Position numbers and translations under genes: made by a program | Shown: piece by piece, positions 1 to 64,000 of the stretch | Layout of the letters: the number at the start of each line of letters is the position of its first letter | Position numbering within the stretch: position 1 is the first letter of the stretch | Source: a virus | Lineage: Duplodnaviria > Heunggongvirae > Uroviricota > Caudoviricetes | DNA: 64,000 nt | IMG/VR virus record: IMGVR_UViG_3300026521_000571 | Direction: 5' to 3' (one strand) | The notes under the pieces: model-generated | What the model saw: the letters and a program-made list of their open reading frames with translations, nothing else | Database searches by the model: none | What the model was told of the DNA's origin: nothing

Positions 1-131
1 CAAAGAGTTATGTTCCAACATAACTCAAGCCTATGTAAACATTTGGCTTTTGTAAAATATACTCTATTAAAAATTACAAAGAGTTATGTTCCAACATAAC
101 TCAAGCCTATGTAAACATTTGGCTTTTTGAA
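1..131 (+). repeat. Two direct copies (about 1..52 and 77..128) of a ~52-bp element (caaagagttatgttccaacataactcaagcctatgtaaacatttggcttttg) containing the palindrome gagttatgtt-cc-aacataactc; the same element recurs inverted at 41975..42040
   Basis: Direct reading of the sequence; 77-bp spacing between copies; reverse-complement copy at 41975..42040 and partial copies (ctcaagccgatgtaaacatttagcttttg) at 16121..16150, 16262..16290 and 41908..41940. Confidence 0.8.
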
Positions 132-178
132 AAACTCTAAATATTTCAACAAAAGTCAATATATAATTTAAAGGATAA

Positions 179-703
179 TTGATGAAATTAATGGAAAAAG
201 AGGCGCCTGAAATTCAGGATTTTTATCAAAATAAAAAAATTTATAAGATATATTTGCAGGAAAAAGATTCAACTATTATAGAAGGAAATCCTCATTTTTT
301 TATTAAAATTGATCCAAATGATAAACGTTATAGAATATCAACATCATTTGATTTCATGAATAAAAAATGGGGGTTCAATATTAATATAATTAGAGATTTA
401 TCAAAATTAGAAATTCAAGAAGATCAATTAAAGAAAATTATCAAAGAGTGCGAGTTAACTCGCACTCTTTGTAAACCAGGACAACAGAAAATTTTTCAAC
501 CTAGTGGTTCGGAAGAATCCTCAACTCAAGAAGAATCTTCTAATTTTATAGATATATTCGCTTTAAGATCAGATTGTACTTTTATATTTTTAATTGAACG
601 TTTTTATGAAGGCTCAAAAAATTCAACGCTTGTGTTCTTTAGCACTCAGTATTTTAATTTTAATGAATTCGTCGATTGTAATAATTTAAAGGAATGCTTA
701 TGA
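179..703 (+). CDS. Hypothetical protein (174 aa); contains a 30-bp perfect palindrome at 441..470 that is also present intergenically at 41935..41961
   Basis: ORF with AAGGA-like RBS; no recognisable motifs; embedded repeat element lowers confidence. Confidence 0.4.
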   Translation: MMKLMEKEAPEIQDFYQNKKIYKIYLQEKDSTIIEGNPHFFIKIDPNDKRYRISTSFDFMNKKWGFNINIIRDLSKLEIQEDQLKKIIKECELTRTLCKPGQQKIFQPSGSEESSTQEESSNFIDIFALRSDCTFIFLIERFYEGSKNSTLVFFSTQYFNFNEFVDCNNLKECL

Positions 704-1791
704 TTTCATCGATTACACATAATTTTTACAGCGATTTTCTTAGATCTTTTAAGAAATTTATAGGTAAAGTCACTAATGAAACCATTACTAAATATGAATT
801 TAATTATGGTTCAAAGACTGTAGATTTTGATAGAATGATGAAAGATGAATCATTCGAATATCCTACTTGTATAATAGAATTAAATGATACCGTATTAATT
901 GATAACGTTAGTCCAATCGCTAGAAATGCAAATATGAACGTCAATCCAAGTATGCATAATTTTATTATTGCTGAAAATCTAAACCGAAATCAAGGAATTC
1001 TTTTAGATAAACGGTGGATAAATTTACAATTAAATATAATTTTAAACCTAGAAGATGCATCTAGTTTAATAAATTATTACGATTTATTTATCAGTCAATT
1101 ACCGTACAATTTTAGCTTCTATGATTATAAATACATTTCATATATAGATATAACACCATTTGCTAAAGATTGGGATATAACATCAGAAAATGTTTTTAAT
1201 GTTTTTGTAATGCCTGACCCAACCAATGATCGCAATAATTATTATGCGATGGTTGAAAATCAACCGATTATTGAAATGAACTCAGTAACTAAAAACCAGG
1301 ATAAAGAGTCAGGTATGCATCAATTAAATATAAATTTTGATGTAATGATAGAATTACCAAATTTACTGAGAGGTAAAAATTTTCAGGAAATTCGCGGTAT
1401 TTCAATCGTTATTGATTCAAGTGGACGAGAAACACCTATTTTAATTGACGTACCTGATAATTTATTATCTAACAAAAATGTTGATCGAGGGATAGTTCTA
1501 GATAAATCATGTTTCCATCTCGGGCAAGATGGAGAAGATGGTTATTTAGAAATACAAACAGATGTTGATCTATCAGCTTTTAAGCTGTCACTTTGGGCGG
1601 TGGAAGATACAACATCAAATTCTTCCAAGAGATTTTTTATCCCGATTAATGAAAATACAAAAATAGACAAAGACAATAATACTAATACAAGTAACTATAA
1701 AATTTATTTATCAGAAATCGACTGGTTTTTAGATTTTAATTTCGATAATAAATTTGGTTTTTATAATCTAATTTTATTTAAAAAAGGATAA
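694..1791 (+). CDS. Hypothetical protein (365 aa)
   Basis: Long ORF, start overlaps upstream stop (operon-like); no recognised motif. Confidence 0.55.
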   Translation: MLMISSITHNFYSDFLRSFKKFIGKVTNETITKYEFNYGSKTVDFDRMMKDESFEYPTCIIELNDTVLIDNVSPIARNANMNVNPSMHNFIIAENLNRNQGILLDKRWINLQLNIILNLEDASSLINYYDLFISQLPYNFSFYDYKYISYIDITPFAKDWDITSENVFNVFVMPDPTNDRNNYYAMVENQPIIEMNSVTKNQDKESGMHQLNINFDVMIELPNLLRGKNFQEIRGISIVIDSSGRETPILIDVPDNLLSNKNVDRGIVLDKSCFHLGQDGEDGYLEIQTDVDLSAFKLSLWAVEDTTSNSSKRFFIPINENTKIDKDNNTNTSNYKIYLSEIDWFLDFNFDNKFGFYNLILFKKG

Positions 1792-1793
1792 TA

Positions 1794-2264
1794 ATGAGTA
1801 GAGAGATTGTACTCGGAAGTTTGCAAACAGCTTTAGCTGAGGCAAGCAATTATATTACAGATAAATTAGTACTTGAGTCACTAGTAAAAAATGGGAATGT
1901 TTCTCTTGAGGAAGCAAATTTCTTTGATTCGCTAGTAAAAGAAGTTCTAACAGAAGCAGCTGAAGATTTCGTACCTGATGCTTTACCACAACCATCAGAG
2001 CCAATTCTTTTGACAGATGAAGCTGGAAATCAGTACATGTATCAACCTGAAACAGGTGAATTAGTACCAGTAGCAGCTGGCGGTGAAGAAGCACCAGCTG
2101 ATGAAGCAGTAGCTGAATCAACTGAGGTTCAAGAAGAAGCTGGACAAGAGTTGACAGAATCAACTCAAGAAATTCCAACAGATGTAGAAGCTGAAGCAGA
2201 GTCAAACATCTTGACAGAAAACCAAGCTATTGTTTCAAACATAATCAAAAGTCTTAGTGTATAA
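1794..2264 (+). CDS. Hypothetical acidic protein (156 aa, E/A-rich)
   Basis: ORF 3 bp after previous stop; strongly acidic composition. Confidence 0.55.
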   Translation: MSREIVLGSLQTALAEASNYITDKLVLESLVKNGNVSLEEANFFDSLVKEVLTEAAEDFVPDALPQPSEPILLTDEAGNQYMYQPETGELVPVAAGGEEAPADEAVAESTEVQEEAGQELTESTQEIPTDVEAEAESNILTENQAIVSNIIKSLSV

Positions 2265-2273
2265 GGAGAAAAT

Positions 2274-3089
2274 ATGGCGAAATTAGATTTAGTACTAGAA
2301 AGTGTTAGAGATCGTTATATGATCAATGTTCTTGAAGAAGGAACAACAGAACTTGGCGCACTTAAGACAAAAAGATTCTTGACAGAAAGCACTCAAAGAA
2401 TTAAAGAAATTTTAATTCAAGAAGGTGTTATGGATAGTGTTAAAGCTGGTGTTCAAAATGCTTATTTGAAAGCAAAACCAGTTATGATGCAAAATGTTGA
2501 TCCTAGAATATCAAAAGGTGTTATGGGGCTTGGAGCTTTGGCTGGTGCTGGAGCAATTGCTGGTGAATATGGCGATGAAATTGGCGCAGCTTATGATAAC
2601 GTAGCTGATAAAATTAATACAGGTATTAATACTTATAAGGTAGCAGGGACATTTGACCCTAATATGAGTACTTACGATAAATTAACAACAGCAGCTGATG
2701 CAGGTTGGCATAACAATCATCAAGCAGCTGCTGATATGAAAAGAGCTATTTGGGATAAACAATCTAATGAGTATTTAAATCAAGTGCCTGACAATAATCC
2801 TAAGACTGTTGATCCTACATTATTAAAAGCTGAAGCAGATGCTAGAGAATTAATGAATCCTGCGGTACAATCTGCAAATACTGCTTTAAATGGTCTTGTT
2901 GATAAAAATGTTACTCAATCAAATGAAACAGTAGCTGATTTAAATAAACAATCGCAAGTATTTGCACAACCAGCTCCTGTTAAAGTAACTGGTTTAGATT
3001 ACGATAAAACACATGCAGGTGGTTTTGACAATAGAGTTCCAAAAGGATATTGGGATAAACAATCTAATGAGTATTTAGGTATTAAATAG
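2274..3089 (+). CDS. Hypothetical protein (271 aa) with an internal duplicated YWDKQSNEYL motif
   Basis: ORF with GGAGAA RBS; DNA repeat aaggatattgggataaacaatctaatgagtattta occurs twice (about 2745..2790 and 3045..3080). Confidence 0.55.
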   Translation: MAKLDLVLESVRDRYMINVLEEGTTELGALKTKRFLTESTQRIKEILIQEGVMDSVKAGVQNAYLKAKPVMMQNVDPRISKGVMGLGALAGAGAIAGEYGDEIGAAYDNVADKINTGINTYKVAGTFDPNMSTYDKLTTAADAGWHNNHQAAADMKRAIWDKQSNEYLNQVPDNNPKTVDPTLLKAEADARELMNPAVQSANTALNGLVDKNVTQSNETVADLNKQSQVFAQPAPVKVTGLDYDKTHAGGFDNRVPKGYWDKQSNEYLGIK

Positions 3090-3112
3090 ATCTTTATTTT
3101 ATAATCTAACTC

Positions 3113-3156
3113 TCTAGAGATAGGCTTAAGCCTATCTCTAGACCCTCCTGTGCCTC
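3113..3156 (+). terminator. Perfect 13-bp stem-loop (tctagagataggc-ttaa-gcctatctctaga) followed by the CCCTCCTGTGCC motif; putative terminator or processing site
   Basis: Seen directly; same hairpin-plus-CCCTyCyGT(G)CC architecture at 5078..5117 and 58472..58516. Confidence 0.6.
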
Positions 3157-3198
3157 GATTTCAACAAAAAAATCTTATAAAAGATTAAAGGACATCGA

Positions 3199-3696
3199 AT
3201 GTTATCTCAAAAAGATATTGCGCAAAATTTAAATAAAATATCCAATGACACCAATTTAAAAATCAAAGACCAAATCACAACATCAAATGAAATTTTGAAT
3301 CCTTTAAAAACGAAAAATATTTTTAGTGGATTGAAAAGTTCAATGACTTATACAAAAAATAGTAATCAACATTCTGTAGATCAATTAAAAGATTCTTTGA
3401 GAACCCCGGAGTCATTCGGAACTCTTTTTCATGAAGATTCTAATTTGCAACCACCAGTTGGCACAACTTATCGAAGAAATAAAATTAGCCCAGGTGGTTC
3501 CAAGTCGAGTGCTGTTCCACACTCACTCATTCAAAAAACAATTCAATCGAAAAATCCTTATAAACCAAAAGATGGACATGTAAAGACATGGATAGATAGA
3601 ATGCCCGAACGTAAGAAAAATCAAGGTCTAACATATCTGCAAAAGAAAAATACTCTTGAAAGAAAAATGGCTCTTGAAGATAAAGGAAATAATTAA
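3199..3696 (+). CDS. Hypothetical protein (165 aa)
   Basis: ORF with AAGGA RBS. Confidence 0.5.
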   Translation: MLSQKDIAQNLNKISNDTNLKIKDQITTSNEILNPLKTKNIFSGLKSSMTYTKNSNQHSVDQLKDSLRTPESFGTLFHEDSNLQPPVGTTYRRNKISPGGSKSSAVPHSLIQKTIQSKNPYKPKDGHVKTWIDRMPERKKNQGLTYLQKKNTLERKMALEDKGNN

Positions 3697-4034
3697 TGTC
3701 AAGTATATTATTGAATTCAATTAAAACTGAAAAAAATTCTTTAGTCCTTGATACGTTTATAGATCCAAGAATTTTTTTAAATATCTGCACGCAACATAAA
3801 AATATATTAATGGATTCCCCAAAAATTATAGAAATTAATGATTCATATAAATTTAGACCAGATAAGTTAGCTTATGAACTTTGGCATGAAGATCTGTGGT
3901 ACCCAATTATCTTAACGGTGAATAATCTAGGAAGTGTGTTGCAGTTCACACCTCACACAATGGGTTATAAATGTTTAGTACCTGATGATAAAGACCTATT
4001 AAAATTCATGAAACTAATTTTAACAACGCAATAA
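3696..4034 (+). CDS. Hypothetical protein (112 aa)
   Basis: Start overlaps upstream stop (TAATG). Confidence 0.5.
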   Translation: MSSILLNSIKTEKNSLVLDTFIDPRIFLNICTQHKNILMDSPKIIEINDSYKFRPDKLAYELWHEDLWYPIILTVNNLGSVLQFTPHTMGYKCLVPDDKDLLKFMKLILTTQ

Positions 4035-4052
4035 GTATAAAGGTAAAATGAT

Positions 4053-5081
4053 ATGAAAAACATCAAGCAGGAAATAAAGAATGCTAGTATATTTACGGTT
4101 GATTTGACTGAAAAAGATTACAAAGTATTCTATCAAAAGTTATTCGCAACCCTAAGAAAATTCAGCTCATCTAGAAAAACAAGAATAGTTCATAAATTAA
4201 TTGATGATGAAGTTATAAAATTAGCTCTTTTTACAGGTGAAGCTACTGGATTTTTAACAGCAAGTGCAATAAAAGACAACACAAAACTAAGACGTTTATT
4301 TTTAAACATTTATCATTTTGATGATAGTGTTAGTGCTACAGGTGTTGTAACATTAGCTGGAAAAATTAAGCAAATTAAAGATAAAATAGTTAAAGAGAAA
4401 ACATATCTGACTGATAAGCAAATTCTTAATATAGAAAAGCTTCAAGAAGAGTTAGATGAAACTGTAGAAACTCTTTTGGATAATCTAGATTATGTAAAAA
4501 TCATAGATGGTATTTATTTCGAATATCTTAGAATTCTGGCGCTGATAACTGTTACACAAGAAGGGACTGCGAAAGCTAAAGTTGTAACAGCGGCAGCCGA
4601 TTTAATTGCCAGTATAATTAAAAAGATTTATCTTAAAATTAGTAAAACGATTGAGTCAGAAATGCACCAATTAATAGAAGCTGTCAGTGTTTATTTTATA
4701 CTTACTTATTATTATGGAGAAACAGGACCATATGCTTTAGCAAAAATGAAGCAAGGGTTTAAAGAAGAAGTAATCGAAAGTATAAAAAGAGTAAAGGTTA
4801 CTAAATTTAATAAATTTACTGAGTTAGCTATTCTTTTAAAAGAATTGAATATTATTAATGTGACTGAATCAGCTTTCGAGCAACAGCTGAAGAAAATGTA
4901 TGGAAACTATGCTTATAGTACTTATATTGAAAGAGATTTAGTTGATTTTATTGCTGTAAATGCTAATTTAAATTATAGAACGCAACTGTTTAATGCGTTC
5001 CCAATAGTCGATGAATTGCATCAGAGAACAGAAGAATTGATTTTAAATGAGAAGAAAAAACTTGTAGTTTTAAAAACCTAG
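4053..5081 (+). CDS. Hypothetical protein (342 aa)
   Basis: ORF with AAGG RBS; no recognised motifs. Confidence 0.55.
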   Translation: MKNIKQEIKNASIFTVDLTEKDYKVFYQKLFATLRKFSSSRKTRIVHKLIDDEVIKLALFTGEATGFLTASAIKDNTKLRRLFLNIYHFDDSVSATGVVTLAGKIKQIKDKIVKEKTYLTDKQILNIEKLQEELDETVETLLDNLDYVKIIDGIYFEYLRILALITVTQEGTAKAKVVTAAADLIASIIKKIYLKISKTIESEMHQLIEAVSVYFILTYYYGETGPYALAKMKQGFKEEVIESIKRVKVTKFNKFTELAILLKELNIINVTESAFEQQLKKMYGNYAYSTYIERDLVDFIAVNANLNYRTQLFNAFPIVDELHQRTEELILNEKKKLVVLKT

Positions 5082-5117
5082 GGTTAAGCGAGGGCTTAAC
5101 CCTAGCCCTCCTGTCTC
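5078..5117 (+). terminator. Perfect 12-bp stem-loop (ctagggttaagc-gagg-gcttaaccctag) followed by the CCCTCCTGTCTC motif
   Basis: Seen directly; begins at the stop codon of 4053..5081. Confidence 0.6.
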
Positions 5118-5197
5118 TAAAAAATCACAAAGAGTTCTAGTTGACTCTCAACATTAAATAAAATAACATAAGCTAGAATAAACTATAAAGGAAAAAG

Positions 5198-6271
5198 ATG
5201 ATATTAGATTTAGAAACTAAGCCGCAGAATCAGAATAAAATATTCTTCGGTGAGTTCGGCCGTTATATTAGAATTGATGAAATTAGCCATGAAGTTGCAA
5301 AAAATTTAAAAGACCAAAGCGAAGGAAATACTTGGTTTACTAAAGAACTTGATTTTGAAAAAGATAAAGTTCGTGTGCAAGATCTTCCTAAGATACCAAG
5401 TAGGGTGCTTGATTTAAATGTATGCTATCAGAACGCTATGGATTCTGGTGTTACAAATGGTTTTGGTACGATAGTTGCCCCAATGGTTACAAGTTCTATC
5501 TGGGCTCTTTTATACCAAAGGATAGCTGGTGAAGAAGCAATTCATGCTGAAAGTTATTCATACGCATTAAACCAAATCTTCGGACCTAGAGCAACATCAA
5601 TATTGGATTTAGCATATACTGATGAATACATAAGAAATCGTCTTAAAAATGAGGTTAATGAATTCGCTGAAGTTGAAGAACTTGTTATCAAACAAGGCCG
5701 AAAAGATGATGAAGCAAAGAAAGCTATTTTGACTATGCTTTTGAGAATATTTTTCCTCGAGGGTGTAAAATTCCCAAGTAGTTTTTATATTTCTTGGAAT
5801 ATAAATAGAGTTTTTGATAACGCTATTCAAGGTATCAGTCGTCTATTAAAATTAATTGCTCATGATGAATTAAACATACATGTACCAACTGGTATGAATG
5901 TTATGCGTATTCTAAGAAGGGATCCAGAGCAAGAATTTAGTCATCTATTTGAGAGCGGCTGGTTTAATCAAGCCGCTCAAAAAATAGCTCTTGAAACAGT
6001 TAACGATGAACTTGAATGGAATAAATATCTACTAAAAGATGGTAGTTTTCCAGGACATACTATTGAAATTATGGATAATTTTTTAAAGTACTTTGCGAAT
6101 CTTAGACTTCATCAAGTCAAAGTACCTAAAATATTTAATGATAATGAAGCAAAGAAAACAGATATTATTGACTGGTTCGAATCATATAGAGACATAAATA
6201 AACACAACACAATGCTTCAAGAAGCTTCAAATACTTCATATATCAAAGGTGGGTTAAAAAACGACCTCTAA
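5198..6271 (+). CDS. nrdB: Ribonucleotide reductase class I small (beta, R2) subunit
   Basis: 357 aa, typical R2 length; EEAIHAESYSYAL iron-ligand (ExxH) segment characteristic of R2 proteins; lies immediately upstream of the large subunit gene. Confidence 0.8.
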   Translation: MILDLETKPQNQNKIFFGEFGRYIRIDEISHEVAKNLKDQSEGNTWFTKELDFEKDKVRVQDLPKIPSRVLDLNVCYQNAMDSGVTNGFGTIVAPMVTSSIWALLYQRIAGEEAIHAESYSYALNQIFGPRATSILDLAYTDEYIRNRLKNEVNEFAEVEELVIKQGRKDDEAKKAILTMLLRIFFLEGVKFPSSFYISWNINRVFDNAIQGISRLLKLIAHDELNIHVPTGMNVMRILRRDPEQEFSHLFESGWFNQAAQKIALETVNDELEWNKYLLKDGSFPGHTIEIMDNFLKYFANLRLHQVKVPKIFNDNEAKKTDIIDWFESYRDINKHNTMLQEASNTSYIKGGLKNDL

Positions 6272-6315
6272 TTTTAAAATAATTAAAAATATTTCTAAAT
6301 AAATTTTAAAGGGAA

Positions 6316-8610
6316 ATGATGATTAAATTAATTAAGAATAAAAAACATCAAGTTCAAAAACGCTCTGGGAGACTCGAAGATTTCAATCCTGAAAAATTAA
6401 ATAAAGTTATTTTATGGGCATGTGAAGGTAATGAAACCTTTGCTAAAATGATTAACGATGCTTTAAGTATAAAAATATATAATAAAATCCCCATAGAAAA
6501 ATTATACGATGAAGTAATTGCAACCGCTTCAAATTTCATAGGTCCAATGGTAGTTGTTTTTGATAAAATAGCTGCCCGTTTATTATTATTAAAGTACTAT
6601 AAAGAGGTTGCTGGTTTAAAAAAGACTGGAGTGTATCCGAATCTAAAAGAGTTCATAGAGACTGGAATTTTCGGTGATGTATATTCTAAAGAAGTATTTG
6701 ATTCATTTACTAAAGAAGATATCCAGGAATTAAATTCTATTATTTCTCCGGATAAAGATTTTAATTATAATTTCAGTGGTCTGTTCTTTATGAACTCAAA
6801 GTACTGTAAAAAAACTAACAATAGAGTTCAATTTGAATTACCACAGGTTACATATATGCGTTCGGCGATGTATGCATTCCATAAAGATTTCGAGGACGAT
6901 AATCAAAAAAGACTTGAGTTCATCAGCAAATATTATAATATATTAAGTGACTTTAAAGAGACCGCTGGGACACCAAGAATTCTTAATTCAGGAACTATTA
7001 ATAGTCAACTCGCTAGTTGTGTATTAAATACACCAGATGATGATACAGATAGTATTAATGATTGTAATAAAAATATCGGGAAGTATAGTAAATTTGGTGG
7101 AGGAATAGCAATTGATGTTTCAAGAATAAGAGCATCAGGTGCTGTAATTAAAGGAAATAACGGTTATAGTTCAGGGCCTGTACCATTTATCAAGGAGTTC
7201 GAACAGACTATAAGTTCCTTCGATCAAGCTGGGACTAGAAAAGGGTCTGCTGTAATTACTTACCCATTCTGGCATTACGATGTTCAAGATCTTCTTGTAC
7301 TTAAAGACGCAGGAGGAACTGAAGACAATAGAGCTAGAAAATTACAATACGCAATTAAACTTCAAGAAATTTTCTTTGAAAGAGTTCAAATGGACTCAAA
7401 GATAACTTTATTTGATCCTGTTGATGTGCCTGATTTAATTGAAGCTACTGGTGAAGATTTTATAAGAATTTATAAAAGATATGAAAAAACTCCAGGAATT
7501 CGTAAAAGAAAAGTCCAAGCAAAAGAACTAGCTTTTAATTTTATTAAAAATAGAGCTGAAACCGGAAATCTTTATGTAACCTTCTTAGATAATATTAATT
7601 CTCAGAATGCTATGAATTGGCACGTCGGTGCAAGTAATCTTTGCCAAGAAATTACAGTTCGTTCTAAACCGTCTATGTATTTAAAAGATGAATTCAATTT
7701 AGAAACAGGTATTCAAAAAGTTACTAAACAACTCGGTGAGATTGGTCTTTGTAATTTGAGTTCAGTGAATCTTGTTGAATATATTAAAATGACTCCTGAA
7801 GAGAAAGATGAGTTCCTTTATATAATTATGAGAGCAGCTGATAATCTTATAGATTTACAGTTTTATCCAATAGCGGAAGGCGAGTATAGTAATAAAAGAA
7901 ATAGACCGATTGGTATTGGTGTAAGCAATTATGTAAATGCGATGGCTCTTGAAGGTATTGCTATTACGGATCCAGAAGCACTTAAATGGACTCACGAAAT
8001 ATTCGAAGACTTGAATTTTAGAATCTTGAAGGCTAGTGTAGAATTAGCTAAAGAAAGAGGAGCTTTTGATACATTCGATCAAAGTAAATGGGCTCAAGGA
8101 CAAGTACCGATCGATTGGTCAATTCTTCATAATACCGAAGATTCAGGGAAGAATAAATTAAATTTTGATCTTAATCATGATTGGGATTGGCTAAGAGGAG
8201 AAATTAAAAAACACGGTGTTAGATTTAGCTTGCATCAAGCAATTGCTCCGACAAGTTCAAGTGGTAAAATTATTGGTGCGACTGAATCAATTGAGCCAAT
8301 TCACGATTTATTTTCAATACAGGAAGGCACAATTACATTACCAACTTTAGTTCCTAATTTAATTAAAAATAGAGCCAAGTATGTTAAAGCATTTGAAGTC
8401 CCTGCGAAGACATTAATTGATTTAGCAGCAATCCGCCAAAAGTTCTTGGATCAATCACAATCTGTTAATTTATATTACGTTGATCCTTCTTCAGCGAAAG
8501 AACTTTATGATGATATAGAGTACGCTAAAGAAATGGGATTAAAAACTTTATATTATATGAAGACACCGAAATCAAATTATGTTTCAGGTTGCGAAAGTTG
8601 TTCTTCATAA
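6316..8610 (+). CDS. nrdA: Ribonucleotide reductase class I large (alpha, R1) subunit
   Basis: 764 aa; N-terminal ATP-cone-like segment (VQKRSGRLEDFNPEKL); active-site NLCQEI (NxCxE) motif; C-terminal CESC cysteine pair. Confidence 0.9.
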   Translation: MMIKLIKNKKHQVQKRSGRLEDFNPEKLNKVILWACEGNETFAKMINDALSIKIYNKIPIEKLYDEVIATASNFIGPMVVVFDKIAARLLLLKYYKEVAGLKKTGVYPNLKEFIETGIFGDVYSKEVFDSFTKEDIQELNSIISPDKDFNYNFSGLFFMNSKYCKKTNNRVQFELPQVTYMRSAMYAFHKDFEDDNQKRLEFISKYYNILSDFKETAGTPRILNSGTINSQLASCVLNTPDDDTDSINDCNKNIGKYSKFGGGIAIDVSRIRASGAVIKGNNGYSSGPVPFIKEFEQTISSFDQAGTRKGSAVITYPFWHYDVQDLLVLKDAGGTEDNRARKLQYAIKLQEIFFERVQMDSKITLFDPVDVPDLIEATGEDFIRIYKRYEKTPGIRKRKVQAKELAFNFIKNRAETGNLYVTFLDNINSQNAMNWHVGASNLCQEITVRSKPSMYLKDEFNLETGIQKVTKQLGEIGLCNLSSVNLVEYIKMTPEEKDEFLYIIMRAADNLIDLQFYPIAEGEYSNKRNRPIGIGVSNYVNAMALEGIAITDPEALKWTHEIFEDLNFRILKASVELAKERGAFDTFDQSKWAQGQVPIDWSILHNTEDSGKNKLNFDLNHDWDWLRGEIKKHGVRFSLHQAIAPTSSSGKIIGATESIEPIHDLFSIQEGTITLPTLVPNLIKNRAKYVKAFEVPAKTLIDLAAIRQKFLDQSQSVNLYYVDPSSAKELYDDIEYAKEMGLKTLYYMKTPKSNYVSGCESCSS

Positions 8611-8651
8611 TTAAAATGACCAAAAGTCAAATTATTTAGCAATAAAAAATA

Positions 8652-8678
8652 GAAGGGTGAGGCTTACACCTCACCTTC
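8652..8678. terminator. Stem-loop (gggtgagg-cttaca-cctcacc) between convergent nrdA and the 8664..9335 minus-strand gene
   Basis: Seen directly; position between convergent genes suggests a bidirectional terminator. Confidence 0.5.
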
Positions 8679-9335
8679 CAGTTGCATGTTTAACCAAGTT
8701 TCATACAATTGAGTATTTTTACTCATGCACCATAATAATTTATCATCACCATTTTTTTTAAAGTACAGATAATCTTCCTCATCAAGCACCGGCACAAACA
8801 CTGGCTTTATCTCTTTTTCTACTATCTCTTCTACTGTATCATAAACTTCATTATAGAAATCATCAAAAACAGTTGGTTCTTCAACACCTGTTTCTATAAG
8901 ATATCTATTGAATTTTACCTCTTGAGTCACTTGATCACCTATTAGAGTTCTTTTGAAACCTTCTTGTGTTTCTCTAACATTTAATGCAGGAGCAGTAATC
9001 AAGTTTCGCTGCGCCTGTTGTTTTAACAAGAATCTAAATTTCAAACCAGGTTTATCATAACCAAACTCCTTTTTTATTTTATCTTTTAATTCTTCAGCTT
9101 CCTTGAATTCTTCCTCGGTAAATTCTCCGTCAGTTATGAGTTTTTTTTTATTTTCTTCTGTTAGATTGAACTCATAGTCATCAAAAGTGACTTCTACCAT
9201 ATCAAATATAAATGGAGTTAATACTCCAAAATACTCGTTCTTTTTTAAAATTTCAAGTTCTTTTGTGCTTAAATCTTTTTTTAAATATACTATTGCTAAA
9301 GCAGCAACACTTTCACTTACTATGTTTTTATTCAT
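8664..9335 (-). CDS. Hypothetical protein (223 aa); paralog of 9328..9594
   Basis: Shares EAEELKDKIK and LKKxxxFG segments with the adjacent small ORF; ~40-bp DNA repeat at about 9062..9100 and 9352..9390. Confidence 0.5.
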   Translation of the reverse strand: MNKNIVSESVAALAIVYLKKDLSTKELEILKKNEYFGVLTPFIFDMVEVTFDDYEFNLTEENKKKLITDGEFTEEEFKEAEELKDKIKKEFGYDKPGLKFRFLLKQQAQRNLITAPALNVRETQEGFKRTLIGDQVTQEVKFNRYLIETGVEEPTVFDDFYNEVYDTVEEIVEKEIKPVFVPVLDEEDYLYFKKNGDDKLLWCMSKNTQLYETWLNMQLEGEV

Positions 9336-9594
9336 CTATTGTCTCCTTAATTTTATCTTTTAATTCTTCAGCTTCTATAAAATCACTTATTGTAAAATTA
9401 CCAGCTTCTATAAGAACATTTGCATTCTCACCTGTTGCATCAAGATCAGCCAGTTCATAAATACAACTAGCAAGATCAAAAATCTCGTTTGTGTCATCTC
9501 CAAAACATTTTTCTTTTTTTAGAACTTCGAGTTCTTTTTGACTCATTTCTTGAATAAGAATTATAACCACAAGAACCTTCACTTTAATGTTCAT
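9328..9594 (-). CDS. Hypothetical protein (88 aa), truncated paralog of 8664..9335
   Basis: Sequence similarity to its neighbour; start overlaps the next gene. Confidence 0.45.
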   Translation of the reverse strand: MNIKVKVLVVIILIQEMSQKELEVLKKEKCFGDDTNEIFDLASCIYELADLDATGENANVLIEAGNFTISDFIEAEELKDKIKETIDE

Positions 9595-9595
9595 T

Positions 9596-10882
9596 TTATC
9601 CTCCTATTTTATTTCTGATTTTTTCATTCAATGCAATCTCTAATCCAAAACGCAATTGGACACTTTCATCATAGAGCTCTTGTGCCCTTCGCATTGAAAT
9701 ATTTTGAGATCTCGCAAACTCTTTTAAAAATGGATTAAAGAATCTAAATTTAAAACCCAAGATTAAACATTTTTTGATCGAGGCATCAAATTCATTATCC
9801 TCTATTGAAACATTATATGCCAATGGAATTGCATCCATATATTTGGCAGCTTCCGTATCAAAAAGATCATAAATTAAATCTAAAAATTTTTTTTTAGATT
9901 CTGTTACAGATATTTCATGACCAGGTCTTTCTGGTTCACCTGCCAAAAGAAGTCCTTTAAAAAGACTGCTTCTTTTTTGTCTAGGTTGGTTTATAAACCA
10001 ACATTTGAAATCTTTTTTCAATGTCTTGAAATCAAAATAATTTTTATTATTTCTTATAAAATCATTTAATTTCAAAGACGGTACCACATCGAAACTAAGA
10101 ATATCATTTAATATTATTGGTAATGGACCTATTTTTCTATAAAGCCATTTATAAAATTCATGATCTCGTACATTCGACAGCCAATTAATAAAAGAATCAT
10201 TAGCTATACCATTTATGAATTGAAAAAGATTAAAGTTTTTAACTTTGGTTGTTTTCAGGACACCTACCAAATAATTTCTCCTATAGTTTATTCCAGAAAA
10301 AATAAGACCCATGTAATAACTTTTTTTATTTAGATCAATAGATTTTGGCTTAAATTTAATAAAGAACTTCTCAAAAGCAGCTACATTATAATCGAGTCCT
10401 CCTCGGAAGACCCCAAGACTTTCGAATAAATTTGCAGCAAATTTAGTAAATTCTTTTTCGCTAAAAGAACCCGTTGATTTATAACAATCGACATACTCAG
10501 ATAAAATTAAAGAAGCCATCTGAATTTTTCTAGGCGAATTTTTAACCAAGTCCTTAAAATTTAATCTTAATCTTGATTCTGTTTTGCTTACACTTTCGGG
10601 AGATTTTAGTAAAAACATTTCTTCCAAAATACCAGGATGATGTCTTATTAAATTCAAAAAGAATTTGAGGACAATAGAGTTCAAAAACACTCTATTGTCC
10701 TCAATAAGACGAAATTTGAATTTATTACTTGTAGGAATAGATTTAAACATTGCACTCAGATTCAATGCTTCTGGCAAAATCTCTTCACCTGGAATTACTC
10801 GCAAAGATTTTATTTTTTCATGTAAGATTTGGGCATCTTGCATGAAAAACTCTCTTGTTTTTTCATAGTCGTTCATTTTCAT
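9596..10882 (-). CDS. Hypothetical protein (428 aa)
   Basis: Long ORF, tightly packed with its neighbours. Confidence 0.55.
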   Translation of the reverse strand: MKMNDYEKTREFFMQDAQILHEKIKSLRVIPGEEILPEALNLSAMFKSIPTSNKFKFRLIEDNRVFLNSIVLKFFLNLIRHHPGILEEMFLLKSPESVSKTESRLRLNFKDLVKNSPRKIQMASLILSEYVDCYKSTGSFSEKEFTKFAANLFESLGVFRGGLDYNVAAFEKFFIKFKPKSIDLNKKSYYMGLIFSGINYRRNYLVGVLKTTKVKNFNLFQFINGIANDSFINWLSNVRDHEFYKWLYRKIGPLPIILNDILSFDVVPSLKLNDFIRNNKNYFDFKTLKKDFKCWFINQPRQKRSSLFKGLLLAGEPERPGHEISVTESKKKFLDLIYDLFDTEAAKYMDAIPLAYNVSIEDNEFDASIKKCLILGFKFRFFNPFLKEFARSQNISMRRAQELYDESVQLRFGLEIALNEKIRNKIGG

Positions 10883-10906
10883 TTCAATACCTTTACATTT
10901 CGCATT

Positions 10907-12283
10907 TTAGAATGGAATTTGCATACCTGATTCTACATACGAAGAAGGACTATCATATTTGCGTTTGATATTATCCAAATCCTTCAAATTAACTATGTAT
11001 ATATTTAGTCCGGCGTCATTAAGCCCACCAATTAATGTTTGTATTTCTTCAGTCACATCTTCCATGTTCCATATGATAATTGGAAAATCATTATCTTGAA
11101 CACAAGTGGTAATAGTGACACCATTTTGAATCAAAGTTGTAGCTAGTTTTACCATTTGATTTAGATCTCTTATAAGAACTTCTGTTAATCGAATCGCGGT
11201 AATATCAGTCCGGTATCCAATAAACTTTTTTTGAAAGTATTCGAAACATTCATGAACTCTTTCAATTGCAGTTATTTGGAACTGCGAACGTAAAAGTTCT
11301 TGATCAATTAATCGATTTTCATTTCCAATAGTATAAATGAGTTCTTCTGCACTCATTTTGCTATAAAGTTCTTCTGGATACTTGCAATCTTTTAGCAAAT
11401 CCCTGGCGATCAGTTTTATATTAGATGAACCAGATATTGTATTGAATTTAATATCTCCAAAAATTACATTATTTATTAAAAAACTAAATTCTTTAAATGA
11501 TATAAGTTCAGATACTGTTTCAATAAAATCGATGAAATATTTATTGAGTCCGGATGACACAAGTAATAAATGCACCATATCTGATATTCCACTCGAATCT
11601 ATATTCCCAATTAGTAAACCATTCTCGCTATTTTTATAATATAAATAGTATGCTAATATTTTGCCAGGTTTTATGGATAGTTTTATTGAGTTGAGTCTTT
11701 TTAAAGCTTCAACTATAACACTCATATTGAATCGATCATTATAACTAAAACTGATATAAAAAGATACTGCGAAAATTTTTGCAATATCTTGATTTAAATC
11801 AAATTGATTTAAATCACGGTTCTCAATACCTTTGATATATTTTCTAACAAGAAGTATCATAAATCCAGGAGAACTATCTAACATAATTCTATAATCAGAT
11901 GTTCGTAAATAACTAGAAAAATGACAATCTGAGTTCCTGAACTTGATTTGAATACTCGGAAGCATTTTGAAAAATATATCAGGTTTCTCTTGGATTAATA
12001 GAGCATAAAATTGTATTCGAATATTTTTAACTCTATTTAATATCTCTTGAAGATCCTTAAGATTTATAATTTTACTAGATGAGTATTTTTTAATAACAGA
12101 AGATTGCCTCTGAATTTTTTTTAAGTTTATTATTAACTCAAAATAATTCTGAGGAACTGTCTGACAAATATCTTTAAGTATTTTAATATCATTACTTATT
12201 TTAATGTACTCGTCTTCAAAATCTTTTAGAATAATGGAGTCGAGTTCAAAAGAACTCGACTCCATTAATATTACATCTTGCAT
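10907..12283 (-). CDS. Hypothetical protein (458 aa)
   Basis: Long ORF. Confidence 0.55.
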   Translation of the reverse strand: MQDVILMESSSFELDSIILKDFEDEYIKISNDIKILKDICQTVPQNYFELIINLKKIQRQSSVIKKYSSSKIINLKDLQEILNRVKNIRIQFYALLIQEKPDIFFKMLPSIQIKFRNSDCHFSSYLRTSDYRIMLDSSPGFMILLVRKYIKGIENRDLNQFDLNQDIAKIFAVSFYISFSYNDRFNMSVIVEALKRLNSIKLSIKPGKILAYYLYYKNSENGLLIGNIDSSGISDMVHLLLVSSGLNKYFIDFIETVSELISFKEFSFLINNVIFGDIKFNTISGSSNIKLIARDLLKDCKYPEELYSKMSAEELIYTIGNENRLIDQELLRSQFQITAIERVHECFEYFQKKFIGYRTDITAIRLTEVLIRDLNQMVKLATTLIQNGVTITTCVQDNDFPIIIWNMEDVTEEIQTLIGGLNDAGLNIYIVNLKDLDNIKRKYDSPSSYVESGMQIPF

Positions 12284-12324
12284 ATTTTTAACCTTTCAAT
12301 TTCTTTTCAATTTCTATAAGATTT

Positions 12325-13314
12325 TTAATCTATAATATCAGCTTTCATAAGAAGCTGAGGTTTTTCGCCACCGGGGGCATAAACTTTAGGATTTGCCCCA
12401 TCCCAATTTTTAACTTTAATATAATCAAGAAGTTCTCCTTTAATAGATCCACTGATGATTTTATTTGCTTCTGCTTGAGCTTTAGCTTTTTGTAAAATAC
12501 TATAAGCTTCAGCATCCGCCTGAAGCTTTTTCTTTTCTGCTTGAGCTTTAGCTTGGGTAGTAACCTCAATTAGCTTTGTCTCAGCATTGATTCTAGCAAT
12601 ATCTTGCTTCTTCTTCGCTTGTCCCTCAACACGGATTAGTCTTTGCTCTTCTTGCTTCGCCTCTTGAACCTGTTTAATTTTTTTAGTAACGGATTCCGGA
12701 AGTACTATGTTTCTTAAGGACACTTGTTTAATGATAAAAGGACTACCTTTAAAAGCTTCAGGTAGTTTTTGATTTAAAGCAACATTTATAAGATCACGAT
12801 CAAAAGCAATCTTCTCCGCCTCAAATTTACCAATAACATTACGCACAACATCTCTTATGATAGGATTTATACCTTTGTCAAAATAATTCCAACCATATTT
12901 TTGCAGGATATATGGTGCTTGTCTTGCATCAGGCACAAACTGCACTGTCAGTTCAACCGCAATTGGTAGAGTGTTTTTATCTTTCGCCATAATATATGGC
13001 AAATTATAAACTTCGTTATTTGATTTACCGCCATTTGATTTATAATTTACACTATGAACCCTTACACTAAATCTTTCGACTTCCTGAATAAAAGGCATCT
13101 TGAAATGTAAACCTGGAGCTACTGGTTTTTCACTATATTTTGCAAAGGTTGAAAGAATACCAACTTCAGAACTTTTAATAGTATATGAAGTTTTGCTTGC
13201 AATAATAAAGGCTGTTGTAGTCAGCACCGCACCTATAATAACTTTTTTATTTAAGAATTTACTAAACCCAGCGACCATTTCTTGCACACCATTCATTTGA
13301 TTTTCATTATACAT
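12325..13314 (-). CDS. SPFH/band-7 (prohibitin/HflK-like) domain membrane protein
   Basis: N-terminal TM helix (IIGAVLTTTAFIIASK); band-7-like core; C-terminal Ala/Lys/Gln/Glu-rich coiled coil (QAKAQAEKKKLQADAEAYSILQKAKAQAE) typical of SPFH proteins. Confidence 0.7.
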   Translation of the reverse strand: MYNENQMNGVQEMVAGFSKFLNKKVIIGAVLTTTAFIIASKTSYTIKSSEVGILSTFAKYSEKPVAPGLHFKMPFIQEVERFSVRVHSVNYKSNGGKSNNEVYNLPYIMAKDKNTLPIAVELTVQFVPDARQAPYILQKYGWNYFDKGINPIIRDVVRNVIGKFEAEKIAFDRDLINVALNQKLPEAFKGSPFIIKQVSLRNIVLPESVTKKIKQVQEAKQEEQRLIRVEGQAKKKQDIARINAETKLIEVTTQAKAQAEKKKLQADAEAYSILQKAKAQAEANKIISGSIKGELLDYIKVKNWDGANPKVYAPGGEKPQLLMKADIID

Positions 13315-13332
13315 GTTTCCACCTTATTTATT

Positions 13333-13536
13333 TTATTTAAAATTTTTATTTAATAGGATAAGTGTATCCCAAACTAGACCAAGAATAGGAATTAGAGAAG
13401 TTAATCCAGTTATAAACATAAAGATATTGAAGTTTTGAATATCTTCAATATCTTTAAGATCTACTCTAGTTTTGGCCTTAAAAATAAGTCCAATTGCAAT
13501 TAATACTTGCACTATAATAATTATAAACCAAAACAT
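13333..13536 (-). CDS. Small membrane protein (67 aa, two TM helices); possible NfeD-like partner of the SPFH protein
   Basis: Hydrophobic composition; lies directly downstream of the SPFH gene. Confidence 0.4.
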   Translation of the reverse strand: MFWFIIIIVQVLIAIGLIFKAKTRVDLKDIEDIQNFNIFMFITGLTSLIPILGLVWDTLILLNKNFK

Positions 13537-14078
13537 TATTTTTCCTCCATTTTAAATATTTGCCAATCTTGAGCCAAAATGTCAGTTTGACTCGCAAGCC
13601 AAGGAACCATTTTATCATCAGCAGTCTTCATAGTTATATGTGGTTCATAAATAACTGGTTTTTCACCAAATATATTTTTGACCACTTGACAATCCGTTTC
13701 TAAAATCCCTTTCCCTGGTACCATAAATATAAACATACCTTTGCCGTTCCAGCCGGCACGCTGCACAGCATGTCCATTTCTCATCAGAGAGATTGCTTCA
13801 CCAAATCCAAATGGATAATCATTGCTCGCATAATTCTTTGAGAAAAATTCTGCATTGACAAACCAGAAATTTTTCTCATCTGTTGCAATAAAACCAACTG
13901 TTGTATCACAATCTTTCTTTTGACTAATAATTTTTTTATCATCCTCTGCAAAAGAAACAGGTATTCCATCTATCCCATTCACCATTGCGTCGAATGCTTC
14001 TTTACCATTAACTTCTGCTTGCATTACAAAAGTTCTTTTTCTCATATAACTTTTAAAATTCATTTTATTTTTATGCAT
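13536..14078 (-). CDS. Protein with a C-terminal DUF2829 / Tad2-like domain (180 aa)
   Basis: C-terminal NGHAVQRAGWNGKGMFIF ... PHITMKTADDKMVPWLASQTDILAQDWQI closely matches my recollection of the DUF2829 (anti-Thoeris Tad2) signature (RxGWNGKGMY ... KTAD..VPWLASQ.DLLAEDW); recollection, not a database hit. Confidence 0.6.
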   Translation of the reverse strand: MHKNKMNFKSYMRKRTFVMQAEVNGKEAFDAMVNGIDGIPVSFAEDDKKIISQKKDCDTTVGFIATDEKNFWFVNAEFFSKNYASNDYPFGFGEAISLMRNGHAVQRAGWNGKGMFIFMVPGKGILETDCQVVKNIFGEKPVIYEPHITMKTADDKMVPWLASQTDILAQDWQIFKMEEK

Positions 14079-14157
14079 TTTTTTCCTTTAATGTTTTTAA
14101 TATTCATAAGCCTACTTCAAAGTAGGCACCTACGGTATAATAATATTACTATCTATT

Positions 14158-14502
14158 CTACATATTTTCCTCCTTTAAAATATAGAAAATAAAGTCGCTT
14201 GAGTTGCCAAGTGGGTCTTGGCTCTTATCTCTCACTAGTTCATTAATTGATCTTAGAGTAATTAATTTCTCTTTTTGGCTGATAAAATCCAGACTCAAAT
14301 TTGGACATATATAATCAACATCCGTTTCAAACTCACCTAGCTCAATTTTATTTGAGTGCACACAGACACTAACGACAGTTGACTCGTTTAGAAATACATC
14401 ATGTATTTCTAAAGGGAAATCTTTTTTAAGGATTTCTTTTTTTAAATTATTTGAATCAATTTCCTCTGGAATAATAATTCCATAAGCTATAATAGATTTC
14501 AT
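14158..14502 (-). CDS. Hypothetical protein (114 aa)
   Basis: ORF; the conserved 35-nt element overlaps its 3' end. Confidence 0.5.
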   Translation of the reverse strand: MKSIIAYGIIIPEEIDSNNLKKEILKKDFPLEIHDVFLNESTVVSVCVHSNKIELGEFETDVDYICPNLSLDFISQKEKLITLRSINELVRDKSQDPLGNSSDFIFYILKEENM

Positions 14503-14514
14503 TTTATTTCCTTT

Positions 14515-15192
14515 TTATAAAATTTGTGAATTAATATCTATTTCTAACATCAATTCACCTTCAGTTTCAGTTATCAATTTATTATAATTATCCGCCTCAT
14601 TAGATAATTCTGCGAGCACTGTATTTTTATTTTCAATACCTAATAATAATACAGTCGCTACTAATATACCAGCCAAAATAATATCATTGCAAAAATTATA
14701 AAGCGTGTTAAAAGACACACATATTGATATCAAACTTAAGTAATAAATCCAAAGTAGTACTGTGTACGCATCAGATATATTACTATTTATAATACTAGTT
14801 GATTTTAAATTATCATAATCTACTGGTACTATAAATTTAGCCTGGTAGTTATAAAAGAAATTTCCTTTTATATCAAATTGGTCATTTTTATTTTTGGCAG
14901 TTGTTCTATCAAAATGTTTAATCGCCTCTTCTTTTTTTTGGGAAAGAGTTCTTTTTAACTCTCTCCCAAAATTTAAAATACATATTCTCTTTTTTTTACT
15001 AGTGTATAAATAATTATACAGATATAAAAAATTATATCCAGTATTATATAAATATATAGCTATCGCTATCGCCGGATAAAACCATAATTGTATGCCATAT
15101 ATTGATCTATATATTACTAATATAATTATTATAAACACGGCGAGCATCATATTAAAATAAATATATATCATATTATCTCCTATCATCCCCAT
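14515..15192 (-). CDS. Integral membrane protein (225 aa, multiple TM helices)
   Basis: Hydrophobic segments. Confidence 0.5.
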   Translation of the reverse strand: MGMIGDNMIYIYFNMMLAVFIIIILVIYRSIYGIQLWFYPAIAIAIYLYNTGYNFLYLYNYLYTSKKKRICILNFGRELKRTLSQKKEEAIKHFDRTTAKNKNDQFDIKGNFFYNYQAKFIVPVDYDNLKSTSIINSNISDAYTVLLWIYYLSLISICVSFNTLYNFCNDIILAGILVATVLLLGIENKNTVLAELSNEADNYNKLITETEGELMLEIDINSQIL

Positions 15193-15748
15193 TTTTATTT
15201 TTTCTCACTAATGAGTCATGATGTGACACTACTAATGGTGCAACAACAATTGAAATACCAATAAATATAAAAATAACTCCACCAAGAGTCTGGGTACTTT
15301 TCTGAACCCCCATTAAACTACCAAATTTGCCTAAAAAAGGAATATAATAATTTATAATATTTGCAAAAGTGAGTCCAATAATAATTAGATATACGTTTAC
15401 CATTTCTATACCGGTAGTATCACCTCTCAATCGTAAAAAGTCAACTTTAAATAAAGAGACTAAATCTAAAAAAGTATATCTCGCAAAATAATATTTTGGA
15501 TTAATATTATTATTTAATTCAATCGTCATTTTTTGTAAAATATACCACTTGAAAATGATGACTATGACCAATCCGGTCGAGTATATATTCCCGACACTAA
15601 TTAGTATATTTATAAATAATAATAATACTATATCCAAAAATAAATTTATTTCAATATAATCCACAATATGATTGAGTGGACTAAAATTAACTTTATTTGA
15701 GATATATGAATGGATAATTTTATTTATATTAAAATATTTCATAATCAA
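15173..15748 (-). CDS. Integral membrane protein (191 aa)
   Basis: Hydrophobic segments; overlaps neighbours as in an operon. Confidence 0.5.
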   Translation of the reverse strand: MIMKYFNINKIIHSYISNKVNFSPLNHIVDYIEINLFLDIVLLLFINILISVGNIYSTGLVIVIIFKWYILQKMTIELNNNINPKYYFARYTFLDLVSLFKVDFLRLRGDTTGIEMVNVYLIIIGLTFANIINYYIPFLGKFGSLMGVQKSTQTLGGVIFIFIGISIVVAPLVVSHHDSLVRKNKNGDDRR

Positions 15749-15989
15749 ATACTCCTCCTTGAGTAGTTAATTCATCAACATTAATCTGATTAATGAGAAT
15801 ATTATTAAGTATCAAATTCAATGCCTTTTTAAATTTACGGTTAGACATCTTTTTTAGAAATTCATCTGTAAGAAGAATTTCTAAAATAAAAAGATTAATA
15901 TCTTTATTAATATCTATACCGTATCGGCCAAAAAAGATATTAATATAATCTTTTCTTTTCTTTTCTCTCCGATCATAATCGATTTTCAT
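15729..15989 (-). CDS. Hypothetical protein (86 aa)
   Basis: ORF at the head of a minus-strand operon. Confidence 0.45.
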   Translation of the reverse strand: MKIDYDRREKKRKDYINIFFGRYGIDINKDINLFILEILLTDEFLKKMSNRKFKKALNLILNNILINQINVDELTTQGGVFDYEIF

Positions 15990-16020
15990 ATTTACTCCTT
16001 TATTTTAAAATAAAAAATAA

Positions 16021-16300
16021 AAATTAGCCTATTTTAGACAACCTTAAAGAACTTACCCGATGTAAGTTCAATATAATTATTTATATACTAAATTAAGTAA
16101 TTCTAATTATTTAGAAAATGCAAAAGCTAAATGTTTACATCGGCTTGAGTGCTTTAGCACTCGAAGCAATTAAATTAGAAAATGATTTATTTATAATAAT
16201 CATTTCTTGAAGACACTATGTTGGTTTATAAACCAACATAGTGTCGAATTATTTAGAAAATACAAAAGCTAAATGTTTACATCGGCTTGAGTTATAAATA
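16021..16300. promoter_or_regulatory. Divergent intergenic hub holding a ~70-bp promoter-like element (16021..16089), two copies of the GTTTACA-containing motif (16121..16150 and 16262..16290), hairpin gagtgct-tt-agcactc, and a ~100-bp element with a 34-bp perfect palindrome gacactatgttggtttataaaccaacatagtgtc (16212..16245)
   Basis: Seen directly; elements repeated at 24317..24388, 41811..41890 and 42162..42260. Confidence 0.7.
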
Positions 16301-16350
16301 ATCACTATATAAATATTAAAGCATAAGGAAAATATACATAAAGGAAATAT

Positions 16351-16953
16351 ATGCAAAAAATTAGTATTACTCGAGCACTTGCGAATATTAAACTTCTTGA
16401 TAAAAGAATTCGTAAAAAAATAAATACTAGTATATTTATTAAAATAAAACAGACAAATGAAAATACTGATTTAATTTCAAAAGAGATAAAATCAGATAAT
16501 AGATCAATTAATGATTTAATTAAGGAAAGAAATAAACTTAAAAAATTAATTATGATTTCTAATGCAAATACCAAAGTTAATATTGCAGGTGTAACTATGT
16601 CTGTCCAAGAAGCGATAGAACGTAAAAATTCAATCGAATATGAAGAATATTTACTCGAAGAGCTTAAAAGACAATATAGTAATATTGCTTCGGAGGTTGA
16701 AAAGATTAATTCTTTGAATACTGAAAGATTTGATCAATTAATTAATTCAAATTTTAGCAAAGATATAAAAGCAAATAACCAAGAATACCAAGCATTGTAT
16801 AATACATTCTGGGAATCAAATAAAACTGAAGTTATTGATCCACTTAACTTAAAAGAGGTAATAGATAAACTATCCGAATTTATTGATAGTTTTAATTCAG
16901 AGATAGATTTAGTGCTTTCGGAAAGTAACGCTAGAACTGAAATTGAAATTTAA
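16351..16953 (+). CDS. Hypothetical protein (200 aa)
   Basis: ORF with AAGGAAA RBS. Confidence 0.55.
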   Translation: MQKISITRALANIKLLDKRIRKKINTSIFIKIKQTNENTDLISKEIKSDNRSINDLIKERNKLKKLIMISNANTKVNIAGVTMSVQEAIERKNSIEYEEYLLEELKRQYSNIASEVEKINSLNTERFDQLINSNFSKDIKANNQEYQALYNTFWESNKTEVIDPLNLKEVIDKLSEFIDSFNSEIDLVLSESNARTEIEI

Positions 16954-17196
16954 ATTTTAATTCCTCCATATTCTACGAAAATATATAAGTCGGTAACCTC
17001 ACTGGTATTAAAGATTAACCGAGATAATCGCCCAGTGCAAATAAATATTTAATAATATAAAAGTTCAAAAATTATATTTTATATTTTAATATTTAAATAT
17101 CAACTTTAATAATTTCTAAAATTTAACTTTTTAAAGTTTTTTAAAAATCCACGGTTTTGGTTTATGCTTATTATATTATCCACGTGGCTGTAGTTT

Positions 17197-17445
17197 ATGG
17201 ACCAAAGATTAAAAATCAAATTGGAGAAAATAATGTCAAAAAGATTTAGTCATCTTCAAGATTTGGTATTAAATATAGAAGAAAGGAAAGATATTAAAAA
17301 GAGTTTCGAATATTCAAATAAACTTACAATTGAATCTTTCTATATTGATAAAGAATCTCGTGAAGAAATTACGGACATCTATGAGTTCGAAATAACTCCT
17401 CAGGAGTTATTTAAAATAGTTGAAGTCATGAAGACTTTTAAATAA
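17197..17445 (+). CDS. Hypothetical protein (82 aa)
   Basis: ORF. Confidence 0.45.
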   Translation: MDQRLKIKLEKIMSKRFSHLQDLVLNIEERKDIKKSFEYSNKLTIESFYIDKESREEITDIYEFEITPQELFKIVEVMKTFK

Positions 17446-17479
17446 TTAATTATACTACCCAAGTTCAAAGGATATTAAA

Positions 17480-17971
17480 ATGGAAAAAATCAATGCAGTA
17501 AACTTAAGTGGAATCTTTAAAACTGAGCAAGTTACACCAACATTCACAAAGCAAATTCTTGAAATGAATTCTAAAGATAGAGATGGACAATGGCGTCCAG
17601 CACATCTAGATATTTATATAAAAGATGATATTAAGCAAGCAGCTGGCCTTCAAGAAGGATCAGAAATTAAGGTTAAAGGTTGGATTGCATTTAATTTTGC
17701 TTCAGGTGGAAGAGCATTTCCTAAGGTAATAGTTACTGAAATCGAAGAAGTTGAATTAGCTTCTCCAGATAATCAGCAACCAACCCAACAACAAGCTGGA
17801 ATACCACCAATGCCAGGAATGCCTCCACAACCAATGGCCCCAAATACACCACCAGTACAACCTCTTGATTCAATGCCAGGAATGCCTCCACAACCAATGG
17901 CTCCAAATACACCACCTGTACAACCTGCACCAGGTATTCCAACACCTCCTGGAATGTCTACTCCATTCTAA
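17480..17971 (+). CDS. Hypothetical protein (163 aa) with a duplicated Pro-rich C-terminus (MPGMPPQPMAPNTPPVQP twice)
   Basis: ORF with AAGGA RBS; 54-bp coding repeat at about 17807..17862 and 17872..17928. Confidence 0.55.
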   Translation: MEKINAVNLSGIFKTEQVTPTFTKQILEMNSKDRDGQWRPAHLDIYIKDDIKQAAGLQEGSEIKVKGWIAFNFASGGRAFPKVIVTEIEEVELASPDNQQPTQQQAGIPPMPGMPPQPMAPNTPPVQPLDSMPGMPPQPMAPNTPPVQPAPGIPTPPGMSTPF

Positions 17972-17977
17972 GATTAA

Positions 17978-18001
17978 TTCTAAGCCATAACTGGCTTAGA
18001 A
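17978..18001 (+). terminator. Perfect 10-bp stem-loop (ttctaagcca-taact-ggcttagaa) after 17480..17971
   Basis: Seen directly. Confidence 0.5.
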
Positions 18002-18094
18002 TTAATCAAACCTCCACCTCCCATAATACATCACCCTTACTTTAAAAATCTTCGATATTTTCAACAAAATTAAAACAATATCGGAGAAAAATAA

Positions 18095-18670
18095 ATGACA
18101 ACTTATGAAATAGATGTTAAAGAGTTACATCAAAAACTTAATGATATTCAGAATTGCATTACTAATTTTACGAGGATAGAAATCCAAAGCAATGATTTTT
18201 ATCAAAAAATGGTAGAATTAAATAAAGAGAATCCAGAATATTATGGACTCGTTCAAGCAATGATTATGCTTTTTAGTAAAATGGAAACATCAAATAAACA
18301 ATTCCAAGAAAATGTTTATGATTATAGTGTTAAATGTTTAGATTTAAAAAAATATGCTTTGGATATAATATCTCAACAAGAAGAAGAAATTAAAAAATTG
18401 CGTTCTTCCGTGCCTAAAATAGAGTCAAAAAGAACTGAAATTAAATCAAAATCAGTTACCGGAGGATTCAAAACATTATTTTTAAAAGCATTTAATGATA
18501 ATCCTAAAGAATTTTTTAAAATAACATTATTATTTTCAACTATATTTTTATTTATTTTAATGATAGTGCTTGAAATATTTAAACCAAAAATAATTGATTC
18601 GAGTATTAATCACATAGATACAATTATAAAAACAGCTTATATAAAAGATATTAAAAAGGATGGAGAATAA
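18095..18670 (+). CDS. Hypothetical protein (191 aa) with a C-terminal TM helix
   Basis: ORF with GGAGAAAA RBS; hydrophobic segment LLFSTIFLFILMIVLEIF. Confidence 0.5.
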   Translation: MTTYEIDVKELHQKLNDIQNCITNFTRIEIQSNDFYQKMVELNKENPEYYGLVQAMIMLFSKMETSNKQFQENVYDYSVKCLDLKKYALDIISQQEEEIKKLRSSVPKIESKRTEIKSKSVTGGFKTLFLKAFNDNPKEFFKITLLFSTIFLFILMIVLEIFKPKIIDSSINHIDTIIKTAYIKDIKKDGE

Positions 18671-19409
18671 GATGGAGAATAATATATTTAAAAAAATTAA
18701 AAAAGTTATCCAGGGATTTATTAATAATGTTTATAATGAAGACCTAGTTGAAGAGAAACATATTCCAAAAACAACGCCCTTTGAACTCAGGCAAATATAT
18801 AGAGAAAATAGAGTTGATTGGAACTCTATCGAAACAATACATAACTATGATTCGGACAATGATTTTCATATATTAATTGCTGATGATAATCAAGGAGCAT
18901 TGGCATTGCTTGAAATAGATCTGGATATGTTAATGGGGACTAGTAAAATTGCCTCAGATAATAAAATAATTAAAAAAGAAGTAATTGAGTTAATAAGAAC
19001 TATAGAAAAAGAAAATATCTCCCTAGACTTTCTAAAGGTTGGTGGTGATTTTGCACCATATAGTATATATAAAAAACTAGAAGACGATTCAAATTTTAGA
19101 GTAGATTTTGCAGTAATTGATATCATATTTGGTGGTATTGTTTATAAAGATAATTCTCCTATAAAAATAGACGGAATTGATCTTGCGGCATATATCCTAG
19201 ATAAAAATCCAGAAGCAGTGATAATATTATTCACTGGGAGCAGTTTATCAAAAAATTCACTAGAGTATCAAAAGATTCATCAAAAACTTGGGGAATCTTT
19301 CTTTGATAATAATATCCAATTAAAGACCCCAAATTTTGATGAAAGATTAACGTTTTTTATAAAACATTTGAAAAAATCTTTGAATATATTTAAGAGGAGA
19401 TTTAAATGA
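18660..19409 (+). CDS. Putative receiver (REC)-like protein (249 aa), tentative
   Basis: HILIADDNQG (hhhhDD), AVIDIIFGG and IILFTGSS resemble REC beta1, beta3 and beta4 signatures but spacing is atypical; translationally coupled to the histidine kinase gene. Confidence 0.35.
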   Translation: MENKMENNIFKKIKKVIQGFINNVYNEDLVEEKHIPKTTPFELRQIYRENRVDWNSIETIHNYDSDNDFHILIADDNQGALALLEIDLDMLMGTSKIASDNKIIKKEVIELIRTIEKENISLDFLKVGGDFAPYSIYKKLEDDSNFRVDFAVIDIIFGGIVYKDNSPIKIDGIDLAAYILDKNPEAVIILFTGSSLSKNSLEYQKIHQKLGESFFDNNIQLKTPNFDERLTFFIKHLKKSLNIFKRRFK

Positions 19410-20644
19410 GTCTAGAAACACTCTTATCCCCTCTTAAAAAAAATAAGACGATATGTACTACTATTTTATTTTTTCTATTTACTTGTATAGTATTCGTCTT
19501 TTTCTGGTTTGGTGTTATAGAGTCAACAGCAACAACTCTACATTTTTTTAAAAATATTTTTAGTGAAACTCAAATAACTACAGGATTCAACCAAATTAAT
19601 TTAAACTCAGTCTTTGTGAATTTGGTATATCCCACTGAGACTAATCAAAATATATATCTTATTAATAATATATTCGATACAATTAGAGAGCATCCAATAA
19701 ATTATAAAATTTATATTGGATCAAAAGGTGAAAGTTATATTTTATTAGATAATAAATTCTATGAGATAAAGTTGACATCCAATTTTTGGATATGGACTGG
19801 GGTATTATTTATCCAAAATCCAATTTTTTATTTCATAATGACACGTTTATTAAACACACAAGAGTTAAATATTCGAACTGAACATATGATATCTGAGAAA
19901 ATAGACCAAGATTATCTAGCTGATAAAGTTGCACAAACGATGGGTGGTTACATCCATCATGAATTAAAGACACCACTCACAGCAATTGAAGCAATATCCA
20001 CAAAAAATAGATTAATTATTGATAAGTTAAATATTAATGATGACATCAAACAAGAGTTTCTAAATAACTGCAACTTATTGGAAAATAGCATAATGAATAT
20101 GTTTAATACAATAAATGCCGTCCAACAATTAAAAGCAATTGATGATAATGAAAATATTTCAATTTATGATATTATTGAAAGATCATTAAATATCTTTAAA
20201 TTAAGCTCTAATTATAAATTCATATATTTGGTTGATAAAGAACTCAAACGATGTCGCCCAGATAAACTCAATCCACATTTACTTTCGAATATAATAATAA
20301 ATCATGCAAAGAATTCACTCGAAGCCGATGCTAAAATTATAAAATTTGAATACAGTAATTTTTATATAAAGAATAATATAAAATTATTACATATGTATAT
20401 AATTGATGATGGTAAAGGTATTCCAAAGAATATATTAAAAACAGTATATGAATTAAAATTCACTACAAAAGAAAGTGGCACTGGTGTTGGATTATATATA
20501 TGCAAAGGTGTATTAAATCAGTTCGGTGGTGATGAAAATATCCAACAATCATCAAAGTACGGTACTGTCATTGATTTAGAAATACCAGTACTTGAGTGTA
20601 AAAGAACTGATACTGAAGTTGATAGTTTAAAAGGAGAAAAATAG
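19406..20644 (+). CDS. Membrane sensor histidine kinase (412 aa)
   Basis: Two TM segments flanking a ~100-aa extracytoplasmic region; H-box IHHELKTPLTAIEAIS; N-box NIIINHAKNSLEA; G1 IIDDGKGIP; G2 GTGVGLYICKGV. Confidence 0.7.
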   Translation: MSLETLLSPLKKNKTICTTILFFLFTCIVFVFFWFGVIESTATTLHFFKNIFSETQITTGFNQINLNSVFVNLVYPTETNQNIYLINNIFDTIREHPINYKIYIGSKGESYILLDNKFYEIKLTSNFWIWTGVLFIQNPIFYFIMTRLLNTQELNIRTEHMISEKIDQDYLADKVAQTMGGYIHHELKTPLTAIEAISTKNRLIIDKLNINDDIKQEFLNNCNLLENSIMNMFNTINAVQQLKAIDDNENISIYDIIERSLNIFKLSSNYKFIYLVDKELKRCRPDKLNPHLLSNIIINHAKNSLEADAKIIKFEYSNFYIKNNIKLLHMYIIDDGKGIPKNILKTVYELKFTTKESGTGVGLYICKGVLNQFGGDENIQQSSKYGTVIDLEIPVLECKRTDTEVDSLKGEK

Positions 20645-21091
20645 ATGTTAGATAGAAATACAATATTAACTTTAAATAAAGACCCGAAGAGTATTGATCT
20701 ACATAATCTGGCTCTAGCCAAATCAAAGGCCGCAAAATTAAATGCTGGATCAAGTCATCAATTTATTCAGGATAGAGATAGATCAAAAGGCTTTAAAAAT
20801 TATGATGAAGCCTATCAGAAGTATATTAAATTAAAAAACAGTGGATTTCTAGATTTATTTAATAAAAAACATGGGATTGGTACTAACACAAATCCTACTA
20901 TAAATCCAACTAAAAAAATAATAAAAGAGGTTTCTGAAAGTAGTTTAATTCATAAAATAGATAGTTTGATTGAAATGGCACCTATTGCTCCTTTTAATGG
21001 CCCAGGAGCAGGTCCGGATAGCTCATCTAAACAATTCATTTTAAAGGAAGAATATGCCAATAAGTCCAGCAAAAATAAAAAAACATCTTGA
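20645..21091 (+). CDS. Hypothetical protein (148 aa)
   Basis: ORF. Confidence 0.45.
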   Translation: MLDRNTILTLNKDPKSIDLHNLALAKSKAAKLNAGSSHQFIQDRDRSKGFKNYDEAYQKYIKLKNSGFLDLFNKKHGIGTNTNPTINPTKKIIKEVSESSLIHKIDSLIEMAPIAPFNGPGAGPDSSSKQFILKEEYANKSSKNKKTS

Positions 21092-21791
21092 TATAAAAGA
21101 AAATGAGGTAATTGCAAAAGAGAAATGTACTGTGACCATAGATCTTTCGGAATATAAAAATATTGAATCAGAGTACGGTGACGTAATTGATATTGAGGAA
21201 TCAGCTTCTGTTTATAAAATTCCAGGGTTTTTTAGAATCGAATTCGATTCTAATAATGCAATTGAATTCTTTTTCCCTTATAGTGTTTATTTAAATAAAA
21301 TGGAAAATACAATAGAGACCTCAAAAATGATTAAAGTTGAATATCAAGAGGGTGATATTATTTTCTATGCTAAATATAGAGAAGAAGAAACTGATGTTAG
21401 AATCCTGGATAAATTATTTGAGCACGGAGCAAAGTATTTAGCTGATAAACCAGATAAACTTGTTCAAAATATATGGACACAATTAAAACCAAGCTCAAAA
21501 GTCCCATTTCATCATATTGAATTAATAGTAAGTCAATTATATGGATTCTATGATGAAAAGAGTGGTACTTATAAACCATTAAGATTATCAAATTTAAAAT
21601 ACAGTAAAGATTATATTTTAAATACTAAACAATCAAGTCATCATTTAAATAGAGGAATGGGATTCTTGTATGGATATAGTAATGATTCATTAAGGACCTC
21701 AGTACAGAAAAAGAATGAGATAAATAATAATTTCTTCGAAAATATATTAAGTGGTGATTACGACAGACTTATAGAAAATTCAAAAAAATGA
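21054..21791 (+). CDS. Hypothetical protein (245 aa)
   Basis: ORF. Confidence 0.5.
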   Translation: MPISPAKIKKHLDIKENEVIAKEKCTVTIDLSEYKNIESEYGDVIDIEESASVYKIPGFFRIEFDSNNAIEFFFPYSVYLNKMENTIETSKMIKVEYQEGDIIFYAKYREEETDVRILDKLFEHGAKYLADKPDKLVQNIWTQLKPSSKVPFHHIELIVSQLYGFYDEKSGTYKPLRLSNLKYSKDYILNTKQSSHHLNRGMGFLYGYSNDSLRTSVQKKNEINNNFFENILSGDYDRLIENSKK

Positions 21792-21852
21792 TCAAAAAAA
21801 AATCAAGGGTGGAGTTCAAAAGAACCTCACCCTACCCTCTTGTGCTAAAAAT

Positions 21853-22113
21853 TTAACATAATCTTCCAGCACCATGATTCCAATACGCAGGTCCAATTCT
21901 TTCCTCAGGCAATTTTTTCATCTCCTCGAATCGATCAGATATTAAATTAATAGTTTCATCGTAGAGTCCCTCAAGTTCATCTCCTCTTACTTTAACAGAA
22001 TCTATTATTTCAGTTAATAGATTTAAACTATCATCTTTTTTACGAAGTGAATTTAATCTATCAACTCTAGCTAACTTTTCTGAGATTTCTTTTTGGAATT
22101 CAGTTATTATCAT
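21853..22113 (-). CDS. Hypothetical protein (86 aa)
   Basis: ORF. Confidence 0.45.
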   Translation of the reverse strand: MIITEFQKEISEKLARVDRLNSLRKKDDSLNLLTEIIDSVKVRGDELEGLYDETINLISDRFEEMKKLPEERIGPAYWNHGAGRLC

Positions 22114-22303
22114 CTCTGAACTCCTTTTAGATTAAAATCAATCTGAAGTTGAAATCTCTTTGCAAAAGAATATATCTCTTTTATTGAATCAAAGAGTTCT
22201 AAAGAACTCTTTCTTTTTTTCAATTCATCAATCGCTTTAAGATTGGCTGCTAGAATTCTAGCAGCCTTTTGTCTATTAATTTCCATTTCAAATCCTTTTA
22301 TTT

Positions 22304-22504
22304 TTATTTACTTAGAGTCATTTCGAACTCAACCTCACCAGCAAATTCTTCTTCGCCTTGTGAAACCAACCATTTACCAAAATCAGTACTTGCATCTTCA
22401 CAACGCCAGATCGATCCTTCTTCCATTTTATTATAATCGTTATTATCCAATGTTACCTCTAGTTCAGTTTTAAAAGGCTCCGGAATTTCTATAAGATATA
22501 TCAT
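22304..22504 (-). CDS. Hypothetical small acidic protein (66 aa)
   Basis: ORF, start coupled to the upstream gene. Confidence 0.4.
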   Translation of the reverse strand: MIYLIEIPEPFKTELEVTLDNNDYNKMEEGSIWRCEDASTDFGKWLVSQGEEEFAGEVEFEMTLSK

Positions 22505-22926
22505 TACAACTCCTCTATTTGAATTTTAACTTTTTTTGTATCTAGAATCTTTAAAAGATTATCTAGATTTCTATTAAGCTGAGGTTGATTACCAGGTAAT
22601 GGAAAATGTTTAAGAATAATCTTAAACTTATTGCCAGTCACTTCAGCTGCGTCTTTCATAAAAGCTTCTAAATACTCATGCAATCTAAGAATACTTTGAT
22701 TAGCAGCAATGAGTTCCAAAGCACTGATATCAACATCTTTTATTCCATCAATTGCACCAGCTAATTTATTCAAAGAGTTCATTAGAACTCTTTGATCCTG
22801 TTGTAGATTCTCTTCGCAGGCATTTAAAACACCAGCAATCACCTTAGATAAAACCTCTTTAAAAAGAATTTTCTGTGATTGCAATACAACTTGTTCAATT
22901 TCTATCTCTATTTTAACTCTCGCCAT
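22504..22926 (-). CDS. Hypothetical protein (140 aa)
   Basis: ORF with GGAGGA RBS. Confidence 0.5.
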   Translation of the reverse strand: MARVKIEIEIEQVVLQSQKILFKEVLSKVIAGVLNACEENLQQDQRVLMNSLNKLAGAIDGIKDVDISALELIAANQSILRLHEYLEAFMKDAAEVTGNKFKIILKHFPLPGNQPQLNRNLDNLLKILDTKKVKIQIEEL

Positions 22927-22936
22927 TTTTATCCTC

Positions 22937-23446
22937 CTATCTTATTTTTAATTCAACCAAGGCTTCGTCTATCGCTTTACCCAATAGATTCTGTCCAAGC
23001 CATTTGGATTTATCAAAGATCCTATTATCAGACCAATGTAATCCAATCCCCCATACTTTATCATACGGGCTTGCTTCTACAAAGAGCCTTTCTCCAATTT
23101 GCTTCTCAAAAGCTTCAGAGAATTCTTTATCTTTAAAAATCTCACGAAATTTAAAAATATTGCCAGCTTTTACAATTTGGAATTTATGTTCATCCCATAT
23201 CGCTTCATCAAAGCCTTTGACTCTTCTACCGTACTCTTTTATCCTCGCTTGATTTGAGGACTCAAGAATTTTCTTAGCCATCTGATGATCTCCAGATAAC
23301 TGAGCTTTATGATACATCATATATTGCTCAGCTGAATTGAACTCAATACCGGAGGCCTCGAAACTAAATTTGAACCATTGTGAAAATGGCCCATTCCAGA
23401 AGAAAGCATACTCGATACTTCTTCTATTCACCAGTTGCAATTCCAT
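22937..23446 (-). CDS. NADAR (YbiA/DUF1768) family protein
   Basis: FFWNGPFSQWF ... FNSAEQYMMYHKA ... GRRVKGFDEAIWDE ... IVKAGNIFKF ... FVEASPYDKVWGIGL match the conserved NADAR blocks. Confidence 0.85.
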   Translation of the reverse strand: MELQLVNRRSIEYAFFWNGPFSQWFKFSFEASGIEFNSAEQYMMYHKAQLSGDHQMAKKILESSNQARIKEYGRRVKGFDEAIWDEHKFQIVKAGNIFKFREIFKDKEFSEAFEKQIGERLFVEASPYDKVWGIGLHWSDNRIFDKSKWLGQNLLGKAIDEALVELKIR

Positions 23447-23833
23447 TTATTTCTCCAGACGATATATTTCGAGAGTATTCTCATTATATGAAGAATTATT
23501 AATTTTACGCGAACCAAAACCATGCATTGATAATTTTTTATCAATTATTTTTTGAAATTCAGGATAATAATCAAAGATTACTATACTACTTTTATCCAAT
23601 AAATTATTGATAATTTTTATTATCTCAAGTTCGAGATTTGAAATTACAGAGAATGTTTTTGGAGTAATGTTATACTTATTAAAATATTCTCTAGCCGATT
23701 TTGGTGAAGGTAAAAACGGGAATCTTGCATCTTTATCATAGATGCAAATCTGAATATGATATGCACCCAAACAGTTACTAACGATCACCCGATAATCAGT
23801 ATTATCTATATTAACTGATATACTATCTTTCAT
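23447..23833 (-). CDS. Hypothetical protein (128 aa)
   Basis: ORF with AAGGAAA RBS, immediately downstream (minus sense) of repeat copy 1. Confidence 0.5.
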   Translation of the reverse strand: MKDSISVNIDNTDYRVIVSNCLGAYHIQICIYDKDARFPFLPSPKSAREYFNKYNITPKTFSVISNLELEIIKIINNLLDKSSIVIFDYYPEFQKIIDKKLSMHGFGSRKINNSSYNENTLEIYRLEK

Positions 23834-23859
23834 TTTAATTTCCTTCTTATTTTATTTAT

Positions 23860-24044
23860 TTTTATTTTATTTTAAAAAAAATAGATGATTTATAACCCGC
23901 TGTCTCTGCGGCGTATGTTTAGTACCCAAGACTAACGCACATTGGCTGTTAGTGAATACCAGAGCATACATACAGTTTTTGATAACTAAAGTTACTGTAT
24001 AAACTTTAGCCAAGCACCCGACAACTTAATGCCGGACCTGGAAG
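23860..24044. repeat. Copy 1 of a ~185-bp element, 100% identical to 48916..49100 (ttttattttattttaaaaaaaatagatgatttataacccgctgtctctgcggcg ... gccggacctggaag)
   Basis: Base-by-base comparison of the two loci; GC-richer than surrounding DNA; internal hairpins such as ctaaagtt-actgtataa-actttag. Confidence 0.9.
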
Positions 24045-24060
24045 TTATTAATAGATCGGC

Positions 24061-24291
24061 TTAGGCGTTACCCAGCTCCAATCTATTAACAACATATTCT
24101 TTATCTTCGGAGATCTCGAAGACCTCCGAGACTCCGAGATAATCTTCCAGCAAGTGTACACTTGCTGGAAGAACAGAAGATTCGGCGCAAGCTTGCGCCG
24201 AATCTTCATCTCTGAAATGGCCTACGATAGACGCCTCAGCATCTATCACAACGTAGAGCTTAAGCTCTACGTGGCCCAATAGTCTTTTCAT
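24061..24291 (-). CDS. Small acidic protein (76 aa) in a GC-rich island; the ORF contains three perfect palindromes of 22..30 bp
   Basis: AAGGAG Shine-Dalgarno 6 nt before the ATG; codon usage far more GC-rich than its neighbours; the palindromes raise the alternative of a structured RNA or DNA element. Confidence 0.45.
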   Translation of the reverse strand: MKRLLGHVELKLYVVIDAEASIVGHFRDEDSAQACAESSVLPASVHLLEDYLGVSEVFEISEDKEYVVNRLELGNA

Positions 24292-24316
24292 CTTTTCTCC
24301 TTTATTCAGATTGATG

Positions 24317-24388
24317 AAAAATTAGCCTGTTGTAGGCAACATAAAGAACCTACCCGATGTAAGTTCAATAATATTATTTATATACTCA
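24317..24388. promoter_or_regulatory. Conserved ~70-bp promoter-like element (aaattagcctgttgtaggcaacataaagaacctacccgatgtaagttcaataatattatttatatact)
   Basis: Near-identical copies at 16021..16089 and 41811..41890, partial at 50264..50310 and 40836..40890; TATAAATA on the minus strand. Confidence 0.6.
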
Positions 24389-24441
24389 TTAGAGTAATTC
24401 TAAAAAACAAAGGGTTCAAAGTATTTTTAAAAGGATTAAAA

Positions 24442-25002
24442 ATGTCAACACAAAACAGCGCAGACACAGTATATGAATCAGTTCAAAATTATGTACGTCA
24501 TGATTTAAGTGAAAGTTTTACACCTTGGAGTGCTAAAGAACTCGAAGAAAAGAATAAAGAAGTCCGTTATAAATTTAGCTCAAGTAGTCTAAAAAAACTA
24601 GAAGGATTACATCCTGCTTTAGTGGATATTATTTTCGAGGTAGCCAACTCTATAGATTTGACAATAGTTTACGGATTAAGAACAGCTGAGGAGCAACATA
24701 AGTTATATCTAGCTGGAAGAAGTTCTAAAGATGGATATATTAAAAAATCTAGACATCAAAGTGGAAAAGCCGTTGATATATTGCCTCGACCAAGAGGTGT
24801 AAATATGTATAACTCAAAAGATAGAGATAATCCAACACGTTGGGCTTATTTTACAGGATTCTTCCAAGCAACAGCATTGGCTCTTGGATACGAAACTAGA
24901 GTTGGTTGGAAATGGAGAACAGATCCAATGGAAGTTCTAAAAAGACCTCTGAGAGAAAATAGCCTAGTTGATCCAAATCATTTCGAGATTTATATTAGGT
25001 AA
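24442..25002 (+). CDS. Peptidase M15 family endolysin (VanY / L-alanyl-D-glutamate peptidase-like)
   Basis: LRTAEEQHKLYLAG ... SRHQSGKAVDI metal-binding and catalytic motifs typical of M15 peptidoglycan hydrolases. Confidence 0.8.
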   Translation: MSTQNSADTVYESVQNYVRHDLSESFTPWSAKELEEKNKEVRYKFSSSSLKKLEGLHPALVDIIFEVANSIDLTIVYGLRTAEEQHKLYLAGRSSKDGYIKKSRHQSGKAVDILPRPRGVNMYNSKDRDNPTRWAYFTGFFQATALALGYETRVGWKWRTDPMEVLKRPLRENSLVDPNHFEIYIR

Positions 25003-25013
25003 AAGGAAACCGG

Positions 25014-25505
25014 GTGCAAATAAATTTACAAGAAAACATAACAGTAGTAAATAAAATTGATAATATTATAGAAGAAGCGATCAGGGGAAAAATTTCCCCT
25101 GAAATGTGGAGACAATCAGCATATGCTGATCTTACACCAGAAGAGTTACAATACGCTAAAGAAAATCTAGTCAAGAATAAATTAAAAAGTCAAATAAAAC
25201 CAGCAGCCTGGACAATGGGTATTGGAGCAGCTGCTTCATTAGCTACACATAATCCTTTACCATTAATGGGTGCAGCTGGACTTAATACTGGACGAATCAT
25301 CGGAACTGGTTTATTTGCAAAGAAGGTCCAGAAAGAAATAGATCCAGATAGATTAAAAGAATATAAACAAGCTCGTAAGGAAGTCGATAAAATTTATGCG
25401 ACGGACCCCGATGAATTGAAAGTATTTGATGGTGATAAAAAACAACAACAAGCCTTTTTAAATATGCATCGAAATAATACTTTAAAACAGATAGGTGTAT
25501 ATTAA
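25014..25505 (+). CDS. Membrane protein (163 aa), GTG start; candidate holin or spanin-like lysis partner
   Basis: AAGGAAA RBS before GTG; Gly-rich TM segment AAWTMGIGAAASLATHNPLPLMGAAGL; directly downstream of the endolysin. Confidence 0.45.
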   Translation: MQINLQENITVVNKIDNIIEEAIRGKISPEMWRQSAYADLTPEELQYAKENLVKNKLKSQIKPAAWTMGIGAAASLATHNPLPLMGAAGLNTGRIIGTGLFAKKVQKEIDPDRLKEYKQARKEVDKIYATDPDELKVFDGDKKQQQAFLNMHRNNTLKQIGVY

Positions 25506-25507
25506 AA

Positions 25508-26887
25508 ATGCACGGCTCTGATTTTGAAGAAAAATTGCCTCTGGCTGCTCTTCGGACAGTCGGAGCGGCTCTTGCCCTGAAAAAAATTAAAGATAGTGGG
25601 TATTTGACTGGGACGAAAAATTATTATCATGGAACATCGAAAGAAAGAGCAGAAGAAATTAAAAAGAATGGGTTACTTTCAAATAATCTTTTAAATAACC
25701 CGGATTCAATTAAAACAACTGCTACTTTAAATAAGGATGTCGCTGCAAAAAGTGATGATTATGTTTATCTAGCAAATGATAAATCAATAGCAGATGCTTT
25801 TGCAAATTCTTATGTTACTCCAACGAAACGAGCACCAGTTGGGCTTAATACTGAAAAATCACCTTATGGAGAAACACTCGTCGTTCCGATGTCGACTCAT
25901 AAAAAATTTAAGAGAAATCCAGAGACTGAAATGGGTTTCGATGAGTGGTATAAACTTAATTCACTTAATGTCCCTAAATTAGTAGCTAGACAACATTATA
26001 ATTCTATTAATGATGATACAGTTACGATAAAAGATAAGCTTGATCCTAAATATATTAAAGGATCTCCGGATTATAAAAGTCAAGCTTTTAAAAATTATAA
26101 AACTAACTGGGTAAAGGCGCCTGGAAAAGCAGCCCTTGCCCATCTTGGTGTGGCCGGCGTACTTGGAGGAACAGGATATTCAATGTATAGATTATTTGAA
26201 AACATAACAGTGATAAATAAAATTGATTCAATTATAGAGGAAGCTTCTTTTATTAATAAAGTAAAAAATTTCTTTTCTGGGTTCGCAATCCCTAAAAATA
26301 TTTTTAATAATTTATTAAAGAAAGCTAAAGTTAATGGTAGTCAATCTATTAAAAAAGAATTACAAGAGGCAAAGAGTCTTAGAAATATAAATGCCCCTGA
26401 GGTTCATGGGAAAGTAGATTATCAAGGCACATGTTATACCGGCGCTATGAAATTAATTGGTCTTAAAAATCTCGTTAGAAAATATCCGGATTTTTATAGT
26501 TTCTATCAAGCGTATACTAAAAAGACAAAGCCAATATATACAAAAGATCTTACAAAAAAAGAACTTGAATCTCTTCCGAAGGGTACTGTCATGGCAATAG
26601 TTAATAAAAGAGAGAGTCGATCAACAGTAAATACCGAATACAATAAAGAGCTTGGAATGATTCAAGAGACTCGTAAGATGATCGGTCATGTAATGATTTA
26701 TATGGGGAGAGATTCTAAGAAGAAAATAATTATTTTAGAGTTAAGTTATCCAAATGATGATAGAACCTTAAATGGTTCTGAACTTGAGTTGCAATTAGAT
26801 TTTGAAACAGATAGCTTTTTTAAAAGATACAATACTGATAAAAGAGATCTAGTTGTGTTTGACTATAGAGTTATGAAGACCCTTTAA
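25508..26887 (+). CDS. Hypothetical protein (459 aa) with a central hydrophobic segment
   Basis: Shares the ENITV(I/V)NKID(S/N)IIEEA peptide, and ~50 bp of DNA, with the N-terminus of the preceding gene. Confidence 0.55.
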   Translation: MHGSDFEEKLPLAALRTVGAALALKKIKDSGYLTGTKNYYHGTSKERAEEIKKNGLLSNNLLNNPDSIKTTATLNKDVAAKSDDYVYLANDKSIADAFANSYVTPTKRAPVGLNTEKSPYGETLVVPMSTHKKFKRNPETEMGFDEWYKLNSLNVPKLVARQHYNSINDDTVTIKDKLDPKYIKGSPDYKSQAFKNYKTNWVKAPGKAALAHLGVAGVLGGTGYSMYRLFENITVINKIDSIIEEASFINKVKNFFSGFAIPKNIFNNLLKKAKVNGSQSIKKELQEAKSLRNINAPEVHGKVDYQGTCYTGAMKLIGLKNLVRKYPDFYSFYQAYTKKTKPIYTKDLTKKELESLPKGTVMAIVNKRESRSTVNTEYNKELGMIQETRKMIGHVMIYMGRDSKKKIIILELSYPNDDRTLNGSELELQLDFETDSFFKRYNTDKRDLVVFDYRVMKTL

Positions 26888-29800
26888 GAAGGGTCTATCT
26901 GTTTAATAAAGACATAATTGCCTGCGTCGAATATTCTGCGGTAGTCGTTATTGAACATATTCTCAGCTTCAGTAAGTTTTGGATCAAAAACTTTAAGTTT
27001 ATCTTTAAGCTTATGTTTCTGAAAGCTAGCTCTATGCCATAACTGCTGAGGATTATCTGGATGGAAATAATAATAGTTCGGTGAACTTATATTTTTTAGG
27101 GAAAAGCCGAGTGTTTTATATAGATTACCATCAGACCATCGGCGATTCGCATAACTAACCAAGGCTACACTTTTATCCTTAGGTAGATTTCTTTCGAAAG
27201 CCTTAAATAATTTACTAGCAGCTCCTGGAACAGACCAGTCTTTTTTAACAGCGAATCTAATTAATTCATAAGCAAGTCCTTTATTCTTTTCGAACCTTGT
27301 TTTACCAAATGTCATAATTGCAATTAATTCCCCTTTGTATCTTAGACCATATCTAATTGGTCCGATAGCATCTCCACCTTGCAGATGGTTTTCATCAAGA
27401 AAATCTCTAGCTTCAGGTACTTCTACACAAACTGTACACTTTCTAGCAAATACTCTATTTTTCTGTTTATGCATTTTATTCTGAATAACACTAAACCAAA
27501 TATTTTTCTGACGATTATCTAAGAACTCATTTTCATTAATATTCAAAAGATGAATACCTTTAGCTTCGGCATCTTTTAATTTCGAAAGCATTTGATTTCT
27601 ATCTTTACCAGGCGTATTGAAAATACTATGCTTACTTATACCTTGGCTATGGAACATCAAACCGTTGTATTCAATAGCTAGATTATAATCAGGTAGATAT
27701 AAATCTAATTCCTTAGGTGGAATAACATCTCTTGGGTTTCTAATAATTCTAGCATCAGGATCTATTGATTTAATAAAATTATATATTTCATCTTCAGCGT
27801 AGCTGGATGTTCGCTTTTTGTAAGTAATATTATGCTGGCGTAATAATTTATAAGCAGTTGTTTCACTACAGTTGATGGTTTCCATCATCCTGATTAAATC
27901 TAGCTTATTGTCTTCTACAAAAGATTTTAAAAACTCTTCACTGGATGGATATTTATTTTCAATTTTAGCCTTAAAACTATTTGCTTGTTGATAGCTATCG
28001 GCTCCATAACGTTCTCGACAAGTATTTTTGGTTTTAGCTAATGTTTCAGGCAATTTGCTTTGTATGATTGCTTTAAAACTAGGTGTTTGTGGATAATAGT
28101 CTACTCCATAACGTTCGCGATTGGTTTCAATAACTTTTAATTTACATTCATCCGTTTGTGAATAATGTTCTACACCATAACGTTCGCGATTGGTTTTAAT
28201 AACTTTTAATTTACATTCATCCGTTTGTGAATAATTTTTAACACCATATTTTTTAAGGTTAGTAGCTTTGGCTTTTTCTTGATATTCAGGCAACCTTACT
28301 TTATAAACATCAGATTGTGTGTAATTTTTAGCACCGTATTTTTTAAGATTAGTCTCTTGAGATTTCTTAATTATTTCTGGCAGTCTAGTTTTAAAACTAA
28401 TAGATTGCATAAAATGTTCTACACCATAACGTTCGCGATTGGTTTTAATAACTTTTAATTTACATTCATCCGTTTGTGAATAATTTTTAACACCATATTT
28501 TTTAAGGTTAGTAGCTTGAGATTTCTTAATTATTTCTGGCAGTCTTAATTTATAAATATCTGATTGTGTATAATGATCGACACCATACTGCTCACGACAA
28601 GTTGCTTTAGTTTTAGCTATTATTTCAGGTTTTCTTGATTTATAATTAACAGATTGTGTATAATAATCTGTTCCGTAACGCTCTTGGTTAGTTTTAATGG
28701 TTTTAATTTTATATTCATCTGTTTGTGGATAATAGTCTACTCCATAACGTTCGCGATTGGTTTCAATAACTTTTAATTTACATTCATCCGTTTGTGAATA
28801 ACTTTTGACACCGTATCTTTCAAGGTTAGTTTTAAAAATCTGTTTAATTATTTCAGGTAACCTAGTTTTAAAACTAGTTGATTGCGTATAATAATCGGTC
28901 CCATAGCGTTCGCGATTAGTTGCTTTGGATTTTAATTTATATTCATCAGTTTGAGTATAATATTCTACGCCGTATCTTTCGAGGTTGGTTTTAATAATTC
29001 TTAATTTGCATTCATCTGTTTGTGAATAATAATCTGTCCCATATCGTTCGCGATTGGTCTTAATAGTTTTATTTCTATATTCTGGTAATTTAGATTTATA
29101 TTCATCGGATTGTGTAAAATAAGCTGCTCCATACAATTTGCGGTTGGTTTCAATAACTTTTAATTTACATTCATCCGTTTGTGAATAACTTTTCGCCCCG
29201 TATTTTTCTAGGTTGGTTTTAAAAGCCCGTTTAATTATTTCAGGTAGCCTAGTTTTAAAACTGGTTGATTGCATATAACTGTCAGTCCCATAACGCTCAA
29301 GACAAGTCATCTTCGATTTAATTTTAAACTCATCTGTTTGGAAATACCAATCAGCATTATAACGCTCACGATTAGTTTTAATAATTTTTTCTAAAATTTT
29401 GATAGAATTTTCTTTAATAAAATTTTTAAAAGCTTCAGTTTGTGAATAATGTTCTACACCATATCTTTCAAGGTTAGTTGCTTTCGCTTTCTCTTGGACT
29501 TCGGGCAGCATACTTGGGACAGCAACTCCATATGTCTCCAAAAAATAATTTTTAGTTTTTTCTTTAATTTCTTCGGATTGTGCTGCGTGACGTACACCAA
29601 AACGCTCCAAATTAGTCTGTTCCTGTTTTTCTTTAATTTCTTTTACTTGCAAAGCATGTCTTACACCGTATTTTTCTTCGAGAGAATCCTGTGCTTTATC
29701 TACAGTATATCTTCTCATATATTCAGTATGTTCTTGGTCTTTTTTACCGCAGGTATAATAGAATCTACTTCTTCCCTGCTCATAAAATCTTAAGTCACCA

Positions 29801-30072
29801 CAGACTGGACAAAAAGCATCATCACCAATTAAACCATTTCGAATAAATATTAATCTAGTATTATCATCAATATCTTCAGGTAAAAAATCAGTGTACTTTT
29901 TAATAGTGCTTTTGAAACCTAAATATTCTTCTTTTAATTTTTTTCGTCTAGGGCATTTAGCGAAACGCTTTGTTTTTGGATTATATACTTCAACTTCTTC
30001 TAGAAATTTTAAATACATATCTGGTTCAAGATATTTTATTCTAATATGTTCTTTTATATTCTCATCTTGCAT
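26884..30072 (-). CDS. Large tandem-repeat protein (1062 aa) with a C-terminal nuclease-like domain; putative homing-endonuclease-like protein
   Basis: N-terminal Cys pairs (CPRRKK, CPVCG ... TCGKKD); about 30 tandem 24..31-aa units (YSQTDECKLKVIETNRERYGV/DY); then LDLYLPDYNLAIEYNGLMFHSQG resembling the PD-(D/E)xK Vsr/DUF559-type core; conserved tail shared with 32033..33715. Confidence 0.75.
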   Translation of the reverse strand: MQDENIKEHIRIKYLEPDMYLKFLEEVEVYNPKTKRFAKCPRRKKLKEEYLGFKSTIKKYTDFLPEDIDDNTRLIFIRNGLIGDDAFCPVCGDLRFYEQGRSRFYYTCGKKDQEHTEYMRRYTVDKAQDSLEEKYGVRHALQVKEIKEKQEQTNLERFGVRHAAQSEEIKEKTKNYFLETYGVAVPSMLPEVQEKAKATNLERYGVEHYSQTEAFKNFIKENSIKILEKIIKTNRERYNADWYFQTDEFKIKSKMTCLERYGTDSYMQSTSFKTRLPEIIKRAFKTNLEKYGAKSYSQTDECKLKVIETNRKLYGAAYFTQSDEYKSKLPEYRNKTIKTNRERYGTDYYSQTDECKLRIIKTNLERYGVEYYTQTDEYKLKSKATNRERYGTDYYTQSTSFKTRLPEIIKQIFKTNLERYGVKSYSQTDECKLKVIETNRERYGVDYYPQTDEYKIKTIKTNQERYGTDYYTQSVNYKSRKPEIIAKTKATCREQYGVDHYTQSDIYKLRLPEIIKKSQATNLKKYGVKNYSQTDECKLKVIKTNRERYGVEHFMQSISFKTRLPEIIKKSQETNLKKYGAKNYTQSDVYKVRLPEYQEKAKATNLKKYGVKNYSQTDECKLKVIKTNRERYGVEHYSQTDECKLKVIETNRERYGVDYYPQTPSFKAIIQSKLPETLAKTKNTCRERYGADSYQQANSFKAKIENKYPSSEEFLKSFVEDNKLDLIRMMETINCSETTAYKLLRQHNITYKKRTSSYAEDEIYNFIKSIDPDARIIRNPRDVIPPKELDLYLPDYNLAIEYNGLMFHSQGISKHSIFNTPGKDRNQMLSKLKDAEAKGIHLLNINENEFLDNRQKNIWFSVIQNKMHKQKNRVFARKCTVCVEVPEARDFLDENHLQGGDAIGPIRYGLRYKGELIAIMTFGKTRFEKNKGLAYELIRFAVKKDWSVPGAASKLFKAFERNLPKDKSVALVSYANRRWSDGNLYKTLGFSLKNISSPNYYYFHPDNPQQLWHRASFQKHKLKDKLKVFDPKLTEAENMFNNDYRRIFDAGNYVFIKQIDPS

Positions 30073-30168
30073 CTCTTTCCTTTATATTATTGATTCGTAA
30101 CAATAAGCTTAACTAAGTTTAAACACTATGCTTATGAATAATTTATATTAAGTTTAAAAAGGACACAA

Positions 30169-31983
30169 ATGGCTCAATTGACCCACAATTTAAAAGGTTC
30201 CGGAGTTTTTGACAAACACGGAAATGAAATAGATATCGCGAGAGCTTATCTAATGTGTAAAATGTCACCGTTATTTTTTATAGAGAATTTCGTTATTATT
30301 GAGGTTGCTGGAGGTAAAATACCTATTAAAGAATCTGATTTATGGTATAGCACTCCGAAATATAGACAATTAATTCGAGGATTGCAAGAGTTTGACGCCG
30401 TTTCGTTTATGGCATCACGCCAGCACGGGAAAACTCAAACTGTGGCAGAATATTTGCTCTGGGCAATAATTTTCCACCCAGGTCTATTAATTGAGTACGT
30501 CACCTTAGATTCCAAGCGTGCTACTGACTTTATTAAACGTATAAAATTCATGCTCAAAGAATTACCTGATTGGCTTCGCGTTGATTTCAAAGGCAAATCA
30601 GAAAAAGTTACTTTTATTGAGCTTGAAAATGGCGCTAGAATTAACTCAAATTATGTTAGTGGTAGTATTGATCCTGATCGTCTTGGGCGTGGTATGTCAG
30701 CACCAATCATATACATTGATGAAACAGCTTTTATCCCAAAAATGGATATTGTCTGGGTAGCGATGCAACCAGCTATTTCAGCTGCAAGTAGATTTGCCAA
30801 GAAAAATGGATATCCAAATGGAATCATTTATACAACAACCCCAAATGGAGCTGGTGTAAATTTCTTTTATAATGTTTGGACCAGAGGCTGGGATAGCTCA
30901 GAATTATTCGAAGGCGATTCAATAAAAATTAGAGAAGACTGGCGTGATGTATTAGATTCAGACGATAATAAAAATAACTTCGTTAGGTTTAAAATTCACT
31001 GGTCTGAGACTAATAAAGATGAGAAATGGTATAAACAGCAAATTAAAGAATTGAACTTTAATATGAGAAAGGTTTCTCAAGAACTCGACCTGGTATTTCT
31101 TGGATCAAATAATGCTGTTTTCGACGATAGTATTCTTGAAGTTTTTACACCAAAAACAGTCAAAAGTGAACTTACATTGGCTTATGGAGAGAAGTTTAAT
31201 TTATTCGAAGATCTTGATCCAGAGAAAAAATACCTACTTGGGGTTGATACAGCAGCTTCAACTGCAGCTAAAAGCGACTATAGTGCTATGGTTTTGGTTG
31301 AAGCAGAGACTGGTCTTCAAGTTGGTGAATGGCATGGAAAATTCTCGATCGTAAAAAGATTTGCGCTGATGGTTAAATCAACGATCAGAGGACTTCATGA
31401 TATTCATGGATTGACAGATGATAGTTTAACAGTAATAATAGAAAGAAATAGTTTTGGATTAGGTGTTGTGGAAGATATTCTTTATTCGGATGAAGATTTC
31501 GATTATCCAGGTTATATGTACTGGACACAATTAAAACATGATAAAGTTCCTGGAATGCAGACTGACGCCAAACGTCGTGAGAAAATGTTTAATTTACTAT
31601 TGAGTATAATTAATGAAAATCCAAAATTAGCTCAAGGTGTTTTATTACAAGAAGAACTTCGAAATTTAGAGCAGAAACCGAATGGAAGATTTGAGGCGAC
31701 GACCGGAGCACATGATGACGTCGTGCTTTCATACAACTTCTGTCTTTTCGTCCGCGACGAGATGATCAAAGATGGATTAATTACACTAGATGGGAGTTTC
31801 AATAAACTCAATGCTGAACGTATAAATTATTATTTAGATGTAAGTATGAATAGTGTTGATCTCTTGAAAGATCGAAGAAAAAATAAAGAAGAATTAGAGA
31901 TAATCATTATAGATAACGATCATGAAGAGCGGCGCCAAGAAATGGACCAATTTGATTTCTGTAATAATATTATTATGCTTTAG
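30169..31983 (+). CDS. terL: Terminase large subunit (T4 gp17-like ATPase plus nuclease)
   Basis: Walker A SRQHGKTQT; Walker B IIYIDETAF; RNaseH-like nuclease motifs LGVDTAASTA and AHDDVVLSYNF; 604 aa. Confidence 0.9.
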   Translation: MAQLTHNLKGSGVFDKHGNEIDIARAYLMCKMSPLFFIENFVIIEVAGGKIPIKESDLWYSTPKYRQLIRGLQEFDAVSFMASRQHGKTQTVAEYLLWAIIFHPGLLIEYVTLDSKRATDFIKRIKFMLKELPDWLRVDFKGKSEKVTFIELENGARINSNYVSGSIDPDRLGRGMSAPIIYIDETAFIPKMDIVWVAMQPAISAASRFAKKNGYPNGIIYTTTPNGAGVNFFYNVWTRGWDSSELFEGDSIKIREDWRDVLDSDDNKNNFVRFKIHWSETNKDEKWYKQQIKELNFNMRKVSQELDLVFLGSNNAVFDDSILEVFTPKTVKSELTLAYGEKFNLFEDLDPEKKYLLGVDTAASTAAKSDYSAMVLVEAETGLQVGEWHGKFSIVKRFALMVKSTIRGLHDIHGLTDDSLTVIIERNSFGLGVVEDILYSDEDFDYPGYMYWTQLKHDKVPGMQTDAKRREKMFNLLLSIINENPKLAQGVLLQEELRNLEQKPNGRFEATTGAHDDVVLSYNFCLFVRDEMIKDGLITLDGSFNKLNAERINYYLDVSMNSVDLLKDRRKNKEELEIIIIDNDHEERRQEMDQFDFCNNIIML

Positions 31984-32032
31984 TGTTTCTAAATACTACT
32001 ATATAAAATTTAAATTAAAAAGGTTTTATTTT

Positions 32033-33715
32033 ATGGAAAACGATATGTTAGAAAAGTACGATAAATTTATTAAAAAATATAGTTCATTAGGAATAATAAA
32101 TTTTAAAGGGATTCGAGGGAAATCAAAAGCGAATAAAAATCAAAAAAAATTAATACATGAAGCGGAAGATGAATTGTGGAAGCTGACAGATTTTGCACCT
32201 GAAAATTACACCACTAAAGATAGAATGCAATTGATACGTGCCAAAATAACTTCTGAAAATTTTAAATGCCCAGTGTGTTCTAAACCCAGAATTAAATCAA
32301 ATGGGATGAATAAATTTTCAATTACTTGTGGTAAAAAAGATAAAGAACATGTAGAATATGCAAAAAAAGTTTTAAGCGATAGATTAAGAAAACCTAAAAA
32401 ATGTCCAGTTTGCGGGATAATGCATAATAATCGAAGTAAAGCCCAACTATGTGGTCTGATTGATGATGAGCATAAACATCATGCTATATCCTACCAGCAA
32501 TCAAAATATAAAAACACATTAATGGAAAAATATGGTGTCGAAAATGTCTCACAATTGGAAACTACTAAAGAAAAAAAGAAGAAAAAATTTCTAGAAAAAT
32601 ATGGTGTTGAAAACCCATCTCAATTGCATTTTAATCTAGATAATTTTAAAAATCTGAATAAAGAATTTATAGAAAATAATTTTATTATTGATGGCAAATA
32701 TGTTGATTTTGAAAAAATGGAGGAATATCTTGGTTGCTCAATTGTTAAAGTAAAATCAGTTCTTAAAGAGTTTGGTATAAAATATAAAAGACGTATCGGA
32801 GTGAGTAAACCTGAAAAAGAAATTTTAGATTTCATTAAAACAATAGATCCAGATGTTAGAGTTATTATGAATTCAAAGACCATTATTCCGCCTAAAGAAT
32901 TGGATTTATATCTACCTGATTATAATCTAGCTATTGAATACAATGGCTTGATGTTCCATAGCCAAGGTGTAAGTAAACACCGTATTTTCAATACTCCTCT
33001 AAGAAATCGTAATGAATTTTTAATAAAGACTAAAGTTTGTGAAAAAAAAGGAATACAGCTTTTACATATCAATGAAAATGAATGGTTAGATGATAAATTA
33101 AATATAATATGGAAATCAGTAATTAGAAATAAATTAAGAAAGAATACAATAAGTATAGGTGCTAGAAAATGTTTTCTTAGAAAACTAGTAACAGATGAAG
33201 ATCTAAAATTAAGCGCTAATTTTTTTTATGAAAACCATCTGCAAGGTGCAGGTGCTTTGGGTTCAATAAGGTATGGTTTATTTTATGAAGGCGAATTAAT
33301 ATCATGTATGACATTTGGTAAGACTAGATTTAGAAGAGGAGCATATGAATTAATAAGATTTGCTAATAAAATAAATTATAGTGTTCCAGGAGCGGCTAGT
33401 AAACTTTTAAAAGCATTCAGACAAGACCATAGCACAATTATTGTGAGTTATGCCAATCGCCGATGGTCTGATGGTAATTTATATAAAACACTTGGATTTA
33501 AATTAGAAGGAATTTCGAGTCCAAATTACTATTATTTTCATCAAAAAAATAAATTTAAGCTATGGCATAGAGCTAGCTTCCAGAAACATAAGCTTAAAGA
33601 TAAACTTAAAGTTTTTGATCCAAAGCTTACTGAAGCTGAGAATATGTTCAATAACGGCTTCCGTAGAATATTCGATGCAGGCAATTATGTCTTCATCTTA
33701 GAGGAGAAGGGTTAG
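32033..33715 (+). CDS. Paralog of 26884..30072: short-repeat version with the same C-terminal nuclease-like domain and tail
   Basis: Zn-ribbon-like CPVCS ... TCGKKDKEH and CPVCG ... CG; two EKYGVEN repeat units; LDLYLPDYNLAIEYNGLMFHSQG identical to the paralog; 3' ~130 bp about 95% identical at DNA level; start chosen at ATG 32033 to avoid overlapping terL. Confidence 0.7.
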   Translation: MENDMLEKYDKFIKKYSSLGIINFKGIRGKSKANKNQKKLIHEAEDELWKLTDFAPENYTTKDRMQLIRAKITSENFKCPVCSKPRIKSNGMNKFSITCGKKDKEHVEYAKKVLSDRLRKPKKCPVCGIMHNNRSKAQLCGLIDDEHKHHAISYQQSKYKNTLMEKYGVENVSQLETTKEKKKKKFLEKYGVENPSQLHFNLDNFKNLNKEFIENNFIIDGKYVDFEKMEEYLGCSIVKVKSVLKEFGIKYKRRIGVSKPEKEILDFIKTIDPDVRVIMNSKTIIPPKELDLYLPDYNLAIEYNGLMFHSQGVSKHRIFNTPLRNRNEFLIKTKVCEKKGIQLLHINENEWLDDKLNIIWKSVIRNKLRKNTISIGARKCFLRKLVTDEDLKLSANFFYENHLQGAGALGSIRYGLFYEGELISCMTFGKTRFRRGAYELIRFANKINYSVPGAASKLLKAFRQDHSTIIVSYANRRWSDGNLYKTLGFKLEGISSPNYYYFHQKNKFKLWHRASFQKHKLKDKLKVFDPKLTEAENMFNNGFRRIFDAGNYVFILEEKG

Positions 33716-33735
33716 GTTCCATTTGGAACCTAACC
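33710..33735. terminator. Perfect 11-bp stem-loop (ggttaggttcc-attt-ggaacctaacc) between convergent genes
   Basis: Seen directly; overlaps the stop codon of 32033..33715. Confidence 0.55.
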
Positions 33736-34554
33736 TTAGATCTCAAATGTTTCAATTTTATTCAGAGTCTCGCCAGGATAACCGAGTGGGTTGCATTTGA
33801 ACTCAATATCATTTAATTTAAAATTATAGTTATCATGAGTGTGTCCAAAGACATAAACTTTTGGATTTATATCTTTAATTAAATTAAATCTGTTATTCCA
33901 ATAGAATATATTATCCGGGCTGCCAATGTATTTCGAATTCCCGTGCTCCGAATTCCAAGGTATTTGAGGGACATGTGTTACTAAGATATCGCAGCCTTCT
34001 TCAGCAATATCTTTTAATTTCTGAGCCTGATCTTTTTCGTAATTCTCTAGCCAATAATTCTGCTGAAATTTATAGTTAGAAATATATATCATTCTACTAT
34101 CATTTGATACCTGGCGCCAGCGTTCAACATCAATAAACCCATGAATTTGGTACCAGCCCATACAACCACCTATTTTAATATCAGTCCCAAGAATATTTTT
34201 AACTTCACCTCTTAATAAAAATACATCTTCTAGTTCTTTTACTCTATCTTCTAGATCAATAATTCTGCTGATCGAATTCCCATAAATTTTTTTCTGAGAT
34301 CCAGACACAAGATACATATCATGATTTCCCAATACAAAATATATTTCTTTATATATTTCTTTAAGAAGTGTCAAGAATTTTATTGTCAGGTGATTGTAAT
34401 GACTTAAATCACCTGCTATAATTAAAACTTCAGATGGTTCATCTGGTAATATTTTATTAATTAATAATTTAAGTTGTTTTTCTGTCTTCGATAAATTCTT
34501 TAGTTTCACATAGAAATCTAAATGCACATCACTTATGTAATCAATTTTCATCAT
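33736..34554 (-). CDS. Calcineurin-like metallophosphoesterase (272 aa)
   Basis: SDVHLD, AGDLSH, GNHDMY and FGHTHD metallophosphatase signature blocks. Confidence 0.75.
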   Translation of the reverse strand: MMKIDYISDVHLDFYVKLKNLSKTEKQLKLLINKILPDEPSEVLIIAGDLSHYNHLTIKFLTLLKEIYKEIYFVLGNHDMYLVSGSQKKIYGNSISRIIDLEDRVKELEDVFLLRGEVKNILGTDIKIGGCMGWYQIHGFIDVERWRQVSNDSRMIYISNYKFQQNYWLENYEKDQAQKLKDIAEEGCDILVTHVPQIPWNSEHGNSKYIGSPDNIFYWNNRFNLIKDINPKVYVFGHTHDNYNFKLNDIEFKCNPLGYPGETLNKIETFEI

Positions 34555-34612
34555 TTTCCTTTAAAATTAATATTTCCTTTAAAAATTTATAAAAAATAAA
34601 AATAAAAAAATT

Positions 34613-34643
34613 GGGAAGGTTGTGTTCTGAACACAACCTTCCC
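34613..34643 (-). terminator. Rho-independent terminator for the minus-strand operon ending at 34649: perfect 14-bp stem (gggaaggttgtgttc-tg-aacacaaccttccc) followed on the minus strand by a long T-run
   Basis: Seen directly; A-run at 34590..34612 on the plus strand is the U-tract in minus sense. Confidence 0.75.
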
Positions 34644-34648
34644 TCTTT

Positions 34649-34999
34649 CTAGTCTTCTGCACCATCACTATCAGTAAGCATTTCTTTAAAATATTCTACT
34701 TGTCTAGAGATATCATCATCTTTTGCTTCATCCCTATTCTCAAAATTATCGAATGGTTTTAATCCAAGCTTTTCTGCTGCTATTTGATTGAAATCTATTA
34801 AATCATGAAGTGTTGCCTCAGAATCTAATAAACCAACATATTTATATGCACCAAGTATTGAATTAATAGTTAGAAATGATCCATGAATTAGATCTAAAAT
34901 ATTATCTGGATTTATATTCATTTCAAAAGCTGACGACTGCTTAACGACTTTAGCTTCTTTTGATTTCTCTACTTCTTCAACTTTTTTTAAATGTATCAT
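34649..34999 (-). CDS. Hypothetical acidic protein (116 aa)
   Basis: ORF. Confidence 0.5.
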   Translation of the reverse strand: MIHLKKVEEVEKSKEAKVVKQSSAFEMNINPDNILDLIHGSFLTINSILGAYKYVGLLDSEATLHDLIDFNQIAAEKLGLKPFDNFENRDEAKDDDISRQVEYFKEMLTDSDGAED

Positions 35000-35013
35000 T
35001 ATACTTATCCTTC

Positions 35014-35325
35014 CTATGAGAGATCTTTAAAGATCTCTTTCATTTTTGCTTGAGTTTCCTCAAGTTGCTTGACTTTATCTTTTACTTTTTTACGACCTTT
35101 CTTTGTACTAATGTTACGCCCAACAACATCTTCAGGTTTAATATCCATTTTCTTAGCTGTTTTTTTAGCAAATTTAGCTAGATCTTTTAAGGTTGCATCC
35201 TCTGAAAGAATTCCACCTTTTTTATAAGCTTCTAAAAAACCAACCATAGCGACAGTTGTTTCAGCTATAAAATTTGCAGCATCCGGAACATTCACCAACA
35301 TTTGACCTTTTTCTATTGTAATCAT
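35014..35325 (-). CDS. Hypothetical basic protein (103 aa)
   Basis: ORF, start coupled to the Pnkp-like gene stop. Confidence 0.5.
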   Translation of the reverse strand: MITIEKGQMLVNVPDAANFIAETTVAMVGFLEAYKKGGILSEDATLKDLAKFAKKTAKKMDIKPEDVVGRNISTKKGRKKVKDKVKQLEETQAKMKEIFKDLS

Positions 35326-37829
35326 TTTTCTTCCTTTAAAATTTTAATTATTTTTCTTCTTAGTGTCGGAACATCTAGATTGTGTTCACCATTTTCGTGA
35401 ATCTGTTTCAATGCCTCAAGAACCTTAAATTCTTCAGCAATATGTAGTGATTTTTTGACCAGTATCTCTTTCTCTTTGGTGAATCCTCCTTTTTTTTGAT
35501 TCAAGTAATATTTATTAACTTTGTGTTCGATTCCTCTTACTCTTTTCCAAAAACTATACCAAGGTGTTTTTAATTTAAACATTATTGGTGATTGACCATC
35601 GTTTGTGTTATCTTCGAACACAAAGCCTTCAAAGCCATCGTCAATAAATAATGGTTGTCTTTTATACTGGTTTATAAAAGCACTTAAATCCAATGAATTG
35701 TGTAGTTTATCTACGATTTCTTTTACAGGTGCGCCTATATAAACACTATTAAAATCCAATAAACCTTCGTAACTCATTTTTTTGAAGTTCAATTCATTAT
35801 AGATAATATCTAATAGAATCGCTTGCCCTTCAGGATACCCAACGATATGTGGATCTTTGACCGGATCAATAATTTCAAATACCAATGTAGCATTGAGTTC
35901 TTGCAATTTTATTAAAAGATTCGGAGTCAAGAAATCTTTCGTATGTTCTCGAACCATATCTGGATAATCACCTTTTATAGTACTTTTGCTTGCGAAGAAC
36001 CATTTGCCATTTCTAACAGATACTAAACCGAGAAAACCATTAGGTTTATCGAACACGCTAACTGGATAGTTTAAGCTTTCAAAATCAGCTGGTGTTAATC
36101 CCATTCGCTCATTGAGGTTAAAGAATTTATTATAACCACGGGCCACTATTTCGATCGGATTGTTTTGAGTTAAAAATAAACCTCTAGCTCTTAAAGTTAT
36201 ATCCGACCAGTGGCCTTTTTGAAAGACAGATGATTTAAAATTTACACTTTCGATTTTTTCATCACCTTCTTCAAAATATAATTCTTTGCATACAGTTCCT
36301 TGATCAGTTTTGAGTTCTTCTAGAACCTTTTGATGTTCTTCTTCTGGAATTATGTCGACAGCGAAAGCCGCACTTTTTTTAAGACGTCGAGTTCTTAAAC
36401 ACTCTTTTGTCTTTTCTGTCGGCTCTTGATTGATAATCCTTATGTTTGAGTTATTTATAACACAAGCTCGAATACCAATGCTAACATCACCATTTAAGTT
36501 GATTAATGGAAAAGTATCCATAGCCTCTTTATTCTCTGGATTTCTATGGCCCGAGAATTGGATGACATTTTGAGTCCTCTCTTTGAATACATTGGCTATT
36601 TCATATATGTCTTCATATACTCCAATTCCATTTATAAGTTCATTAGCTGGTGTCACAAGATTTGGAACACTCGGAGTTCCGGTGTGGTTCGAGTACAAAT
36701 GAACTCTTTTACCTTGAAATATAAAAGAAGAGATTCTATAAGGAACCATTTTTCGCCAGATTTTCATAAGATCATTTCTAGTTATATGACTCAACATTAG
36801 AATCAACATTGATCTTCTTGCACTAAATCTAATGTTTTTTACATCTGTTGCTGTTGCACTATCAACATTTATAAATTCTTTCTTTTTGAAAAGAGTCCAA
36901 AATAACTCATAACGCAATTCTTTTAAAAGATCTTCATCCAGAATTCTATGAAGTTTATCAATATCTCTATACGCTGCAATCTTGCCGAATCCTTTTTGCT
37001 CCAAGAAAATATTGATATGAGGGAGAGCTGCTTTATATAAACTCTTAAAATATATCATAGAGCCTTCGTGATTGCCTTGAATCAATTGACAATTATGATT
37101 ATCAATCAAATCTAAAAGAATTGTTGCTGTTTCAACAATACTCTTTGCGCTTGGACCTCGATCAAAATAATCACCGAGGAATGTTATATTTTTAGGGGCT
37201 TCATTAGATTCCCAATCAACACCAGCTGCCTTTAGAGTTAATTTTAACTCATCAGCACAACCATGAATATCACCAATATATATTTTCTCATGGGTTTCAG
37301 TTTCATCAAAAGCAGTTCCAGAGAACTCATTAGCAAATTCATGTGGTTTTATTACTGAGTACCAATTTGGATGTTCAATCAATTGACTTCTATACCATAG
37401 GGTTTCAATTCGATCATTTGGAACTTTATTGATTGTCCGGTGCCCGTTTCTTTCAAGAAGAGTTTCTAAAGACACATCAGTAAAATCAATACACTTGATT
37501 TGATATCTATGCTCTTCTTTATATTTTTTATAAATTCTTATCGCAGCCTCACGAGTGTGTGTTGCATCAACTACAATCATTTCACCATTTTTAGCTTTCT
37601 GATCTATAATTTTAAAAACCATTTCCCAAACGAGTTCTTCTGAACTCATTGCGTACCGGCGACTTGCGTCAACCTGTTGCTCTGGGAAATTTATCATTTT
37701 CCTAATGTTATCAGGACTCACAACACAGTGTTGCAAAATATCACTACCAAAAATATCTTGTGATGTTTTTTCAATTAATGTTGTTTTTCCTGCGCCAGGA
37801 GCTCCCAGCATAAAATATAAAACTCTCAT
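35322..37829 (-). CDS. Pnkp-like trifunctional RNA repair enzyme: polynucleotide kinase, calcineurin-type phosphatase and a C-terminal RNA-ligase-like adenylyltransferase
   Basis: N-terminal P-loop MLGAPGAGKTT; central GDIHG, GDYFDRG and GNHEG metallophosphatase motifs; C-terminal KxNG lysine motif (FDKPNGFLG) in a ~380-aa domain; order and size (835 aa) mirror bacterial Pnkp. Confidence 0.75.
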   Translation of the reverse strand: MRVLYFMLGAPGAGKTTLIEKTSQDIFGSDILQHCVVSPDNIRKMINFPEQQVDASRRYAMSSEELVWEMVFKIIDQKAKNGEMIVVDATHTREAAIRIYKKYKEEHRYQIKCIDFTDVSLETLLERNGHRTINKVPNDRIETLWYRSQLIEHPNWYSVIKPHEFANEFSGTAFDETETHEKIYIGDIHGCADELKLTLKAAGVDWESNEAPKNITFLGDYFDRGPSAKSIVETATILLDLIDNHNCQLIQGNHEGSMIYFKSLYKAALPHINIFLEQKGFGKIAAYRDIDKLHRILDEDLLKELRYELFWTLFKKKEFINVDSATATDVKNIRFSARRSMLILMLSHITRNDLMKIWRKMVPYRISSFIFQGKRVHLYSNHTGTPSVPNLVTPANELINGIGVYEDIYEIANVFKERTQNVIQFSGHRNPENKEAMDTFPLINLNGDVSIGIRACVINNSNIRIINQEPTEKTKECLRTRRLKKSAAFAVDIIPEEEHQKVLEELKTDQGTVCKELYFEEGDEKIESVNFKSSVFQKGHWSDITLRARGLFLTQNNPIEIVARGYNKFFNLNERMGLTPADFESLNYPVSVFDKPNGFLGLVSVRNGKWFFASKSTIKGDYPDMVREHTKDFLTPNLLIKLQELNATLVFEIIDPVKDPHIVGYPEGQAILLDIIYNELNFKKMSYEGLLDFNSVYIGAPVKEIVDKLHNSLDLSAFINQYKRQPLFIDDGFEGFVFEDNTNDGQSPIMFKLKTPWYSFWKRVRGIEHKVNKYYLNQKKGGFTKEKEILVKKSLHIAEEFKVLEALKQIHENGEHNLDVPTLRRKIIKILKEEK

Positions 37830-38311
37830 TAATCATCACCTGAATCGCTAGAATAACTTGAGCCGCCTGAACCGCTAGAATAACTTGAGCCACCAGAACC
37901 GCTAGAATAACTTGAGCCGCCTGAACCGCTAGAATAACTTGAGCCGCCTGAACCGCTAGAATAACTTGAGCCGCCTGAACCGCTAGAATAACTTGAGCCA
38001 CCAGAATCTATATCACTACTAGAATCGTCAGTTAACATTTCCGCCATTAAAATATGATCCAATATATCATTATCGTCAAGTTCATTCTTAATTTCATTTT
38101 TTGAATTCTGTCTTGACTTTATTTTACGAGCGTCAGATAATTTAACATTTTCAGATTCTGATCCAGATTCAGACCCAGGTTCTAATTTATAAGGTGCTTT
38201 TTTCTTATAAACATGTTTCTCATAAGTGCTTTGTGAAAAAGTAATATAAATCCAGATTCCAATAATAAAAAGAATACCTAAACCCATTAAAACATAATCT
38301 AAAGTTGTCAT
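37829..38311 (-). CDS. Membrane-anchored protein (160 aa) with six tandem GSGGSSYSS repeats at its C-terminus
   Basis: N-terminal TM helix LMGLGILFIIGIWIYITF; coding 27-bp tandem repeat. Confidence 0.55.
   Translation of the reverse strand: MTTLDYVLMGLGILFIIGIWIYITFSQSTYEKHVYKKKAPYKLEPGSESGSESENVKLSDARKIKSRQNSKNEIKNELDDNDILDHILMAEMLTDDSSSDIDSGGSSYSSGSGGSSYSSGSGGSSYSSGSGGSSYSSGSGGSSYSSGSGGSSYSSDSGDD
37846..38007. repeat. 27-bp tandem repeat x6 (cgctagaataacttgagccgcctgaac) encoding the Ser/Gly/Tyr repeats
   Basis: Seen directly; period 27 bp. Confidence 0.85.
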
Positions 38312-38453
38312 CTTTTTCCTTTAATATTTTTAATATTTTAAACATTTTAAACATTTTTAATGTTCACTAGTCTATTTTTAGACACATAGATCTAACCAAA
38401 GTTTAATTATTATTATCTACTCTACATATTTTCCTCCTTATTAAAGATAAATT

Positions 38454-39005
38454 TTATAATAAATTATCATCTGTTTCACTATTATAATTATCAATAATGA
38501 TATCCTCTTCTATTGAAAACCCTTCCGAGTATTCATTTAAAAAATTTCGATAGAACTTGGTGAAAAAAAGTTCATCTATATCCAAATATTCAGGAATAGA
38601 CATAATATTATAAATATTCAATATATTGAAAGTTGTTGCCATATAACCATCTGTCGGATCTTCATAAGTTGTGAGTATCATCCTATGATGATTTAGAAAA
38701 AGAAGATAGTCCTTATTTTCGTGATATGTTCCATCAAAAATAATATTAACAACTCCCATTAAGTTCAAGAATTTAATTATAATTTCATTGACCTTTAAAA
38801 TATGTATTTTATATCTAAATGCGTCTCGATAAATATCGGTAAAATTCAATAAAAAATATTCCTCAGTTAATCTTAAATGATAAGAATCGAAATTATTATC
38901 TGATTTTGCTCGCTCAATATCCCTAACCAATTTAGTAAATTTAAAATAGAGGCTATTCGGAGGATTAAAATCTATTTTTCTTCCAATTGCATTCATCTCT
39001 CTCAT
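38454..39005 (-). CDS. Hypothetical protein (183 aa)
   Basis: ORF. Confidence 0.5.
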   Translation of the reverse strand: MREMNAIGRKIDFNPPNSLYFKFTKLVRDIERAKSDNNFDSYHLRLTEEYFLLNFTDIYRDAFRYKIHILKVNEIIIKFLNLMGVVNIIFDGTYHENKDYLLFLNHHRMILTTYEDPTDGYMATTFNILNIYNIMSIPEYLDIDELFFTKFYRNFLNEYSEGFSIEEDIIIDNYNSETDDNLL

Positions 39006-39017
39006 TTGAGAATCCTC

Positions 39018-39440
39018 TTAAAAATTATTTAAATCTAATAATAAATAAAAAGCTAAACTTATATTTATTATTTTATGGGCGGCTTGATCAACACCAACAT
39101 TAATCCAGAACTCAGTTCTATAAATATTATATGGTTGTGTAGCTTTCCATCGATCAACTATAAAATGACTACATAGGTCAATTAAACTCAATACAACAAT
39201 AGTCAATAAAAGATCAAATGTTAATTGATAAAAGGTATAAGTAAAGGATAGAAATATTGCCAAAAGCCCAAGAGCATTTACTGAACTATGAAGAAATAAA
39301 GGCCAGAACCAGTTTATACTTCGACCTTTATTTTTCCACATGTATTCGAAAGGCATTTGTAAATAAAAATCACAAATCAAATGTTTCAGTTCCAACGAAA
39401 CCATCAGAATAATAATTTCGAATAATTTTAAATCATACAT
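39018..39440 (-). CDS. Integral membrane protein (140 aa, about 4 TM helices)
   Basis: Hydrophobic segments. Confidence 0.5.
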   Translation of the reverse strand: MYDLKLFEIIILMVSLELKHLICDFYLQMPFEYMWKNKGRSINWFWPLFLHSSVNALGLLAIFLSFTYTFYQLTFDLLLTIVVLSLIDLCSHFIVDRWKATQPYNIYRTEFWINVGVDQAAHKIINISLAFYLLLDLNNF

Positions 39441-39466
39441 TATATCTCCATTTTTAAAGGTTAACT

Positions 39467-39769
39467 ATGTTTCATTACAGCAAAGAAAAAAACACAATTA
39501 TAATTGATAGTAATAATTTCGAAGAAAATAAAAATTATCTTCCGTTTCTAGTTGAGTGCTTAAGAAACCTAAACCAGAAAAAATTAATTACTATCAATTT
39601 TTATATCAAGGTTCCTGTTGCTTTTATCTTATATATTTTAAAAATATTAGATTCAACAGAAACCACCAAATTCCAATTAAATATGCTTGAGGGTCAAAAG
39701 GAACTCGAGGAGTTTCTTGAAGCCCAAAAATATTATCCAGATCGTTTAGATTATTCCTTCATTTCTTAA
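39467..39769 (+). CDS. Hypothetical protein (100 aa)
   Basis: ORF on the opposite strand between minus-strand genes. Confidence 0.4.
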   Translation: MFHYSKEKNTIIIDSNNFEENKNYLPFLVECLRNLNQKKLITINFYIKVPVAFILYILKILDSTETTKFQLNMLEGQKELEEFLEAQKYYPDRLDYSFIS

Positions 39770-40330
39770 TTCTTTTTTATTAAGAATTATGAGATAAGCT
39801 TGGAAGAATCCAGAGATTGCTAGGATCAAAAAAGCTATTGTAGCGTTCGGAATCAATACAGCGATTGTTCCTCCCATTATTGCAGCTGTCCCAAAAAAGA
39901 ATTTCTCATAATAAAGAATATCTTTGAAAAGCTCTGGGACTTGCTGGCTCATCAATCCATCATAATCGACAACATACGACCCAATTACCATAGACATCAA
40001 CGACCCAATAATTGAGAGCCCAAAAACAACAGCACTTGTTTCTAGCTCAGGAAGAAATATAATAGTTAAAATATTCTCGATGATAACATACCAGAATATA
40101 AAATTATATTTCTTCTCAAAACTAATGTTTTTTAATAAAAATGCTAGCGTTCCACTAACACTTGAAAGAAGCATTATTCCAGCAAGAGTATTTTTATCCA
40201 ATAGTTGTCCTTGGAGTTTAATCCAAAAAGGGGCGCTCATTGAAGCCATCAGATAATAAATACTAACTCTAAACATTTCAATGAGCACCCATCTCGGGTA
40301 CTCCAAAACTGTCTTCATTCGAGTTCTCAT
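39746..40330 (-). CDS. Integral membrane protein (194 aa)
   Basis: Multiple hydrophobic segments. Confidence 0.5.
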   Translation of the reverse strand: MRTRMKTVLEYPRWVLIEMFRVSIYYLMASMSAPFWIKLQGQLLDKNTLAGIMLLSSVSGTLAFLLKNISFEKKYNFIFWYVIIENILTIIFLPELETSAVVFGLSIIGSLMSMVIGSYVVDYDGLMSQQVPELFKDILYYEKFFFGTAAIMGGTIAVLIPNATIAFLILAISGFFQAYLIILNKKELRNEGII

Positions 40331-40818
40331 TTAAGATTCCCGAAGAAGTCTTTAGATGTCTGGCGCAAAAATATATTTACACCAACATCAGTAACCTCAT
40401 GAAGTAGTTTATCATTTACTTCAAAGCACTTCAAGAACTTCGCAACCTTATGTAGGTTGATATCGAAGTCAGTGTCTGTTGTTGAGCGACGAGCGACTGG
40501 ATCGCGATGTTTTGAGTGATCCTTCCCAGCTTCAGTATCACTCAATTTTATCTTAGTCTTACAATTATCTCCATGATAAAGATAACAAGCATATTTAATT
40601 ATCCAACCTCGATGCATTCCGAAGTCGAATTTAAAAAGCATGCTTTTAGCTTCATTCTCAGAAGCATCCTCAGTGGGTATATAAATACCCGCGAATGGAA
40701 ACCACTCACCTTTTTTACCAGCGGAACCCGTGCTTTTATACATCGGCACAAGTTTTTTACCCACTTGTACCAGAGCGATTTGACGTCGCCCGTATAATAC
40801 TACCCCAACAATTTTCAT
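40327..40818 (-). CDS. Hypothetical protein (163 aa), GC-richer codon usage
   Basis: ORF; composition similar to the adjacent MYG1-like gene. Confidence 0.5.
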   Translation of the reverse strand: MKIVGVVLYGRRQIALVQVGKKLVPMYKSTGSAGKKGEWFPFAGIYIPTEDASENEAKSMLFKFDFGMHRGWIIKYACYLYHGDNCKTKIKLSDTEAGKDHSKHRDPVARRSTTDTDFDINLHKVAKFLKCFEVNDKLLHEVTDVGVNIFLRQTSKDFFGNLK

Positions 40819-40913
40819 CGTTTCTCCTTCAAATAAAAAAAATAAATTAGCCTATTTTAGGCACCTCTAAAGGGTATTTATAAAAGCGCCCCCCGATTGG
40901 CGCTTTATGAAAT

Positions 40914-41750
40914 CTAGACCCCTTCAAGGATGAGATTATCGAGATCCCAATCCTCTTTAGACCACACTGCAAAGAAGCCGTTCGCGTGAACGAACTTAGC
41001 TCCTTTACTTTTTTTAGTGATTACAAGGTGATCTGTGTCCACAGTCACTTTGATCTCTTGGGTTTGTGGGTCGTGGAATATCGACCCTACCACACCTTCG
41101 TGGTAGGCCTGGATATCTTTAAGGCTGACAAACTCACCGACCTCCACAAAAGCCCAATTCCCAACTTTGAGTGGACGAGCTGCTTTTGCTCTCCCCTCAA
41201 AGATTTTCTCTTTTTCAGATCTAGAAGCTGCAGCTGCAGCCTCTAACTCACCAAAGATTTTACCAGCGGCCGGCGAGAAGATTTCACGGATAATTTTCTC
41301 GGCGAAATTCAAGGCCTTCGAGAAGGCCACCTCCTGATCGATGCCCTGGATATCCAGGGCATTTAGATCCCCTAGATACCCTAAATATCGATCCCATGTA
41401 TTATTTGGATCGTAGTTGACGCGAGTATCCCTCGCGTCAACTGCCTTAACTAGGTCAGCCATAACCTCGTTATCATCATCGGTTCCCCATAAATATTCGG
41501 CAACTAGGCCGAATGCGCTTCGACCATATTGCTCATCATCCTTTTGAAAATGATGGTGATCAAATCTAAAAGCAGCCGGATTATAAACACCACCGACATC
41601 TACCACGATATCCGCGGTTTCAATTATCTCATGATTACGAGATCTTACTATCTCGTAATCATGACCAGCAGCTCTAAGAGCAGCTATAGCAAATACTTCG
41701 TCCGCATGGAAAATTCCATTATGAGTTATTAAAGTTTTCATTATATTCAC
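40914..41750 (-). CDS. MYG1 / UPF0160 family metal-dependent hydrolase-like protein
   Basis: N-terminal THNGIFHADEVFA motif characteristic of MYG1/UPF0160; His-rich FDHHHF; GC content visibly higher than genome average. Confidence 0.7.
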   Translation of the reverse strand: MNIMKTLITHNGIFHADEVFAIAALRAAGHDYEIVRSRNHEIIETADIVVDVGGVYNPAAFRFDHHHFQKDDEQYGRSAFGLVAEYLWGTDDDNEVMADLVKAVDARDTRVNYDPNNTWDRYLGYLGDLNALDIQGIDQEVAFSKALNFAEKIIREIFSPAAGKIFGELEAAAAASRSEKEKIFEGRAKAARPLKVGNWAFVEVGEFVSLKDIQAYHEGVVGSIFHDPQTQEIKVTVDTDHLVITKKSKGAKFVHANGFFAVWSKEDWDLDNLILEGV

Positions 41751-41759
41751 CTTATAAGA

Positions 41760-42365
41760 TTACACCCAATGAAAAGGGCTGCAGCATTACCTGCACTATA
41801 ATATGTCTATTATTGACAACTATAAAGAACCTACCCGATGTAAGTTCAATAATATTATTTATATACTAACTGAAGTAATTCTAAAATGGTTTCAATAGAT
41901 TATGTTTTACAAAAGCCAAATGTTTACATCGGCTTGAGTGCGAGTTAACTCGCACTCTTTGAAATAAATTATTTTATGTTTTACAAAAGCCAAATGTTTA
42001 AACCTATTCCAGTTATGTTGGAACATAACTCTTTAAAAAGTTTAAACTTTTTAAAGACAGATGAACTTGGGTTTAAACCCAAGTTCATAACTCTAGTCAA
42101 TTTTTAATTGACTAGATAAAGGAAAATGATTAAAATCATTTTCCGAACTCTTTGAAATAAAATTAGAAAATGATTTATTTATAATAATCATTTTCTTGAA
42201 GACACTATGTTGGTTTATAAACCAACATAGTGTCGAATTATTTAGAAAATACAAAAGCCAAAACGTCCACAACATTTAGAGTTGATTATTACTATTATAT
42301 AAAAATATATTAGCAGTGCTTTAATCATTTAGCATAAAGACCTGACAATATTAAAAGGAAATAAA
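41760..42365. promoter_or_regulatory. 600-bp non-coding divergent hub packed with perfect palindromes and copies of all intergenic repeat families
   Basis: Promoter-like element 41811..41890; GTTTACA motif plus 26-bp palindrome agagtgcgagttaactcgcactct (41935..41961); inverted copy of the window-start element (41975..42040); palindromes aaaagtttaaactttt, gaacttgggtttaaacccaagttc, ctagtcaattttt-aattgactag, ggaaaatgatt-aa-aatcattttcc; ~100-bp element with 34-bp palindrome (42162..42260). Confidence 0.8.
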
Positions 42366-42890
42366 ATGAGTTTTATAGAAACCTTTCAGAACATGTCTGT
42401 TATTTTATTCGAAAAACTGAATCCAAAAAAGATGGTTATTGATCGTGTAACTTTCAAAGGCCTTGAGAAACTACAGAAAAAAGTAGAAAATCAACGGACA
42501 AACCTTAGTAAGAATAATGAAATTATTAAAGAGCTTAGAGTGCAAAAGAACTCTTTAGAAGAAGAATTAAAAGAACTTCAGGAAGTTGTAGAAACAGTTC
42601 GTCCTGAAATAAATAAAGATAAACTCACGAAGTGGTCCAAAAGAGTTAAAGCTATAGGCAAATGTGATATATGTTCAAGCACAGATAATCTTACAGCTCA
42701 TCATCTTTGGGATAAGAAGAATCATCCATCTTTAATTTATCAAGATGAGAATGGAGTGTGTTTATGCACCAAATGCCATAATGCTTTTCATAACACTTAT
42801 ACACAAAAGTCACATTGCACACCGAGTATTTATAATAAATTTAAAATAAAAAGACAAACTGAAATAAATATGGGGTGGATTGATGACTAG
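42366..42890 (+). CDS. HNH endonuclease
   Basis: CDICSSTDNLTAHHLWDKKNHP ... CLCTKCHNAFH (Cys pairs, HH, N and H of the HNH beta-beta-alpha-metal motif). Confidence 0.8.
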   Translation: MSFIETFQNMSVILFEKLNPKKMVIDRVTFKGLEKLQKKVENQRTNLSKNNEIIKELRVQKNSLEEELKELQEVVETVRPEINKDKLTKWSKRVKAIGKCDICSSTDNLTAHHLWDKKNHPSLIYQDENGVCLCTKCHNAFHNTYTQKSHCTPSIYNKFKIKRQTEINMGWIDD

Positions 42891-44553
42891 TTTAATAACA
42901 TTTCAAGAATATATTTCAATTAAGCAGTATGGAAATCTGGATAAAGACTATCCGAAAGTTTCAGAATTTTTAGATAATGCTTGTGTGTTTTATGACTCAA
43001 ACCAAGAATTTTTCGACTGGTTTAAAGTCAGAGAGTTTGAACATAAAGACCCAGCTTATGTTTTAGTACCGAAATTCTTTTGGGAATTTCATAAAAATAT
43101 TCCAGATATGATTCATGTAGAATCTGATCCTCTTAAAAATTATTTTGCAGGTGTACAAGACCATCCAGTTTTTCAACCAGCTGATGCTTTCGAGTGCCCA
43201 GCGACTCCAAGAGAGGAACAGGTACCTCTGATAGAAAAAATTACAAAAGAGTTCCAAAGCACTCAAAGGGTCAATGGAATTATTTCAGCCGCTCCAGGCT
43301 TCGGTAAAACATTCATTAGTATTAAACTATCTGCTTTATTGAATCTAAAAACTTTAATAATAATTCCGAATGAAATTCTAAGTGATCAATGGATTCAAGC
43401 AATAATAAATTTTACTGGTTTGTCTAAAGAAGATATAGGTCTTATAGAAGGCAGTGAGATTAAAGACATTCGAAATGGTCTCGATAAGAAAATTACTTTA
43501 ATTAAAGTCCAGAGTCTCTATAGCCAATTAAAAAGAATTCAGCCCAATAATCTCAAAGAGCTTTATAAAAATATAGGTTTAGTATTTTATGATGAATGTC
43601 ATACGAGTGGCGCAGCCGAAGGTTATGCGAAGACATCAAGTATTTTCACGACGAATAATATCATAGGTTTATCGGCGACACCTTATAGAATTGGCTTAAA
43701 TGATTACCTTATGCAAGTTTCAATCGGCGGTATTCTTTATAGAAGCGAACATAAAAATCTTATTCCTGATTGTGAACTGTATAAATTAAATATCGAATTT
43801 ACAGATAATGAGATTAAAAAACTAGTATCAGTAAGTGGCGATTTTGTAATGTTCAATAGCTTTTTTACAATGTTCCTTGCAAATAAACAACCGTATTTTG
43901 ATTATTTAGCTGATTGGGTTTATTATAATCAAAAGCAGGGACATAAAACTGTCGTTCTTTTTAGCACTAATAAAATGGTTAAAAAATTACACGAAACGTT
44001 TATTAAAAAATACCCAGATTATGATAAAGAAACGACTCTTGTTTTAACAGGAAAAACTAAAAAAGATGTAGCTGATTTGGTTTCAAAAGAGCGAAAAAGG
44101 ATTATGCAAGAATATAAAGCATTTAGAGAGACTCAGGATCAACGAGTTAAAAATAAAGAGATAAAAAGAAAAGAAGCCAACCTAATAATTAAAGAGGAGC
44201 GTAAAAGAATTGATTCCTTGATTGAAGATATAAAAAATAACGCTTATAATTTATACAATCAGAAAAAAGACGCAGCAGATATCATCTTCAGTAATTATAT
44301 ACTCTTGAGTGCTGGCTTTGATAAACCAGAGCTAAGTAATATTATTTATGGTTCACCGAGAATTGGTAAAGTATCAGTAATTCAATCTCTTGGTAGAATT
44401 ACAAGAATCTACGAAGGTAAAAAACAACCTCTAGCTCAGTTTATGCTTCCGGAAGTTTATTTAAGATTTCAAAAATCAGCTCCGGTAATTTTAATTAATA
44501 ATATAAGGATAGAATATGACACAGCTCGAATTAAAAAATTTTACTTCGATTGA
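42880..44553 (+). CDS. Superfamily 2 helicase (DExH-type)
   Basis: Walker A AAPGFGKTF; DExH box VFYDECH; motif III SATPYR; motif VI SLGRITR; charged coiled-coil insertion between the RecA-like domains. Confidence 0.8.
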   Translation: MMTSLITFQEYISIKQYGNLDKDYPKVSEFLDNACVFYDSNQEFFDWFKVREFEHKDPAYVLVPKFFWEFHKNIPDMIHVESDPLKNYFAGVQDHPVFQPADAFECPATPREEQVPLIEKITKEFQSTQRVNGIISAAPGFGKTFISIKLSALLNLKTLIIIPNEILSDQWIQAIINFTGLSKEDIGLIEGSEIKDIRNGLDKKITLIKVQSLYSQLKRIQPNNLKELYKNIGLVFYDECHTSGAAEGYAKTSSIFTTNNIIGLSATPYRIGLNDYLMQVSIGGILYRSEHKNLIPDCELYKLNIEFTDNEIKKLVSVSGDFVMFNSFFTMFLANKQPYFDYLADWVYYNQKQGHKTVVLFSTNKMVKKLHETFIKKYPDYDKETTLVLTGKTKKDVADLVSKERKRIMQEYKAFRETQDQRVKNKEIKRKEANLIIKEERKRIDSLIEDIKNNAYNLYNQKKDAADIIFSNYILLSAGFDKPELSNIIYGSPRIGKVSVIQSLGRITRIYEGKKQPLAQFMLPEVYLRFQKSAPVILINNIRIEYDTARIKKFYFD

Positions 44554-44995
44554 TAAAACACCGAGGCTTCATAAAAGAATACACCTTTTTTTAAAAAGAA
44601 TGTATTTTATTCTGGATAAAGAGATTTGCACAGAAGATGTTCAAAAAGAAGCTTATAAAGAATATCAAGATTTAATACTACTGGGTTTAAGAAATAACCA
44701 AGAAGAGTTCAGTAAGGAATTTTATAAAGTTGCCTTAGCTATGGTAAACAATTTGGTTGATTTAGAAACCAAAACTGAGTTTAGTTTTATTAGATTGAAT
44801 TCTGAAAAACTAAAGGATTTATTCTTAAGTTTTTTAGATGAATTGATAATGAACGCTATTGTTGAATTCGACGGACAAGAAGGTTTTAAACCAACTGTAA
44901 TTTACTATCAAGAGTTATTTTTTCATTCTGGTGAAACGGAATATAAATTATTACAAGATGACATTTCAAATATTTCAATTAAGGATACAATATGA
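44516..44995 (+). CDS. Hypothetical protein (159 aa)
   Basis: ORF overlapping neighbours in an operon. Confidence 0.45.
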   Translation: MTQLELKNFTSIDKTPRLHKRIHLFLKRMYFILDKEICTEDVQKEAYKEYQDLILLGLRNNQEEFSKEFYKVALAMVNNLVDLETKTEFSFIRLNSEKLKDLFLSFLDELIMNAIVEFDGQEGFKPTVIYYQELFFHSGETEYKLLQDDISNISIKDTI

Positions 44996-45906
44996 AGACA
45001 TTAGGTATAGATATTGGATACAGTAGTACAAAAATTGCTTATGATGGACAATTTTATAAATTACCAACGGCTGTAAGTTTTGCAATGGATACCGGAATTG
45101 ATTACGGTGAAGGTTGTATAATTAATTTCGAAGGTGAGCAGCTTTATATAGGTGAAGCTGCTGTATCTGAAGAGAGTTTTACTACGACAGATTATAAGTT
45201 TAAATACAAGTATGATCCAGCGATAATTTATCATATTTTGGTAAAATTAAATCTAATTGAAGATGCAAAAAATGGGAATCTAGTTCTTGCCCTTGGTTTG
45301 GCTCTCGCTGATTGGAAAAATAAAGATGAGTACTTAGAAAGAGTTTCTAATTTCACAATTGATGAAGTAGCTCTTTCTTTTAAAAATATAAATCTAATTC
45401 CTCAAGGAGCTGGAGCTTATATCAATTATATTACTAATAATGGTGGTAATCATCCAAGTAACTGTTCTGTAATTGATATCGGATATAACACAATAAACTT
45501 CTTGTATTTCGAGGGCGGGCAACCGAAAAAGGCACAATGCAAATCATTCCCAGGTCATGGAGTTAGTTCAATTATTAGACCAATGACAAATCATCTTGAA
45601 GCAAATTACGGAATGTCTTTTTCTGAGCAAGAAGTAATTAAAATATTTCAAAATGAAAAGTTTATTTTTAACGGAGTGCCTCAAGAAAATATTACAAAAA
45701 CCATAATTGAATTAAAACAACAGTTCGTTAAAAAATTATTCAGTAGTATCTTAACATCTGAGAAAAAATTACTTGCTACATCTGAAGTTGTATTATTTGC
45801 CGGAGGTGGATGTTATTTGCTTGAAAATATTAAGTTCCCTCCGAATGTTAAGTTCGTAAATAAACCTTATGAACATGCAAATGTTCTTGGTTATATAGGC
45901 AAATGA
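44992..45906 (+). CDS. Actin-like ATPase of the ParM/StbA/Alp family
   Basis: Phosphate-1 GIDIGYSSTKIA; phosphate-2 VIDIGYNTINF; adenosine motif VLFAGGG; size 304 aa typical of ParM-like proteins. Confidence 0.7.
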   Translation: MKTLGIDIGYSSTKIAYDGQFYKLPTAVSFAMDTGIDYGEGCIINFEGEQLYIGEAAVSEESFTTTDYKFKYKYDPAIIYHILVKLNLIEDAKNGNLVLALGLALADWKNKDEYLERVSNFTIDEVALSFKNINLIPQGAGAYINYITNNGGNHPSNCSVIDIGYNTINFLYFEGGQPKKAQCKSFPGHGVSSIIRPMTNHLEANYGMSFSEQEVIKIFQNEKFIFNGVPQENITKTIIELKQQFVKKLFSSILTSEKKLLATSEVVLFAGGGCYLLENIKFPPNVKFVNKPYEHANVLGYIGK

Positions 45907-45920
45907 GGTAAATGAGGTAA

Positions 45921-46514
45921 ATGATGATTATAGGATTTACTGGAGAAAAAGGAAGCGGTAAAGATACTGCTGCTTCTTTTTTAGAAGATTTAATATATTT
46001 TTATAAACCCGAGCTTTTTGTAAGTAAAAATGCTTTCGCTACTCCACTTAAGAAAATAATTCATGGAACATTCGGAATTAGTGATGAAGAAGCAGAAGTG
46101 TTAAAAAGAACTCAAGTGAAATTATTTAATGGTTTAACATTAAGAGAAGTTTACCAAAATCTAGGGGAATCAATGAAATCAATTCACGGTCCTGATGTTT
46201 GGGTAAATATTTTAAAAGAAACTATAGAAAAAGAACATCTTTCCCTAGGCAATAATGTTATTCAAATAGTTACTGATGTTAGGTATCATAATGAGCAAAG
46301 AGGACTCGAAGATTTTTCAGAAAAATATAAAGTTGATTTTAAATTAATTAAGCTAGTTAATTTAAATCAGGAATCTCAAGATGATAAAGAAGATAATCAT
46401 ATAAGTGAAAGATTAGAGGGCATTGAGCCAGATTATATTATAGAAGCAAAATCAGTTCAAGAAATAGAAGAAAAAATAAAGGATATTTATGCAAGATTAT
46501 TCACAACCATATAA
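45921..46514 (+). CDS. P-loop nucleotide kinase, T4 gp1 dNMP kinase-like
   Basis: N-terminal IIGFTGEKGSGKDTAASFL resembles the T4 gp1 N-terminus; 197 aa. Confidence 0.5.
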   Translation: MMIIGFTGEKGSGKDTAASFLEDLIYFYKPELFVSKNAFATPLKKIIHGTFGISDEEAEVLKRTQVKLFNGLTLREVYQNLGESMKSIHGPDVWVNILKETIEKEHLSLGNNVIQIVTDVRYHNEQRGLEDFSEKYKVDFKLIKLVNLNQESQDDKEDNHISERLEGIEPDYIIEAKSVQEIEEKIKDIYARLFTTI

Positions 46515-46836
46515 TCCAGTTATGCAGCCGGCACAACAACCAGCTCCTCAACAACAGGCTACAAGAAGTGGTGGTTTTCAACCAGATGCAAATACAAGAG
46601 AAATACTTTCTAAAGTTCATCCAGAATTGACGAACGCTATGATTTGCTTAGCAATTAAAAAGTTCAGTCTAACAGAAGATTATTTAGATTTCTTTGTAAG
46701 AGATGAATTCAAGCAAATTGTTGAGGAAATTCAAGAAAATTCAAAAACTGAAGCAAAAAAAGAACAAGTTGAGGAAGTTACTCCTCAACAACCGCAGCCT
46801 GCTCAACAAGCGGCAGTAAGTTTTGATTCGTGGTAG
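46489..46836 (+). CDS. Hypothetical Gln/Pro-rich protein (115 aa)
   Basis: ORF; low-complexity ends. Confidence 0.4.
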   Translation: MQDYSQPYNPVMQPAQQPAPQQQATRSGGFQPDANTREILSKVHPELTNAMICLAIKKFSLTEDYLDFFVRDEFKQIVEEIQENSKTEAKKEQVEEVTPQQPQPAQQAAVSFDSW

Positions 46837-47740
46837 ATTCTTCCACTACTATATCAACATCAATGACCGATGGATCTTTCCAGCCTGTTATATAACCAGC
46901 CACAATATCAAACTGCGCTTGGTTTGTAATACATTCCATGCAAGGCCCATCAGTTACTTTTAAATCAATTTTCAGTCCTTTTTGAATCTCTTCGATTGTA
47001 AAATCATTGAGGTTCAAAATTGTACTACATTGATTAAACTCTCCGAAAATTACTCTTCCTGTCTCCATTACAAGTGGTTTGCAGAAACTAGCCCGGCTAT
47101 TTTCTTTAACCAAATTAATTCCTTTTACCAAATCTCCCTGGTGCTTTTGAACACCACTATACATGTTAAAGCAACTAGTTCCTTGACGGAATATAATTCC
47201 GTACTCTTTTGCTTTATCCATATTTTTCAGTGCTCTACCAACAGGCTCTATCCCTAATTCAAGCTCTTCGAAAAAAAGAACTCTGCTGTGCAAATTCTGC
47301 TCCAAGAATTTATAAAGCTCATCCATATTTGATTTAACTTTATTATAATCTGGATATATTTCTGGAACCGAAGTTACCTGTACTAATAAATTTTCGTACT
47401 TCAATAAAAATTTCTGGAGTTTTTTATTGAATTTTTTATCGAAGTTAGAACCATTTGTAAGTAATACCACAGGAATATTTGAAAACTCTTTAAGTGTTTT
47501 TTTTAGGAACTTCCAGAATTTTGGGTGAGATGTTGGCTCACCTCCACTGACATTTAATGTCGTAAGAGATGTTATACTCTTAGCAAACGCTAGAGTTTTT
47601 TTAAACATCTCTTTTGACATATGTTCTCCTCTTGGGGTGCTGTCTTGCATACAATGCCAGCACCCCATTTCACAATAATTAGTGAGTCTTATTGTCATCC
47701 TAATCTCCTTGGATTTCTTTCTCTTCAGCCTCGAGCTCAA
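46778..47740 (-). CDS. Radical SAM enzyme (320 aa) with extra C-terminal cysteines
   Basis: CEMGCWHC (CxxxCxxC) cluster motif; GGEP SAM-binding motif; C-terminal Cys residues (CFNMY ... SFCKP ... NQCST ... GPCMEC) suggest an auxiliary cluster. Confidence 0.8.
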   Translation of the reverse strand: MSSRLKRKKSKEIRMTIRLTNYCEMGCWHCMQDSTPRGEHMSKEMFKKTLAFAKSITSLTTLNVSGGEPTSHPKFWKFLKKTLKEFSNIPVVLLTNGSNFDKKFNKKLQKFLLKYENLLVQVTSVPEIYPDYNKVKSNMDELYKFLEQNLHSRVLFFEELELGIEPVGRALKNMDKAKEYGIIFRQGTSCFNMYSGVQKHQGDLVKGINLVKENSRASFCKPLVMETGRVIFGEFNQCSTILNLNDFTIEEIQKGLKIDLKVTDGPCMECITNQAQFDIVAGYITGWKDPSVIDVDIVVEESTTNQNLLPLVEQAAVVEE

Positions 47741-48122
47741 GGCTTTCGAAATTTAATTTTTCTTGTCGCGCCATCTTTTGCGAAATTTCAATTCCTCTGA
47801 AATTATCTTTCCAAAGGAATATTTCACCACATGCTTGTGATTTTATTGCAAGTAGTTTAATTAACTCCAATCTAATTCTAGAACTACCTTCGATTCCAGA
47901 TACATAAACTTTACCGTATCTGTTTTGAGGACGTCTATCCTCAAAAACTGGGCAACTAGTTGTCCCGAAATCAAAAGCAGTACCTCTTCTAAGAATCAGC
48001 TGTTTACCGTATTTGAGTTCTTTAGCACTCAAATTAAAGTTCCAACATCTGGAACCTTCATCGTTCCAGAATCTACATGATTTACACATTTTTATTTCTT
48101 TTTCTACTCTTGTCATTTTCAT
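47700..48122 (-). CDS. Cys-rich small protein (140 aa) overlapping the start of the radical SAM gene
   Basis: N-terminal CKSCRFW ... RCW zinc-ribbon-like cysteines; 41-bp overlap implies co-translation. Confidence 0.5.
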   Translation of the reverse strand: MKMTRVEKEIKMCKSCRFWNDEGSRCWNFNLSAKELKYGKQLILRRGTAFDFGTTSCPVFEDRRPQNRYGKVYVSGIEGSSRIRLELIKLLAIKSQACGEIFLWKDNFRGIEISQKMARQEKLNFESLELEAEEKEIQGD

Positions 48123-48158
48123 TTCCTTTTAATTTCTTTTTAATTTAATCATATTGCA

Positions 48159-48893
48159 TCATATTGCATCATTATTTAAAAACCCAAAAAGAGTATCTCT
48201 TAGGCGGCTAGGTGCCTCAACAATACTTTTTTTATCATCATCAGCTGCCTGTTTTAAACAACCAGCATCTATAAAATTTTGTGTGCTTGATTCAAGTTTC
48301 TCCAAATATTTTCCCATTTTTAATAGTTCAATATTTTTATCAACCTCATAATCTGGCCCAGCCGCTTGTAAAATACCAGCTCTAAAAGAAAGTCTAGAAA
48401 ATCTTTCAATCCATGAAGATAGTCTAATATTTAACACTCGACATTGAGCATCATAATTAGACTGACTTTCTTTAGGTATTACATTTTTATTTAGATTATA
48501 AATCCTTTTGCCAGCTCCAGAATTTGGATCTGTGTAATCCTTACATTCATTCATTAATAGTACGGTTTTTAATGAATGAAAAACAAGAAACGAGTTTTTA
48601 TTAACAGCAATTGAATCATCTTGAGTTATATATAACTCATCTTCAATTGATTTACATGTTTTCTCTGGGAGTCCATTTCCCGGCTCCATTACTGCAGCCA
48701 CACCCAAATAGCTTAATTGGTCGTATTTCATACCCTCTATAGATTGGATATAAAAATCCCAAATAACCCTCTGGCCTTTATCTGAAATTTTATAATTTAG
48801 AGAATCGTCCGACTTTGCTTCAATCGAAGCACCAATTACGATTGCAATAGCCATCATCAATCCCAATACTAAATCTTTTGTATATTTACTCAT
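48159..48893 (-). CDS. Secreted protein (244 aa) with signal peptide
   Basis: N-terminal LVLGLMMAIAIVIGASIEA signal-like segment; AAGGAAA RBS. Confidence 0.55.
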   Translation of the reverse strand: MSKYTKDLVLGLMMAIAIVIGASIEAKSDDSLNYKISDKGQRVIWDFYIQSIEGMKYDQLSYLGVAAVMEPGNGLPEKTCKSIEDELYITQDDSIAVNKNSFLVFHSLKTVLLMNECKDYTDPNSGAGKRIYNLNKNVIPKESQSNYDAQCRVLNIRLSSWIERFSRLSFRAGILQAAGPDYEVDKNIELLKMGKYLEKLESSTQNFIDAGCLKQAADDDKKSIVEAPSRLRDTLFGFLNNDAI

Positions 48894-48915
48894 TACAATT
48901 TCCTTTTTAATTTTA

Positions 48916-49100
48916 TTTTATTTTATTTTAAAAAAAATAGATGATTTATAACCCGCTGTCTCTGCGGCGTATGTTTAGTACCCAAGACTAACGCACATTG
49001 GCTGTTAGTGAATACCAGAGCATACATACAGTTTTTGATAACTAAAGTTACTGTATAAACTTTAGCCAAGCACCCGACAACTTAATGCCGGACCTGGAAG
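48916..49100. repeat. Copy 2 of the ~185-bp element, 100% identical to 23860..24044
   Basis: Base-by-base identity. Confidence 0.9.
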
Positions 49101-49255
49101 GTTAATCTTTTATTGACACCTCTAACTATTTTCCTTTCCGATCCATATCCCGCTCGGTTGGGTAGAAATATCCCTTACACGGTTGACGACGCCAATTTCA
49201 TTATCTATAGCTTACGCTATCTCCTTATGAAATTAACGTCTGGCAATTGCTGTCC

Positions 49256-49603
49256 TCAGACTCTGAAGAAACCAGCTTTCGCCGTAACAACTCTCTTTTC
49301 AGAAAGTTTAGTCCATCCGTTCTTTGTAGCTCTAAGACCACTCTGAACAGGTGAAACACCTTCCTGACAGAAAGTTGTTACATGAAGAACAGTCCCTGAC
49401 CCTTGATGAGTCAGGCGTTCTCCATTTGGTAATTCTACCTCAACGATATCGCATGCGACATCGTTATCTTGGTATTTACCAACGACGAAAAGCTTTACTT
49501 CAGTTCCTTCCGGAACAGGCAACTTGCACTTTCCAGGAGCGAACTCCCAAGTGCAATGCAACCCATTTTCCAGAAAGAAAGCTGAGTATATTGCTTTTGC
49601 CAT
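49256..49603 (-). CDS. Small protein (115 aa) in a GC-rich island with foreign codon usage
   Basis: Very strong Shine-Dalgarno (AAAGGAGGATAA then ATG); GC-rich codons; no recognised motif. Confidence 0.55.
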   Translation of the reverse strand: MAKAIYSAFFLENGLHCTWEFAPGKCKLPVPEGTEVKLFVVGKYQDNDVACDIVEVELPNGERLTHQGSGTVLHVTTFCQEGVSPVQSGLRATKNGWTKLSEKRVVTAKAGFFRV

Positions 49604-50350
49604 TTATCCTCCTTTCTGGGTAATGACTTAGGAGACATCACCACCCGAAGATAAGATTTTAGCCCATATCCTCTTTTAGGACATTTACCGATATTGTGGT
49701 TTAGAGGACCAAGTCGACCTTGGACGCCCACACGCTCGGTTAACACGCATCGCAGACTACTCACCTCAATTGGAGGCTTCTTTGTGTTTTACACATTGTC
49801 CCTACGACGACATCAGCAACCAGTTTAACCTACTACTGGAAAGAAATAATTCTACTAAAACATCCAATGATATCATAGTAGAATTATTATATTATACACG
49901 TACTCGAGACGAATCTCGAGATTATAACGCCTGCTGGCCAACAGGTTATCCCTTTTGATGCTTTTCACATCAGGCGGACAGTCTAAACTCTCCAACTTAT
50001 ATAGTTATTAATTCCCATATAAGTAGTATTTTGCCGAAATCCGAAGATACGACATGTTTTATGTATATTAAATACTAGAATATACAACCATTATTTAAAG
50101 TTCTAGGGGAACCCGCACAATATAATTAGACTTTTTATCAGACTATCTTTGACTAATGTCCTTTCGATAATCTTCAATACTAATCTAATTGTATGAATTG
50201 CACTAGAGATAGCATACACTTATCTCCTAAAAATACTTCAGAGCAATAAATTACTCCTTGTACTTTCAATAATATTATTTATATACTTCAAGAAGTTATT
50301 CTAAAATAATAAAATGTCCAAAACAAACATTAATACATAGAGGAGTTCAA

Positions 50351-50692
50351 ATGCAACTTAGTAAAGTACATGTGACAATTAAACGGGCTTTGAAAGAGCT
50401 CAAGAATTATTATAATCAAGAGAATATATCAGCAGACGATATTAATTTATGGAATGATCTTGTTAGATTGAGAAATTTATATCCAACTTTTGACAATGGT
50501 TACACTAGAGTTCAAACTAACTCCAATCAAGAGAATACTGTTGTAGATCTGGAAGATTCTGTATCCGGCATCAGATATGTTTCTGAATCTGAATTAGTCA
50601 GACTTTTTGAAGAGACTTGGGAGAATCAAGACCTTCCTGAATTATTAAATCTCCCAGAGAAAATTATAGTTCCGTATAACTGTAAAGAATAA
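50351..50692 (+). CDS. Hypothetical protein (113 aa)
   Basis: ORF with GGAG RBS downstream of the promoter-like element. Confidence 0.5.
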   Translation: MQLSKVHVTIKRALKELKNYYNQENISADDINLWNDLVRLRNLYPTFDNGYTRVQTNSNQENTVVDLEDSVSGIRYVSESELVRLFEETWENQDLPELLNLPEKIIVPYNCKE

Positions 50693-50704
50693 TAAAGGAT
50701 AATA

Positions 50705-51508
50705 ATGTATATATTACCACAAGATTTAAATAATTGGCAGAAGATTGCATCAACAGATCCATATTTTGAACACGTTGATCCATCCAAATATAAATATATT
50801 CCGGCGAAGAATTTTAAAGCTGATTTTATATCCGACTATAGAAATACAATTATTGATTTGAATAGGATACCCACTGTATCAAGCACCCTGATTGAGAATT
50901 ATTATAATCAACATCAAGATGAGTACCCCAATTCAAAAGAAGATATTTTGACGCAAGAAGAAATAGACGCCTCAAAAGAAGATCAAGAATATATACCTGA
51001 AATTGATTATTTTTTACCTAGGAGTGCTTTGAGTGCAGCATCAACTGTTTTTAATAATTCAATGATTGATCCAAGAGATATGCTGTATATAAAAGACAAT
51101 AAAATCCTCAGCGGATTAGGGCATGAAGTTGGAACTTTCGAGACTCAGGATTCCCCACCAAAAGTTACATCTGATTTCCAAAATAAAAATACAATGTATA
51201 CAAAAGCATTCAAAATCCCAAGGAACTTTATAAAAAATAATATAGTTCGTGTAGATAAAATTATTCATTGGTCTGAGACTCCTGAAAGTTTTAAAATTCC
51301 TAGTTGGCAATATAATGATAAAGTCATAATACCTGATTTTCATTGTAAACAATTTGCACCGGAATGTCCTTTTAGATTTCCTGATTGTAGATTCCAGTAT
51401 AATAAATGCTTCTTTATTATATCTCCTGTTTACGCAGCCTCAAAAGACGCAACAGGTATTAATACAACAAGCGAAGAATTTACATTCAGAGATGAGGTAA
51501 AAATATAA
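50705..51508 (+). CDS. Hypothetical protein (267 aa)
   Basis: ORF with AAGGA RBS. Confidence 0.55.
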   Translation: MYILPQDLNNWQKIASTDPYFEHVDPSKYKYIPAKNFKADFISDYRNTIIDLNRIPTVSSTLIENYYNQHQDEYPNSKEDILTQEEIDASKEDQEYIPEIDYFLPRSALSAASTVFNNSMIDPRDMLYIKDNKILSGLGHEVGTFETQDSPPKVTSDFQNKNTMYTKAFKIPRNFIKNNIVRVDKIIHWSETPESFKIPSWQYNDKVIIPDFHCKQFAPECPFRFPDCRFQYNKCFFIISPVYAASKDATGINTTSEEFTFRDEVKI

Positions 51509-51897
51509 TGCAAAATATAAATAATTTTGAAAAATATAAAAATTATATTATTAGAACGGATAAGAATATTGTCGAGATAGTTAGATATGTTAGAGAATAT
51601 TATTCTAAAAAATATAAAGCAACCTTGGTTCCTTTTTGGAAAACTGTTTATGATGATTTAAAAGATGGTAGAAATGGTGCTAAAATATCCGCAGAATATA
51701 TTAGGCAATGCTTCTTTCTTGAATCAGGAGATGTAAATAAATTAGATAAAACAGAATTCAATACTGACGTAACCTTTCTATGTAACCCTGGAAGAGGTGG
51801 TTTTTCAGATGCTTTTTCTTTTAAAGATTTTGATGTAATTTATAATGATTGTGAGAGAAGTTTTGATAGCGATCATGATAGTGATTTTGGTGTTTAA
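51508..51897 (+). CDS. Hypothetical protein (129 aa)
   Basis: Start overlaps the upstream stop. Confidence 0.5.
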   Translation: MQNINNFEKYKNYIIRTDKNIVEIVRYVREYYSKKYKATLVPFWKTVYDDLKDGRNGAKISAEYIRQCFFLESGDVNKLDKTEFNTDVTFLCNPGRGGFSDAFSFKDFDVIYNDCERSFDSDHDSDFGV

Positions 51898-51911
51898 TAG
51901 GGGGAATTAAT

Positions 51912-52322
51912 ATGTTTAGTCTTTTAAAAAATAGAATTGTGTTAGTTGTAACTGCAACACTTGTGACCTTAGTCACTTTAGAATTCATTAAATTAAAATA
52001 TAATTTAAATACAACCACTAAAGAAAAAGAGGTTTTGCAGATAAAAGTTGAATCATTGACATCTGAGATGAAATATAATGAAAAACAATGTGAGTCGAAA
52101 ATAACTCAATTGCAAAATGAATCCGATTTTAATCTGGCACAAGAAATGATTAAGGATATTACAACAAACGTTGATGTATCCAATACAGTAGATATTCCAG
52201 AAATTCATGAAATATCTGAGAATATTCACAAGCAACCTAAGTCATCTAAGAAGCCAAAACAATCCAATTCTTATAAAAAGAAACCAACAATTCATGTTAA
52301 AGAAGGTTATTATAAATTATGA
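51912..52322 (+). CDS. Membrane-anchored coiled-coil protein (136 aa)
   Basis: N-terminal TM helix IVLVVTATLVTLVTL; GGGG RBS. Confidence 0.5.
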   Translation: MFSLLKNRIVLVVTATLVTLVTLEFIKLKYNLNTTTKEKEVLQIKVESLTSEMKYNEKQCESKITQLQNESDFNLAQEMIKDITTNVDVSNTVDIPEIHEISENIHKQPKSSKKPKQSNSYKKKPTIHVKEGYYKL

Positions 52323-52615
52323 AAACGATTATAATATTTTTTAGTATTTTATCTATTGGATTTTTAACTGGTTGTCAAGAGAAAGTGGTTTATATTTATC
52401 CGGAATACCCAAAGACAAAAATTATTCCTAGGATTAAATCTGTCCCAATTAAAGTAAATAAAGATGGTTGTATTGATTATAAAAGTACACCGAAGGTTTT
52501 TAAATTAATTAAACAACTTAGAGTTAAAGAAAACTATAGTGATAAAGCACTCAAACGATTGAATGAATTCAGTGCCGAAATATCCAATAAGAATAAGAAT
52601 AAGGAGACGAAGTGA
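52319..52615 (+). CDS. Putative lipoprotein (98 aa)
   Basis: Signal peptide with lipobox LTGC (MKTIIIFFSILSIGFLTGCQE). Confidence 0.55.
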   Translation: MKTIIIFFSILSIGFLTGCQEKVVYIYPEYPKTKIIPRIKSVPIKVNKDGCIDYKSTPKVFKLIKQLRVKENYSDKALKRLNEFSAEISNKNKNKETK

Positions 52616-53895
52616 AATTCCCTACAAAATTTTCGCTTGATGATATAGAAGAATATTTTCCGACCAATGTGAAAAGAAACATTACTGCAGAAAAGGTAAG
52701 AGCTTTTTTTAAAACAGTAGTTGAAGGACAGTATAATTTTTTAACTAAGTATTCTTGGAGTGAGAATGTTTACGCGTATTATTTAGGTGATGTTCCTAGA
52801 TCAAATGATATTGCATTGCCTGGTCCTTTTGGTGTTGACTTTAGTTTTAGAAGTCAGCCTGCTTTTAAACCTGCTTTTAAACCAGTTAGTATTAAAACAT
52901 CCGCGTCAGAAAGACCGATGGTGCTTAATGCGATTAAAAAAGATAAACCTGATGATAGAGACTATATTTATAAAGGTCCTTTGAAAGATAGTGAGTTACC
53001 TTCAAATGTTGACCTTAGAGAGTATGCTGATGAAATTGAAGATCAAGGGCATATTGGCTCTTGTGTTGGAAATGCAACTTCGAGTGGTTTAGAACTCTAT
53101 TGTCATGCTCAACTTGATAAATCAGATATAAATTTCTCAAGACTTTTCGTGTACTGGAATGCTAGAGAACTTGGTGGTATTGAAGGAGACAATGGTGCAT
53201 ATCTAAGAGATGGAATGAAATCTTGTAATAAGTATGGAATTTGTCACGAAGCTGATTGGAAATACAATGAAGCTGAAGTAAATACAAAACCACCACATGA
53301 AGCTTATGAGGCGGCTGCAGCCAATGTTGTAACTAAGTATGAAAGAATCGAAGTCAGTGATATTAATTCTTTTAAAAGTTATTTATCTCGGGAAAGAAAA
53401 TCAATACTTATTGGTATGGGACTTGGAGAAAAATTTCTAGATATTAGTGGCTCATTATCTGAGCAAAATTATCCAGCAATTAATGATTCGGATAATAAAT
53501 TGATTGGTGGGCATGCAATAAATGTTGTTGGTTATGATGATAACCTCAATGGTGGTAGTTTTATAGTTGAAAATAGCTGGGGTACTCGATGGGGGGATAA
53601 CGGATATTTTGCTTTAAAATACAGCGTATGGGAAGCTGATGGATGGGATGCTTGGGTTGCAACAGAATTCAAATATCAAATGGATTCAGATGATCCAGAT
53701 TATATTGATGTACCAGAGCCAGTTGACCCAAGCTCTGATGTTTTCGTCAAAAGACAGGCTCCAGCTAAAGTTACACGATCTGATGAAAGATGGGAATATT
53801 TAGAGGAACATCTGGATGATATTTTTGGTGCCAATTCGAGTTCAATGTCAACATCAACACCAAATCTAAAAACTATTTTTAAAAAGGGAGTTTAA
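52612..53895 (+). CDS. Papain-like cysteine peptidase (C1 family) with N- and C-terminal extensions
   Basis: Catalytic triad contexts: Q/Cys DQGHIGSCVGNA, His GGHAINVVGYDD, Asn/Trp ENSWGTRWGDNGYF, matching papain blocks. Confidence 0.8.
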   Translation: MKFPTKFSLDDIEEYFPTNVKRNITAEKVRAFFKTVVEGQYNFLTKYSWSENVYAYYLGDVPRSNDIALPGPFGVDFSFRSQPAFKPAFKPVSIKTSASERPMVLNAIKKDKPDDRDYIYKGPLKDSELPSNVDLREYADEIEDQGHIGSCVGNATSSGLELYCHAQLDKSDINFSRLFVYWNARELGGIEGDNGAYLRDGMKSCNKYGICHEADWKYNEAEVNTKPPHEAYEAAAANVVTKYERIEVSDINSFKSYLSRERKSILIGMGLGEKFLDISGSLSEQNYPAINDSDNKLIGGHAINVVGYDDNLNGGSFIVENSWGTRWGDNGYFALKYSVWEADGWDAWVATEFKYQMDSDDPDYIDVPEPVDPSSDVFVKRQAPAKVTRSDERWEYLEEHLDDIFGANSSSMSTSTPNLKTIFKKGV

Positions 53896-53896
53896 T

Positions 53897-56800
53897 ATGA
53901 ATTTTAATATCAATAAAATGTTTGACTTGAATCTGGGACTTCAAGATCAAGTCGGCATTGAAAAAATGATGGAAAATCTTAGTATACCTGAAGAGCTAAA
54001 GAAAGGTTTGGTTGATTTAGAACAAGAATTTTCAAATAATTTCGATCAGGAAAACACCGAAAATCTCGATAAATTCAATACAGTCTTCAATACAGTCTTT
54101 AAACCAGAAATTGAATCAGAAGTTAAATCAGATGTTAAATCAGATGCTGTTGGTTATTCTCAAATGGAATTCCAATCAGCAGTTGCGACGCCAACATTTG
54201 GCGTCGATCAGAAAGACCAAGGTGTTATGGGAATGGTTCATGGTTATCAAAATGAATCGTTTGGTTTAGCACCATCTGTTGGTGGAACTTTAAATGATGC
54301 TGGTTGGTATGATGATGTCAAAGGTTTTGATAATACCCTTGATGTTAAAAATTATTGGGGTTATGGAAATAATGTTCAGGGAGTAAGTACTGCTAGGAAA
54401 ATAATAAATAATGATGGGCAAGATTTTTTAATCAGTTGGAATAATATTCAGGGTTATTTTATTGATGTAAATGGAGCAATGCAAAATATCAATGGATTTA
54501 ATAACGTAGTATCTGATGGATTATATAATAACATTAATGGTCAAAATAATATGGTTAATAAAACATTATATTCTGATATTAATGGATACGGAAATATATT
54601 ACTCAATGAAAGAAAAGCACTTAGGGTTAAAAGAATTAATAAAAATCCAGATGATGCAAGTTTTATAGATATTCATATATTTAATGAAGACAATTATGAT
54701 ATGTATCTTGATGAAAAACTTGAGATCAATTGTGCGGTCGAAGTATTTACTTCAAATCTAATTTCTCAATTAAATACACTAACAGGACAGGTTTCAAATA
54801 TCAATAGAACAGATAATGAGTTCATAATAACTGTTTATCCCAATGCATCTTTGGTCTGGGCAGGTAAAAAACCGAATGCTAATGGTGATTTATATTTCAA
54901 TGAAGATGTTCTTTTAAGTAATGAATTCTATTTTCCAAATGATGATGTTAAATTGCGTGTTTTTCTAGATAAAAATGGTGAGTATTGTTCGAGTGATCAA
55001 GGAACACATGCCTGGGGAATATATGCTGGAAAAGGGCCTATTGAATATCTTGAAACTGGGAATAATGCTTTTACTGTAGTCAATGGTATAAAAAATGTAG
55101 CGGATTCCATCTCATTTAGTAAAATTGATGGTTTTTTCAACTCATGTGCCAATTTAAGATTTGCAGAGGTATCTGGTTTTTCCAATATGGTTCATCAAGA
55201 TGATAGAACTATGTCATTTTTTGGAAAAACATCAGTATCTGGAATGTTTAATAAAGTTACTGCATCAAATTATAATGTATCTGGTGTATTTAATAAAGTA
55301 ATCGGTTCAAAGCAGGGTAGTGATTTTAAAAGTGATTTGATTGATAATCTATCAAATCTAAATAGAGGAAGTTATATCATGCAGTCAAATATCACTGGTA
55401 TGATGAATTCATCACTTGGTTTATCTGGGGGTAGTTCAATAAAAGGAATGTTAAATTCATCTAAAACGACTGCCCTAAAAAATGTCCTACCTTTGATTGA
55501 TTTTATTGCTGAAGATTATAATGGTGTTGAGAGATATGCTTTTGTGATTCCAAGAAATGAAGAATTGGATTTAGATACAACATTCTCAGTTGGTTTTAGT
55601 TATATTGAGCTCGGATCTGCATTTAAATTTGACTTCAATTTAAAATTAATTAATCATGTGGAAATTAATGACAAAGAAGTGACGTTATTATATCCGAAAC
55701 ATAATGAGAAATATAAGATGTTTGTGCAATGGGTGTACTATTTTCAACTTGGATTTTTCGATATAACAGTAGTTGATAAATCTGTTTCGTATTTAAATAA
55801 TATTGCAGGTATGTATAGTAGTATAGTCGGTGATTCTATTGTGAATAATATTAATGGTGCTTTTAATATTATTCAAAATGGTTCAATATCATCAATTAAT
55901 GGAAACGGGAATAGTACAAGTGGTTATAATAATTTTATTAACGGTGATGTGAATTTATTAGTAGGTACCAGTTCTTCGATTAGTGGATCATATAATAAAA
56001 TGATAATAGGGAATCATGAAAGAATTTTAACCATTAAAAACGAAAATCGCCTTATTTCAAATGGTATGTTGAATGGGGTTAAAATTCAGAAAGATATAGA
56101 TATATCAAATTTTGTAGAAAATGACACCATTTTAATAGCATCAAATAATAAAAAATTTAAAACAGTTTATGACGCTTCGGGAGTTGAAGAACTATATTCC
56201 TCAAAAATTACCGAAATAGATACAACATCAGACGATGAATACAATATTATTAAATTCTCTAATGTTCCAGCCGGAGAATATTGGTCAGAAATCTATATTA
56301 TAAGTCCAAATACTTTCGGTCTTAAATCATTGCCGACAGATAGTCATGTAATTATTGAAACCAAAGATCTTCCTTATATATTCCAACCATGTTCCAATAT
56401 AACTGGTCATAATAATAATTTTAATGGTTGGAGTACAAATATAATTGGTGGATATAATTCAATAACAGGATATGATAGTAATATTCTTGGAATTAATAAT
56501 AGTGGTTATTTATCTCATTCAACTATTATCGGAAATCAGAATGTATTTGATAAAAATGTAATTGAATTTGTCAGTTTTCCAAATCATAAAGAGATAAAAG
56601 TTATTCGAAATGAGAGTTCTGATGAACTGAATGAAGATGATGTAATCGCGATCGGCATAAGAAGCCCTAAAATCACTAAGACTTTTTATTTTTCAATAAC
56701 GAACATTGAGGTTGATGGTAACGACAGTACTTGTTATAGAATATCAATCAAGGCACATGTTAATACAGAATCATCAAGGACAAATAAAGTTTACTCTTAT

Positions 56801-57265
56801 CTAATGGAAGACTTTGAAAATTATAATGCTAAATTTGACGTAACCATTACCAAATATGAGAATGGACATAAAAATAATTATAATTATACAACTAACATAA
56901 CAGTAGTTGGGAATCAGAATCATATAAAACAAGATAATTCTTTAGTGTTTGGTGAGCATTTGAATCTAATAAATCAAAACTTCAGTCTTGGTTATTATAA
57001 TATTGATTCAGCGGATAATTTATTTGAAATTGGATTAGGTTCTAAGGATCTACGCCAAAATGGATTAGAGATTAAAAAGACTGGAAATATAAGTGCTCCG
57101 ATGTCAGACACAGAAACAGTTACCGATAAAGATTTAACAACTCTTGAATATTTATTAAGTCCTGAGTTTGGTAAAAAACTACCAACAGAAGATCCGGCTA
57201 TCGAAGGCAAACTCTGGAATGATAATGGTGCTTTAAAAATTAGCTTAGGTGAAACTGAGGAGTAA
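53897..57265 (+). CDS. Large virion fibre-like protein (1122 aa) with Asn/Gly-rich beta-helix-like repeats
   Basis: Recurring NINGxxN / (V/I)xGxxN motifs; size and position in the structural module. Confidence 0.55.
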   Translation: MNFNINKMFDLNLGLQDQVGIEKMMENLSIPEELKKGLVDLEQEFSNNFDQENTENLDKFNTVFNTVFKPEIESEVKSDVKSDAVGYSQMEFQSAVATPTFGVDQKDQGVMGMVHGYQNESFGLAPSVGGTLNDAGWYDDVKGFDNTLDVKNYWGYGNNVQGVSTARKIINNDGQDFLISWNNIQGYFIDVNGAMQNINGFNNVVSDGLYNNINGQNNMVNKTLYSDINGYGNILLNERKALRVKRINKNPDDASFIDIHIFNEDNYDMYLDEKLEINCAVEVFTSNLISQLNTLTGQVSNINRTDNEFIITVYPNASLVWAGKKPNANGDLYFNEDVLLSNEFYFPNDDVKLRVFLDKNGEYCSSDQGTHAWGIYAGKGPIEYLETGNNAFTVVNGIKNVADSISFSKIDGFFNSCANLRFAEVSGFSNMVHQDDRTMSFFGKTSVSGMFNKVTASNYNVSGVFNKVIGSKQGSDFKSDLIDNLSNLNRGSYIMQSNITGMMNSSLGLSGGSSIKGMLNSSKTTALKNVLPLIDFIAEDYNGVERYAFVIPRNEELDLDTTFSVGFSYIELGSAFKFDFNLKLINHVEINDKEVTLLYPKHNEKYKMFVQWVYYFQLGFFDITVVDKSVSYLNNIAGMYSSIVGDSIVNNINGAFNIIQNGSISSINGNGNSTSGYNNFINGDVNLLVGTSSSISGSYNKMIIGNHERILTIKNENRLISNGMLNGVKIQKDIDISNFVENDTILIASNNKKFKTVYDASGVEELYSSKITEIDTTSDDEYNIIKFSNVPAGEYWSEIYIISPNTFGLKSLPTDSHVIIETKDLPYIFQPCSNITGHNNNFNGWSTNIIGGYNSITGYDSNILGINNSGYLSHSTIIGNQNVFDKNVIEFVSFPNHKEIKVIRNESSDELNEDDVIAIGIRSPKITKTFYFSITNIEVDGNDSTCYRISIKAHVNTESSRTNKVYSYLMEDFENYNAKFDVTITKYENGHKNNYNYTTNITVVGNQNHIKQDNSLVFGEHLNLINQNFSLGYYNIDSADNLFEIGLGSKDLRQNGLEIKKTGNISAPMSDTETVTDKDLTTLEYLLSPEFGKKLPTEDPAIEGKLWNDNGALKISLGETEE

Positions 57266-57768
57266 TGATGACAATTGAAGAAATAAATGAAATTTTTGCG
57301 GATAATGCAACTGGTTCAATCACAGCAGAAGATTTAAGATCTTTCGCTGTGTCGACAAAGTCTGAATCAACTCAGACCAATATAAGAATAGATGACCTTA
57401 TAGAGTGGATTAATAATTTAGCTAATGAGACAATTGCATCGTTCAATGATATATCATTGAGAACATCAAAAGAAGTATTTCTAGCAGATGAAGATCAGGA
57501 AGAGTTCCAAATGACTCTTCCTGATGATTTATTTATAAATAATGATGTTAATGATGCTAATGATATATCGATTAGAGTATATAAAAATAGATTAATACAA
57601 CTAGATTCAGATTATAATTTTGAGATTATTCTCGCCAATGATAATGATAATGATAATGATGAATCAGACAATATCTTAAAAATTACTACAAATAAATGCA
57701 ACGAAAATGATGAAATTTATATCGAAATAAACTATATTTATCGAAAAGATATCAAGTTAGTAAATTAA
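57265..57768 (+). CDS. Hypothetical acidic protein (167 aa) with a (DN)n tract
   Basis: Start overlaps the upstream stop (TAATGATG). Confidence 0.5.
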   Translation: MMTIEEINEIFADNATGSITAEDLRSFAVSTKSESTQTNIRIDDLIEWINNLANETIASFNDISLRTSKEVFLADEDQEEFQMTLPDDLFINNDVNDANDISIRVYKNRLIQLDSDYNFEIILANDNDNDNDESDNILKITTNKCNENDEIYIEINYIYRKDIKLVN

Positions 57769-57871
57769 TAATTCTAATTTACTCTTTATTTTATGGAAAA
57801 ATAAGACGGTATTATGGAATACTTTGTCAATTATGACCAATAAAATTATATTATATCATAAAGGATAATAT

Positions 57872-58465
57872 ATGGCTTTACAAGTATGTCCAGTTTACCA
57901 ATTCAGTTCAGTTACAGATACAGGAATTCATCAAGTTCCAACAGGAGCCTTAGTTTTTGTGAAACAACCTGATGGTTCAATATCTCAATTTGTAAAACAA
58001 GCAAATACTGGAATGGATGCTACATCAACAGTGGCTGACATGATGGCTAACCCTGATCTATTCAAACCATCATTTGAAGCACCATCTTCAATGGCTGATT
58101 TTGAAGATGTTGATGTTACAACAACAGCTCCTGTTAATGGGCAAGTTTTGAAATATGATGCAGATACTGAAAAATGGGTGCCTCAAGATGATGTTGGGCC
58201 TGTTTCATATACAGCTGGAAAAGGTTTAGTTTTAAACGAAACAACATTTGAGTTACAAGATCCACAAGAGCTTGATTATACTGCTGAAGATGGGCAAACT
58301 GATTTCGTAATTGCTGGAGCAATTCATTCTTATTTAGGTGTATTTAAGAATGGTATTAAAGTAAAAACATCTGATTTTACACTATCAGATGATGGGACAG
58401 ATACTACTGTTTCTTTCGCTGATGGTTGTAATGAAAACGATTGGATACAACTACTAGTTTATTAA
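57872..58465 (+). CDS. Hypothetical structural protein (197 aa)
   Basis: AAGGA RBS; followed by a strong hairpin. Confidence 0.55.
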   Translation: MALQVCPVYQFSSVTDTGIHQVPTGALVFVKQPDGSISQFVKQANTGMDATSTVADMMANPDLFKPSFEAPSSMADFEDVDVTTTAPVNGQVLKYDADTEKWVPQDDVGPVSYTAGKGLVLNETTFELQDPQELDYTAEDGQTDFVIAGAIHSYLGVFKNGIKVKTSDFTLSDDGTDTTVSFADGCNENDWIQLLVY

Positions 58466-58471
58466 TTATTT

Positions 58472-58516
58472 GGAGGTTGAGTGCTTAAGCACTCAACCTC
58501 CAACCCTTCCGTGCCC
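58472..58516 (+). terminator. Perfect 13-bp stem-loop (ggaggttgagtgc-ttaa-gcactcaacctcc) followed by AACCCTTCCGTGCCC
   Basis: Third member of the hairpin-plus-CCCTyCyGTGCC family. Confidence 0.6.
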
Positions 58517-58552
58517 AAAAAACAAAGGATAATTATAAAATTAAGGACAACG

Positions 58553-58888
58553 ATGAATAATTTAAGAGAAATACTACAAGACAATATATTTACTAAATTG
58601 GTCCGACCGGCCAGTTTCGTGAGTCTATTAATTATATTTATTATATTTTCAATAATTGATGGAAATTTTTTTGATATAAATATTAAAGAAATATATATTA
58701 AATTATTTGGAGAGATTCTACAAACAATGGTGATATTTTATTTTACATCCCGTGGTTTAGAAAAGGTTTCAAGATATCTTGATCCAAATAGATCAAATAC
58801 TCCTTCGAATGTTTCTAATAATCAAGCTGTTAGTGAAATTACTCAAAACGACTCATTTCTAAATAGATATGATCAAGACCCAATTTAA
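58553..58888 (+). CDS. Small membrane protein (111 aa from ATG 58553)
   Basis: AAGGA RBS before ATG 58553; the longer 58481 start would run through the terminator hairpin. Confidence 0.45.
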   Translation: MNNLREILQDNIFTKLVRPASFVSLLIIFIIFSIIDGNFFDINIKEIYIKLFGEILQTMVIFYFTSRGLEKVSRYLDPNRSNTPSNVSNNQAVSEITQNDSFLNRYDQDPI

Positions 58889-58899
58889 AAGGAATTTAT

Positions 58900-61800
58900 A
58901 TGGGAGCAATTAAAAATGAACGTTATCGAAAAGAGATGTTTGATCCGACGGCTAATGATTCATTAGCCGTCCTTCGGGCGCGAGCCCGAATGGATGAAAT
59001 TATGAAGCAAGAAGAAGATTTGCGAAAGAGTGAGTCTAGACTCACTCGAACAGTAAAATCAAAAGCAATGCCTGCTGGATTAATCGGGGCTGGATTAAGG
59101 TTTGCTGACCTTGCTGCAAAAGATAATCCGATGCTCAGTAAAATTTTACAGAGTGGTTACTTAGCATCAAAAGTTCCGAGCCAACTCTTAAATAACGATG
59201 CTAATCGTAAAAAAATTAATGATCTAAAAGCTAAAAAAGAAGCACTTGCTTATGGTGCAGGAAATTCAGGTGGTGGTTTTAAACAGATAGCTAGCAATAC
59301 AGCTAATGTTGGACAACAGGTAATGAAAGTCTCGAGCGGGTTATACGCTGGGGGAGCAGCAGCAAACCTTCTTGGTTATGGTTCTATTGGTGGTCAATTA
59401 ACTTCCATTGGTAAATATGGTTTTATGCATAACCCAATGGTCGCTGGATCTGCGTTAGCCAATGCATCAAGCAAAGCGGCTGGGCAATTTAGTACACAGT
59501 ACTTACCAAACTATTTAGCACATAATCTTGGTGGTGCTTTACAAACAACAGGCCTTTATTCAAACGCGGCTGGTAAAGTTTTTGGGCTCGGTGGACTTTC
59601 AACTGTAGGTGAAGGAATTAGTGGTCTTGGTAAAACTTTAAGTTCTCTTGATATTACCGGTGGTACTGGAACTATGCTCGGTATGCTTATGTCAATGGGA
59701 CTGTCGATGGGGAGTATGAAATTATTCAAAAACATCGGGAAGATGGGTGGAATAAATAGCACACTTTATAATAATAAGTCAATCCGCCCAAATATTCCCA
59801 ACGGTTTTAAAGTGTTTGATCAGTACTTTACTGGAAAAGGACTTGAGAGCATTCATAATATGTACATGAGTTCGCAGATGTATAAATCTCCATTTGAAAG
59901 CATAATGGTTTCAATTGCACTCGTTCAAGCAAAATCATTGGCTGGACTTCCTGCAATCTATGAAATTCTAGCTGGGAATAAAGAAGGAAATACTGTCGGT
60001 GGTCGTATTGCTCAAAATGATCACGAGCTTAGATTTGCAACTACCAAAAAAGACGACATTTTCAGTAGTTCTTTCAGAGATCCAGATAAAACGTTCAGTT
60101 ATTATTTAAATAAATTAGGTGTTTCATTAGAAGAAACCATCACTAAAACTGGTATGGTTTTAAATCCAATGAATTGGATGAGTTTAAAAAATAACCCTTA
60201 TCAATTACTCAAACAGTTTAAGATAGATACTACAGTTAAAGAGGCGAAAAATCAAGTTGCGAAATCCAATGGGATTTCTTTAACGTTTTTAAATGCTGTT
60301 GAAACACCATTCACCAAAAGTGTGGCTGCCGGTCAAACAGTCGAAGAAAAAATACTTCTAGCAACAATGCATATAGGAGAAATAATTAGAGGAGAATCTC
60401 TTCTAAAGAAAAGAGCAAACGGCAAACGTTTACAAGGACAAGTTCAAGATACTCTTAATAAAAAAAGACATTTCGAAGACAAAGAAGGAAATTTTTTAGT
60501 TGATGGGGCTTTAGATATTATGTCAATAATACCTTTGCTTGGTCCTGCTGCCGCACTTACTCTCAAGGGGATAGGAAATACTCTCGATTTCTCTAGAAAC
60601 ATCGGTAAACATTTAAAGAAAGTTACTCACGCCTTCGATTTTCTATCAATTAGCAAAGCAAGAGCTAAATCAAAAAGTACACTAAAAATTGGAAATGATG
60701 TTTCTGACAAAGATAATTTTTATAAATACATGAGCTCTGAATTTCCTAATCGTTTCGAAGAACTCTTAAGTTTAGGAATGACTCGAAATAATTATATTAA
60801 GATGATTGCTGAAAAGCTTGGTGTTGATAAAAAGACTTTAGATTCTGGTGCAGTTTCGACTGGTAAAAAATGGATTAATGAATTAGGTGGGTTATTTACC
60901 AAAGACGAAGCCAAAGAAAAACTCAGTAGAATTCTAAGTACCTTGAGTAAAAAACAATACGTTAACTCATATGGAGAAATGTCTTTATTTGGGCAGAGCT
61001 TCTTTAAATCAATTAAACCTCTAGATAAATATCTAAAGAAAAATATTAAGTCCCAAAGAACTCAAAGTGCAAATGATTTCAATAATAAATTAAATTCTAT
61101 TTTTGATGGGACGTCGACAAGATTGGCTAATAGTGCAAATGCTTCCCAACAAGCTCTACAACAACAACAGCAAACTCAAAATACATTAAATACTTTTACA
61201 AGAATGGCTGATACTTTAGAAGAAATTAGAGACCAAATTAAAGATTGTTGCGAAGACGGGAATGGTGGAACATCCATTAATAACTCAACAAGAGTTTCTG
61301 GTGTTGGAATACTTGGAAGACTAGGTGAATTAATGGGAATTGGTAGCTCGAGAAGAGCCAGAGCTAGAAGACGGTTAATGGGGCGTGGACTTCGAAGACT
61401 TGTCGGTGGAATTCTTCCTTACATAAAAAGAGGCGGAGCGATTACTGCAGCTATTGAATTAGCTTATTATTCTAAAGATATCTATGATTGGGTTTCTAAA
61501 GAATATAAAAATTTAAAAGAGGGTGATTATAAACAGTTCTTTGGACTTAAAAATGAAGCCGGTGAAGATATTACTAAAAAGACTTGGGGTTTTGGAGGAG
61601 ATGTAGCAGATACCTTATGGATGGTTGCTTCAACAAGTGCGCTTATGTTTCCATCTCCATTTACATTAGGATTCGCAGCACTTGCTGGAATGTATAAATG
61701 GGGGCCAGATATATTGAAAGCTGGTGAAACAGCGCTACATTTTGTGAAAGCATCTTTTGGATTAGATGATAGTTTTGATGAAAATCGCCAAGATGCAATT

Positions 61801-62325
61801 CATAAAAAGCGTTGTGAAATGCATCCAGATTTACCTCAATGTCGCAAAAAGAAACATTCAACTCAAAATACAACACAACCGATAGTTCAAAAGAATCCTA
61901 ATATTAAAGATCACCCAACCATCGAAAGATACCAAAGTAAAAATTACGGTCTTTACTTTGGTCAAACGAAAGAAGAGCAAAGAGCTTATTTAAGTTTTAT
62001 AAATAGTCCAACGACTGAAACAGATTGGGTTAAATTACTACAACAAGTTAGAAGAGAATCAGATCTTGATAAATCAGGAACTATAAATTCTCAAGAGGAA
62101 TTAAATAAAATTATCGAAGAACTTACGAAACATCAGAAAGAATTTACTTCGTTAAATGCTGAAGGTCAGACAGCATTGATTGAGGCTATTAATAGACTAT
62201 CAGGTGATTTCCGGATTGGTCAAATACATGTGGCTGATGTTACAAAAGATGCTGTTGATGGATTAAAAATAGTTCTTAATAAAAATGAAGTTTGGTCATT
62301 CGGAAAAGCGAATGCAAAATATTAA
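58900..62325 (+). CDS. Tape-measure-like or internal virion protein (1141 aa), glycine-rich with a hydrophobic segment
   Basis: Size; Gly/Ala/Ser-rich N-terminal third with MLGMLMSMGLSMGSM; coiled-coil-prone regions; location beside the fibre genes. Confidence 0.55.
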   Translation: MGAIKNERYRKEMFDPTANDSLAVLRARARMDEIMKQEEDLRKSESRLTRTVKSKAMPAGLIGAGLRFADLAAKDNPMLSKILQSGYLASKVPSQLLNNDANRKKINDLKAKKEALAYGAGNSGGGFKQIASNTANVGQQVMKVSSGLYAGGAAANLLGYGSIGGQLTSIGKYGFMHNPMVAGSALANASSKAAGQFSTQYLPNYLAHNLGGALQTTGLYSNAAGKVFGLGGLSTVGEGISGLGKTLSSLDITGGTGTMLGMLMSMGLSMGSMKLFKNIGKMGGINSTLYNNKSIRPNIPNGFKVFDQYFTGKGLESIHNMYMSSQMYKSPFESIMVSIALVQAKSLAGLPAIYEILAGNKEGNTVGGRIAQNDHELRFATTKKDDIFSSSFRDPDKTFSYYLNKLGVSLEETITKTGMVLNPMNWMSLKNNPYQLLKQFKIDTTVKEAKNQVAKSNGISLTFLNAVETPFTKSVAAGQTVEEKILLATMHIGEIIRGESLLKKRANGKRLQGQVQDTLNKKRHFEDKEGNFLVDGALDIMSIIPLLGPAAALTLKGIGNTLDFSRNIGKHLKKVTHAFDFLSISKARAKSKSTLKIGNDVSDKDNFYKYMSSEFPNRFEELLSLGMTRNNYIKMIAEKLGVDKKTLDSGAVSTGKKWINELGGLFTKDEAKEKLSRILSTLSKKQYVNSYGEMSLFGQSFFKSIKPLDKYLKKNIKSQRTQSANDFNNKLNSIFDGTSTRLANSANASQQALQQQQQTQNTLNTFTRMADTLEEIRDQIKDCCEDGNGGTSINNSTRVSGVGILGRLGELMGIGSSRRARARRRLMGRGLRRLVGGILPYIKRGGAITAAIELAYYSKDIYDWVSKEYKNLKEGDYKQFFGLKNEAGEDITKKTWGFGGDVADTLWMVASTSALMFPSPFTLGFAALAGMYKWGPDILKAGETALHFVKASFGLDDSFDENRQDAIHKKRCEMHPDLPQCRKKKHSTQNTTQPIVQKNPNIKDHPTIERYQSKNYGLYFGQTKEEQRAYLSFINSPTTETDWVKLLQQVRRESDLDKSGTINSQEELNKIIEELTKHQKEFTSLNAEGQTALIEAINRLSGDFRIGQIHVADVTKDAVDGLKIVLNKNEVWSFGKANAKY

Positions 62326-62343
62326 AATCTCAAAGGAGTAAAA

Positions 62344-63456
62344 ATGGCAGGAATCTCACCTCCAAAAAATACAGCTATAATAGGAAGACTTCCTGGTTAT
62401 AATTCAAATATAGATCCTACGGGTGAGTTTTCTAGTCAGCTCTTAAAAGGTCTAACTTTTATAGATTTAATTCCAACAACATATGCTGCAAATAAAGGTG
62501 GTTATGAAGATGCAATTAAATCAACTACTGATAAAGAAAAATCGACAACTGATTCTTTTATCAAAGCGATCCAGGGTGGTGAAACACCCTGGATCCACAA
62601 AAGTGGAGATACATATCCTGTTACTTTTTTTCAAAATATATTAAAAGGTATGCAAAAAGGATTAAATTTAGATCCAGATTTTGCAAATGTTGAAGCGATA
62701 AGAATAATTGGGGCGAATGATAGTACCTTTACAGAAAACCTTTCGAATATGTTCGATGGTGCCAATAGTTTCACAGAAGGGATCCATAATGCTAAACAAC
62801 GAGTTGATTCTGGTTTTAAAGACGGTATTTCTAAAATGGTTTCCGGTGTAAGAAGTCTTGACTATCAAAAAGCTATGGAAATGTTCTCGGGCAAACAAGA
62901 TTCTTCTCAGATTATGGATACTTTGAAAGGGGCAGCACTTGGTGTAAACTTCGCTAAACCTGGAACTTGGAACTCTTCTCAATATAGTTCAACATTAACT
63001 ATGTTCGTTAAATTGGTAGCACCAAGTGGGCATGAGGAATGTATTAAAAAGAATATCGTCCAACCATTAATGTATTTATTGGCAGCTGGAAGTCCAGTTA
63101 CAACCAAAGGTTTCGCTTATGGATTGCCGATGATTTGGGACGTGCATGCTCATGGAATTACTAGATTTAAAATTGGTAGTATCGCCGCCTTAACAATCTC
63201 GAGAGGTAGTTTTGAAACGACATTCAATGACAAATTTCAACCAACGGTTATTGATGTTCGAATGACAATAATCCCTCTTGTTCAGGATTTTGCCGTACAA
63301 CATACTGATGACGGTGCAGGTGATATGTATAATAAACATTTAGATAATTTAGGTGTTCAACATCCAGGAGATATATATTCTGGGACAATGAATAGTATAG
63401 GTAGTGCTGCTGGTATGAAGAAAGCACTCACCGAAGTAAAAATTATAGAATTATAG
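62344..63456 (+). CDS. Hypothetical structural protein (370 aa)
   Basis: GGAG RBS; part of the structural operon. Confidence 0.55.
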   Translation: MAGISPPKNTAIIGRLPGYNSNIDPTGEFSSQLLKGLTFIDLIPTTYAANKGGYEDAIKSTTDKEKSTTDSFIKAIQGGETPWIHKSGDTYPVTFFQNILKGMQKGLNLDPDFANVEAIRIIGANDSTFTENLSNMFDGANSFTEGIHNAKQRVDSGFKDGISKMVSGVRSLDYQKAMEMFSGKQDSSQIMDTLKGAALGVNFAKPGTWNSSQYSSTLTMFVKLVAPSGHEECIKKNIVQPLMYLLAAGSPVTTKGFAYGLPMIWDVHAHGITRFKIGSIAALTISRGSFETTFNDKFQPTVIDVRMTIIPLVQDFAVQHTDDGAGDMYNKHLDNLGVQHPGDIYSGTMNSIGSAAGMKKALTEVKIIEL

Positions 63457-63487
63457 AATTATAGAATAAGGGATAAATTATAAAATT

Positions 63488-63805
63488 ATGCGTGATTATA
63501 AAGAGGAATTAAATAATTTAGATAATCAAGAGCCGCAAGAAACAGTGCGGCGTGAAGTTGACCTATCAGATGGTTTAAATATAGATTTAAATTTAGATTT
63601 TAATAAAGAAACATTCAACACAAAAATAAAAATAAACAGTTTTCAGGAAATACATAAACCATTAGATATAATTTTAGATGATGGTGATTGTTTTTTAGAG
63701 CTGTCAACTACTGAGCTTTTGAAATTAATACAAGATGAATTAGATGGAGATTTCAATGAACTACTTTTCGACGACGGAGATGAATATAACGACATCCTTT
63801 CTTGA
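63488..63805 (+). CDS. Hypothetical acidic protein (105 aa)
   Basis: ORF. Confidence 0.5.
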   Translation: MRDYKEELNNLDNQEPQETVRREVDLSDGLNIDLNLDFNKETFNTKIKINSFQEIHKPLDIILDDGDCFLELSTTELLKLIQDELDGDFNELLFDDGDEYNDILS

Positions 63806-63809
63806 TACG

Positions 63810-64000
63810 ATGAATACGTTTAGAGTTATTATTAACACAAATGAAATTTATTTTAATATATTCTTTGGGATCTTTGTATTGTTAATTATTTATTTTTTTA
63901 CAGATGTATTATTTAGAGTCACCAAAGAACCTCAAAAACCGACAGAAAATATCCAAGAATCCATTGATAATAATGAAACACCTTCTAAGGTTATAGATAA
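63810..64000 (+). CDS. Membrane protein, partial (continues beyond the window)
   Basis: ATG at 63810 right after the upstream stop; hydrophobic N-terminus IFFGIFVLLIIYFF. Confidence 0.4.
   Translation, partial: MNTFRVIINTNEIYFNIFFGIFVLLIIYFFTDVLFRVTKEPQKPTENIQESIDNNETPSKVID

Follow-up and report, generated by a model that had tools for sequence, protein, structure and literature searches.

The window, by which we mean the whole 64,000-nucleotide stretch of DNA analysed, probably encodes a phage-borne, self-contained and co-transcribed three-gene module made up of a one-pass membrane protein, a single-domain receiver and a two-pass membrane histidine kinase. Its domains are identifiable, its catalytic residues are intact, its genes are strictly linked and its relatives are restricted to phage-like contigs. 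The phosphotransfer, which would run from His185 of the kinase to Asp154 of the receiver, is an inference, and so are the signal, the output and what the third protein does. The module genes lie on one strand in the order membrane protein, receiver and kinase, and are followed by two further genes:

18095..18670, + strand: first module gene, encoding a 191-aa membrane protein (ORF and TM prediction)
18660..19409, + strand: divergent single-domain receiver (REC), 249 aa (ORF, AlphaFold fold and conserved active site)
19406..20644, + strand: transmembrane sensor histidine kinase, 412 aa (ORF, HATPase_c, histidine-kinase models and fold)
20645..21791, + strand: two downstream genes of 148 aa and 245 aa, co-oriented with the module

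Sequence, motif conservation and predicted fold support the product of the kinase gene as a membrane sensor histidine kinase, and its motif and profile matches lie far beyond chance. The first-pass annotation had credited it with HisKA and HATPase_c domains and had tied its identity to the thresholds of these profiles. The HATPase_c part is confirmed by Pfam at 52.6 bits (cut-off 26.4, E 7e-14, aa 291-395), whereas HisKA, whose cut-off is 26.9, scores 15.3 bits and aligns at the H-box only (aa 182-195), which at the Pfam level formally counts against the earlier call; no HisKA match is on record for any close relative. NCBIfam histidine-kinase models cover aa 177-398, taking in the H-box and the whole ATPase domain; one of them is AtoS (E 3.8e-18, aa 183-398). 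The profile matches in the PDB are FixL, ZraS and HK853. The H, N, G1 and G2 boxes all occur where they had been placed:

19955..19978, + strand: H-box HHELKTPL (aa 184-191), with H185 the predicted phospho-histidine and E186 and T189 forming the E-x-x-T motif
20288..20326, + strand: N-box NIIINHAKNSLEA (aa 295-307), with N299 and N303 invariant
20399..20497, + strand: G1 IIDDGKGIP (aa 332-340), TTK motif and G2 GTGVGLY (aa 358-364), motif residues invariant

Within this stretch, which was aligned to FixL at residue level, G1 reads D334-x-G336-x-G338 and G2 reads G360-x-G362, with a FixL-like TTK motif that includes K355. Ten divergent homologues (20-40% identity) all keep H185, E186, P190, N299, N303, D334, G336, G338, K355, G360 and G362; position 189 holds T or S in them, and H184 is not conserved. 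The kinase is real and under selection, and an AGGAG lies 8 nt 5' of its ATG.

The kinase had also been described as having two TM helices that enclose an extracytoplasmic loop of about 100 aa. Both helices hold up, TM1 being strong and TM2 weak in the window kinase, strong in its homologues and helical in the model. The loop is present as well, but at about 88 aa it is shorter than described:

19457..19519, + strand: TM1 (aa 18-38), strongly hydrophobic (mean hydropathy 2.83)
19520..19783, + strand: extracytoplasmic loop (aa 39-126), putatively a small sensor domain rich in beta strands
19784..19840, + strand: TM2 (aa 127-145), of weak hydropathy here and lying within model helix 125-167

A Lys-rich stretch (K11, K12 and K14) lies ahead of TM1, and by the positive-inside rule the kinase would adopt an N-in topology. 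TM2 aligns with strong TM2 segments in all nine other homologues. In the AlphaFold model of the kinase (pLDDT 71.6), the loop forms strands at 71-74, 83-86, 100-105, 110-114 and 117-123, with block-mean pLDDT values of about 53-86, mostly 69-81; it matches no Pfam family and no known ligand-binding domain. TM2 runs into a signalling helix and a DHp hairpin at aa 170-244 (helices 170-207 and 212-244), and an alpha/beta ATP-binding domain spans aa 253-398. The best 50 Foldseek matches of this predicted structure are all histidine kinases with DHp-CA.

The best sequence and fold matches of the kinase fall in the FixL, ZraS, AtoS and NtrB group, with which it has in common the HE(L)xxPL H-box and the FxTTK..G.G.GL motif, and it shares the two-TM periplasmic-sensing architecture of ZraS/EnvZ-type kinases. 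Unlike the FixL, ZraS, AtoS and NtrB group, it has a DHp domain below the HisKA cut-off, lacks HAMP and PAS domains and carries the roughly 88-aa beta-rich sensor loop. Most relatives of the kinase have a Cys-rich insert in the loop of the DHp hairpin, which the window kinase lacks.

The product of the gene upstream of the kinase is supported as a receiver by its structural model, by fold and profile matches in the PDB and by its conserved active site. It had been proposed to be a REC-like protein without any output domain, with a flavodoxin-like fold as the deciding point. Indeed, the AlphaFold model (pLDDT 81, pTM 0.73) has the five-stranded (beta-alpha)5 flavodoxin-like receiver fold, with beta1-alpha5 in canonical order, and shows a REC-only protein. 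The best 50 PDB matches of this model in Foldseek are all receiver domains (probability 1.0, TM-score to target 0.6-0.72), and a profile of 67 relatives matches REC chains in the PDB (3cu5, 8.6e-5). Gene callers place the start at ATG 18672, with a GGAG 8 nt upstream, and this is probably the true start, giving a protein of 245 aa. In the 249-aa numbering used here, a basic amphipathic helix (aa 2-25) and a conserved TTPFELRQ (aa 38-45) precede the REC fold (aa 66-249), which contains two insertions, a helix at 102-117 and a hairpin at 160-169, that flank the active-site face. The DD, D and T blocks on which the proposal was based are present, together with an additional lysine:

18882..18887, + strand: D75-D76 acidic pair, directly after strand beta1, at the metal-binding position of receivers
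19119..19121, + strand: D154, the aspartate predicted to accept the phosphoryl group, where strand beta3 ends (position from the secondary structure of the model)
19233..19235, + strand: T192, at the end of strand beta4 (187-192), the conserved Thr/Ser of receivers
19323..19325, + strand: K222, just after strand beta5 (219-221), the conserved Lys of receivers

These active-site residues are kept down to about 20% identity. D76 and D154 are invariant among the 67 relatives, D75 and K222 are each present in at least 90% of them, and all four are found in ten out of ten distant loci, where position 192 is in every case T or S. Searched directly against Pfam, PHROGs, NCBIfam and PADLOC, the receiver falls into no family, with Response_reg absent even at E <= 1, and nine of the 67 relatives match Pfam Response_reg weakly (E <= 0.01; best 1.3e-5). 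Because the window proteins miss the Pfam HisKA and Response_reg cut-offs, we regard both domains as divergent. Aligning the 67-member profile by hhalign with a single E. coli CheY sequence matched only beta1-alpha1 (E 0.025), since the insertions break the alignment; it served solely to map the acidic pair, D75-D76 aligning with D12-D13 of CheY. A protein named 'CheY-like' by JGI (P0216) was rejected as an independent canonical receiver, being a fragment of a member of the receiver family.

The divergence of the receiver raises the alternative that it has kept its fold without being phosphorylated, and that it regulates the kinase or the membrane protein or partners one of them structurally. 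The missing Response_reg match is consistent with such a role, as are the insertions around the active-site face, which could alter its chemistry, and the K-x-P found after beta5 instead of the usual K-P, with P224 not conserved. Pseudo-receivers, however, usually lose some catalytic positions, and here all five are kept at about 20% overall identity. We consider an unphosphorylated receiver distinctly improbable.

The receiver stop and the kinase ATG overlap as ATGA, in agreement with the translational coupling noted earlier. The order of receiver gene and then kinase gene is found in all twenty related loci that extend far enough. The kinase is adjacent to or overlaps the receiver in sixteen loci, with gaps of about 70-100 nt in L097 and L099 and distances of about 0.5-1 kb in L094, L098 and L102. 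Pairwise identities of the receiver also correlate with those of the kinase (Pearson 0.90, Spearman 0.60). Adjacency, co-inheritance and correlated divergence thus support kinase and receiver as a cognate pair.

These observations bear on the possibility of a host take-over, in which the phage kinase would mainly phosphorylate or dephosphorylate a host response regulator, with the co-encoded receiver acting as a phosphate sink, buffer or insulator. A receiver without an output domain would suit this role, and so would the E-x-x-T motif of the kinase, which in HisKA kinases is linked to phosphatase activity; the nearest cellular kinases are moreover ordinary ones. In contrast, strict co-inheritance, correlated divergence and overlapping frames are marks of cognate pairs, and the occurrence of the module in very different phage backbones, presumably in different hosts, fits a self-contained system better. 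Because the linkage between receiver and kinase is so strict, we consider a self-contained pair more likely than the hijacking of a host regulator, which appears unlikely.

The first gene of the module encodes a protein whose N-terminal region is helical and coiled-coil-like; a single TM segment (aa 143-161) lies near the C-terminus, ahead of a tail of about 30 aa. Pfam, PHROGs, NCBIfam and PADLOC yield no family for it. In the first twelve loci, the gene ahead of the receiver gene encodes a protein built in this way, and homology is demonstrable among the window, L001, L002, L005, L008, L092-L094 and six further metagenome loci; homologues of this one-pass protein occur in at least 14 loci. 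In LiaF-LiaSR, YycHI-WalK and MzrA-EnvZ, a small membrane protein modulates the kinase and is likewise encoded with a kinase-regulator pair. Unlike in these systems, to whose small proteins it has no sequence similarity, the bulk of the phage protein is N-terminal and probably cytoplasmic.

The two genes downstream of the kinase are probably outside the module and kept only in a close lineage. They are present in L001, L002, L004, L005 and L006, and do not follow the kinase gene in L007-L009, L091, L092 and L094. Pfam, PHROGs, NCBIfam and PADLOC offer no family for either of them. An anti-phage defence system was considered and dropped, as none of the five module and neighbouring proteins matches a PADLOC defence model at E <= 0.01. 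A scan for sigma-70-like promoters gave fewer sites than in shuffled sequences, and no terminator-like sites were found on the + strand within 18095-21791.

The phage origin of the DNA, part of the earlier description, is upheld by the terminase, ribonucleotide reductase, Pnkp/RNA ligase fusion and endolysin-like genes in the window, and by relatives on IMG/VR contigs. A virulent-type lifestyle is plausible for this large uncultured phage, whose terminase shares only 24-26% identity with T4-like and cyanophage terminases. The kinase and the receiver are each single-copy within the window. The endolysin-like gene lies 3.8 kb from the module, and lysozyme and spanin-like genes adjoin the module in L007; on the basis of these two loci only, we propose a link of the module to lysis.

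All related loci are low-GC contigs from metagenomes or IMG/VR, some of the IMG/VR contigs being 107, 194 and 273 kb long, and the retrieved homologous proteins with named sources come from JGI, Logan and ENA only. The receiver family comprises 159 clusters at 50% identity, with proteins of about 90-285 aa, most of them 190-285. No module member was found in the 50,697 deposited phage genomes of INPHARED: a near-identity DNA search with 17000-22000 gave no match, tblastn with the receiver gave none at E <= 1, and tblastn with the kinase gave five matches, all to generic kinases. The best of these, MT836032 (L010), was rejected as a relative: this 'unverified' phage scaffold carries a GC-rich OmpR/EnvZ-type pair of the ordinary sort. 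Nor was any member found in 185,579 prokaryotic species, one genome each, an absence qualified by the saturation of the second of two scans with generic kinases. The first scan found no relative; the second returned generic, mostly Bacteroidales kinases at 18-28% identity, which give no host assignment.

We further considered that the module may not be a phage feature at all, and could be an ordinary bacterial two-component system present as recent host cargo or through chimeric assembly. Chimeras do occur in metagenome assemblies. Against this, the GC content at 18-20 kb (26%) is in line with the rest of the window, the gene order is repeated on independent assemblies from several samples, and relatives on IMG/VR contigs adjoin phage genes; the qualified absence from species genomes and the quite different appearance of the ordinary pair on L010 point the same way. 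Host cargo or a chimera is highly improbable, and host contamination was likewise rejected.

A phage-borne pair of this kind resembles CheA/CheY, KinA/Spo0F and DivJ-PleC/DivK, which likewise combine a kinase with a stand-alone receiver that has a DD / D / T / K site and no output domain, and as in these systems the receiver would be expected to work through a relay or by contact with other proteins. Unlike them, the pair is phage-encoded and not found in the cellular genomes scanned, and its receiver differs from those single-domain regulators in falling below Pfam Response_reg and in having two insertions, an N-terminal extension of about 65 aa and a linked one-pass membrane protein. Among viral proteins, cREC (PF20274) is a divergent receiver of jumbo phages that is linked to NAD/ADP-ribose systems and reportedly never occurs with histidine kinases (Iyer et al., 2021, PMC7824862). 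It too has a divergent receiver fold in large phages with the catalytic aspartates kept, but the module receiver always lies beside a kinase and has no cREC_REC match. Membership in cREC was rejected on these two grounds, the missing PF20274 match and the constant kinase linkage. L091 carries a separate cREC gene elsewhere on the contig.

The first-pass annotation had called two-component sensing by a phage rare. Rare it is, although not unprecedented, since isolated kinase and receiver genes have been noted in phages before. Pelagiphages carry kinases ahead of curli genes (PMC9599517) and Alteromonas phage V22 has a CheY-like gene (PMC7289586), while matches in BFVD include hybrid kinases of Ectocarpus virus EsV-1 and other giant viruses. 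These genes are also two-component parts in viral genomes, but they are orphan or hybrid and listed as auxiliary, and none has been described as belonging to a conserved group of linked genes for a membrane kinase, a receiver and a membrane partner. In the literature library searched, no paper on a phage-encoded histidine kinase or two-component system turned up, which is not proof that there is none.

A module of this kind, seen on phage-like contigs alone, suggests that phages carrying it sense conditions outside the cytoplasm of the infected cell. The external domain of the kinase (aa 39-126) would detect a periplasmic, envelope or external cue, upon which the kinase would autophosphorylate on His185 and hand the phosphoryl group on to Asp154 of the receiver. 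Judging by its H-E-x-x-T motif, the kinase may also take this group off again. As the receiver has no output domain, it would act by protein contacts, in the manner of CheY, Spo0F or DivK, with the co-encoded membrane protein, or some other protein of the phage or the host, as a possible target. The outcome would be an adjusted phage decision, the timing of lysis or of development being one candidate. We tentatively advance, as a possibility more than an expectation, that diverse phages, large, low in GC and probably lytic, share a transmembrane signalling module specific to phages, through which the virus reads a cue from the periplasm or from outside the cell (such as superinfection, the state of the envelope, host density or nutrients) and retunes its own programme, for example the timing of lysis, independently of host regulators. 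If so, lysis inhibition, or phage communication systems, would have in this module a histidine-to-aspartate counterpart.

Known routes of phage sensing include repressor cleavage, arbitrium peptides, captured quorum-sensing receptors and T4 lysis inhibition. The receiver family, invisible to Pfam, PHROGs and NCBIfam, is newly defined here, and its recognition would improve the annotation of module genes that metagenomic phage genomes now list as 'hypothetical'. A complete His-Asp pathway that belongs to phages, conserved in the large genomes of many unrelated phages and with no member found in cellular genomes, would add a further sensing route to those already known.

Five tightly packed plus-strand genes occupy 18095-21791, with a GC content of 26% against 26-39% across the window and without any plus-strand terminator-like site found within the block. 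Two of them form the kinase and coupled upstream gene noted in the first-pass annotation, an observation that we confirm:

18660..19409, plus strand: U, a receiver-like protein of 249 aa
19406..20644, plus strand: K, a membrane histidine kinase of 412 aa

The ATG of K overlaps the TGA stop of U and is preceded by AGGAG 8 nt upstream. In public gene calls U begins at ATG 18672 (245 aa, P0001), which has GGAG 8 nt upstream; residue numbers here follow the 249-aa version. We further note a 163-aa protein encoded two genes upstream of U, just ahead of a membrane-protein gene (17480..17971, plus strand). It has a duplicated C-terminal proline/glutamine-rich repeat (PGMPPQPMAPNTPPVQP, twice), matches no family and is conserved beside the module in the related locus L002 (57% identity).

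U has no match in Pfam, PHROGs, NCBIfam or PADLOC. Its AlphaFold model, built on an alignment of five relatives (pLDDT 81, pTM 0.73), predicts the following elements:

69-74, beta1; 78-91, alpha1; 102-117, extra helix
122-127, beta2; 132-142, alpha2
150-154, beta3; 160-169, extra hairpin; 172-182, alpha3
187-192, beta4; 201-210, alpha4
219-221, beta5; 226-248, alpha5

As modeled, this is the (beta-alpha)5 order of a receiver. The best 50 Foldseek matches of the model in the PDB are all receiver domains (probability 1.0), and sequence profiles point to receivers only, with weak matches to Pfam Response_reg in nine of 67 relatives. All five canonical receiver positions are present: D75-D76 after beta1, D154 at the end of beta3, T192 at the end of beta4 and K222 after beta5. 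D76 and D154 are invariant among the 67 relatives, D75 and K222 are kept in at least 90%, and all five positions are retained in ten loci whose overall identity is only ~20%. U has no output domain; together, the predicted topology, the Foldseek matches and the conserved active site bear out the earlier suggestion of a receiver fold lacking one. A non-phosphorylated pseudo-receiver is less consistent with these conservation data and with the linkage to K. The first ~65 residues of U contain a basic amphipathic helix followed by a TTPFELRQ motif that is kept within the close lineage. One subfamily (L092:5695-6396 and L094:5815-6573) carries a Cys-rich N-terminal extension, such as CLESCGFGFFCNGCGLIQNC, where U has the amphipathic helix.

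K clearly passes the Pfam HATPase_c cut-off (52.6 bits; cut-off 26.4) and falls below that of HisKA (15.3 bits; cut-off 26.9), to which the H-box alone aligns. Since both U and K lie below the Pfam cut-off for the phospho-accepting domain, they represent divergent lineages. NCBIfam kinase models nevertheless extend from the H-box through the end of the ATPase domain (AtoS, 3.8e-18, aa 183-398; KinD, aa 177-395), and a profile of seven relatives matches FixL, ZraS and HK853 chains. The motifs first read from the sequence are all present: H-box (184-191), N-box (295-307), G1 (332-340) and G2 (358-364). In an alignment with relatives down to 23% identity, H185, E186, P190, N299, N303, D334, G336, G338, K355, G360 and G362 are invariant; H184 varies, which makes H185 the predicted acceptor. 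The H-E-x-x-T motif of HisKA kinases is tied to phosphatase activity, and K carries H185-E-x-x-T189.

The AlphaFold model of K (pLDDT 71.6) places TM1, a beta-rich loop (60-123) and TM2, which runs into a long helix, ahead of a DHp hairpin (170-207 and 212-244) and an alpha/beta domain (253-398); every one of its best 50 PDB matches is a histidine kinase. Hydrophobicity is strong in TM1 and weak in the TM2 of K itself, but this TM2 aligns with strong TM2 segments in nine of nine other homologues. The two proposed membrane helices stand, with an enclosed loop of ~88 rather than ~100 aa that matches no known family. A C-x4-C motif in this loop is common to distant kinase homologues (e.g. LCILSDC, LCRISNC; L007:2298-3641, L091:10659-11966, L092:6389-7690, L094:7579-8811) and absent from the window clade. 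In most homologues the loop joining the DHp helices carries a Cys-rich insert of ~35 aa (CxxC...C; relatives P0009-P0012, L007:2298-3641, L008:7347-8891, L009:7584-8855, L091:10659-11966), an insert that K and its closest relatives lack. Its possible roles include metal binding or redox sensing on the cytoplasmic side.

An exhaustive profile search groups the U family into 159 clusters at 50% identity, mostly ~190-285 aa; the few shorter sequences are probably fragments. In all 20 related loci that reach far enough, a same-strand K homologue lies downstream of the U homologue. The genes are adjacent or overlapping in 16 loci, ~70-100 nt apart in L097 and L099 and ~0.5-1 kb apart in L094, L098 and L102. 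Two genes sit between them at L094:6600-7557 (a 194-kb viral contig), one encoding a protein of 198 aa that has a hydrophobic segment at either end, possibly an extra periplasmic partner. Across ten loci, pairwise identities of U and K are correlated (Pearson 0.90, Spearman 0.60). A reading in which K acts on host regulators and U is a phosphate sink fits this conservation and linkage less well.

In the first twelve loci, the product of the gene ahead of U is always 100-210 aa long and has a single TM segment near its C-terminus (18095..18670 in the window). Iterative searches recovered homology in eight of the twelve, without off-target hits in a set of 637 ORFs, and the protein is also present in six further metagenome loci. 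The two genes downstream of K are conserved in the close lineage only, so the module comprises three genes.

All module loci have 23-36% GC. Where sources of the retrieved family members were named, they were JGI, Logan and ENA; NCBI and UniRef never appeared. Two pattern scans of one genome for each of 185,579 species found no module members, the second being saturated by generic kinases. Relatives lie on IMG/VR contigs of 22, 37, 107, 194 and 273 kb, beside genes for an RNA polymerase beta'-like protein, NAD ligase, RtcB, SmpB, SAM lyase, lysozyme and DnaB. Carriage as host cargo agrees less well with the data on conservation and linkage.

The window itself encodes ribonucleotide reductase, a T4-like large terminase and a tail-fibre-family protein, along with:

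22937..23446, minus strand: NADAR/riboflavin-intermediate N-glycosidase family protein (TIGR02464, 5.9e-37)
24442..25002, plus strand: endolysin-like gene, 3.8 kb downstream of K (phrog_465, 5.8e-27)
35322..37829, minus strand: Pnkp (polynucleotide kinase/phosphatase)-RNA ligase fusion, 835 aa (phrog_8238, 2.7e-114)

No tRNA genes were found in the window, nor close relatives among deposited phages; the label of a virulent-type phage is plausible. In jumbo phages, the NADAR family has been considered as a means of countering defence that relies on NAD/ADP-ribose (PMC7824862). The closest deposited relatives of the fusion are from Staphylococcus phages (~30% identity). DUF7487-repeat proteins of 1062 aa (26884..30072, minus strand) and 597 aa (31922..33715, plus strand), both labeled homing/HNH endonuclease by PHROGs, flank the terminase gene (30169..31983), the latter overlapping its 3' end. 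Papain-family cysteine proteases (Peptidase_C1) are encoded at 52612..53895 (plus strand) and near the module at L002:1612-2634.

The module resembles a classical two-component system whose regulator is a single domain of CheY/Spo0F type and whose kinase core is FixL/ZraS-like. In jumbo phages, cREC reportedly never accompanies kinases (PMC7824862); U does, and we rejected this assignment. Orphan kinase or CheY-like genes are listed in pelagiphages (PMC9599517) and Alteromonas phage V22 (PMC7289586), and are likewise on record in giant viruses; a literature search of incomplete coverage turned up no description of a phage module that links kinase and receiver.

The interpretation as sensor kinase and receiver is supported by the domain identities, the intact active sites and the gene linkage, all shown in this analysis. 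Of the readings considered, a phage-owned His-Asp pathway has the most support; we infer its chemistry, signal and output as follows. The external loop of K would sense a cue, H185 would be phosphorylated and pass its phosphoryl group to D154 of U, and U would act through protein contacts, with the co-encoded membrane protein as candidate partner. There is no more than a hint of a link to lysis timing: at L007:97-5354 (a 22-kb IMG/VR contig) the module comes immediately after a phage lysozyme gene and two spanin-like genes and immediately before a gene for a full methyl-accepting chemotaxis protein (dCache-HAMP-MCPsignal), and in the window the endolysin-like gene lies 3.8 kb from K. Conserved, restricted to phage-like contigs and unannotated by current libraries, the module yields a directly testable hypothesis.

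What the first reader, a model, noticed from the sequence alone, without database searches (positions are those of the whole stretch)
23860..24044. Two 100%-identical ~185-bp non-coding elements 25 kb apart, each at the boundary of a GC-rich island
The loci 23860..24044 and 48916..49100 are base-for-base identical in a genome where even paralogous coding regions have diverged. Both sit just upstream (minus sense) of an AT-rich phage gene, 23447..23833 and 48159..48893. Both are followed on their other side by DNA of sharply different, GC-rich composition, and that DNA carries a small gene with a near-consensus Shine-Dalgarno. Each island is closed on its far side by the ~70-bp promoter-like element (24317..24388; partial at 50264..50310). 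Perfect identity implies recent copying or strong selection. Candidate roles are a moron or cassette acquisition site (a VCR-like recombination site), a terminator-leader module transferred with its cargo, or a structured ncRNA. The element contains several hairpins and ends, in minus sense, with a T-run.
Basis: seen in the sequence. Interest (0 to 1): 0.85.

Follow-up and report, generated by a model that had tools for sequence, protein, structure and literature searches.

The report
Repeated structured intergenic cassette in phage
Two identical copies of a roughly 185-230 base intergenic module, most likely a folded RNA segment ending in a T-run, sit between swappable accessory genes in two operons of an uncultured AT-rich phage and mark the points where neighbouring genes get exchanged. 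This is a local variant of the conserved linker cassettes already known in phages, not a new kind of system.

Summary
Window 23860-24044 and 48916-49100 are 185/185 identical, and looser homology runs on to the start codons of the next genes. Both copies lie in minus-strand operons. Each follows a compositionally foreign (GC3-rich) cargo gene: a 76-aa ORFan, and a 115-aa 2H-phosphoesterase-fold protein. Each precedes a highly variable gene. Independent assemblies confirm the junctions.

The element occurs only in this phage lineage. Rfam, phage, plasmid, viral-contig and genome scans found nothing. In relatives it is 98-99% identical against a 92% background, and identity falls to 25-50% immediately downstream. 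Cargo B occurs in other phages without the element. A relative joins a cargo-A 3' end to the copy-B downstream gene. Two otherwise identical genomes differ almost only beside the element.

The minus-strand RNA folds into a closed multi-helix domain. It has a 7-bp loop-to-downstream complementarity (0/400 shuffles), G-U/G-C changes and a U8 tract.

Best reading (about 0.45): a resident, PeSL-like regulatory linker, meaning a cis-acting structured RNA/attenuator plus ribosome-binding site. Gene conversion keeps the copies identical, and the copies serve as homology for cassette exchange. It is not an integron attC site, a MITE, a DGR or a known RNA family. Interest is moderate.

The parts
23885..24056 (-). 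Copy A, structured core. It comprises closing stem P0 (AUAAC...GUUAU, extendable into the flank), P1 (12 bp with a bulge), P2 (8 bp with an 8-nt loop), an A-rich linker, P3 (a long interrupted hairpin) and P4 (GCCGC/GCGG with a 7-nt loop). The P2 loop AUACAGU is complementary to ACUGUAU 10 nt downstream.
   Evidence: Minus-strand MFE is -50.1 kcal/mol, z -2.6; plus strand is -43.0, z -1.8. Suboptimal folds all keep the same helices. Loop-to-downstream complementarity of 7 nt occurred in 0/400 dinucleotide shuffles.
23834..23884 (-). Copy A tail: AUCUA-U8, an (AAAAU)n-like AT tract and the SD GAAGGAAAUU, running up to the ATG of the 128-aa gene.
   Evidence: Sense-strand intergenic T>=7 runs elsewhere in the window nearly all follow terminator hairpins.
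48941..49112 (-). Copy B, structured core. It is identical to copy A from 49100 downward. Its 5' flank GAUUAAC can still close P0.
48894..48940 (-). Copy B tail: U8, AT tract and the SD AAAGGAAAUU, running up to the ATG of the 244-aa gene.
24061..24291 (-). Cargo A: a 76-aa acidic ORFan, GC3 0.46. It is coding (third-position substitution excess, in-frame indel in a relative). It also carries 3-5 long perfect palindromes that are kept by compensatory changes in relatives.
   Evidence: The model has pLDDT 79 with no fold match.
49256..49603 (-). Cargo B: a 115-aa protein with a 2H-phosphoesterase fold and two invariant H-x-T motifs (CNPase/LigT/Acb1-like).
   Evidence: (pLDDT 95).
49113..49255 (-). 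Cargo B's own 3' trailer. It includes a roughly 55-nt motif (49132-49184) shared with the homologue in L036, with compensatory changes. The cargo/element junction lies at about 49110-49130.
49604..50260 (-). GC-rich non-coding leader of cargo B. It is strongly and strand-specifically structured and has no homologue anywhere searched.
   Evidence: For 49604-50000, minus-strand MFE is -131 kcal/mol, z -5.4; plus strand is -90.6, z -2.7. No matches.
24319..24403 (.). D5 divergent promoter/operator-like element closing island A. It contains the hairpin GCCUACAACAGGC, the 12-nt palindrome AATAATATTATT, and TATAAATA on the minus strand.
   Evidence: four copies: 16022, 24319, 41800, 50220.
50253..50307 (.). 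Partial D5 element closing island B. Only the core TTCAATAATATTATTTATATACT is kept.
23447..23833 (-). Gene downstream of copy A: a 128-aa ORFan. Its only database match is itself.
48159..48893 (-). Gene downstream of copy B: 244 aa with an N-terminal hydrophobic segment. It is hypervariable, at 25-50% nt identity to the L010 allele while the neighbours are about 92%.

Best explanation
The element is a resident intergenic regulatory cassette of this phage lineage. It is transcribed on the minus strand as part of two leftward operons that start at the divergent D5 promoter regions.

Its roughly 165-nt core folds into a compact multi-helix RNA domain closed by a terminal stem, probably with an H-type pseudoknot or an alternative helix. 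The core is followed by U8, an AT-rich spacer and the ribosome-binding site of the next gene.

I infer that it acts in cis at the cargo/operon boundary. It would work as an attenuator/insulator or a processing-and-stabilising leader that sets how much transcription and translation passes from the interchangeable first gene into the genes behind it.

Because it is a long, identical stretch in an otherwise mosaic region, homologous recombination uses it in two ways. Gene conversion between the two copies keeps them identical. Exchange with co-infecting relatives swaps the genes on either side. This is the role shown for PeSL cassettes in T4-type phages.

Shown: anatomy, copy number, lineage restriction, elevated conservation, mosaic boundaries at both edges, and independence from the cargo.

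Inferred: transcription, strand, RNA function and the attenuator mechanism.
For: - Anatomy: the homology spans from just after the upstream gene or trailer to the downstream ATG, including the SD.
- Strand: all flanking genes are on the minus strand. The minus-strand fold is better (-50.1 vs -43.0 kcal/mol). Both paired-position substitutions in relatives are G-U<->G-C or C-G<->U-G changes, which keep pairing only on the minus strand.
- Structure: the helices are stable across suboptimal folds. A 7-nt loop/downstream complementarity occurred in 0/400 shuffles. The closing stem can form with three different 5' flanks. The core is 42% GC against 19-38% for other intergenic DNA.
- U8: sense-strand intergenic T>=7 runs elsewhere in the window follow terminator hairpins.
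- Conservation: 98.2% against L010, compared with a median of 92.4% and a 95th percentile of 97.1% for 170-nt windows. Identity drops to 25-50% in the next gene. The element is near-invariant downstream of gene-A alleles that are only 77-87% identical at the protein level.
- Cargo independence: cargo-B homologues in L002-L006 and L036 lack the element.
- Recombination: L010 joins a gene-A-type 3' end to the copy-B downstream gene. L037 differs from the window at 5 sites in 14.4 kb, all within 24069-24458, and four of them in the last 50 nt of gene A next to the element.
- Context: a third leftward operon has an analogous terminator + TATAAATA + leader junction after a GC-rich cargo, MYG1-like at 40914-41750.
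- PeSL precedent: PMC2839356.
Against: - There is no expression data, so transcription, the 3' end at U8 and any regulatory effect are unproven.
- Only four substitutions are known, with no compensatory double change, so the fold has no covariation support.
- The z-score of -2.6 is unremarkable in this hairpin-rich genome (mean z -0.9, sd about 2).
- U8 lies 15 nt after the nearest GC hairpin, so this is not a canonical intrinsic terminator.
- No convincing shared promoter was found in the tail.
- There are only two copies, unlike the dozens of PeSLs in a genome.
- Relatives are close (about 92% nt identity), so part of the conservation could reflect recent spread rather than constraint.
- The L010 junction rests on 22 nt at a contig end and could be an assembly path choice.
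Confidence: 0.45

Rival explanations
1. It is a discrete small RNA. The roughly 170-nt domain would be released from the 3' end of the cargo transcripts, by processing at its 5' side and termination or trimming at U8. It would then act in trans, for example as a regulator, decoy or anti-defence RNA, rather than controlling its neighbours.
For: The domain is compact and closed by a terminal stem, followed by U8. Unpaired linkers and loops are as invariant as the stems. The core is GC-enriched in an AT-rich genome. The two copies could be for dosage. The neighbourhood is rich in counter-defence-type genes: NADAR, Tad2-like, a 2H phosphoesterase and Pnkp/RNA ligase.
Against: The two copies share no upstream promoter, because their 5' flanks are unrelated. 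There is no canonical terminator. The homology continues past U8 into the SD of the next gene, which fits a cis module better. There is no Rfam match.
Confidence: 0.17
2. It is a DNA-level recombination joint. The two direct repeats would bound a 25,056-bp segment (24045-49100) that can loop out or integrate. The element would then function as an att-like or homologous crossover site, and the RNA fold would be incidental.
For: The repeats are direct. L010 shows exactly the junction expected of the circularised or re-joined segment: the left flank of copy B, the element, then the right flank of copy A. Mosaic breakpoints sit at both edges. PeSL-mediated circles are documented in T4-type phages.
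Against: No integrase, recombinase, transposase or HNH gene was found among the 64 ORFs scanned, though 43 kb of the source contig was not seen. The 25-kb segment carries the terminase gene and shares the D5 and palindrome regulatory repeats with the rest of the genome, so it is not an obvious foreign element. There are no terminal inverted repeats or target duplication (sequence inspection). The L010 evidence is 22 nt at a contig end. The strand-specific G-U pattern is not explained by this model.
Confidence: 0.15
3. It is a recent, functionally neutral duplication of one intergenic region. In that case it would be ordinary non-coding DNA copied along with a rearrangement and not yet diverged.
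For: There are only two copies. Relatives are close. This genome is full of repeated regulatory DNA.
Against: The boundaries coincide with functional landmarks (the end of the cargo and the next ATG) rather than arbitrary points. Conservation against relatives is in the top few percent of windows, and the element sits beside the most divergent gene. GC enrichment and the non-random loop complementarity argue for constraint.
Confidence: 0.13
4. It encodes a small hydrophobic peptide: a 48-aa ORF at 24013-23867 / 49069-48923 with a TTG start. It would be, for example, a type I toxin-like or membrane peptide with a highly folded mRNA.
For: The ORF is open in both copies and has a hydrophobic centre and a basic tail. 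The 5'-3' closing stem is reminiscent of hok-type mRNAs (own knowledge).
Against: The start is TTG with no usable SD. A 53-codon open frame is expected by chance in about 1 in 5 such segments (own estimate). Both substitutions inside the ORF in relatives are non-synonymous, and one is V->G in the hydrophobic stretch.
Confidence: 0.05

Closest known systems
PeSL cassettes (promoter-early + stem-loop) of T4-type phages (Arbiol et al. 2010, PMC2839356; Comeau et al. 2014, PMC4122927)
   Same: Both are conserved intergenic modules running from the upstream stop to the downstream ATG, with a stem-loop, an AT-rich tract and an SD. Both lie next to ORFans and accessory genes in plastic regions. Both act as homology for insertion, deletion and replacement of the flanking genes, possibly through circular intermediates.
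   Different: This element is two to three times longer, with a multi-helix, possibly pseudoknotted, domain instead of one stem-loop. No sigma-70-type promoter could be shown, and the T-run is not adjacent to a hairpin. There are two copies rather than about 50. The genome's real PeSL-like family is the separate D5 element (hairpin + promoter, four copies).
put RNAs of phage HK022 and nutL/nutR of lambda (own knowledge)
   Same: In both cases there are two near-identical cis-acting RNA sites, one in each of two early operons. They are placed promoter-proximally and, for putR/nutR, just after the first small gene and ahead of a terminator.
   Different: put is a roughly 65-70-nt two-stem RNA and nut is a 15-nt hairpin plus boxA. 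There is no sequence or structural similarity here. Antitermination is untested, and the two operons here are not symmetric arms around a repressor gene.
Integron attC / Vibrio VCR sites
   Same: Both are repeated structured sequences at the 3' side of promoterless, compositionally foreign cassettes.
   Different: There is no integrase, no R''/L''-L'/R' organisation and no cassette array. The element is multi-branched and its homology includes the next gene's RBS. The cargo occurs elsewhere without it.
Boundary/linker sequences of modular phage evolution (Susskind-Botstein linkers; lambdoid 'boundary sequences'; own knowledge)
   Same: Both are short conserved intergenic stretches at mosaic joints between exchangeable modules.
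   Different: Those sequences are mostly short and unstructured. This one is long, GC-enriched and folded.
Autoregulatory leader pseudoknot of T4 gene 32 mRNA (own knowledge)
   Same: Both are phage 5'-leader RNAs with an H-type pseudoknot ahead of an AU-rich tract and an RBS.
   Different: That element is single-copy and bound by the product of the downstream gene. Here two unrelated genes follow.

Membership tests
PeSL-type regulatory linker cassette | [quoted passage not shown] | tested here: met
   Homology runs from 16 nt after the gene A stop (copy A), or from the end of cargo B's trailer (copy B), to the ATGs at 23833 and 48893.
PeSL-type regulatory linker cassette | Contains a strong sigma-70-like early promoter (-35/-10) | tested here: not met
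   The consensus scan finds only a weak TTTAAA-16-TAAAAT in the copy A tail and nothing equivalent in copy B. TATAAAT is present, but it is common in this genome.
PeSL-type regulatory linker cassette | Contains a stem-loop that can terminate or attenuate upstream transcription | tested here: inconclusive
   Several stable helices and a U8 are present, but U8 is 15 nt after P4 and 2-10 nt after the AU-rich closing stem. No functional assay was possible.
PeSL-type regulatory linker cassette | Many dispersed copies concentrated in hyperplastic regions next to ORFans | tested here: not met
   Only two copies in 64 kb. Both are, however, flanked by ORFans or variable genes.
PeSL-type regulatory linker cassette | Recombination at the cassette shuffles the flanking genes | tested here: inconclusive
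   The evidence is indirect: different cargo at the two copies, the recombinant junction in L010, an identity cliff at the 3' edge, and a mismatch cluster next to the 5' edge. No direct detection of recombinants was possible.
Integron attC / VCR | Integron integrase (IntI) and an attI/Pc platform nearby | tested here: not met
   No integrase or recombinase Pfam hit among the 64 ORFs scanned in the window. The remaining 43 kb of the contig was not seen.
Integron attC / VCR | R'' (RYYYAAC) and R' (GTTRRRY) core sites bracketing one imperfect hairpin of 57-141 nt with extrahelical bases | tested here: not met
   The ends read (T/G)AT(T/A)AAC ... GTTATAA, which share only the AAC/GTT core. The fold is a four- to five-way junction of about 165 nt.
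Integron attC / VCR | Tandem array of cassettes, each with its own attC | tested here: not met
   There are two copies 25 kb apart, each with a single cargo gene.
MITE / IS-derived element | Terminal inverted repeats and a target-site duplication | tested here: not met
   The 5' end CTTCCAGGTCCGGC and the 3' end ...GGGTTATAAATCATCTA are not inverted copies of each other. The flanks share no duplicated target. No transposase was found.
Any curated RNA family (Rfam 15) | Score at or above the family gathering threshold | tested here: not met
   There were no hits at gathering thresholds on the whole window. In sensitive mode the best hit is a 27-nt plant-virus pseudoknot model at 25.9 bits against GA 39. 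No tRNA or tmRNA was found.
Diversity-generating retroelement TR/VR pair | Reverse transcriptase nearby, VR inside a target gene, and differences only at adenines | tested here: not met
   No RT was found. Both copies are intergenic and 100% identical.
Canonical intrinsic terminator | GC-rich hairpin followed within 0-2 nt by a U-run | tested here: not met
   The scans do not call one on the minus strand at the element. Canonical examples elsewhere in the window, at 21802, 34610 and 22214, show what they look like in this genome.
put-like processive antiterminator RNA | Cis-acting RNA that modifies RNA polymerase so that it reads through downstream terminators | not testable with these tools
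   Only the positional analogy holds: two copies, each promoter-proximal in an operon, after the first gene. Testing needs in vitro transcription or reporter assays.

The most novel reading that the evidence does not exclude
The roughly 165-nt core is a previously undescribed class of cis-acting structured RNA. It would be a pseudoknotted attenuator, antiterminator, riboswitch or self-processing domain that gates read-through from interchangeable counter-defence cargo genes into the rest of an early operon. It would belong to a lineage of uncultured AT-rich phages whose genomes are unusually dense in conserved hairpins. A further possibility is that the two copies also let a 25-kb genome segment loop out as a circle.
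Probability: 0.2. Interest if true: 0.7.

Novelty: new variant of a known kind. Interest (0 to 1): 0.4.

Why it matters
If the reading is right, this is a worked example outside the T4 group of how phages keep accessory and counter-defence genes swappable. A long, conserved, folded linker would supply expression control for whatever gene lands next to it and also the homology that recombination needs.

It would also extend the PeSL idea from simple promoter/stem-loop motifs to a large structured RNA domain.

Practically, such linkers are useful landmarks for finding hypervariable anti-defence slots in metagenomic phage genomes. They also cause assembly breaks and possible mis-joins.

If the core turns out to be a new regulatory RNA or ribozyme class, it becomes a candidate for structural and mechanistic study. 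The present evidence does not reach that far.

Tried and rejected
- Known RNA families: no hits at gathering thresholds on the whole window. Sensitive scans of 1.1 kb, 1.6 kb and 208 nt gave only sub-threshold chance hits. No tRNA or tmRNA was found.
- Homologues elsewhere: blastn of the element and islands against 50,697 phage records and 72,556 plasmids gave nothing relevant. Exact-core scans of IMG/VR (two cores), GTDB genomes (two cores) and JGI metagenomes gave only L010. A covariance model over 537 kb of fetched loci found no diverged copies.
- Relatives through flanking proteins: the radical-SAM and 244-aa genes gave nothing in IMG/VR. NADAR gave 24 unrelated phages without the element. 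The 128-aa gene has no homologue at all.
- Extending beyond the window failed. Three window proteins are not on record under my ORF calls, so 43 kb of the 107-kb source contig remain unseen.
- Segmental duplication of an 8.3-kb module (the spacings 16.0->41.8 kb and 24.3->50.2 kb are similar) is rejected. tblastx shows that only the regulatory repeats match, not the proteins.
- The non-coding part of island B as a pseudogene: no translated similarity to any fetched locus or to the rest of the window.
- Also considered and rejected: attC, MITE, DGR, canonical terminator and peptide-coding readings (see the membership tests and rivals).
- A T7 class-II-like pause signal (ATCTGTT vs ATCTATTTT) was considered, but no single-subunit RNA polymerase is in the window, so I did not pursue it.
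- The fold of gene A gave no structural match.

Full report
**What is there**

Window 23860-24044 and 48916-49100 are identical over exactly 185 nt. With small indels the similarity continues through an (AAAAT)n-like tract and a GGAAATT Shine-Dalgarno to the start codons at 23833 and 48893. It is the only long, near-perfect dispersed repeat in the window. A covariance model built from it finds exactly two copies.

The window is part of a 107-kb metagenomic contig from an AT-rich phage (31% GC). The phage has a T4-type terminase, ribonucleotide reductase, a Pnkp/RNA-ligase fusion, NADAR, a Tad2-like protein and many ORFans. Its large proteins have no matches in the phage database or in PHROGs.

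**The copies are real**

- An independent 27.9-kb ENA contig (L037) is 99.965% identical to window 27853-13447. It runs straight through gene A, the element and the 128-aa gene.
- A k=31 Logan contig (L035) is 100% identical to window 50060-49071. It stops exactly 30 nt (k-1) into the element, which is the signature of a repeat branch.
- A JGI contig from a relative (L010) carries the element followed by the homologue of the 244-aa gene.

**Context**

All genes around both copies are on the minus strand. The genome has four copies of a hairpin-plus-promoter-like element (D5) at 16022, 24319, 41800 and 50220, each at a point where leftward and rightward operons diverge.

In minus sense the order at copy A is D5, gene A (24291-24061, 76 aa), the element, a 128-aa ORFan, then NADAR and further genes.

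At copy B the order is:
- a partial D5;
- a 650-nt GC-rich non-coding leader;
- gene B (49603-49256, 115 aa);
- a 143-nt trailer;
- the element;
- a 244-aa gene;
- a 140-aa gene;
- a radical-SAM gene.

Genes A and B, and a third first-in-operon gene (MYG1-like, 40914-41750), are compositional outliers. Their GC3 is 0.35-0.46, against 0.20-0.28 in core genes. The 'GC-rich islands' are therefore real.

Gene B folds with high confidence (pLDDT 95) as a 2H phosphoesterase with two invariant H-x-T motifs. It is related by fold to CNPase, LigT-type enzymes and phage Acb1. Gene A has no detectable relatives outside this lineage and no fold match.

**The element is resident; the cargo is not**

Gene B homologues (51-67% identity) occur in six other phage-like contigs, with different neighbours and without the element. 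The closest homologue (L036) shares a 55-nt 3'-UTR motif with window 49132-49184, with compensatory changes. It then ends in its own hairpin and T8. This places the cargo/element junction at about 49110-49130.

By contrast, gene-A alleles that are only 77-87% identical at the protein level are followed by a nearly invariant element, with one to three substitutions.

**Conservation and mosaicism**

Against L010, 170-nt windows have a median identity of 92.4% and a 95th percentile of 97.1%. The element scores 98.2%. The gene immediately downstream falls to 25-50%. That is an identity cliff at the element's 3' edge.

At the 5' edge, L037 and the window differ at only five positions in 14.4 kb. 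All five lie in 24069-24458, and four are in the last 50 nt of gene A beside the element. This looks like a short conversion patch carrying the allele seen in L007 and L009.

L010 begins with 22 nt of a gene-A-type 3' end, then the element, then the copy-B downstream gene. The window has island B in that position. This is either a recombinant arrangement or the junction expected if the 25,056-bp segment between the direct repeats is re-joined. Because it rests on 22 nt at a contig end, I treat it as suggestive only.

**Fold**

The minus strand folds better than the plus strand (-50.1 vs -43.0 kcal/mol; z -2.6 vs -1.8). All near-optimal folds share the following features:
- a closing stem;
- a 12-bp bulged helix P1;
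- an 8-bp hairpin P2;
- an A-rich single strand;
- a long interrupted hairpin P3;
- a short GC hairpin P4.

Seven of the eight P2 loop bases (AUACAGU) are complementary to ACUGUAU 10 nt downstream. The loop lengths (1, 0 and 9 nt) are compatible with an H-type pseudoknot, or alternatively with a mutually exclusive helix. Complementarity of this kind occurred in 0 of 400 dinucleotide shuffles.

The closing stem can form with all three 5' flanks seen.

Four substitutions are known in relatives:
- two convert G-U to G-C or C-G to U-G in P1, which preserves pairing only in the minus-strand RNA;
- one lies in a linker;
- one breaks a pair near the P2 loop.

No pair changes on both sides, so covariation cannot be tested. 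The z-score is not exceptional for this genome, which is hairpin-rich throughout.

The U8 run is not adjacent to a hairpin, so it is not a canonical terminator. Other sense-strand intergenic T>=7 runs in the window do follow terminator hairpins. The analogous junction after the MYG1-like cargo is a clear terminator followed by TATAAATA, a leader hairpin, T8 and an SD.

**Interpretation**

The simplest account of all this is a resident regulatory linker. It would be a cis-acting folded RNA segment with a U-tract and RBS that insulates or attenuates expression between an exchangeable first gene and the genes behind it. Gene conversion would keep the two copies identical, and the same homology would be used for cassette exchange. 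I give this about 0.45.

This works like the PeSL cassettes of T4-type phages, which are promoter plus stem-loop modules that mediate modular shuffling and can form mini-circles (PMC2839356). The element fails PeSL membership on the promoter, on the simple terminator and on copy number. The genome's D5 family is the closer PeSL analogue.

Rival readings:
- a processed trans-acting small RNA (0.17);
- a DNA-level joint for a 25-kb segment (0.15);
- a neutral recent duplication (0.13);
- a small hydrophobic peptide gene (0.05).

The attC/VCR, MITE, DGR and known-RNA-family readings were tested and not met.

**Limits**

- There are no expression data.
- Only one lineage of close relatives is available.
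- 43 kb of the source contig could not be retrieved.

**Verdict**

I class the element as a new variant of a known kind, of moderate interest (0.4).

The most novel reading still open is that the core is a new class of pseudoknotted regulatory RNA, at probability about 0.2.

Noticed in passing
whole window; e.g. 442-471, 3113-3142, 10665-10704, 12232-12267, 16212-16245, 34613-34643, 42201-42234, 58470-58503: The genome is about 8-10 times enriched in long perfect hairpins: 57 with stem >=9 bp and loop <=10, against 2-9 in composition-matched shuffles. About a third are perfect palindromes with no loop at all (centres TTAA, TATA, GTAC, AGCT, AATT). That pattern suggests symmetry at the DNA level, not only RNA hairpins. 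Many lie inside coding regions.
   Followed up: partly
window 24061-24291 (gene A); L007, L008, L009: Gene A is protein-coding (third-position substitution excess, in-frame 3-nt indel). It nevertheless consists largely of 3-5 consecutive perfect palindromes of 22-32 nt. The 85-116 hairpin exists in four different sequence versions in four relatives, each perfectly paired, which is clear compensatory evolution inside an ORF. The MYG1-like gene shows the same at 41414-41442 compared with L010.
   Followed up: partly
window 41936-42234; related copies at 1-146 and 16102-16295: An array of eight back-to-back palindromes sits in the 615-nt divergent intergenic region downstream of a D5 element. Partial copies in both orientations occur at two other operon starts. 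Folding z-scores reach -14.
   Followed up: no
window 16022-16106, 24319-24403, 41800-41884, 50220-50304: The D5 family is a hairpin (GCCTAnnnnTAGGC) plus a conserved core, TTCAATAATATTATTTATATACT. The core contains a 12-nt perfect palindrome and TATAAATA on the minus strand. Copies sit at every divergent operon start. It is probably a bidirectional promoter/operator, and it is the genome's closest analogue of PeSLs.
   Followed up: partly
window 40828-41884: The GC-rich MYG1-like exonuclease gene (40914-41750) carries its own strong terminator (40882-40905). It lies between the hairpin half of a D5 element (40828-40872) and a D5 copy whose hairpin is degenerate (41800-41822). This looks like a cargo insertion into a D5 element with partial duplication.
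   Followed up: partly
window 49256-49603: Gene B is a minimal (115-aa) 2H phosphoesterase with two H-x-T motifs (pLDDT 95). It is a possible cyclic-nucleotide or RNA-end phosphodiesterase of the Acb1/LigT/CNPase kind. Its mRNA is strongly and strand-specifically structured (z -5 to -7 on the minus strand, about 0 to -2 on the plus strand).
   Followed up: partly
window 49604-50260: A 650-nt non-coding, GC-rich leader lies upstream of gene B, with very stable strand-specific folding. For the 397 nt from 49604 to 50000, the minus-strand MFE is -131 kcal/mol (z -5.4), against -91 (z -2.7) on the plus strand. It has no homologue anywhere searched. It may be a separate structured RNA.
   Followed up: partly
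window 49132-49184; L036 1268-1325: A conserved 3'-UTR motif of about 55 nt travels with gene B homologues. It has two small helices with compensatory changes between the window and L036.
   Followed up: partly
window 46512-46801: The convergent intergenic region between the 197-aa gene and the radical-SAM gene is the most conserved stretch against L010, at 99.4% over 170-nt windows against a 92% median. It is more conserved than the element itself.
   Followed up: no
window 26906-27797 and 32811-33696: The 3' ends of two oppositely oriented genes share about 900 nt at 77-94% identity. The genes are the 1062-aa DUF7487 protein and a 597-aa protein next to the terminase. They therefore have paralogous C-terminal domains.
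   Followed up: no
window 28066-29507 and 37812-38027: There are two sets of in-frame tandem repeats. One has 69/90/159-nt units inside the DUF7487 gene. The other is six 27-nt units at the junction of the 160-aa gene (37829-38311) and the Pnkp/RNA-ligase gene (35322-37829).
   Followed up: no
window 13536-14078, 22937-23446, 35322-37829, 49256-49603: The leftward operons hold a cluster of probable counter-defence or RNA-repair functions: Tad2-like, NADAR, polynucleotide kinase-phosphatase/RNA ligase, and the 2H phosphoesterase. This fits the idea that the variable slots next to the element hold arms-race genes.
   Followed up: partly
L002 (sample 3300013103): A more distant phage contig with a gene B homologue comes from a Guaymas Basin hydrothermal sediment metagenome. 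This hints at a vent or sediment habitat for the group. The source sample of the window itself was not identified.
   Followed up: partly

Follow-up and report, generated by a model that had tools for sequence, protein, structure and literature searches.

Three long, perfect palindromes lie within a 76-codon open reading frame (ORF76, 24061..24291, minus strand) of a large AT-rich tailed phage, and they raise the question of whether this DNA is a protein gene, a structured RNA, a set of protein-binding sites or several of these at once, and of how its stems arose and were kept. The window, by which we mean the whole stretch of DNA that was analysed (64,000 nucleotides), has a GC content of 31.3% and contains a T4-type large terminase gene (30169-31983) together with genes for both RNR subunits, a Pnkp-RNA ligase fusion, a papain-like protease and a NADAR protein. 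An M15 endolysin gene (24442-25002) directly adjoins the ORF76 locus and is transcribed in the divergent direction. No close relative of the phage was found in the INPHARED phage collection or in IMG/VR, nor did the endolysin and terminase queries detect one in IMG/VR; a blastn search of 23400-25100 against the phage DNA database gave no match and a tRNA scan found no tRNA. The GC content of ORF76 is 0.459, as compared with 0.313 for the window, which agrees with the foreign composition reported for the locus in the preliminary description. We compared four alleles of ORF76, namely that of the window and three homologs (L002, L003 and L004), which share 70-88% nucleotide identity.

Palindromes and helices of ORF76

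All three palindromes of the preliminary description were found within ORF76, each with zero spacer; the length of 22 bp given for one of them was right, while the two others measured 32 bp rather than 30 bp and 30 bp rather than 28 bp. RNAalifold, applied to the four alleles, predicted five local helices within the ORF; a sixth spans the stop codon. All are on the minus strand, and 185 of the 231 nucleotides of the ORF (about 80%) are within the helix spans. Helix 1 (24251..24272) is the 22-bp palindrome P1, which occupies codons 7 to 14 and in which a C-G pair becomes T-A in the other alleles; because P1 is aligned with the codons, both of its strands read VELKLYV. Helix 2 (24223..24250) is a 12-bp stem with a 4-nt loop, in which three pairs are changed on both sides. 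It is imperfect in the window allele, where it contains G.U pairs, and is a perfect inverted repeat with arms of 10-11 bp in L002 and L004. Helix 3 (24176..24207) is the 32-bp palindrome P2, composed of GAAGATTCGGCGCAAG followed directly by CTTGCGCCGAATCTTC, with six pairs changed on both sides; in L003 and L004 it is a largely different stem, with arms of 13-15 bp and a loop of 4-6 nt that is no longer palindromic. Helix 4 (24143..24172) is the palindrome P3, composed of TCTTCCAGCAAGTGT followed directly by ACACTTGCTGGAAGA, which measures 30 bp in the window and 32 bp in L004 and whose compensatory changes include the replacements P>Q and P>R. Helix 5 (24098..24137) is an imperfect hairpin with sense-strand G.U pairs, built around the GAGATCTC core (24110-24117) that had rightly been placed near the palindromes. 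Helix 6 (24044..24093) is a 16-bp stem with the stop codon in its loop; it also contains sense-strand G.U pairs, shows a compensatory change in L003 and ends exactly at the junction between the cassette and the 3' module described below.

The palindromes P1 to P3 are made up of Watson-Crick pairs only, without spacer and without G.U pairs, and have self-complementary centres. In L003 and L004 these centres have decayed and the stems are still there. As a side effect of their symmetry, the palindromes automatically hold matching frames open on both strands, as seen in the ORFs at 24154-24282 (plus strand) and 24048-24209 (minus strand).

A chance origin of the three palindromes is excluded. When all 64 kb were shuffled by mononucleotides, about 0.1 palindromes with arms of at least 11 nt were obtained, and in 1000 permutations of the synonymous codons of ORF76 itself the longest arm was usually 3-5 nt. 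The MFE of ORF76 was -107.7 kcal/mol, as compared with -67 +/- 5 kcal/mol for the synonymous-codon permutations (z -7.7 to -8.7). Since these permutations almost never remade long arms, the protein sequence alone cannot explain the palindromes, and the earlier statement that they are improbable by chance is borne out.

Several known types of element were compared with the locus. A search of the window with Rfam 15 gave no match at the gathering threshold; the best matches by E-value in 23780-24460 were far below the gathering scores and consisted of miRNA-precursor models on the hairpins and of preQ1-II, with 24 bits for a cut-off of 47 bits. A multi-copy palindromic mobile element of the RPE, GC cluster or MITE type was rejected, the self-BLAST of 23800-24460 showing that only the flank modules are repeated and that neither ORF76 nor its palindromes are. 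Helix 6 was considered as an integron attC site and rejected as well: its GTTGTTA...TAATAAC arrangement is the reverse of the RYYYAAC ... GTTRRRY order, and no integrase or other recombinase was detected when the eight ORFs around the locus were scanned with Pfam. The consensus scan for intrinsic terminators flagged P2 with the tail TGTTCTTCCA, but this tail is weak, lies in the middle of the ORF and differs in L003 and L004. The preliminary description had also suggested operators for dimeric proteins, recombination sites and restriction-modification sites. The centres GTAC, AAGCTT, CTTAAG and AGATCT are necessarily palindromic and show no conservation among the alleles (AAGCTT and other centres are not conserved in L003 and L004), and the arms themselves differ from one allele to another, so that none of these proposals could be upheld.

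Coding constraint and paired changes in four alleles

The three non-identical homologs encode proteins with 87, 79 and 77% amino acid identity to that of the window and all come from a single ENA metagenome, where they lie on short contigs. All four alleles have an open frame (76 or 77 amino acids) free of stop codons despite a nucleotide divergence of 12-30%, and their sole difference in length is an in-frame insertion of 3 nt in L004. Pairwise dN/dS values were 0.20-0.26, and the variable columns at codon positions 1, 2 and 3 numbered 24, 16 and 46, respectively, which is an excess at the third position. The ORF had been credited with a good ribosome-binding site, and the AAGGAG motif (24297..24302, minus strand) is indeed located 5 nt before the ATG; both motif and start codon are conserved in the four alleles. 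The pattern of substitutions thus indicates that ORF76 is a genuine small protein gene under purifying selection.

The predicted product is acidic (pI 4.5). AlphaFold, run on an alignment of four rows, predicted a compact b-b-b-a-b-b-b domain with a mean pLDDT of 78.8 and a pTM of 0.55, the pLDDT being above 87 over residues 11-50. No family was found for this product in Pfam or PHROGs, and a Foldseek search of the PDB with the model returned nothing at E <= 0.001; the same model gave weak (E >= 0.06) and partial matches to small uncharacterised phage proteins in BFVD. Word-index searches made with the sequence and with the alignment returned the identical four proteins both times. The ORF76 family is considered an orphan because a profile search of 1.84 billion representatives yielded the protein itself and one spurious match of 15 residues, and no further member. 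A search for more alleles with the 17-mer GGTCCGGCATTAAGTTG matched one viral contig and 19 metagenome contigs, of which L017 alone is related, the others being chance matches. Patterns made from the core of P1 and from the 3' module had no match in viral contigs, and the 3'-module pattern had none in genome contigs either.

The alignment of the four alleles showed that the stems are conserved as stems through compensatory double changes. Standard pairs account for 96.9% of the cells in the five helices within the ORF. In 15 pairs (18 cells) both partners have changed and pairing persists, as compared with 0-3 such pairs when the partners are slid by 1-3 columns, and the observed pairing values were reached by none of 500 shuffles. 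Ten of the 18 double changes are transversion pairs, for which no G.U intermediate is possible, and four adjacent pairs (90-93/108-111) were altered together in L004. Variable columns amounted to 46 of the 128 paired columns and to 40 of the 100 unpaired ones; paired columns thus vary as often as unpaired columns, which means that complementarity is conserved and not the sequence. Examples are the change of TCG...CGA to TCT...AGA in P2, that of CCA...TGG to CAA...TTG in P3 (P>Q) and that of CG...CG to AT...AT in P1 (V/I). The preliminary description had proposed to weigh conservation of the amino acids against that of the palindromes; both are conserved, and the pairing is in part maintained at the cost of amino acid replacements (P>Q, P>R, V/I and E>G). 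The alleles appear mosaic and three of the four come from the same sample, so that the succession of events cannot be reconstructed, nor can the double changes be treated as independent of one another.

The sense strand folded better than the antisense strand in all four alleles, by 5-15 kcal/mol. With a symmetric definition of the helices for both strands, the pairs that are not Watson-Crick pairs are G.T on the sense strand in 14 cases and A.C in 2, most of them in helix 2. The predicted energy of helix 6 was -23.5 kcal/mol for the sense strand and -15.0 kcal/mol for the antisense strand. Near-perfect repeats over the whole window showed no such sense-strand G.U bias (20 vs 16, in what is a noisy test), and the lack of a genome-wide bias argues against a general explanation at the RNA level. 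The earlier proposal of a structured RNA with three stem-loops therefore holds in part: the structure is conserved and the sense strand folds better, but it lies within a predicted mRNA and comprises six stems rather than three. The proposal of a protein gene under an unusual dual constraint is the one that the data bear out, the low dN/dS being found together with compensatory double changes, some of which are non-synonymous.

Repeated flanks and inverted repeats beyond the locus

The DNA that is specific to ORF76 (24044-24296) forms a cassette with 46% GC between modules that are repeated elsewhere in the window. The 5' module (24303..24448, minus strand) is common to other minus-strand units, and the self-BLAST of 23800-24460 showed that the segment at about 24285-24420 resembles 15983-16106, 41817-41886, 50259-50322 and 40812-40863. 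It contains a generic sigma-70-like TTGACA-17-AATACT sequence (24448-24420), with 10 of 12 matches, as well as TATAAATA (24375-24382) and a small hairpin (24346-24366). The 3' module (23830..24044, minus strand) is 215 bp long, is 96% identical to 48890-49100 and reaches the ribosome-binding site of the next gene (23447-23833); its predicted fold is modest (z -2.5), with a stem and then a T-run downstream. Identity between alleles was 88-95% in the 5' flank and 95-98% in the 3' flank, as compared with 70-88% in ORF76. The contig L017, from a relative about 92% identical, opens with the final 16 nt of an ORF76-type gene, followed by the module and then by a homolog of the gene at 48159-48893; in the window, the place of this ORF76-type end is taken by the GC-rich island 2.

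The locus had been described as a local island, a view which did not hold up, given the repeated modules on its two sides and a palindrome habit that extends to the genome and the lineage. The window contains 15 palindromes with arms of at least 10 nt for about 0.3 expected, and 61 perfect inverted repeats with arms of at least 9 nt and spacers of up to 12 nt for about 7.6 expected, an excess of about 8-fold. The largest spacer class among the latter is that with zero spacer (19 for 0.8 expected). These repeats are both intergenic and intragenic; a 34-bp palindrome occurs twice in intergenic regulatory blocks (16212 and 42201) and a non-coding array of five hairpins lies at 41936-42234. In a ranking corrected for GC content, the two most over-structured places of the window were ORF76 and, between genes, the array of hairpins at about 41900-42320. 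The GC-rich island 2 (49100-49960) likewise consists of successive hairpins, set around an ORF whose ribosome-binding site is strong (z -10 for 901 nt and z -9.1 for the ORF), and the GC-rich MYG1-like gene had z values of -5.1 and -3.2, while AT-rich neighbouring genes were little more structured than expected (z +0.8 to -2.9). For the MYG1-like gene, covariation was limited to one compensatory pair, in a comparison of two sequences with a structure picked by the program.

Eight homologs of the island-2 protein were found. The corresponding genes of L025 and L029, contigs rich in perfect inverted repeats, are over-structured (z -5.7 and -6.0, respectively); those of L026 and L028, contigs without perfect inverted repeats, are not (z -0.3 and -2.3). 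The excess of structure is therefore a feature of the genome rather than of the protein family. L017 has kept three palindromes intact between flanks that have diverged, and the palindrome at 41936 has been shortened there symmetrically to GAGTGC-TAAA-GCACTC. The inverted-repeat excess is thus genome-wide and lineage-wide and not a local oddity.

Origin and retention of the stems

The explanation that we favour, and consider somewhat more probable than its competitors taken together, is that ORF76 is a real gene carried on a cassette, whose stems are generated by template switching and retained in the sense transcript. While DNA is being replicated or repaired, the growing strand would fold back or switch to the complementary arm and copy it (snap-back), so that a single event could create a spacer-less perfect inverted repeat or transfer a change from one arm to the other. 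The process would be active across the whole phage lineage, and the GC-rich genes would be the most affected because GC-rich DNA would stabilise the template-switch intermediate. Stems that are harmless to the protein would persist, and those of ORF76 would be compatible with, or useful to, the predicted sense transcript. We read template switching as the generator because of the spacer-less self-complementary centres, the transversion pairs and the adjacent pairs that change together, and taken by itself it is probably the mechanism. The zero-spacer excess in the window, the symmetrically shortened palindrome of L017 and the island-2 homologs, over-structured in repeat-rich contigs only, point the same way; selection on an RNA or DNA hairpin combined with ordinary point mutation yields the same end pattern. 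Retention in the transcript is a likely filter. A role of the hairpins in their own right at the RNA level, rather than mere tolerance, is a tentative proposal that we consider somewhat doubtful; they might protect the transcript from single-strand-specific RNases or pace its processing or translation. The Pnkp/ligase of this phage is of the tRNA-repair type and hints at RNA-targeting host defences.

The main rival to this explanation attributes the stems to a high rate of template-switch mutation, with selection acting on the protein only and the stems being a by-product without a role, and we judge it unlikely though still to be reckoned with. It accounts for a repeat excess that is mostly spacer-less and found in coding and non-coding DNA alike, for an island-2 family that is laden with hairpins only in repeat-rich contigs, for the near balance of sense and antisense G.U pairs among the near-perfect repeats (20 vs 16) and for the self-complementary centres of P1 to P3, which an RNA hairpin would not need. 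It is less easily reconciled with the survival of six stems in four alleles at 12-30% divergence and with 96.9% pairing, with the replacements by which this pairing is paid for, or with the sense-strand bias of the ORF76 mismatches (14 vs 2) and the consistently better folding of the sense strand. The AT-rich neighbouring genes are little structured, and a purely mutational process would therefore have to favour GC-rich DNA. A role at the DNA level, in which cruciforms or hairpins would serve as signals for replication, recombination or packaging, or as sites for dimeric proteins, with the ORF merely tolerating them, would agree with the perfect Watson-Crick pairing of P1 to P3, their zero spacer and their lack of G.U pairs, and with the recurrence of long palindromes in intergenic blocks (the 16212/42201 pair and the 41936-42234 array). 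We nevertheless hold it to be quite improbable: only complementarity is conserved between alleles, so that a sequence-specific dimeric binder is excluded, the central hexamers are changed or lost in L003 and L004, helices 2, 5 and 6 use G.T pairs, which are mismatched in a DNA duplex or on the antisense strand, and no recombinase or integrase was detected in the eight neighbouring ORFs.

The possibility that the locus encodes a non-coding structured RNA, the 76-codon ORF being incidental, draws on the 80% of the ORF that is helix, on the MFE z values of -7.7 to -8.7, on the strong covariation and on the fact that palindromes by themselves keep frames open on both strands. The dN/dS of 0.20-0.26, the codon-position bias (24/16/46), the conserved AAGGAG-ATG, the in-frame character of the only length change, the confident core of the AlphaFold model and the absence of an Rfam match at gathering or E-value thresholds all count against it and make this reading very unlikely. 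The first 38 nt of the contig L003 are a fold-back of the endolysin sequence next to the locus, as would agree with an assembly or amplification artefact made of fold-back chimeras. Such an origin of the palindromes is nonetheless hardly credible, since two independent assemblies (JGI; ENA MEGAHIT) yielded four different alleles that carry them in frame and differ in a coordinated manner, and since L017, an independent contig, also contains other palindromes of the window.

Mutagenesis by template switching at quasi-palindromes is known as the Ripley model. Perfect stems arise and are maintained through template switching (Monttinen and Loytynoja 2022, PMC8794818; Lavi et al. 2018, PMC5941160), which also leads to clustered multi-nucleotide changes and replacements inside genes (Abraham and Hazkani-Covo 2021, PMC8604942). 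The ORF76 locus resembles these systems in the excess and conservation of perfect inverted repeats, in multi-base compensatory changes that look as if they had been simultaneous, and in a homogenisation of arms within a protein gene that is accompanied by clustered amino acid replacements. The published cases concern isolated stems in rRNA, bacterial genomes or yeast genes (PMC8794818, PMC5941160, PMC8604942), whereas six stems, with arms of up to 16 bp and zero spacer, tile 80% of the small ORF76 gene in a lineage-wide habit.

The cassette may also be likened, by its architecture, to the promoter-early stem-loop (PeSL) mobile regulatory cassettes of T4-type phages (Arbiol et al. 2010, PMC2839356; Comeau et al. 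2014, PMC4122927), as a variable orphan ORF is placed between promoter and stem-loop modules that recur in the genome. The joining in L017 of the cassette end to a different downstream gene is what would be expected from recombination within the modules, but the 215-bp repeat may have led to two parts being wrongly joined at this junction. The modules are longer here (215 bp downstream and about 120 bp upstream), and the PeSL stem-loops are intergenic whereas the hairpins of ORF76 are inside the coding sequence.

RNA structures within coding sequences are represented by the operator and packaging hairpins of MS2 and Qbeta, the picornavirus cre and the HIV RRE, which are elements of RNA genomes with known ligands, loops of defined sequence and tolerance of G.U pairs. 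ORF76 shares with them a protein under purifying selection and stems within the ORF that are kept by covariation, and differs from them by its DNA genome and by the three stems that are perfect spacer-less palindromes. Palindromic mobile elements inserted in frame are represented by the Rickettsia palindromic elements and by the GC clusters of the yeast mitochondrial var1 gene, which are multi-copy and of one sequence family. ORF76 has in common with these the presence of GC-rich palindromic DNA inside a coding frame of an AT-rich genome; its palindromes, in contrast, are single-copy in the window and differ from one another. The literature searched yielded no account of a protein gene in a DNA phage that is tiled by perfect palindromes conserved between alleles.

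Whether substitutions called compensatory result from selection on two mutations or from one templated event is a long-standing question. ORF76 is an unusually clean natural case of a DNA-phage gene under two readable constraints, and since its compensatory evolution can be read allele by allele, including the transversion pairs and the adjacent blocks, the origin of its stem substitutions is directly testable. The excess of spacer-less repeats in swappable GC-rich genes suggests either an unusual mutational habit of the replication machinery or an unrecognised use of hairpins in expression or in the evasion of defences. Small palindrome-rich ORFs in phage metagenomes should thus not be written off as non-coding. 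A bolder reading, which we regard as improbable and offer as speculation, is that snap-back switching is a routine generator of sequence in this phage lineage, that ORF76 was born from, or largely rebuilt out of, self-copied palindromes arrayed like those of the non-coding hairpins at 41936-42234, and that its hairpins, together with those of the other GC-rich genes, act as an armour of transcripts or DNA against nucleases of the host or the phage; if true, it would imply a palindrome-driven birth of genes and a lineage-wide structural code over coding sequence. The Pnkp/ligase of this phage is of the tRNA-repair type and hints at RNA-targeting host defences.

Inverted repeats and palindrome arrays across the window

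The count of perfect inverted repeats with arms of at least 9 and spacers of at most 12 was 61 in the whole window, compared with about 7.6 expected, and that of perfect inverted repeats with a zero spacer was 19, compared with 0.8 expected. These repeats are located in long genes as well as intergenically, and examples of the long ones lie at positions 442-471, 3113-3142, 16212-16245, 42201-42234 and 58470-58503.

Two intergenic blocks of palindromes, at positions 41900-42320 and 16100-16300, are found between divergent units and rank second in the window for over-structure. Both contain the repeated motif TACAAAAGCCAAATGTTTACATCGGCTTGAGT, and the same 34-bp palindrome, GACACTATGTTGGTTTATAAACCAACATAGTGTC, is present at positions 16212 and 42201; five successive palindromes occupy positions 41936-42234. 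These blocks look like arrays of promoters and stem-loops comparable to the PeSL (promoter-early stem-loop) cassettes of T4-type phages. Two other long palindromes, of 30 and 34 bp and unlike each other, are located directly 3' of plus-strand genes (3113-3154 and 58470-58515) and are followed by the same motif, as CCCTCCTGTGCC or CCCTTCCGTGCC. Palindrome and motif together may act as a signal for a 3' end, or as a terminator, that is devoid of a T-run.

GC-rich island 2 and the modules shared with the ORF76 cassette

GC-rich island 2 (49100-49960, minus strand) has both flank modules in common with the cassette of ORF76, the 76-aa protein gene at positions 24061-24291 (minus strand). The island consists of successive hairpins (MFE of -333.8 and fold z-score of -10 for 901 nt) which surround a 115-aa ORF (49256-49603) with the RBS AAGGAGG. 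The protein family of this ORF is uncharacterised and includes eight homologs, whose genes are over-structured only where the contig is rich in inverted repeats.

The two copies of the 215-bp 3' module, at positions 23830-24044 and 48890-49100, are 96% identical. Between phage variants the identity of this module is 95-98%, and its conservation is thus above that of the neighbouring genes. It contains three hairpins and a stem with a T-run downstream (fold z-score of -2.5), followed by the RBS of the next gene; a search of Rfam gave no match for the module. Its 17-mer GGTCCGGCATTAAGTTG is also present in unrelated contigs, namely L005 (4114-4130), where it forms a terminator-like hairpin downstream of a gene, and 18 metagenome loci (L006-L024, leaving out L017, a contig related to the window). 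This number of matches is about that predicted by chance for a collection of such size.

The motif TATAAATA, the -10 consensus of T4 late promoters, occurs at 34 sites in the window when 16 ± 4 are expected, for example at positions 24375-24382 (minus strand), 16078, 41856, 50276 and 40875. It lies inside or adjoining each segment of the window with similarity to the 5' module.

Other genes and the ORF76 locus

A GC-rich gene on the minus strand (40914-41750) encodes an N-terminal MYG1-exonuclease domain (E-value of 2.4e-24) and has several long hairpins as well as a perfect 22-bp palindrome (41341-41362) that is identical in L017. In the hairpin GTTGACGCGAG...CTCGCGTCAAC of this gene, L017 has a compensatory change from T-A to C-G. 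A 1062-aa protein with numerous tandem DUF7487 repeats (ERYGV...YSQTDE) is encoded at positions 26884-30072 (minus strand) and a second DUF7487 protein, at positions 31922-33715, adjoins the terminase; both look like homing-endonuclease-associated repeat proteins.

The 22-bp palindrome that forms helix 1 of ORF76 (24251-24272) is in register with the codons, so that VELKLYV is encoded on both strands, by ORF76 on the minus strand and by an ORF at positions 24154-24282 on the plus strand. The AlphaFold model places the centres of this palindrome and of helix 2 at the turns of strands 1/2 and 2/3, a predicted match that may be a coincidence. Contig L003, which carries an allele of ORF76, begins with 38 nt of endolysin sequence inverted relative to the adjoining copy. 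This fold-back join (positions 1-76) most likely arose from misassembly at a repeat, but it could be a genuine snap-back product.

Follow-up and report, generated by a model that had tools for sequence, protein, structure and literature searches.

The stretch of viral DNA analysed here (64,000 nt, hereafter the window; IMG/VR record IMGVR_UViG_3300026521_000571, Caudoviricetes) carries a large terminase gene, terL, that is bracketed by two paralogous genes, A and B, facing in opposite orientations. ORF calls confirmed the coordinates and strands given for both genes in an earlier note made from the sequence alone. The features of the locus are as follows:

26884..30072, minus strand: gene A, predicted free-standing homing endonuclease of the Hef type, 1062 aa, repeat array expanded (ORF, PHROG 3339, DUF7487)
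29671..30072, minus strand: A residues 1-134, helical N-terminus with a Cys-cluster Zn-ribbon (CPVC...TCG)
27940..29670, minus strand: A residues 135-711, 22 DUF7487 units (unit parsing, TRF)
27748..27939, minus strand: A residues 712-775, small helical linker with a putative function, possibly HTH-like (secondary structure of the models)
27448..27747, minus strand: A residues 776-875, Vsr/DUF559-like nuclease domain of the PD-(D/E)xK superfamily
26887..27447, minus strand: A residues 876-1062, Mom-like GNAT-fold domain (Foldseek, weak Pfam Acetyltransf)
30169..31983, plus strand: terL, 604 aa, T4-like large terminase (Terminase_6N E 2.9e-12, PHROG 2)
32033..33715, plus strand: gene B, predicted homing endonuclease of the Hef type, 560 aa, carrying two DUF7487 units (PHROG 3339)
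32849..33133, plus strand: B residues 273-367, Vsr/DUF559-like nuclease domain
33134..33712, plus strand: B residues 368-560, Mom-like GNAT domain
26906..27044 versus 33558..33696: inverted repeat 1, 139 nt, 94% identity
27103..27159 versus 33443..33499: inverted repeat 2, 57 nt, 91% identity
27610..27726 versus 32882..32998: inverted repeat 3, in the nuclease core, about 91% identity, including 41 consecutive identical nt
26877..26896: hairpin AGACCCTTTAAGAAGGGTCT, covering the overlap between the stops of plus-strand ORF 25508-26887 and minus-strand gene A
33711..33736: perfect 12-bp hairpin GGTTAGGTTCCA TT TGGAACCTAACC, between gene B and a metallophosphatase gene, whose ends converge (sequence read)

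Both proteins have the same domain order, in which a Zn-ribbon is followed by DUF7487 repeats, a helical linker, the Vsr/DUF559-like nuclease and the Mom-like GNAT domain. Their paralogy, as proposed before, is borne out by their C-terminal parts, where about 400 amino acids are 58% identical (E 4e-144), and the Cys-containing N-terminal region of A (residues 1-134) is 35% identical to residues 50-211 of B. The Cys cluster noticed in this region is genuine, with C88, C91 and C108 of A kept across the family alignment. The AlphaFold models reach a pLDDT of 75 for A and 89.4 for B. Searches of NCBIfam, PADLOC and Rfam gave zero matches.

Membership in a homing-endonuclease family, suspected in the earlier note, is well founded. 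Both genes fall into PHROG 3339, annotated as 'homing endonuclease' (A, E 2.8e-169; B, E 2.9e-111), tblastn revealed 40-50% identity to genes annotated as Hef or Hef-like in Proteus, Campylobacter, Acinetobacter and T4-like phages, and the structure modelled for gene B matches phage 'homing endonuclease' proteins over its full length. In phage U5, Hef acts at nrdB as a homing endonuclease (PMC2988022), and Hef-type enzymes are classed with the Vsr-like homing endonucleases (PMC3239194); Taylor et al. (2011) placed them together with I-Bth0305I in a Vsr-like lineage, the 'EDxHD' family (PMC3239194). The identity first proposed for the repeat, HNH_repeat or NUMOD, has to be given up: neither family was matched by A or B at E <= 0.01, nor by A at E <= 0.1, and both lie outside the 25 families most often matched by 52 relatives (E <= 0.1). 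The repeat is instead Pfam DUF7487 (PF24308), with 278.5 bits (E 6e-83) for A and 27.8 bits for B, both above the gathering cut-off of 27.

The array of A is tandem, as had been described, but it comprises 22 units of 23, 30 or 34 aa (13, 7 and 2 units, respectively, by unit parsing) rather than about 30 units of 24..31 aa; the count of two units for B was correct. TRF analysis of the A array identified a period of 249 nt with 2.3 copies, a higher-order repeat, plus a period of 69, and two of the units are 100% identical in DNA. The 22 units of A compare with a median of 5 and a maximum of 17 among 227 relatives, A is the longest of the 229 family sequences examined, and its 30-aa unit subtype is nearly unique to it in the family comparison. 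The exact A sequence had no match in the protein database. From the sequence of the units, we propose that this array grew through recent tandem duplication. Its net charge is +37, and in the AlphaFold model each unit consists of one helix and a short 3-10 turn (pLDDT about 80 over A residues 330-690).

A TALE-like mode of recognition, suggested in the earlier note, was rejected, since the modelled units are single helices and the per-unit alignment shows scattered variable positions (4, 5, 7, 12, 16 and 18 in A; 5-7, 9-10, 16 and 18 across 889 family units) without a two-residue hypervariable site. The resemblance to TALE and NUMOD systems lies in the tandem or modular N-terminal units and the interchangeable nuclease domains, whereas the DUF7487 unit has 23 aa and one helix and the TALE unit 34 aa and two helices.

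The accompanying idea that the array is joined to the nuclease as a module fared better. The array was matched by 10,759 cluster representatives at E <= 1e-3, and the partners of the best 150 of these were tallied by motifs and Pfam matches over the C-terminal tails of the DUF7487 proteins. Among these best 150, a Hef nuclease with a Mom-like domain was the partner in 57, and other partners were further PD-ExK types, DUF559 or MTES_1575, TnsA-like, endonuclease I-like, HNH-like and DNA methyltransferase domains. This association shows the DUF7487 array to be a portable module fused to diverse DNA enzymes, and because these enzymes are of so many different kinds, a DNA-targeting role of the array is likely. 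DUF7487, previously uncharacterised and now with more than 10,000 cluster representatives and at least seven kinds of catalytic domain, is thereby a candidate DNA-targeting scaffold. A bolder reading, to which we give a low probability, is that DUF7487 is a programmable DNA-recognition repeat, each 23-aa helix-loop unit reading a short DNA step via the clustered residues 5-7 and 9-10; phages could then shuffle or expand units and so retarget nucleases, methyltransferases and Mom-like enzymes, and gene A could be the extreme case.

The nuclease motif was rightly recognized as Vsr/DUF559-like, but it is not C-terminal: after it comes a Mom-like GNAT domain, some 190 aa long, that the earlier note had overlooked. 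Its catalytic-type residues are invariant in the family and intact in both A and B, among them E289, D291, E302 and H309. N304 lies five residues before H309, which is the spacing of N208 to H213 in I-Bth0305I (comparison set E170, D196, N208, H213 and D222), a likeness of spacing that may reflect equivalent residues. Relatives matched the Pfam families MTES_1575 (24/52) and Vsr (6/52) at E <= 0.1, while A and B themselves fall below every Pfam nuclease model, and the family profile searched against PDB sequences recovered no solved Vsr-type structure (3R3P included), the sole match, at E 4.2, being spurious. The nuclease assignment therefore depends on the fold and on the matches of the relatives; the models of A and B display a Vsr/DUF559-type restriction-endonuclease-like fold.

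The C-terminal domain has phage Mu Mom as its top Foldseek match in the PDB (8bv8, E 1e-4), and Pfam Acetyltransf matched it weakly. Pfam Mom (PF25680) was matched by B with 20.8 bits, below the cut-off of 27.1, and by 7 of 52 relatives at E <= 0.1; A was without a match. The modelled domain has a GNAT fold that is closest to Mom. Phage Mu Mom (PDB 8BV8) is a GNAT enzyme that transfers glycine from Gly-tRNA to the N6 of adenine in dsDNA, an aminoacylation demonstrated recently. Motifs common to Mom and the domain of A and B are ELxR and S[FY]A[DN]xR...G..Y; in contrast to Mom, the domain is fused behind a nuclease and retains the canonical GNAT xxGGA loop. R442, H402, R378, G453 and D548 are 98-100% conserved in the 229 sequences, and the domain as a whole is more conserved than the nuclease domain. 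In an alignment produced with hhalign in local mode, the counterparts of Mom R111 and R151, which are among the essential residues of Mom (PMC13219725), are R442 (100% conserved) and R477 (81% conserved). The counterpart of D149 is position 475, where both A and B have N (as in 57% of the family, against D in 41%), and that of S124 is ambiguous in the alignment. We consider that the domain probably serves in DNA contact or base handling. If it were catalytically active, a possibility linked to the programmable-repeat reading and of similarly low probability, Hef-type enzymes would be fusions of a nuclease and a DNA modifier. The literature searched contained no paper linking Hef-type homing endonucleases with Mom, and the presence of a strongly conserved Mom-related domain in these enzymes, like the DUF7487 module, gives follow-up work a value beyond this window. 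A simple homing model leaves the role of this strongly conserved domain unexplained.

The two inverted-repeat patches described earlier are real (139 nt and 57 nt), and a third, in the nuclease core, had been overlooked. Outside the high-identity patches, the region shared by A and B is 73-81% identical in DNA. The 139-nt repeat, with a longest exact run of 44 nt, lies within the Mom-like domain and encodes its helical insertion and last strands. The inverted repeat is a product of paralogy and not of chance, because the paralogs A and B face opposite ways, and the near-identical patches would have arisen through local gene conversion between them. Gene conversion, raised in the earlier note for the terL segment, is modestly supported between the paralogs by codon-level identity: synonymous codons are identical at 35/42 positions in the last 49 codons versus 99/163 elsewhere (p = 0.004).

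The phage belongs to a jumbo-phage lineage. Relatives of its terL are 60-70% identical and reside on contigs of 273-290 kb, and the identity to terL of any deposited phage is at most 26%. No near-identical DNA to 26000-34600 was found among GenBank phages, and IMG/VR viral contigs yielded nothing when searched with terL or with an exact 37-mer. A Hef-type gene is absent beside terL at ten distinct loci with 60-70% identity and at eight further loci with 41-49% identity. At one of the ten (L010), the gene downstream of terL is a DUF7487 gene that ends in another type of C-terminal domain (weak Pfam MUG113 match), and upstream of terL there is an A/B-like N-terminus that is truncated at the contig edge. 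In a related 290-kb phage the closest homologs adjoin a primase-like gene and a prohead protease gene, and a Tequatrovirus homolog is located between gp24 and gp23. Synteny of the terL flanks among relatives, whose terL is <=70% identical, is too weak for defining an insertion point or empty sites. The lack of Hef-type genes at related terL loci, together with the DUF7487 genes at L010, fits terL flanks that are a hotspot occupied by mobile elements.

We contend that A and B are, with high probability, paralogous free-standing Hef-type homing endonuclease genes on both sides of terL, and that the inverted repeat results from the opposed paralogs and local conversion. Intron-less homing next to terL, already raised in the earlier note, is the best reading. 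By analogy with Hef, Seg and Mob of T-even phages, in a mixed infection the enzyme would cut a site in or near terL of a competitor genome that is without the gene, the endonuclease-carrying genome would serve as the repair template for the break, and repair would copy the endonuclease gene and co-convert the neighbouring terL sequence. The Zn-ribbon and the basic DUF7487 helical repeats most likely provide DNA binding and targeting, and the Vsr-like domain would be the cutting domain. On the same analogy, terL is likely to be a co-converted marker. The repeat-rich locus would thus be explained by two selfish endonuclease genes that colonised both flanks of an essential packaging gene, and would illustrate both a homing hotspot and gene conversion from one paralog to another.

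The earlier note also put forward that the terL segment might invert, in which case the 6.5-kb segment with terL and the 5' parts of A and B would be an invertible cassette whose homologous recombination swaps the 3' ends of the two genes. The arms are indeed inverted, with 139 nt at 94% identity, a 44-nt exact run and two further patches, recombination inside them would preserve both reading frames, and the contig of a second, independent ENA assembly starts at 27736, right beside the third patch. However, the stretch with terL and B runs the same way in both assemblies, and terL lies as it does in relatives, pointing in the same direction as the plus-strand block upstream and towards the minus-strand block downstream. 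No recombinase gene was called next to the segment, the patches are short and imperfect, and the repeat is already accounted for by paralogy and gene conversion, so that we hold such a cassette to be very improbable. Still less credible is that misassembly or gene decay accounts for the long array of A. Assembly is indeed difficult across repeats of 69-249 nt in which units can be 100% identical, and A is the longest of the family sequences examined and has no exact match in the protein database; yet the second assembly is identical from 27736 to 30072 of A, whole array included, the ORF is open over 1062 codons with the conserved nuclease and GNAT residues all intact, and some relatives reach 15-17 units.

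A and B could also be bifunctional nuclease and DNA-modifying enzymes for phage competition or defence that are not mainly selfish, with the Mom-like domain marking the phage's own DNA and the nuclease cutting host or rival-phage DNA that bears no mark. The similarity to Mu Mom of a domain more conserved than the nuclease, its near-invariant residues, the retained counterparts of the essential R111 and R151 (PMC13219725) and the fusion of DUF7487 arrays to DNA methyltransferases as well all speak for this. Against these stand the N that A, B and 57% of the family have at the position of Mom D149, an S124 counterpart that is ambiguous, the lack of a PADLOC match, the description of Hef as a homing endonuclease (PMC2988022), and the patchy, site-variable occurrence beside essential genes that is typical of homing endonuclease genes. 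We therefore regard a bifunctional role as unlikely, and retain homing by free-standing Hef-type genes as the preferred explanation.

The kind of selfish nuclease gene found here is already known, and its extreme feature is the 22-unit repeat expansion of A. Hef of phage U5 and Hef-like proteins share with A and B the PHROG and homology over the nuclease and C-terminal domains. Free-standing Hef-like genes adjoin structural genes in LIMEstone1, and such genes, like A and B, lie between conserved essential phage genes (PMC3296691). The locus differs from these in the 22 DUF7487 units of A with their near-unique 30-aa subtype and in the two opposed paralogs that bracket one gene. I-Bth0305I (PDB 3R3P) likewise combines a Vsr-like catalytic domain with an N-terminal modular DNA-binding region (PMC3239194), but it is intron-encoded, has NUMOD motifs instead of DUF7487 repeats and is without a Mom-like domain.

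The large terminase gene, terL, is probably occupied on both flanks by two paralogous genes for Hef-type homing endonucleases, designated A and B. The arrangement described in the earlier note is real, although its unit count, its identification of the repeat and its map of the inverted segments, which missed one patch, need correction. The three ORFs agree in coordinates, strand and length with that description, as borne out by ORF and profile matches.

Genes A, terL and B in the window
26884..30072, minus strand: A, ORF of 1062 aa
30169..31983, plus strand: terL, ORF of 604 aa, matching Terminase_6N and PHROG 2
32033..33715, plus strand: B, ORF of 560 aa

A and B are clear paralogs: some 400 residues at the C-terminal end are 58% identical (E 4e-144), and identity in the N-terminal Cys-containing region is 35%; no third copy was found within the window. 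Both match the PHROG 3339 'homing endonuclease' profile (A, E 2.8e-169; B, E 2.9e-111), genes that 414 phage records annotate as Hef or Hef-like, and more than 3,500 database proteins at E <= 1e-10. Pfam matches among 52 relatives were to MTES_1575 (24/52), Vsr (6/52) and Mom (7/52). In phage U5, Hef is the homing endonuclease that acts at nrdB (PMC2988022), Taylor et al. placed Hef-type enzymes in a Vsr-like 'EDxHD' lineage (PMC3239194), and LIMEstone1 carries four free-standing Hef-like genes adjoining structural genes (PMC3296691). The family is already known, and A stands out within it by its extreme repeat expansion.

The phage itself is novel: GenBank phages gave no DNA match to it, and no deposited phage has a terL more than 26% identical to its own. 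Metagenomic relatives whose terL is 60-70% identical come from contigs of 273-290 kb. No Hef-type gene adjoins terL in any of ten distinct loci at 60-70% terL identity or eight at 41-49%. One related locus, L010 (terL 67% identical), carries, upstream of terL, an N-terminus resembling those of A and B and broken off by the contig edge, and downstream, at the position of B, a 404-aa protein (L010:2209-3423) with the Zn-ribbon and DUF7487 module. The C-terminus of this protein differs from those of A and B (weak Pfam MUG113 match, E 0.0088), an indication that domains have been shuffled at this site. The closest homologs in a related 290-kb phage are found next to a primase-like gene and the prohead protease gene, and a Tequatrovirus homolog is located between gp24 and gp23. 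The A/B family thus occurs patchily and at varying sites beside essential genes, a distribution that marks free-standing homing endonuclease genes.

The tandem array reported for A is present, with 22 units rather than about 30: 13 of 23 aa, seven of 30 aa and two of 34 aa. The repeat matches Pfam DUF7487 (E 6e-83), and its proposed identity as HNH_repeat or NUMOD was rejected. TRF detects a 249-nt higher-order repeat (30 + 30 + 23 aa; 2.3 copies), and two units are 100% identical in DNA; a portion of the array has therefore expanded recently. Among 227 relatives the number of units ranges from 0 to 17 (median 5), making the 22 of A the maximum, and the 30-aa subtype is nearly unique to A. In the AlphaFold model every unit forms a single helix with a short 3-10 turn (pLDDT ~80 at residues 330-690; the first eight units are modelled poorly), and the array as a whole is basic (net charge +37). 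Across 889 family units, Y1, G2, K15, K17, T19 and K/R23 are conserved, and positions 5-7, 9-10, 16 and 18 are variable. These variable positions form a loose cluster, whereas TALE repeats have a di-residue, and the suggested TALE-like recognition was rejected.

The C-terminal domain has as its top PDB match phage Mu Mom (8bv8, E 1e-4, 199 columns) and also matches a BFVD Mom structure (E 1.1e-9); a profile built from 229 C-terminal domains of the family aligns with Mu Mom at E 3.5e-4. Mom moves glycine from Gly-tRNA onto adenine in dsDNA, with R111, S124, D149 and R151 all essential (PMC13219725). In the profile alignment R111 pairs with R442 (100% conserved in the family) and R151 with R477 (81%), and D149 falls at position 475, an N in both A and B (family N 57%, D 41%); the counterpart of S124 was not confidently placed in the family profile alignment. 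This conserved Mom-like domain is of interest for the family as a whole.

Since A and B point in opposite directions, the 3' halves that they have in common are arranged as inverted repeats. The two patches indicated previously are real, and a third, in the nuclease core, had been overlooked; identity in the shared region outside the three is 73-81%.

High-identity inverted patches common to A and B
26906-27044 versus 33558-33696: 139 nt, 94%
27103-27159 versus 33443-33499: 57 nt, 91%
27610-27726 versus 32882-32998: nuclease core, ~91%, including an exact run of 41 nt

In the Mom-like domain, the 94% patch codes for the helical insertion and the final strands. In the last 49 codons identical codons are used at 35 of 42 identical amino acids, as against 99/163 in the rest (Fisher p = 0.004). 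This bias, the presence among the shared codons of GC-ending ones, expected to be rare at ~30% GC, and a longest exact run of 44 nt together point to gene conversion acting locally between A and B. It had also been proposed that the repeats mediate inversion of the terL segment, which found no support in assembly orientation, strand layout or gene calls: the segment has the same orientation in the window and in an independent ENA contig of the same phage; as in relatives, terL runs in the direction of the plus-strand block upstream and converges on the minus-strand block downstream; and no recombinase gene was called adjoining the segment. The inverted repeat is instead a by-product of gene orientation plus gene conversion.

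The ENA contig and the window are identical across 27736-37898, a span that takes in the entire A array, terL and B, and the array is thus not an assembly artefact. The contig terminates at 27736, 10 nt from the nuclease-core patch, which could reflect an assembly-graph branch or within-population variation. A 27-nt tandem repeat at 37839-38006 (6.2 copies, 95% identity) is shorter by 108 nt (four copies) in the ENA contig, so its copy number differs between assemblies. Comparison of the two also revealed dispersed short repeats (~42048-42154 versus 16168-16273, 107 nt, 97%; ~41709-41778 versus 24337-24405, 70 nt, 93%), which may be regulatory or mobile mini-elements.

Beyond this locus, a search with the array alone at a cut-off of E <= 1e-3 retrieved 10,759 cluster representatives. 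Among the best 150 of these matches, 57 carry the Hef nuclease and Mom-like domain and 78 carry neither. In these 78 the array is joined to other PD-ExK types, DUF559 or MTES_1575, TnsA-like, endonuclease I-like or HNH-like domains, or DNA methyltransferases with an (F/I)(T/I)CPPY motif; the methyltransferase fusions reach 1127 aa. The public database proteins P0392, P0369, P0397, P0445 and P0420 join DUF7487 arrays to methyltransferase-like domains with this motif. Such fusions show that the module is not confined to nucleases and, as it is common to many DNA enzymes, the array is most simply read by association as a DNA-targeting module. We contend that its interest extends family-wide, as a portable DNA module.

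Elsewhere in the window, an endolysin gene (24442-25002) precedes two adjacent ORFs, 25014-25505 (163 aa) and 25508-26887 (459 aa), which have the peptide ENITV(V/I)NKID(N/S)IIEEA in common and gave no PHROG match. On the minus strand, 35322-37829 encodes an 835-aa polynucleotide kinase/phosphatase and RNA ligase fusion (PHROG 8238, E 2.7e-114), predicted to be a tRNA-repair-type enzyme.
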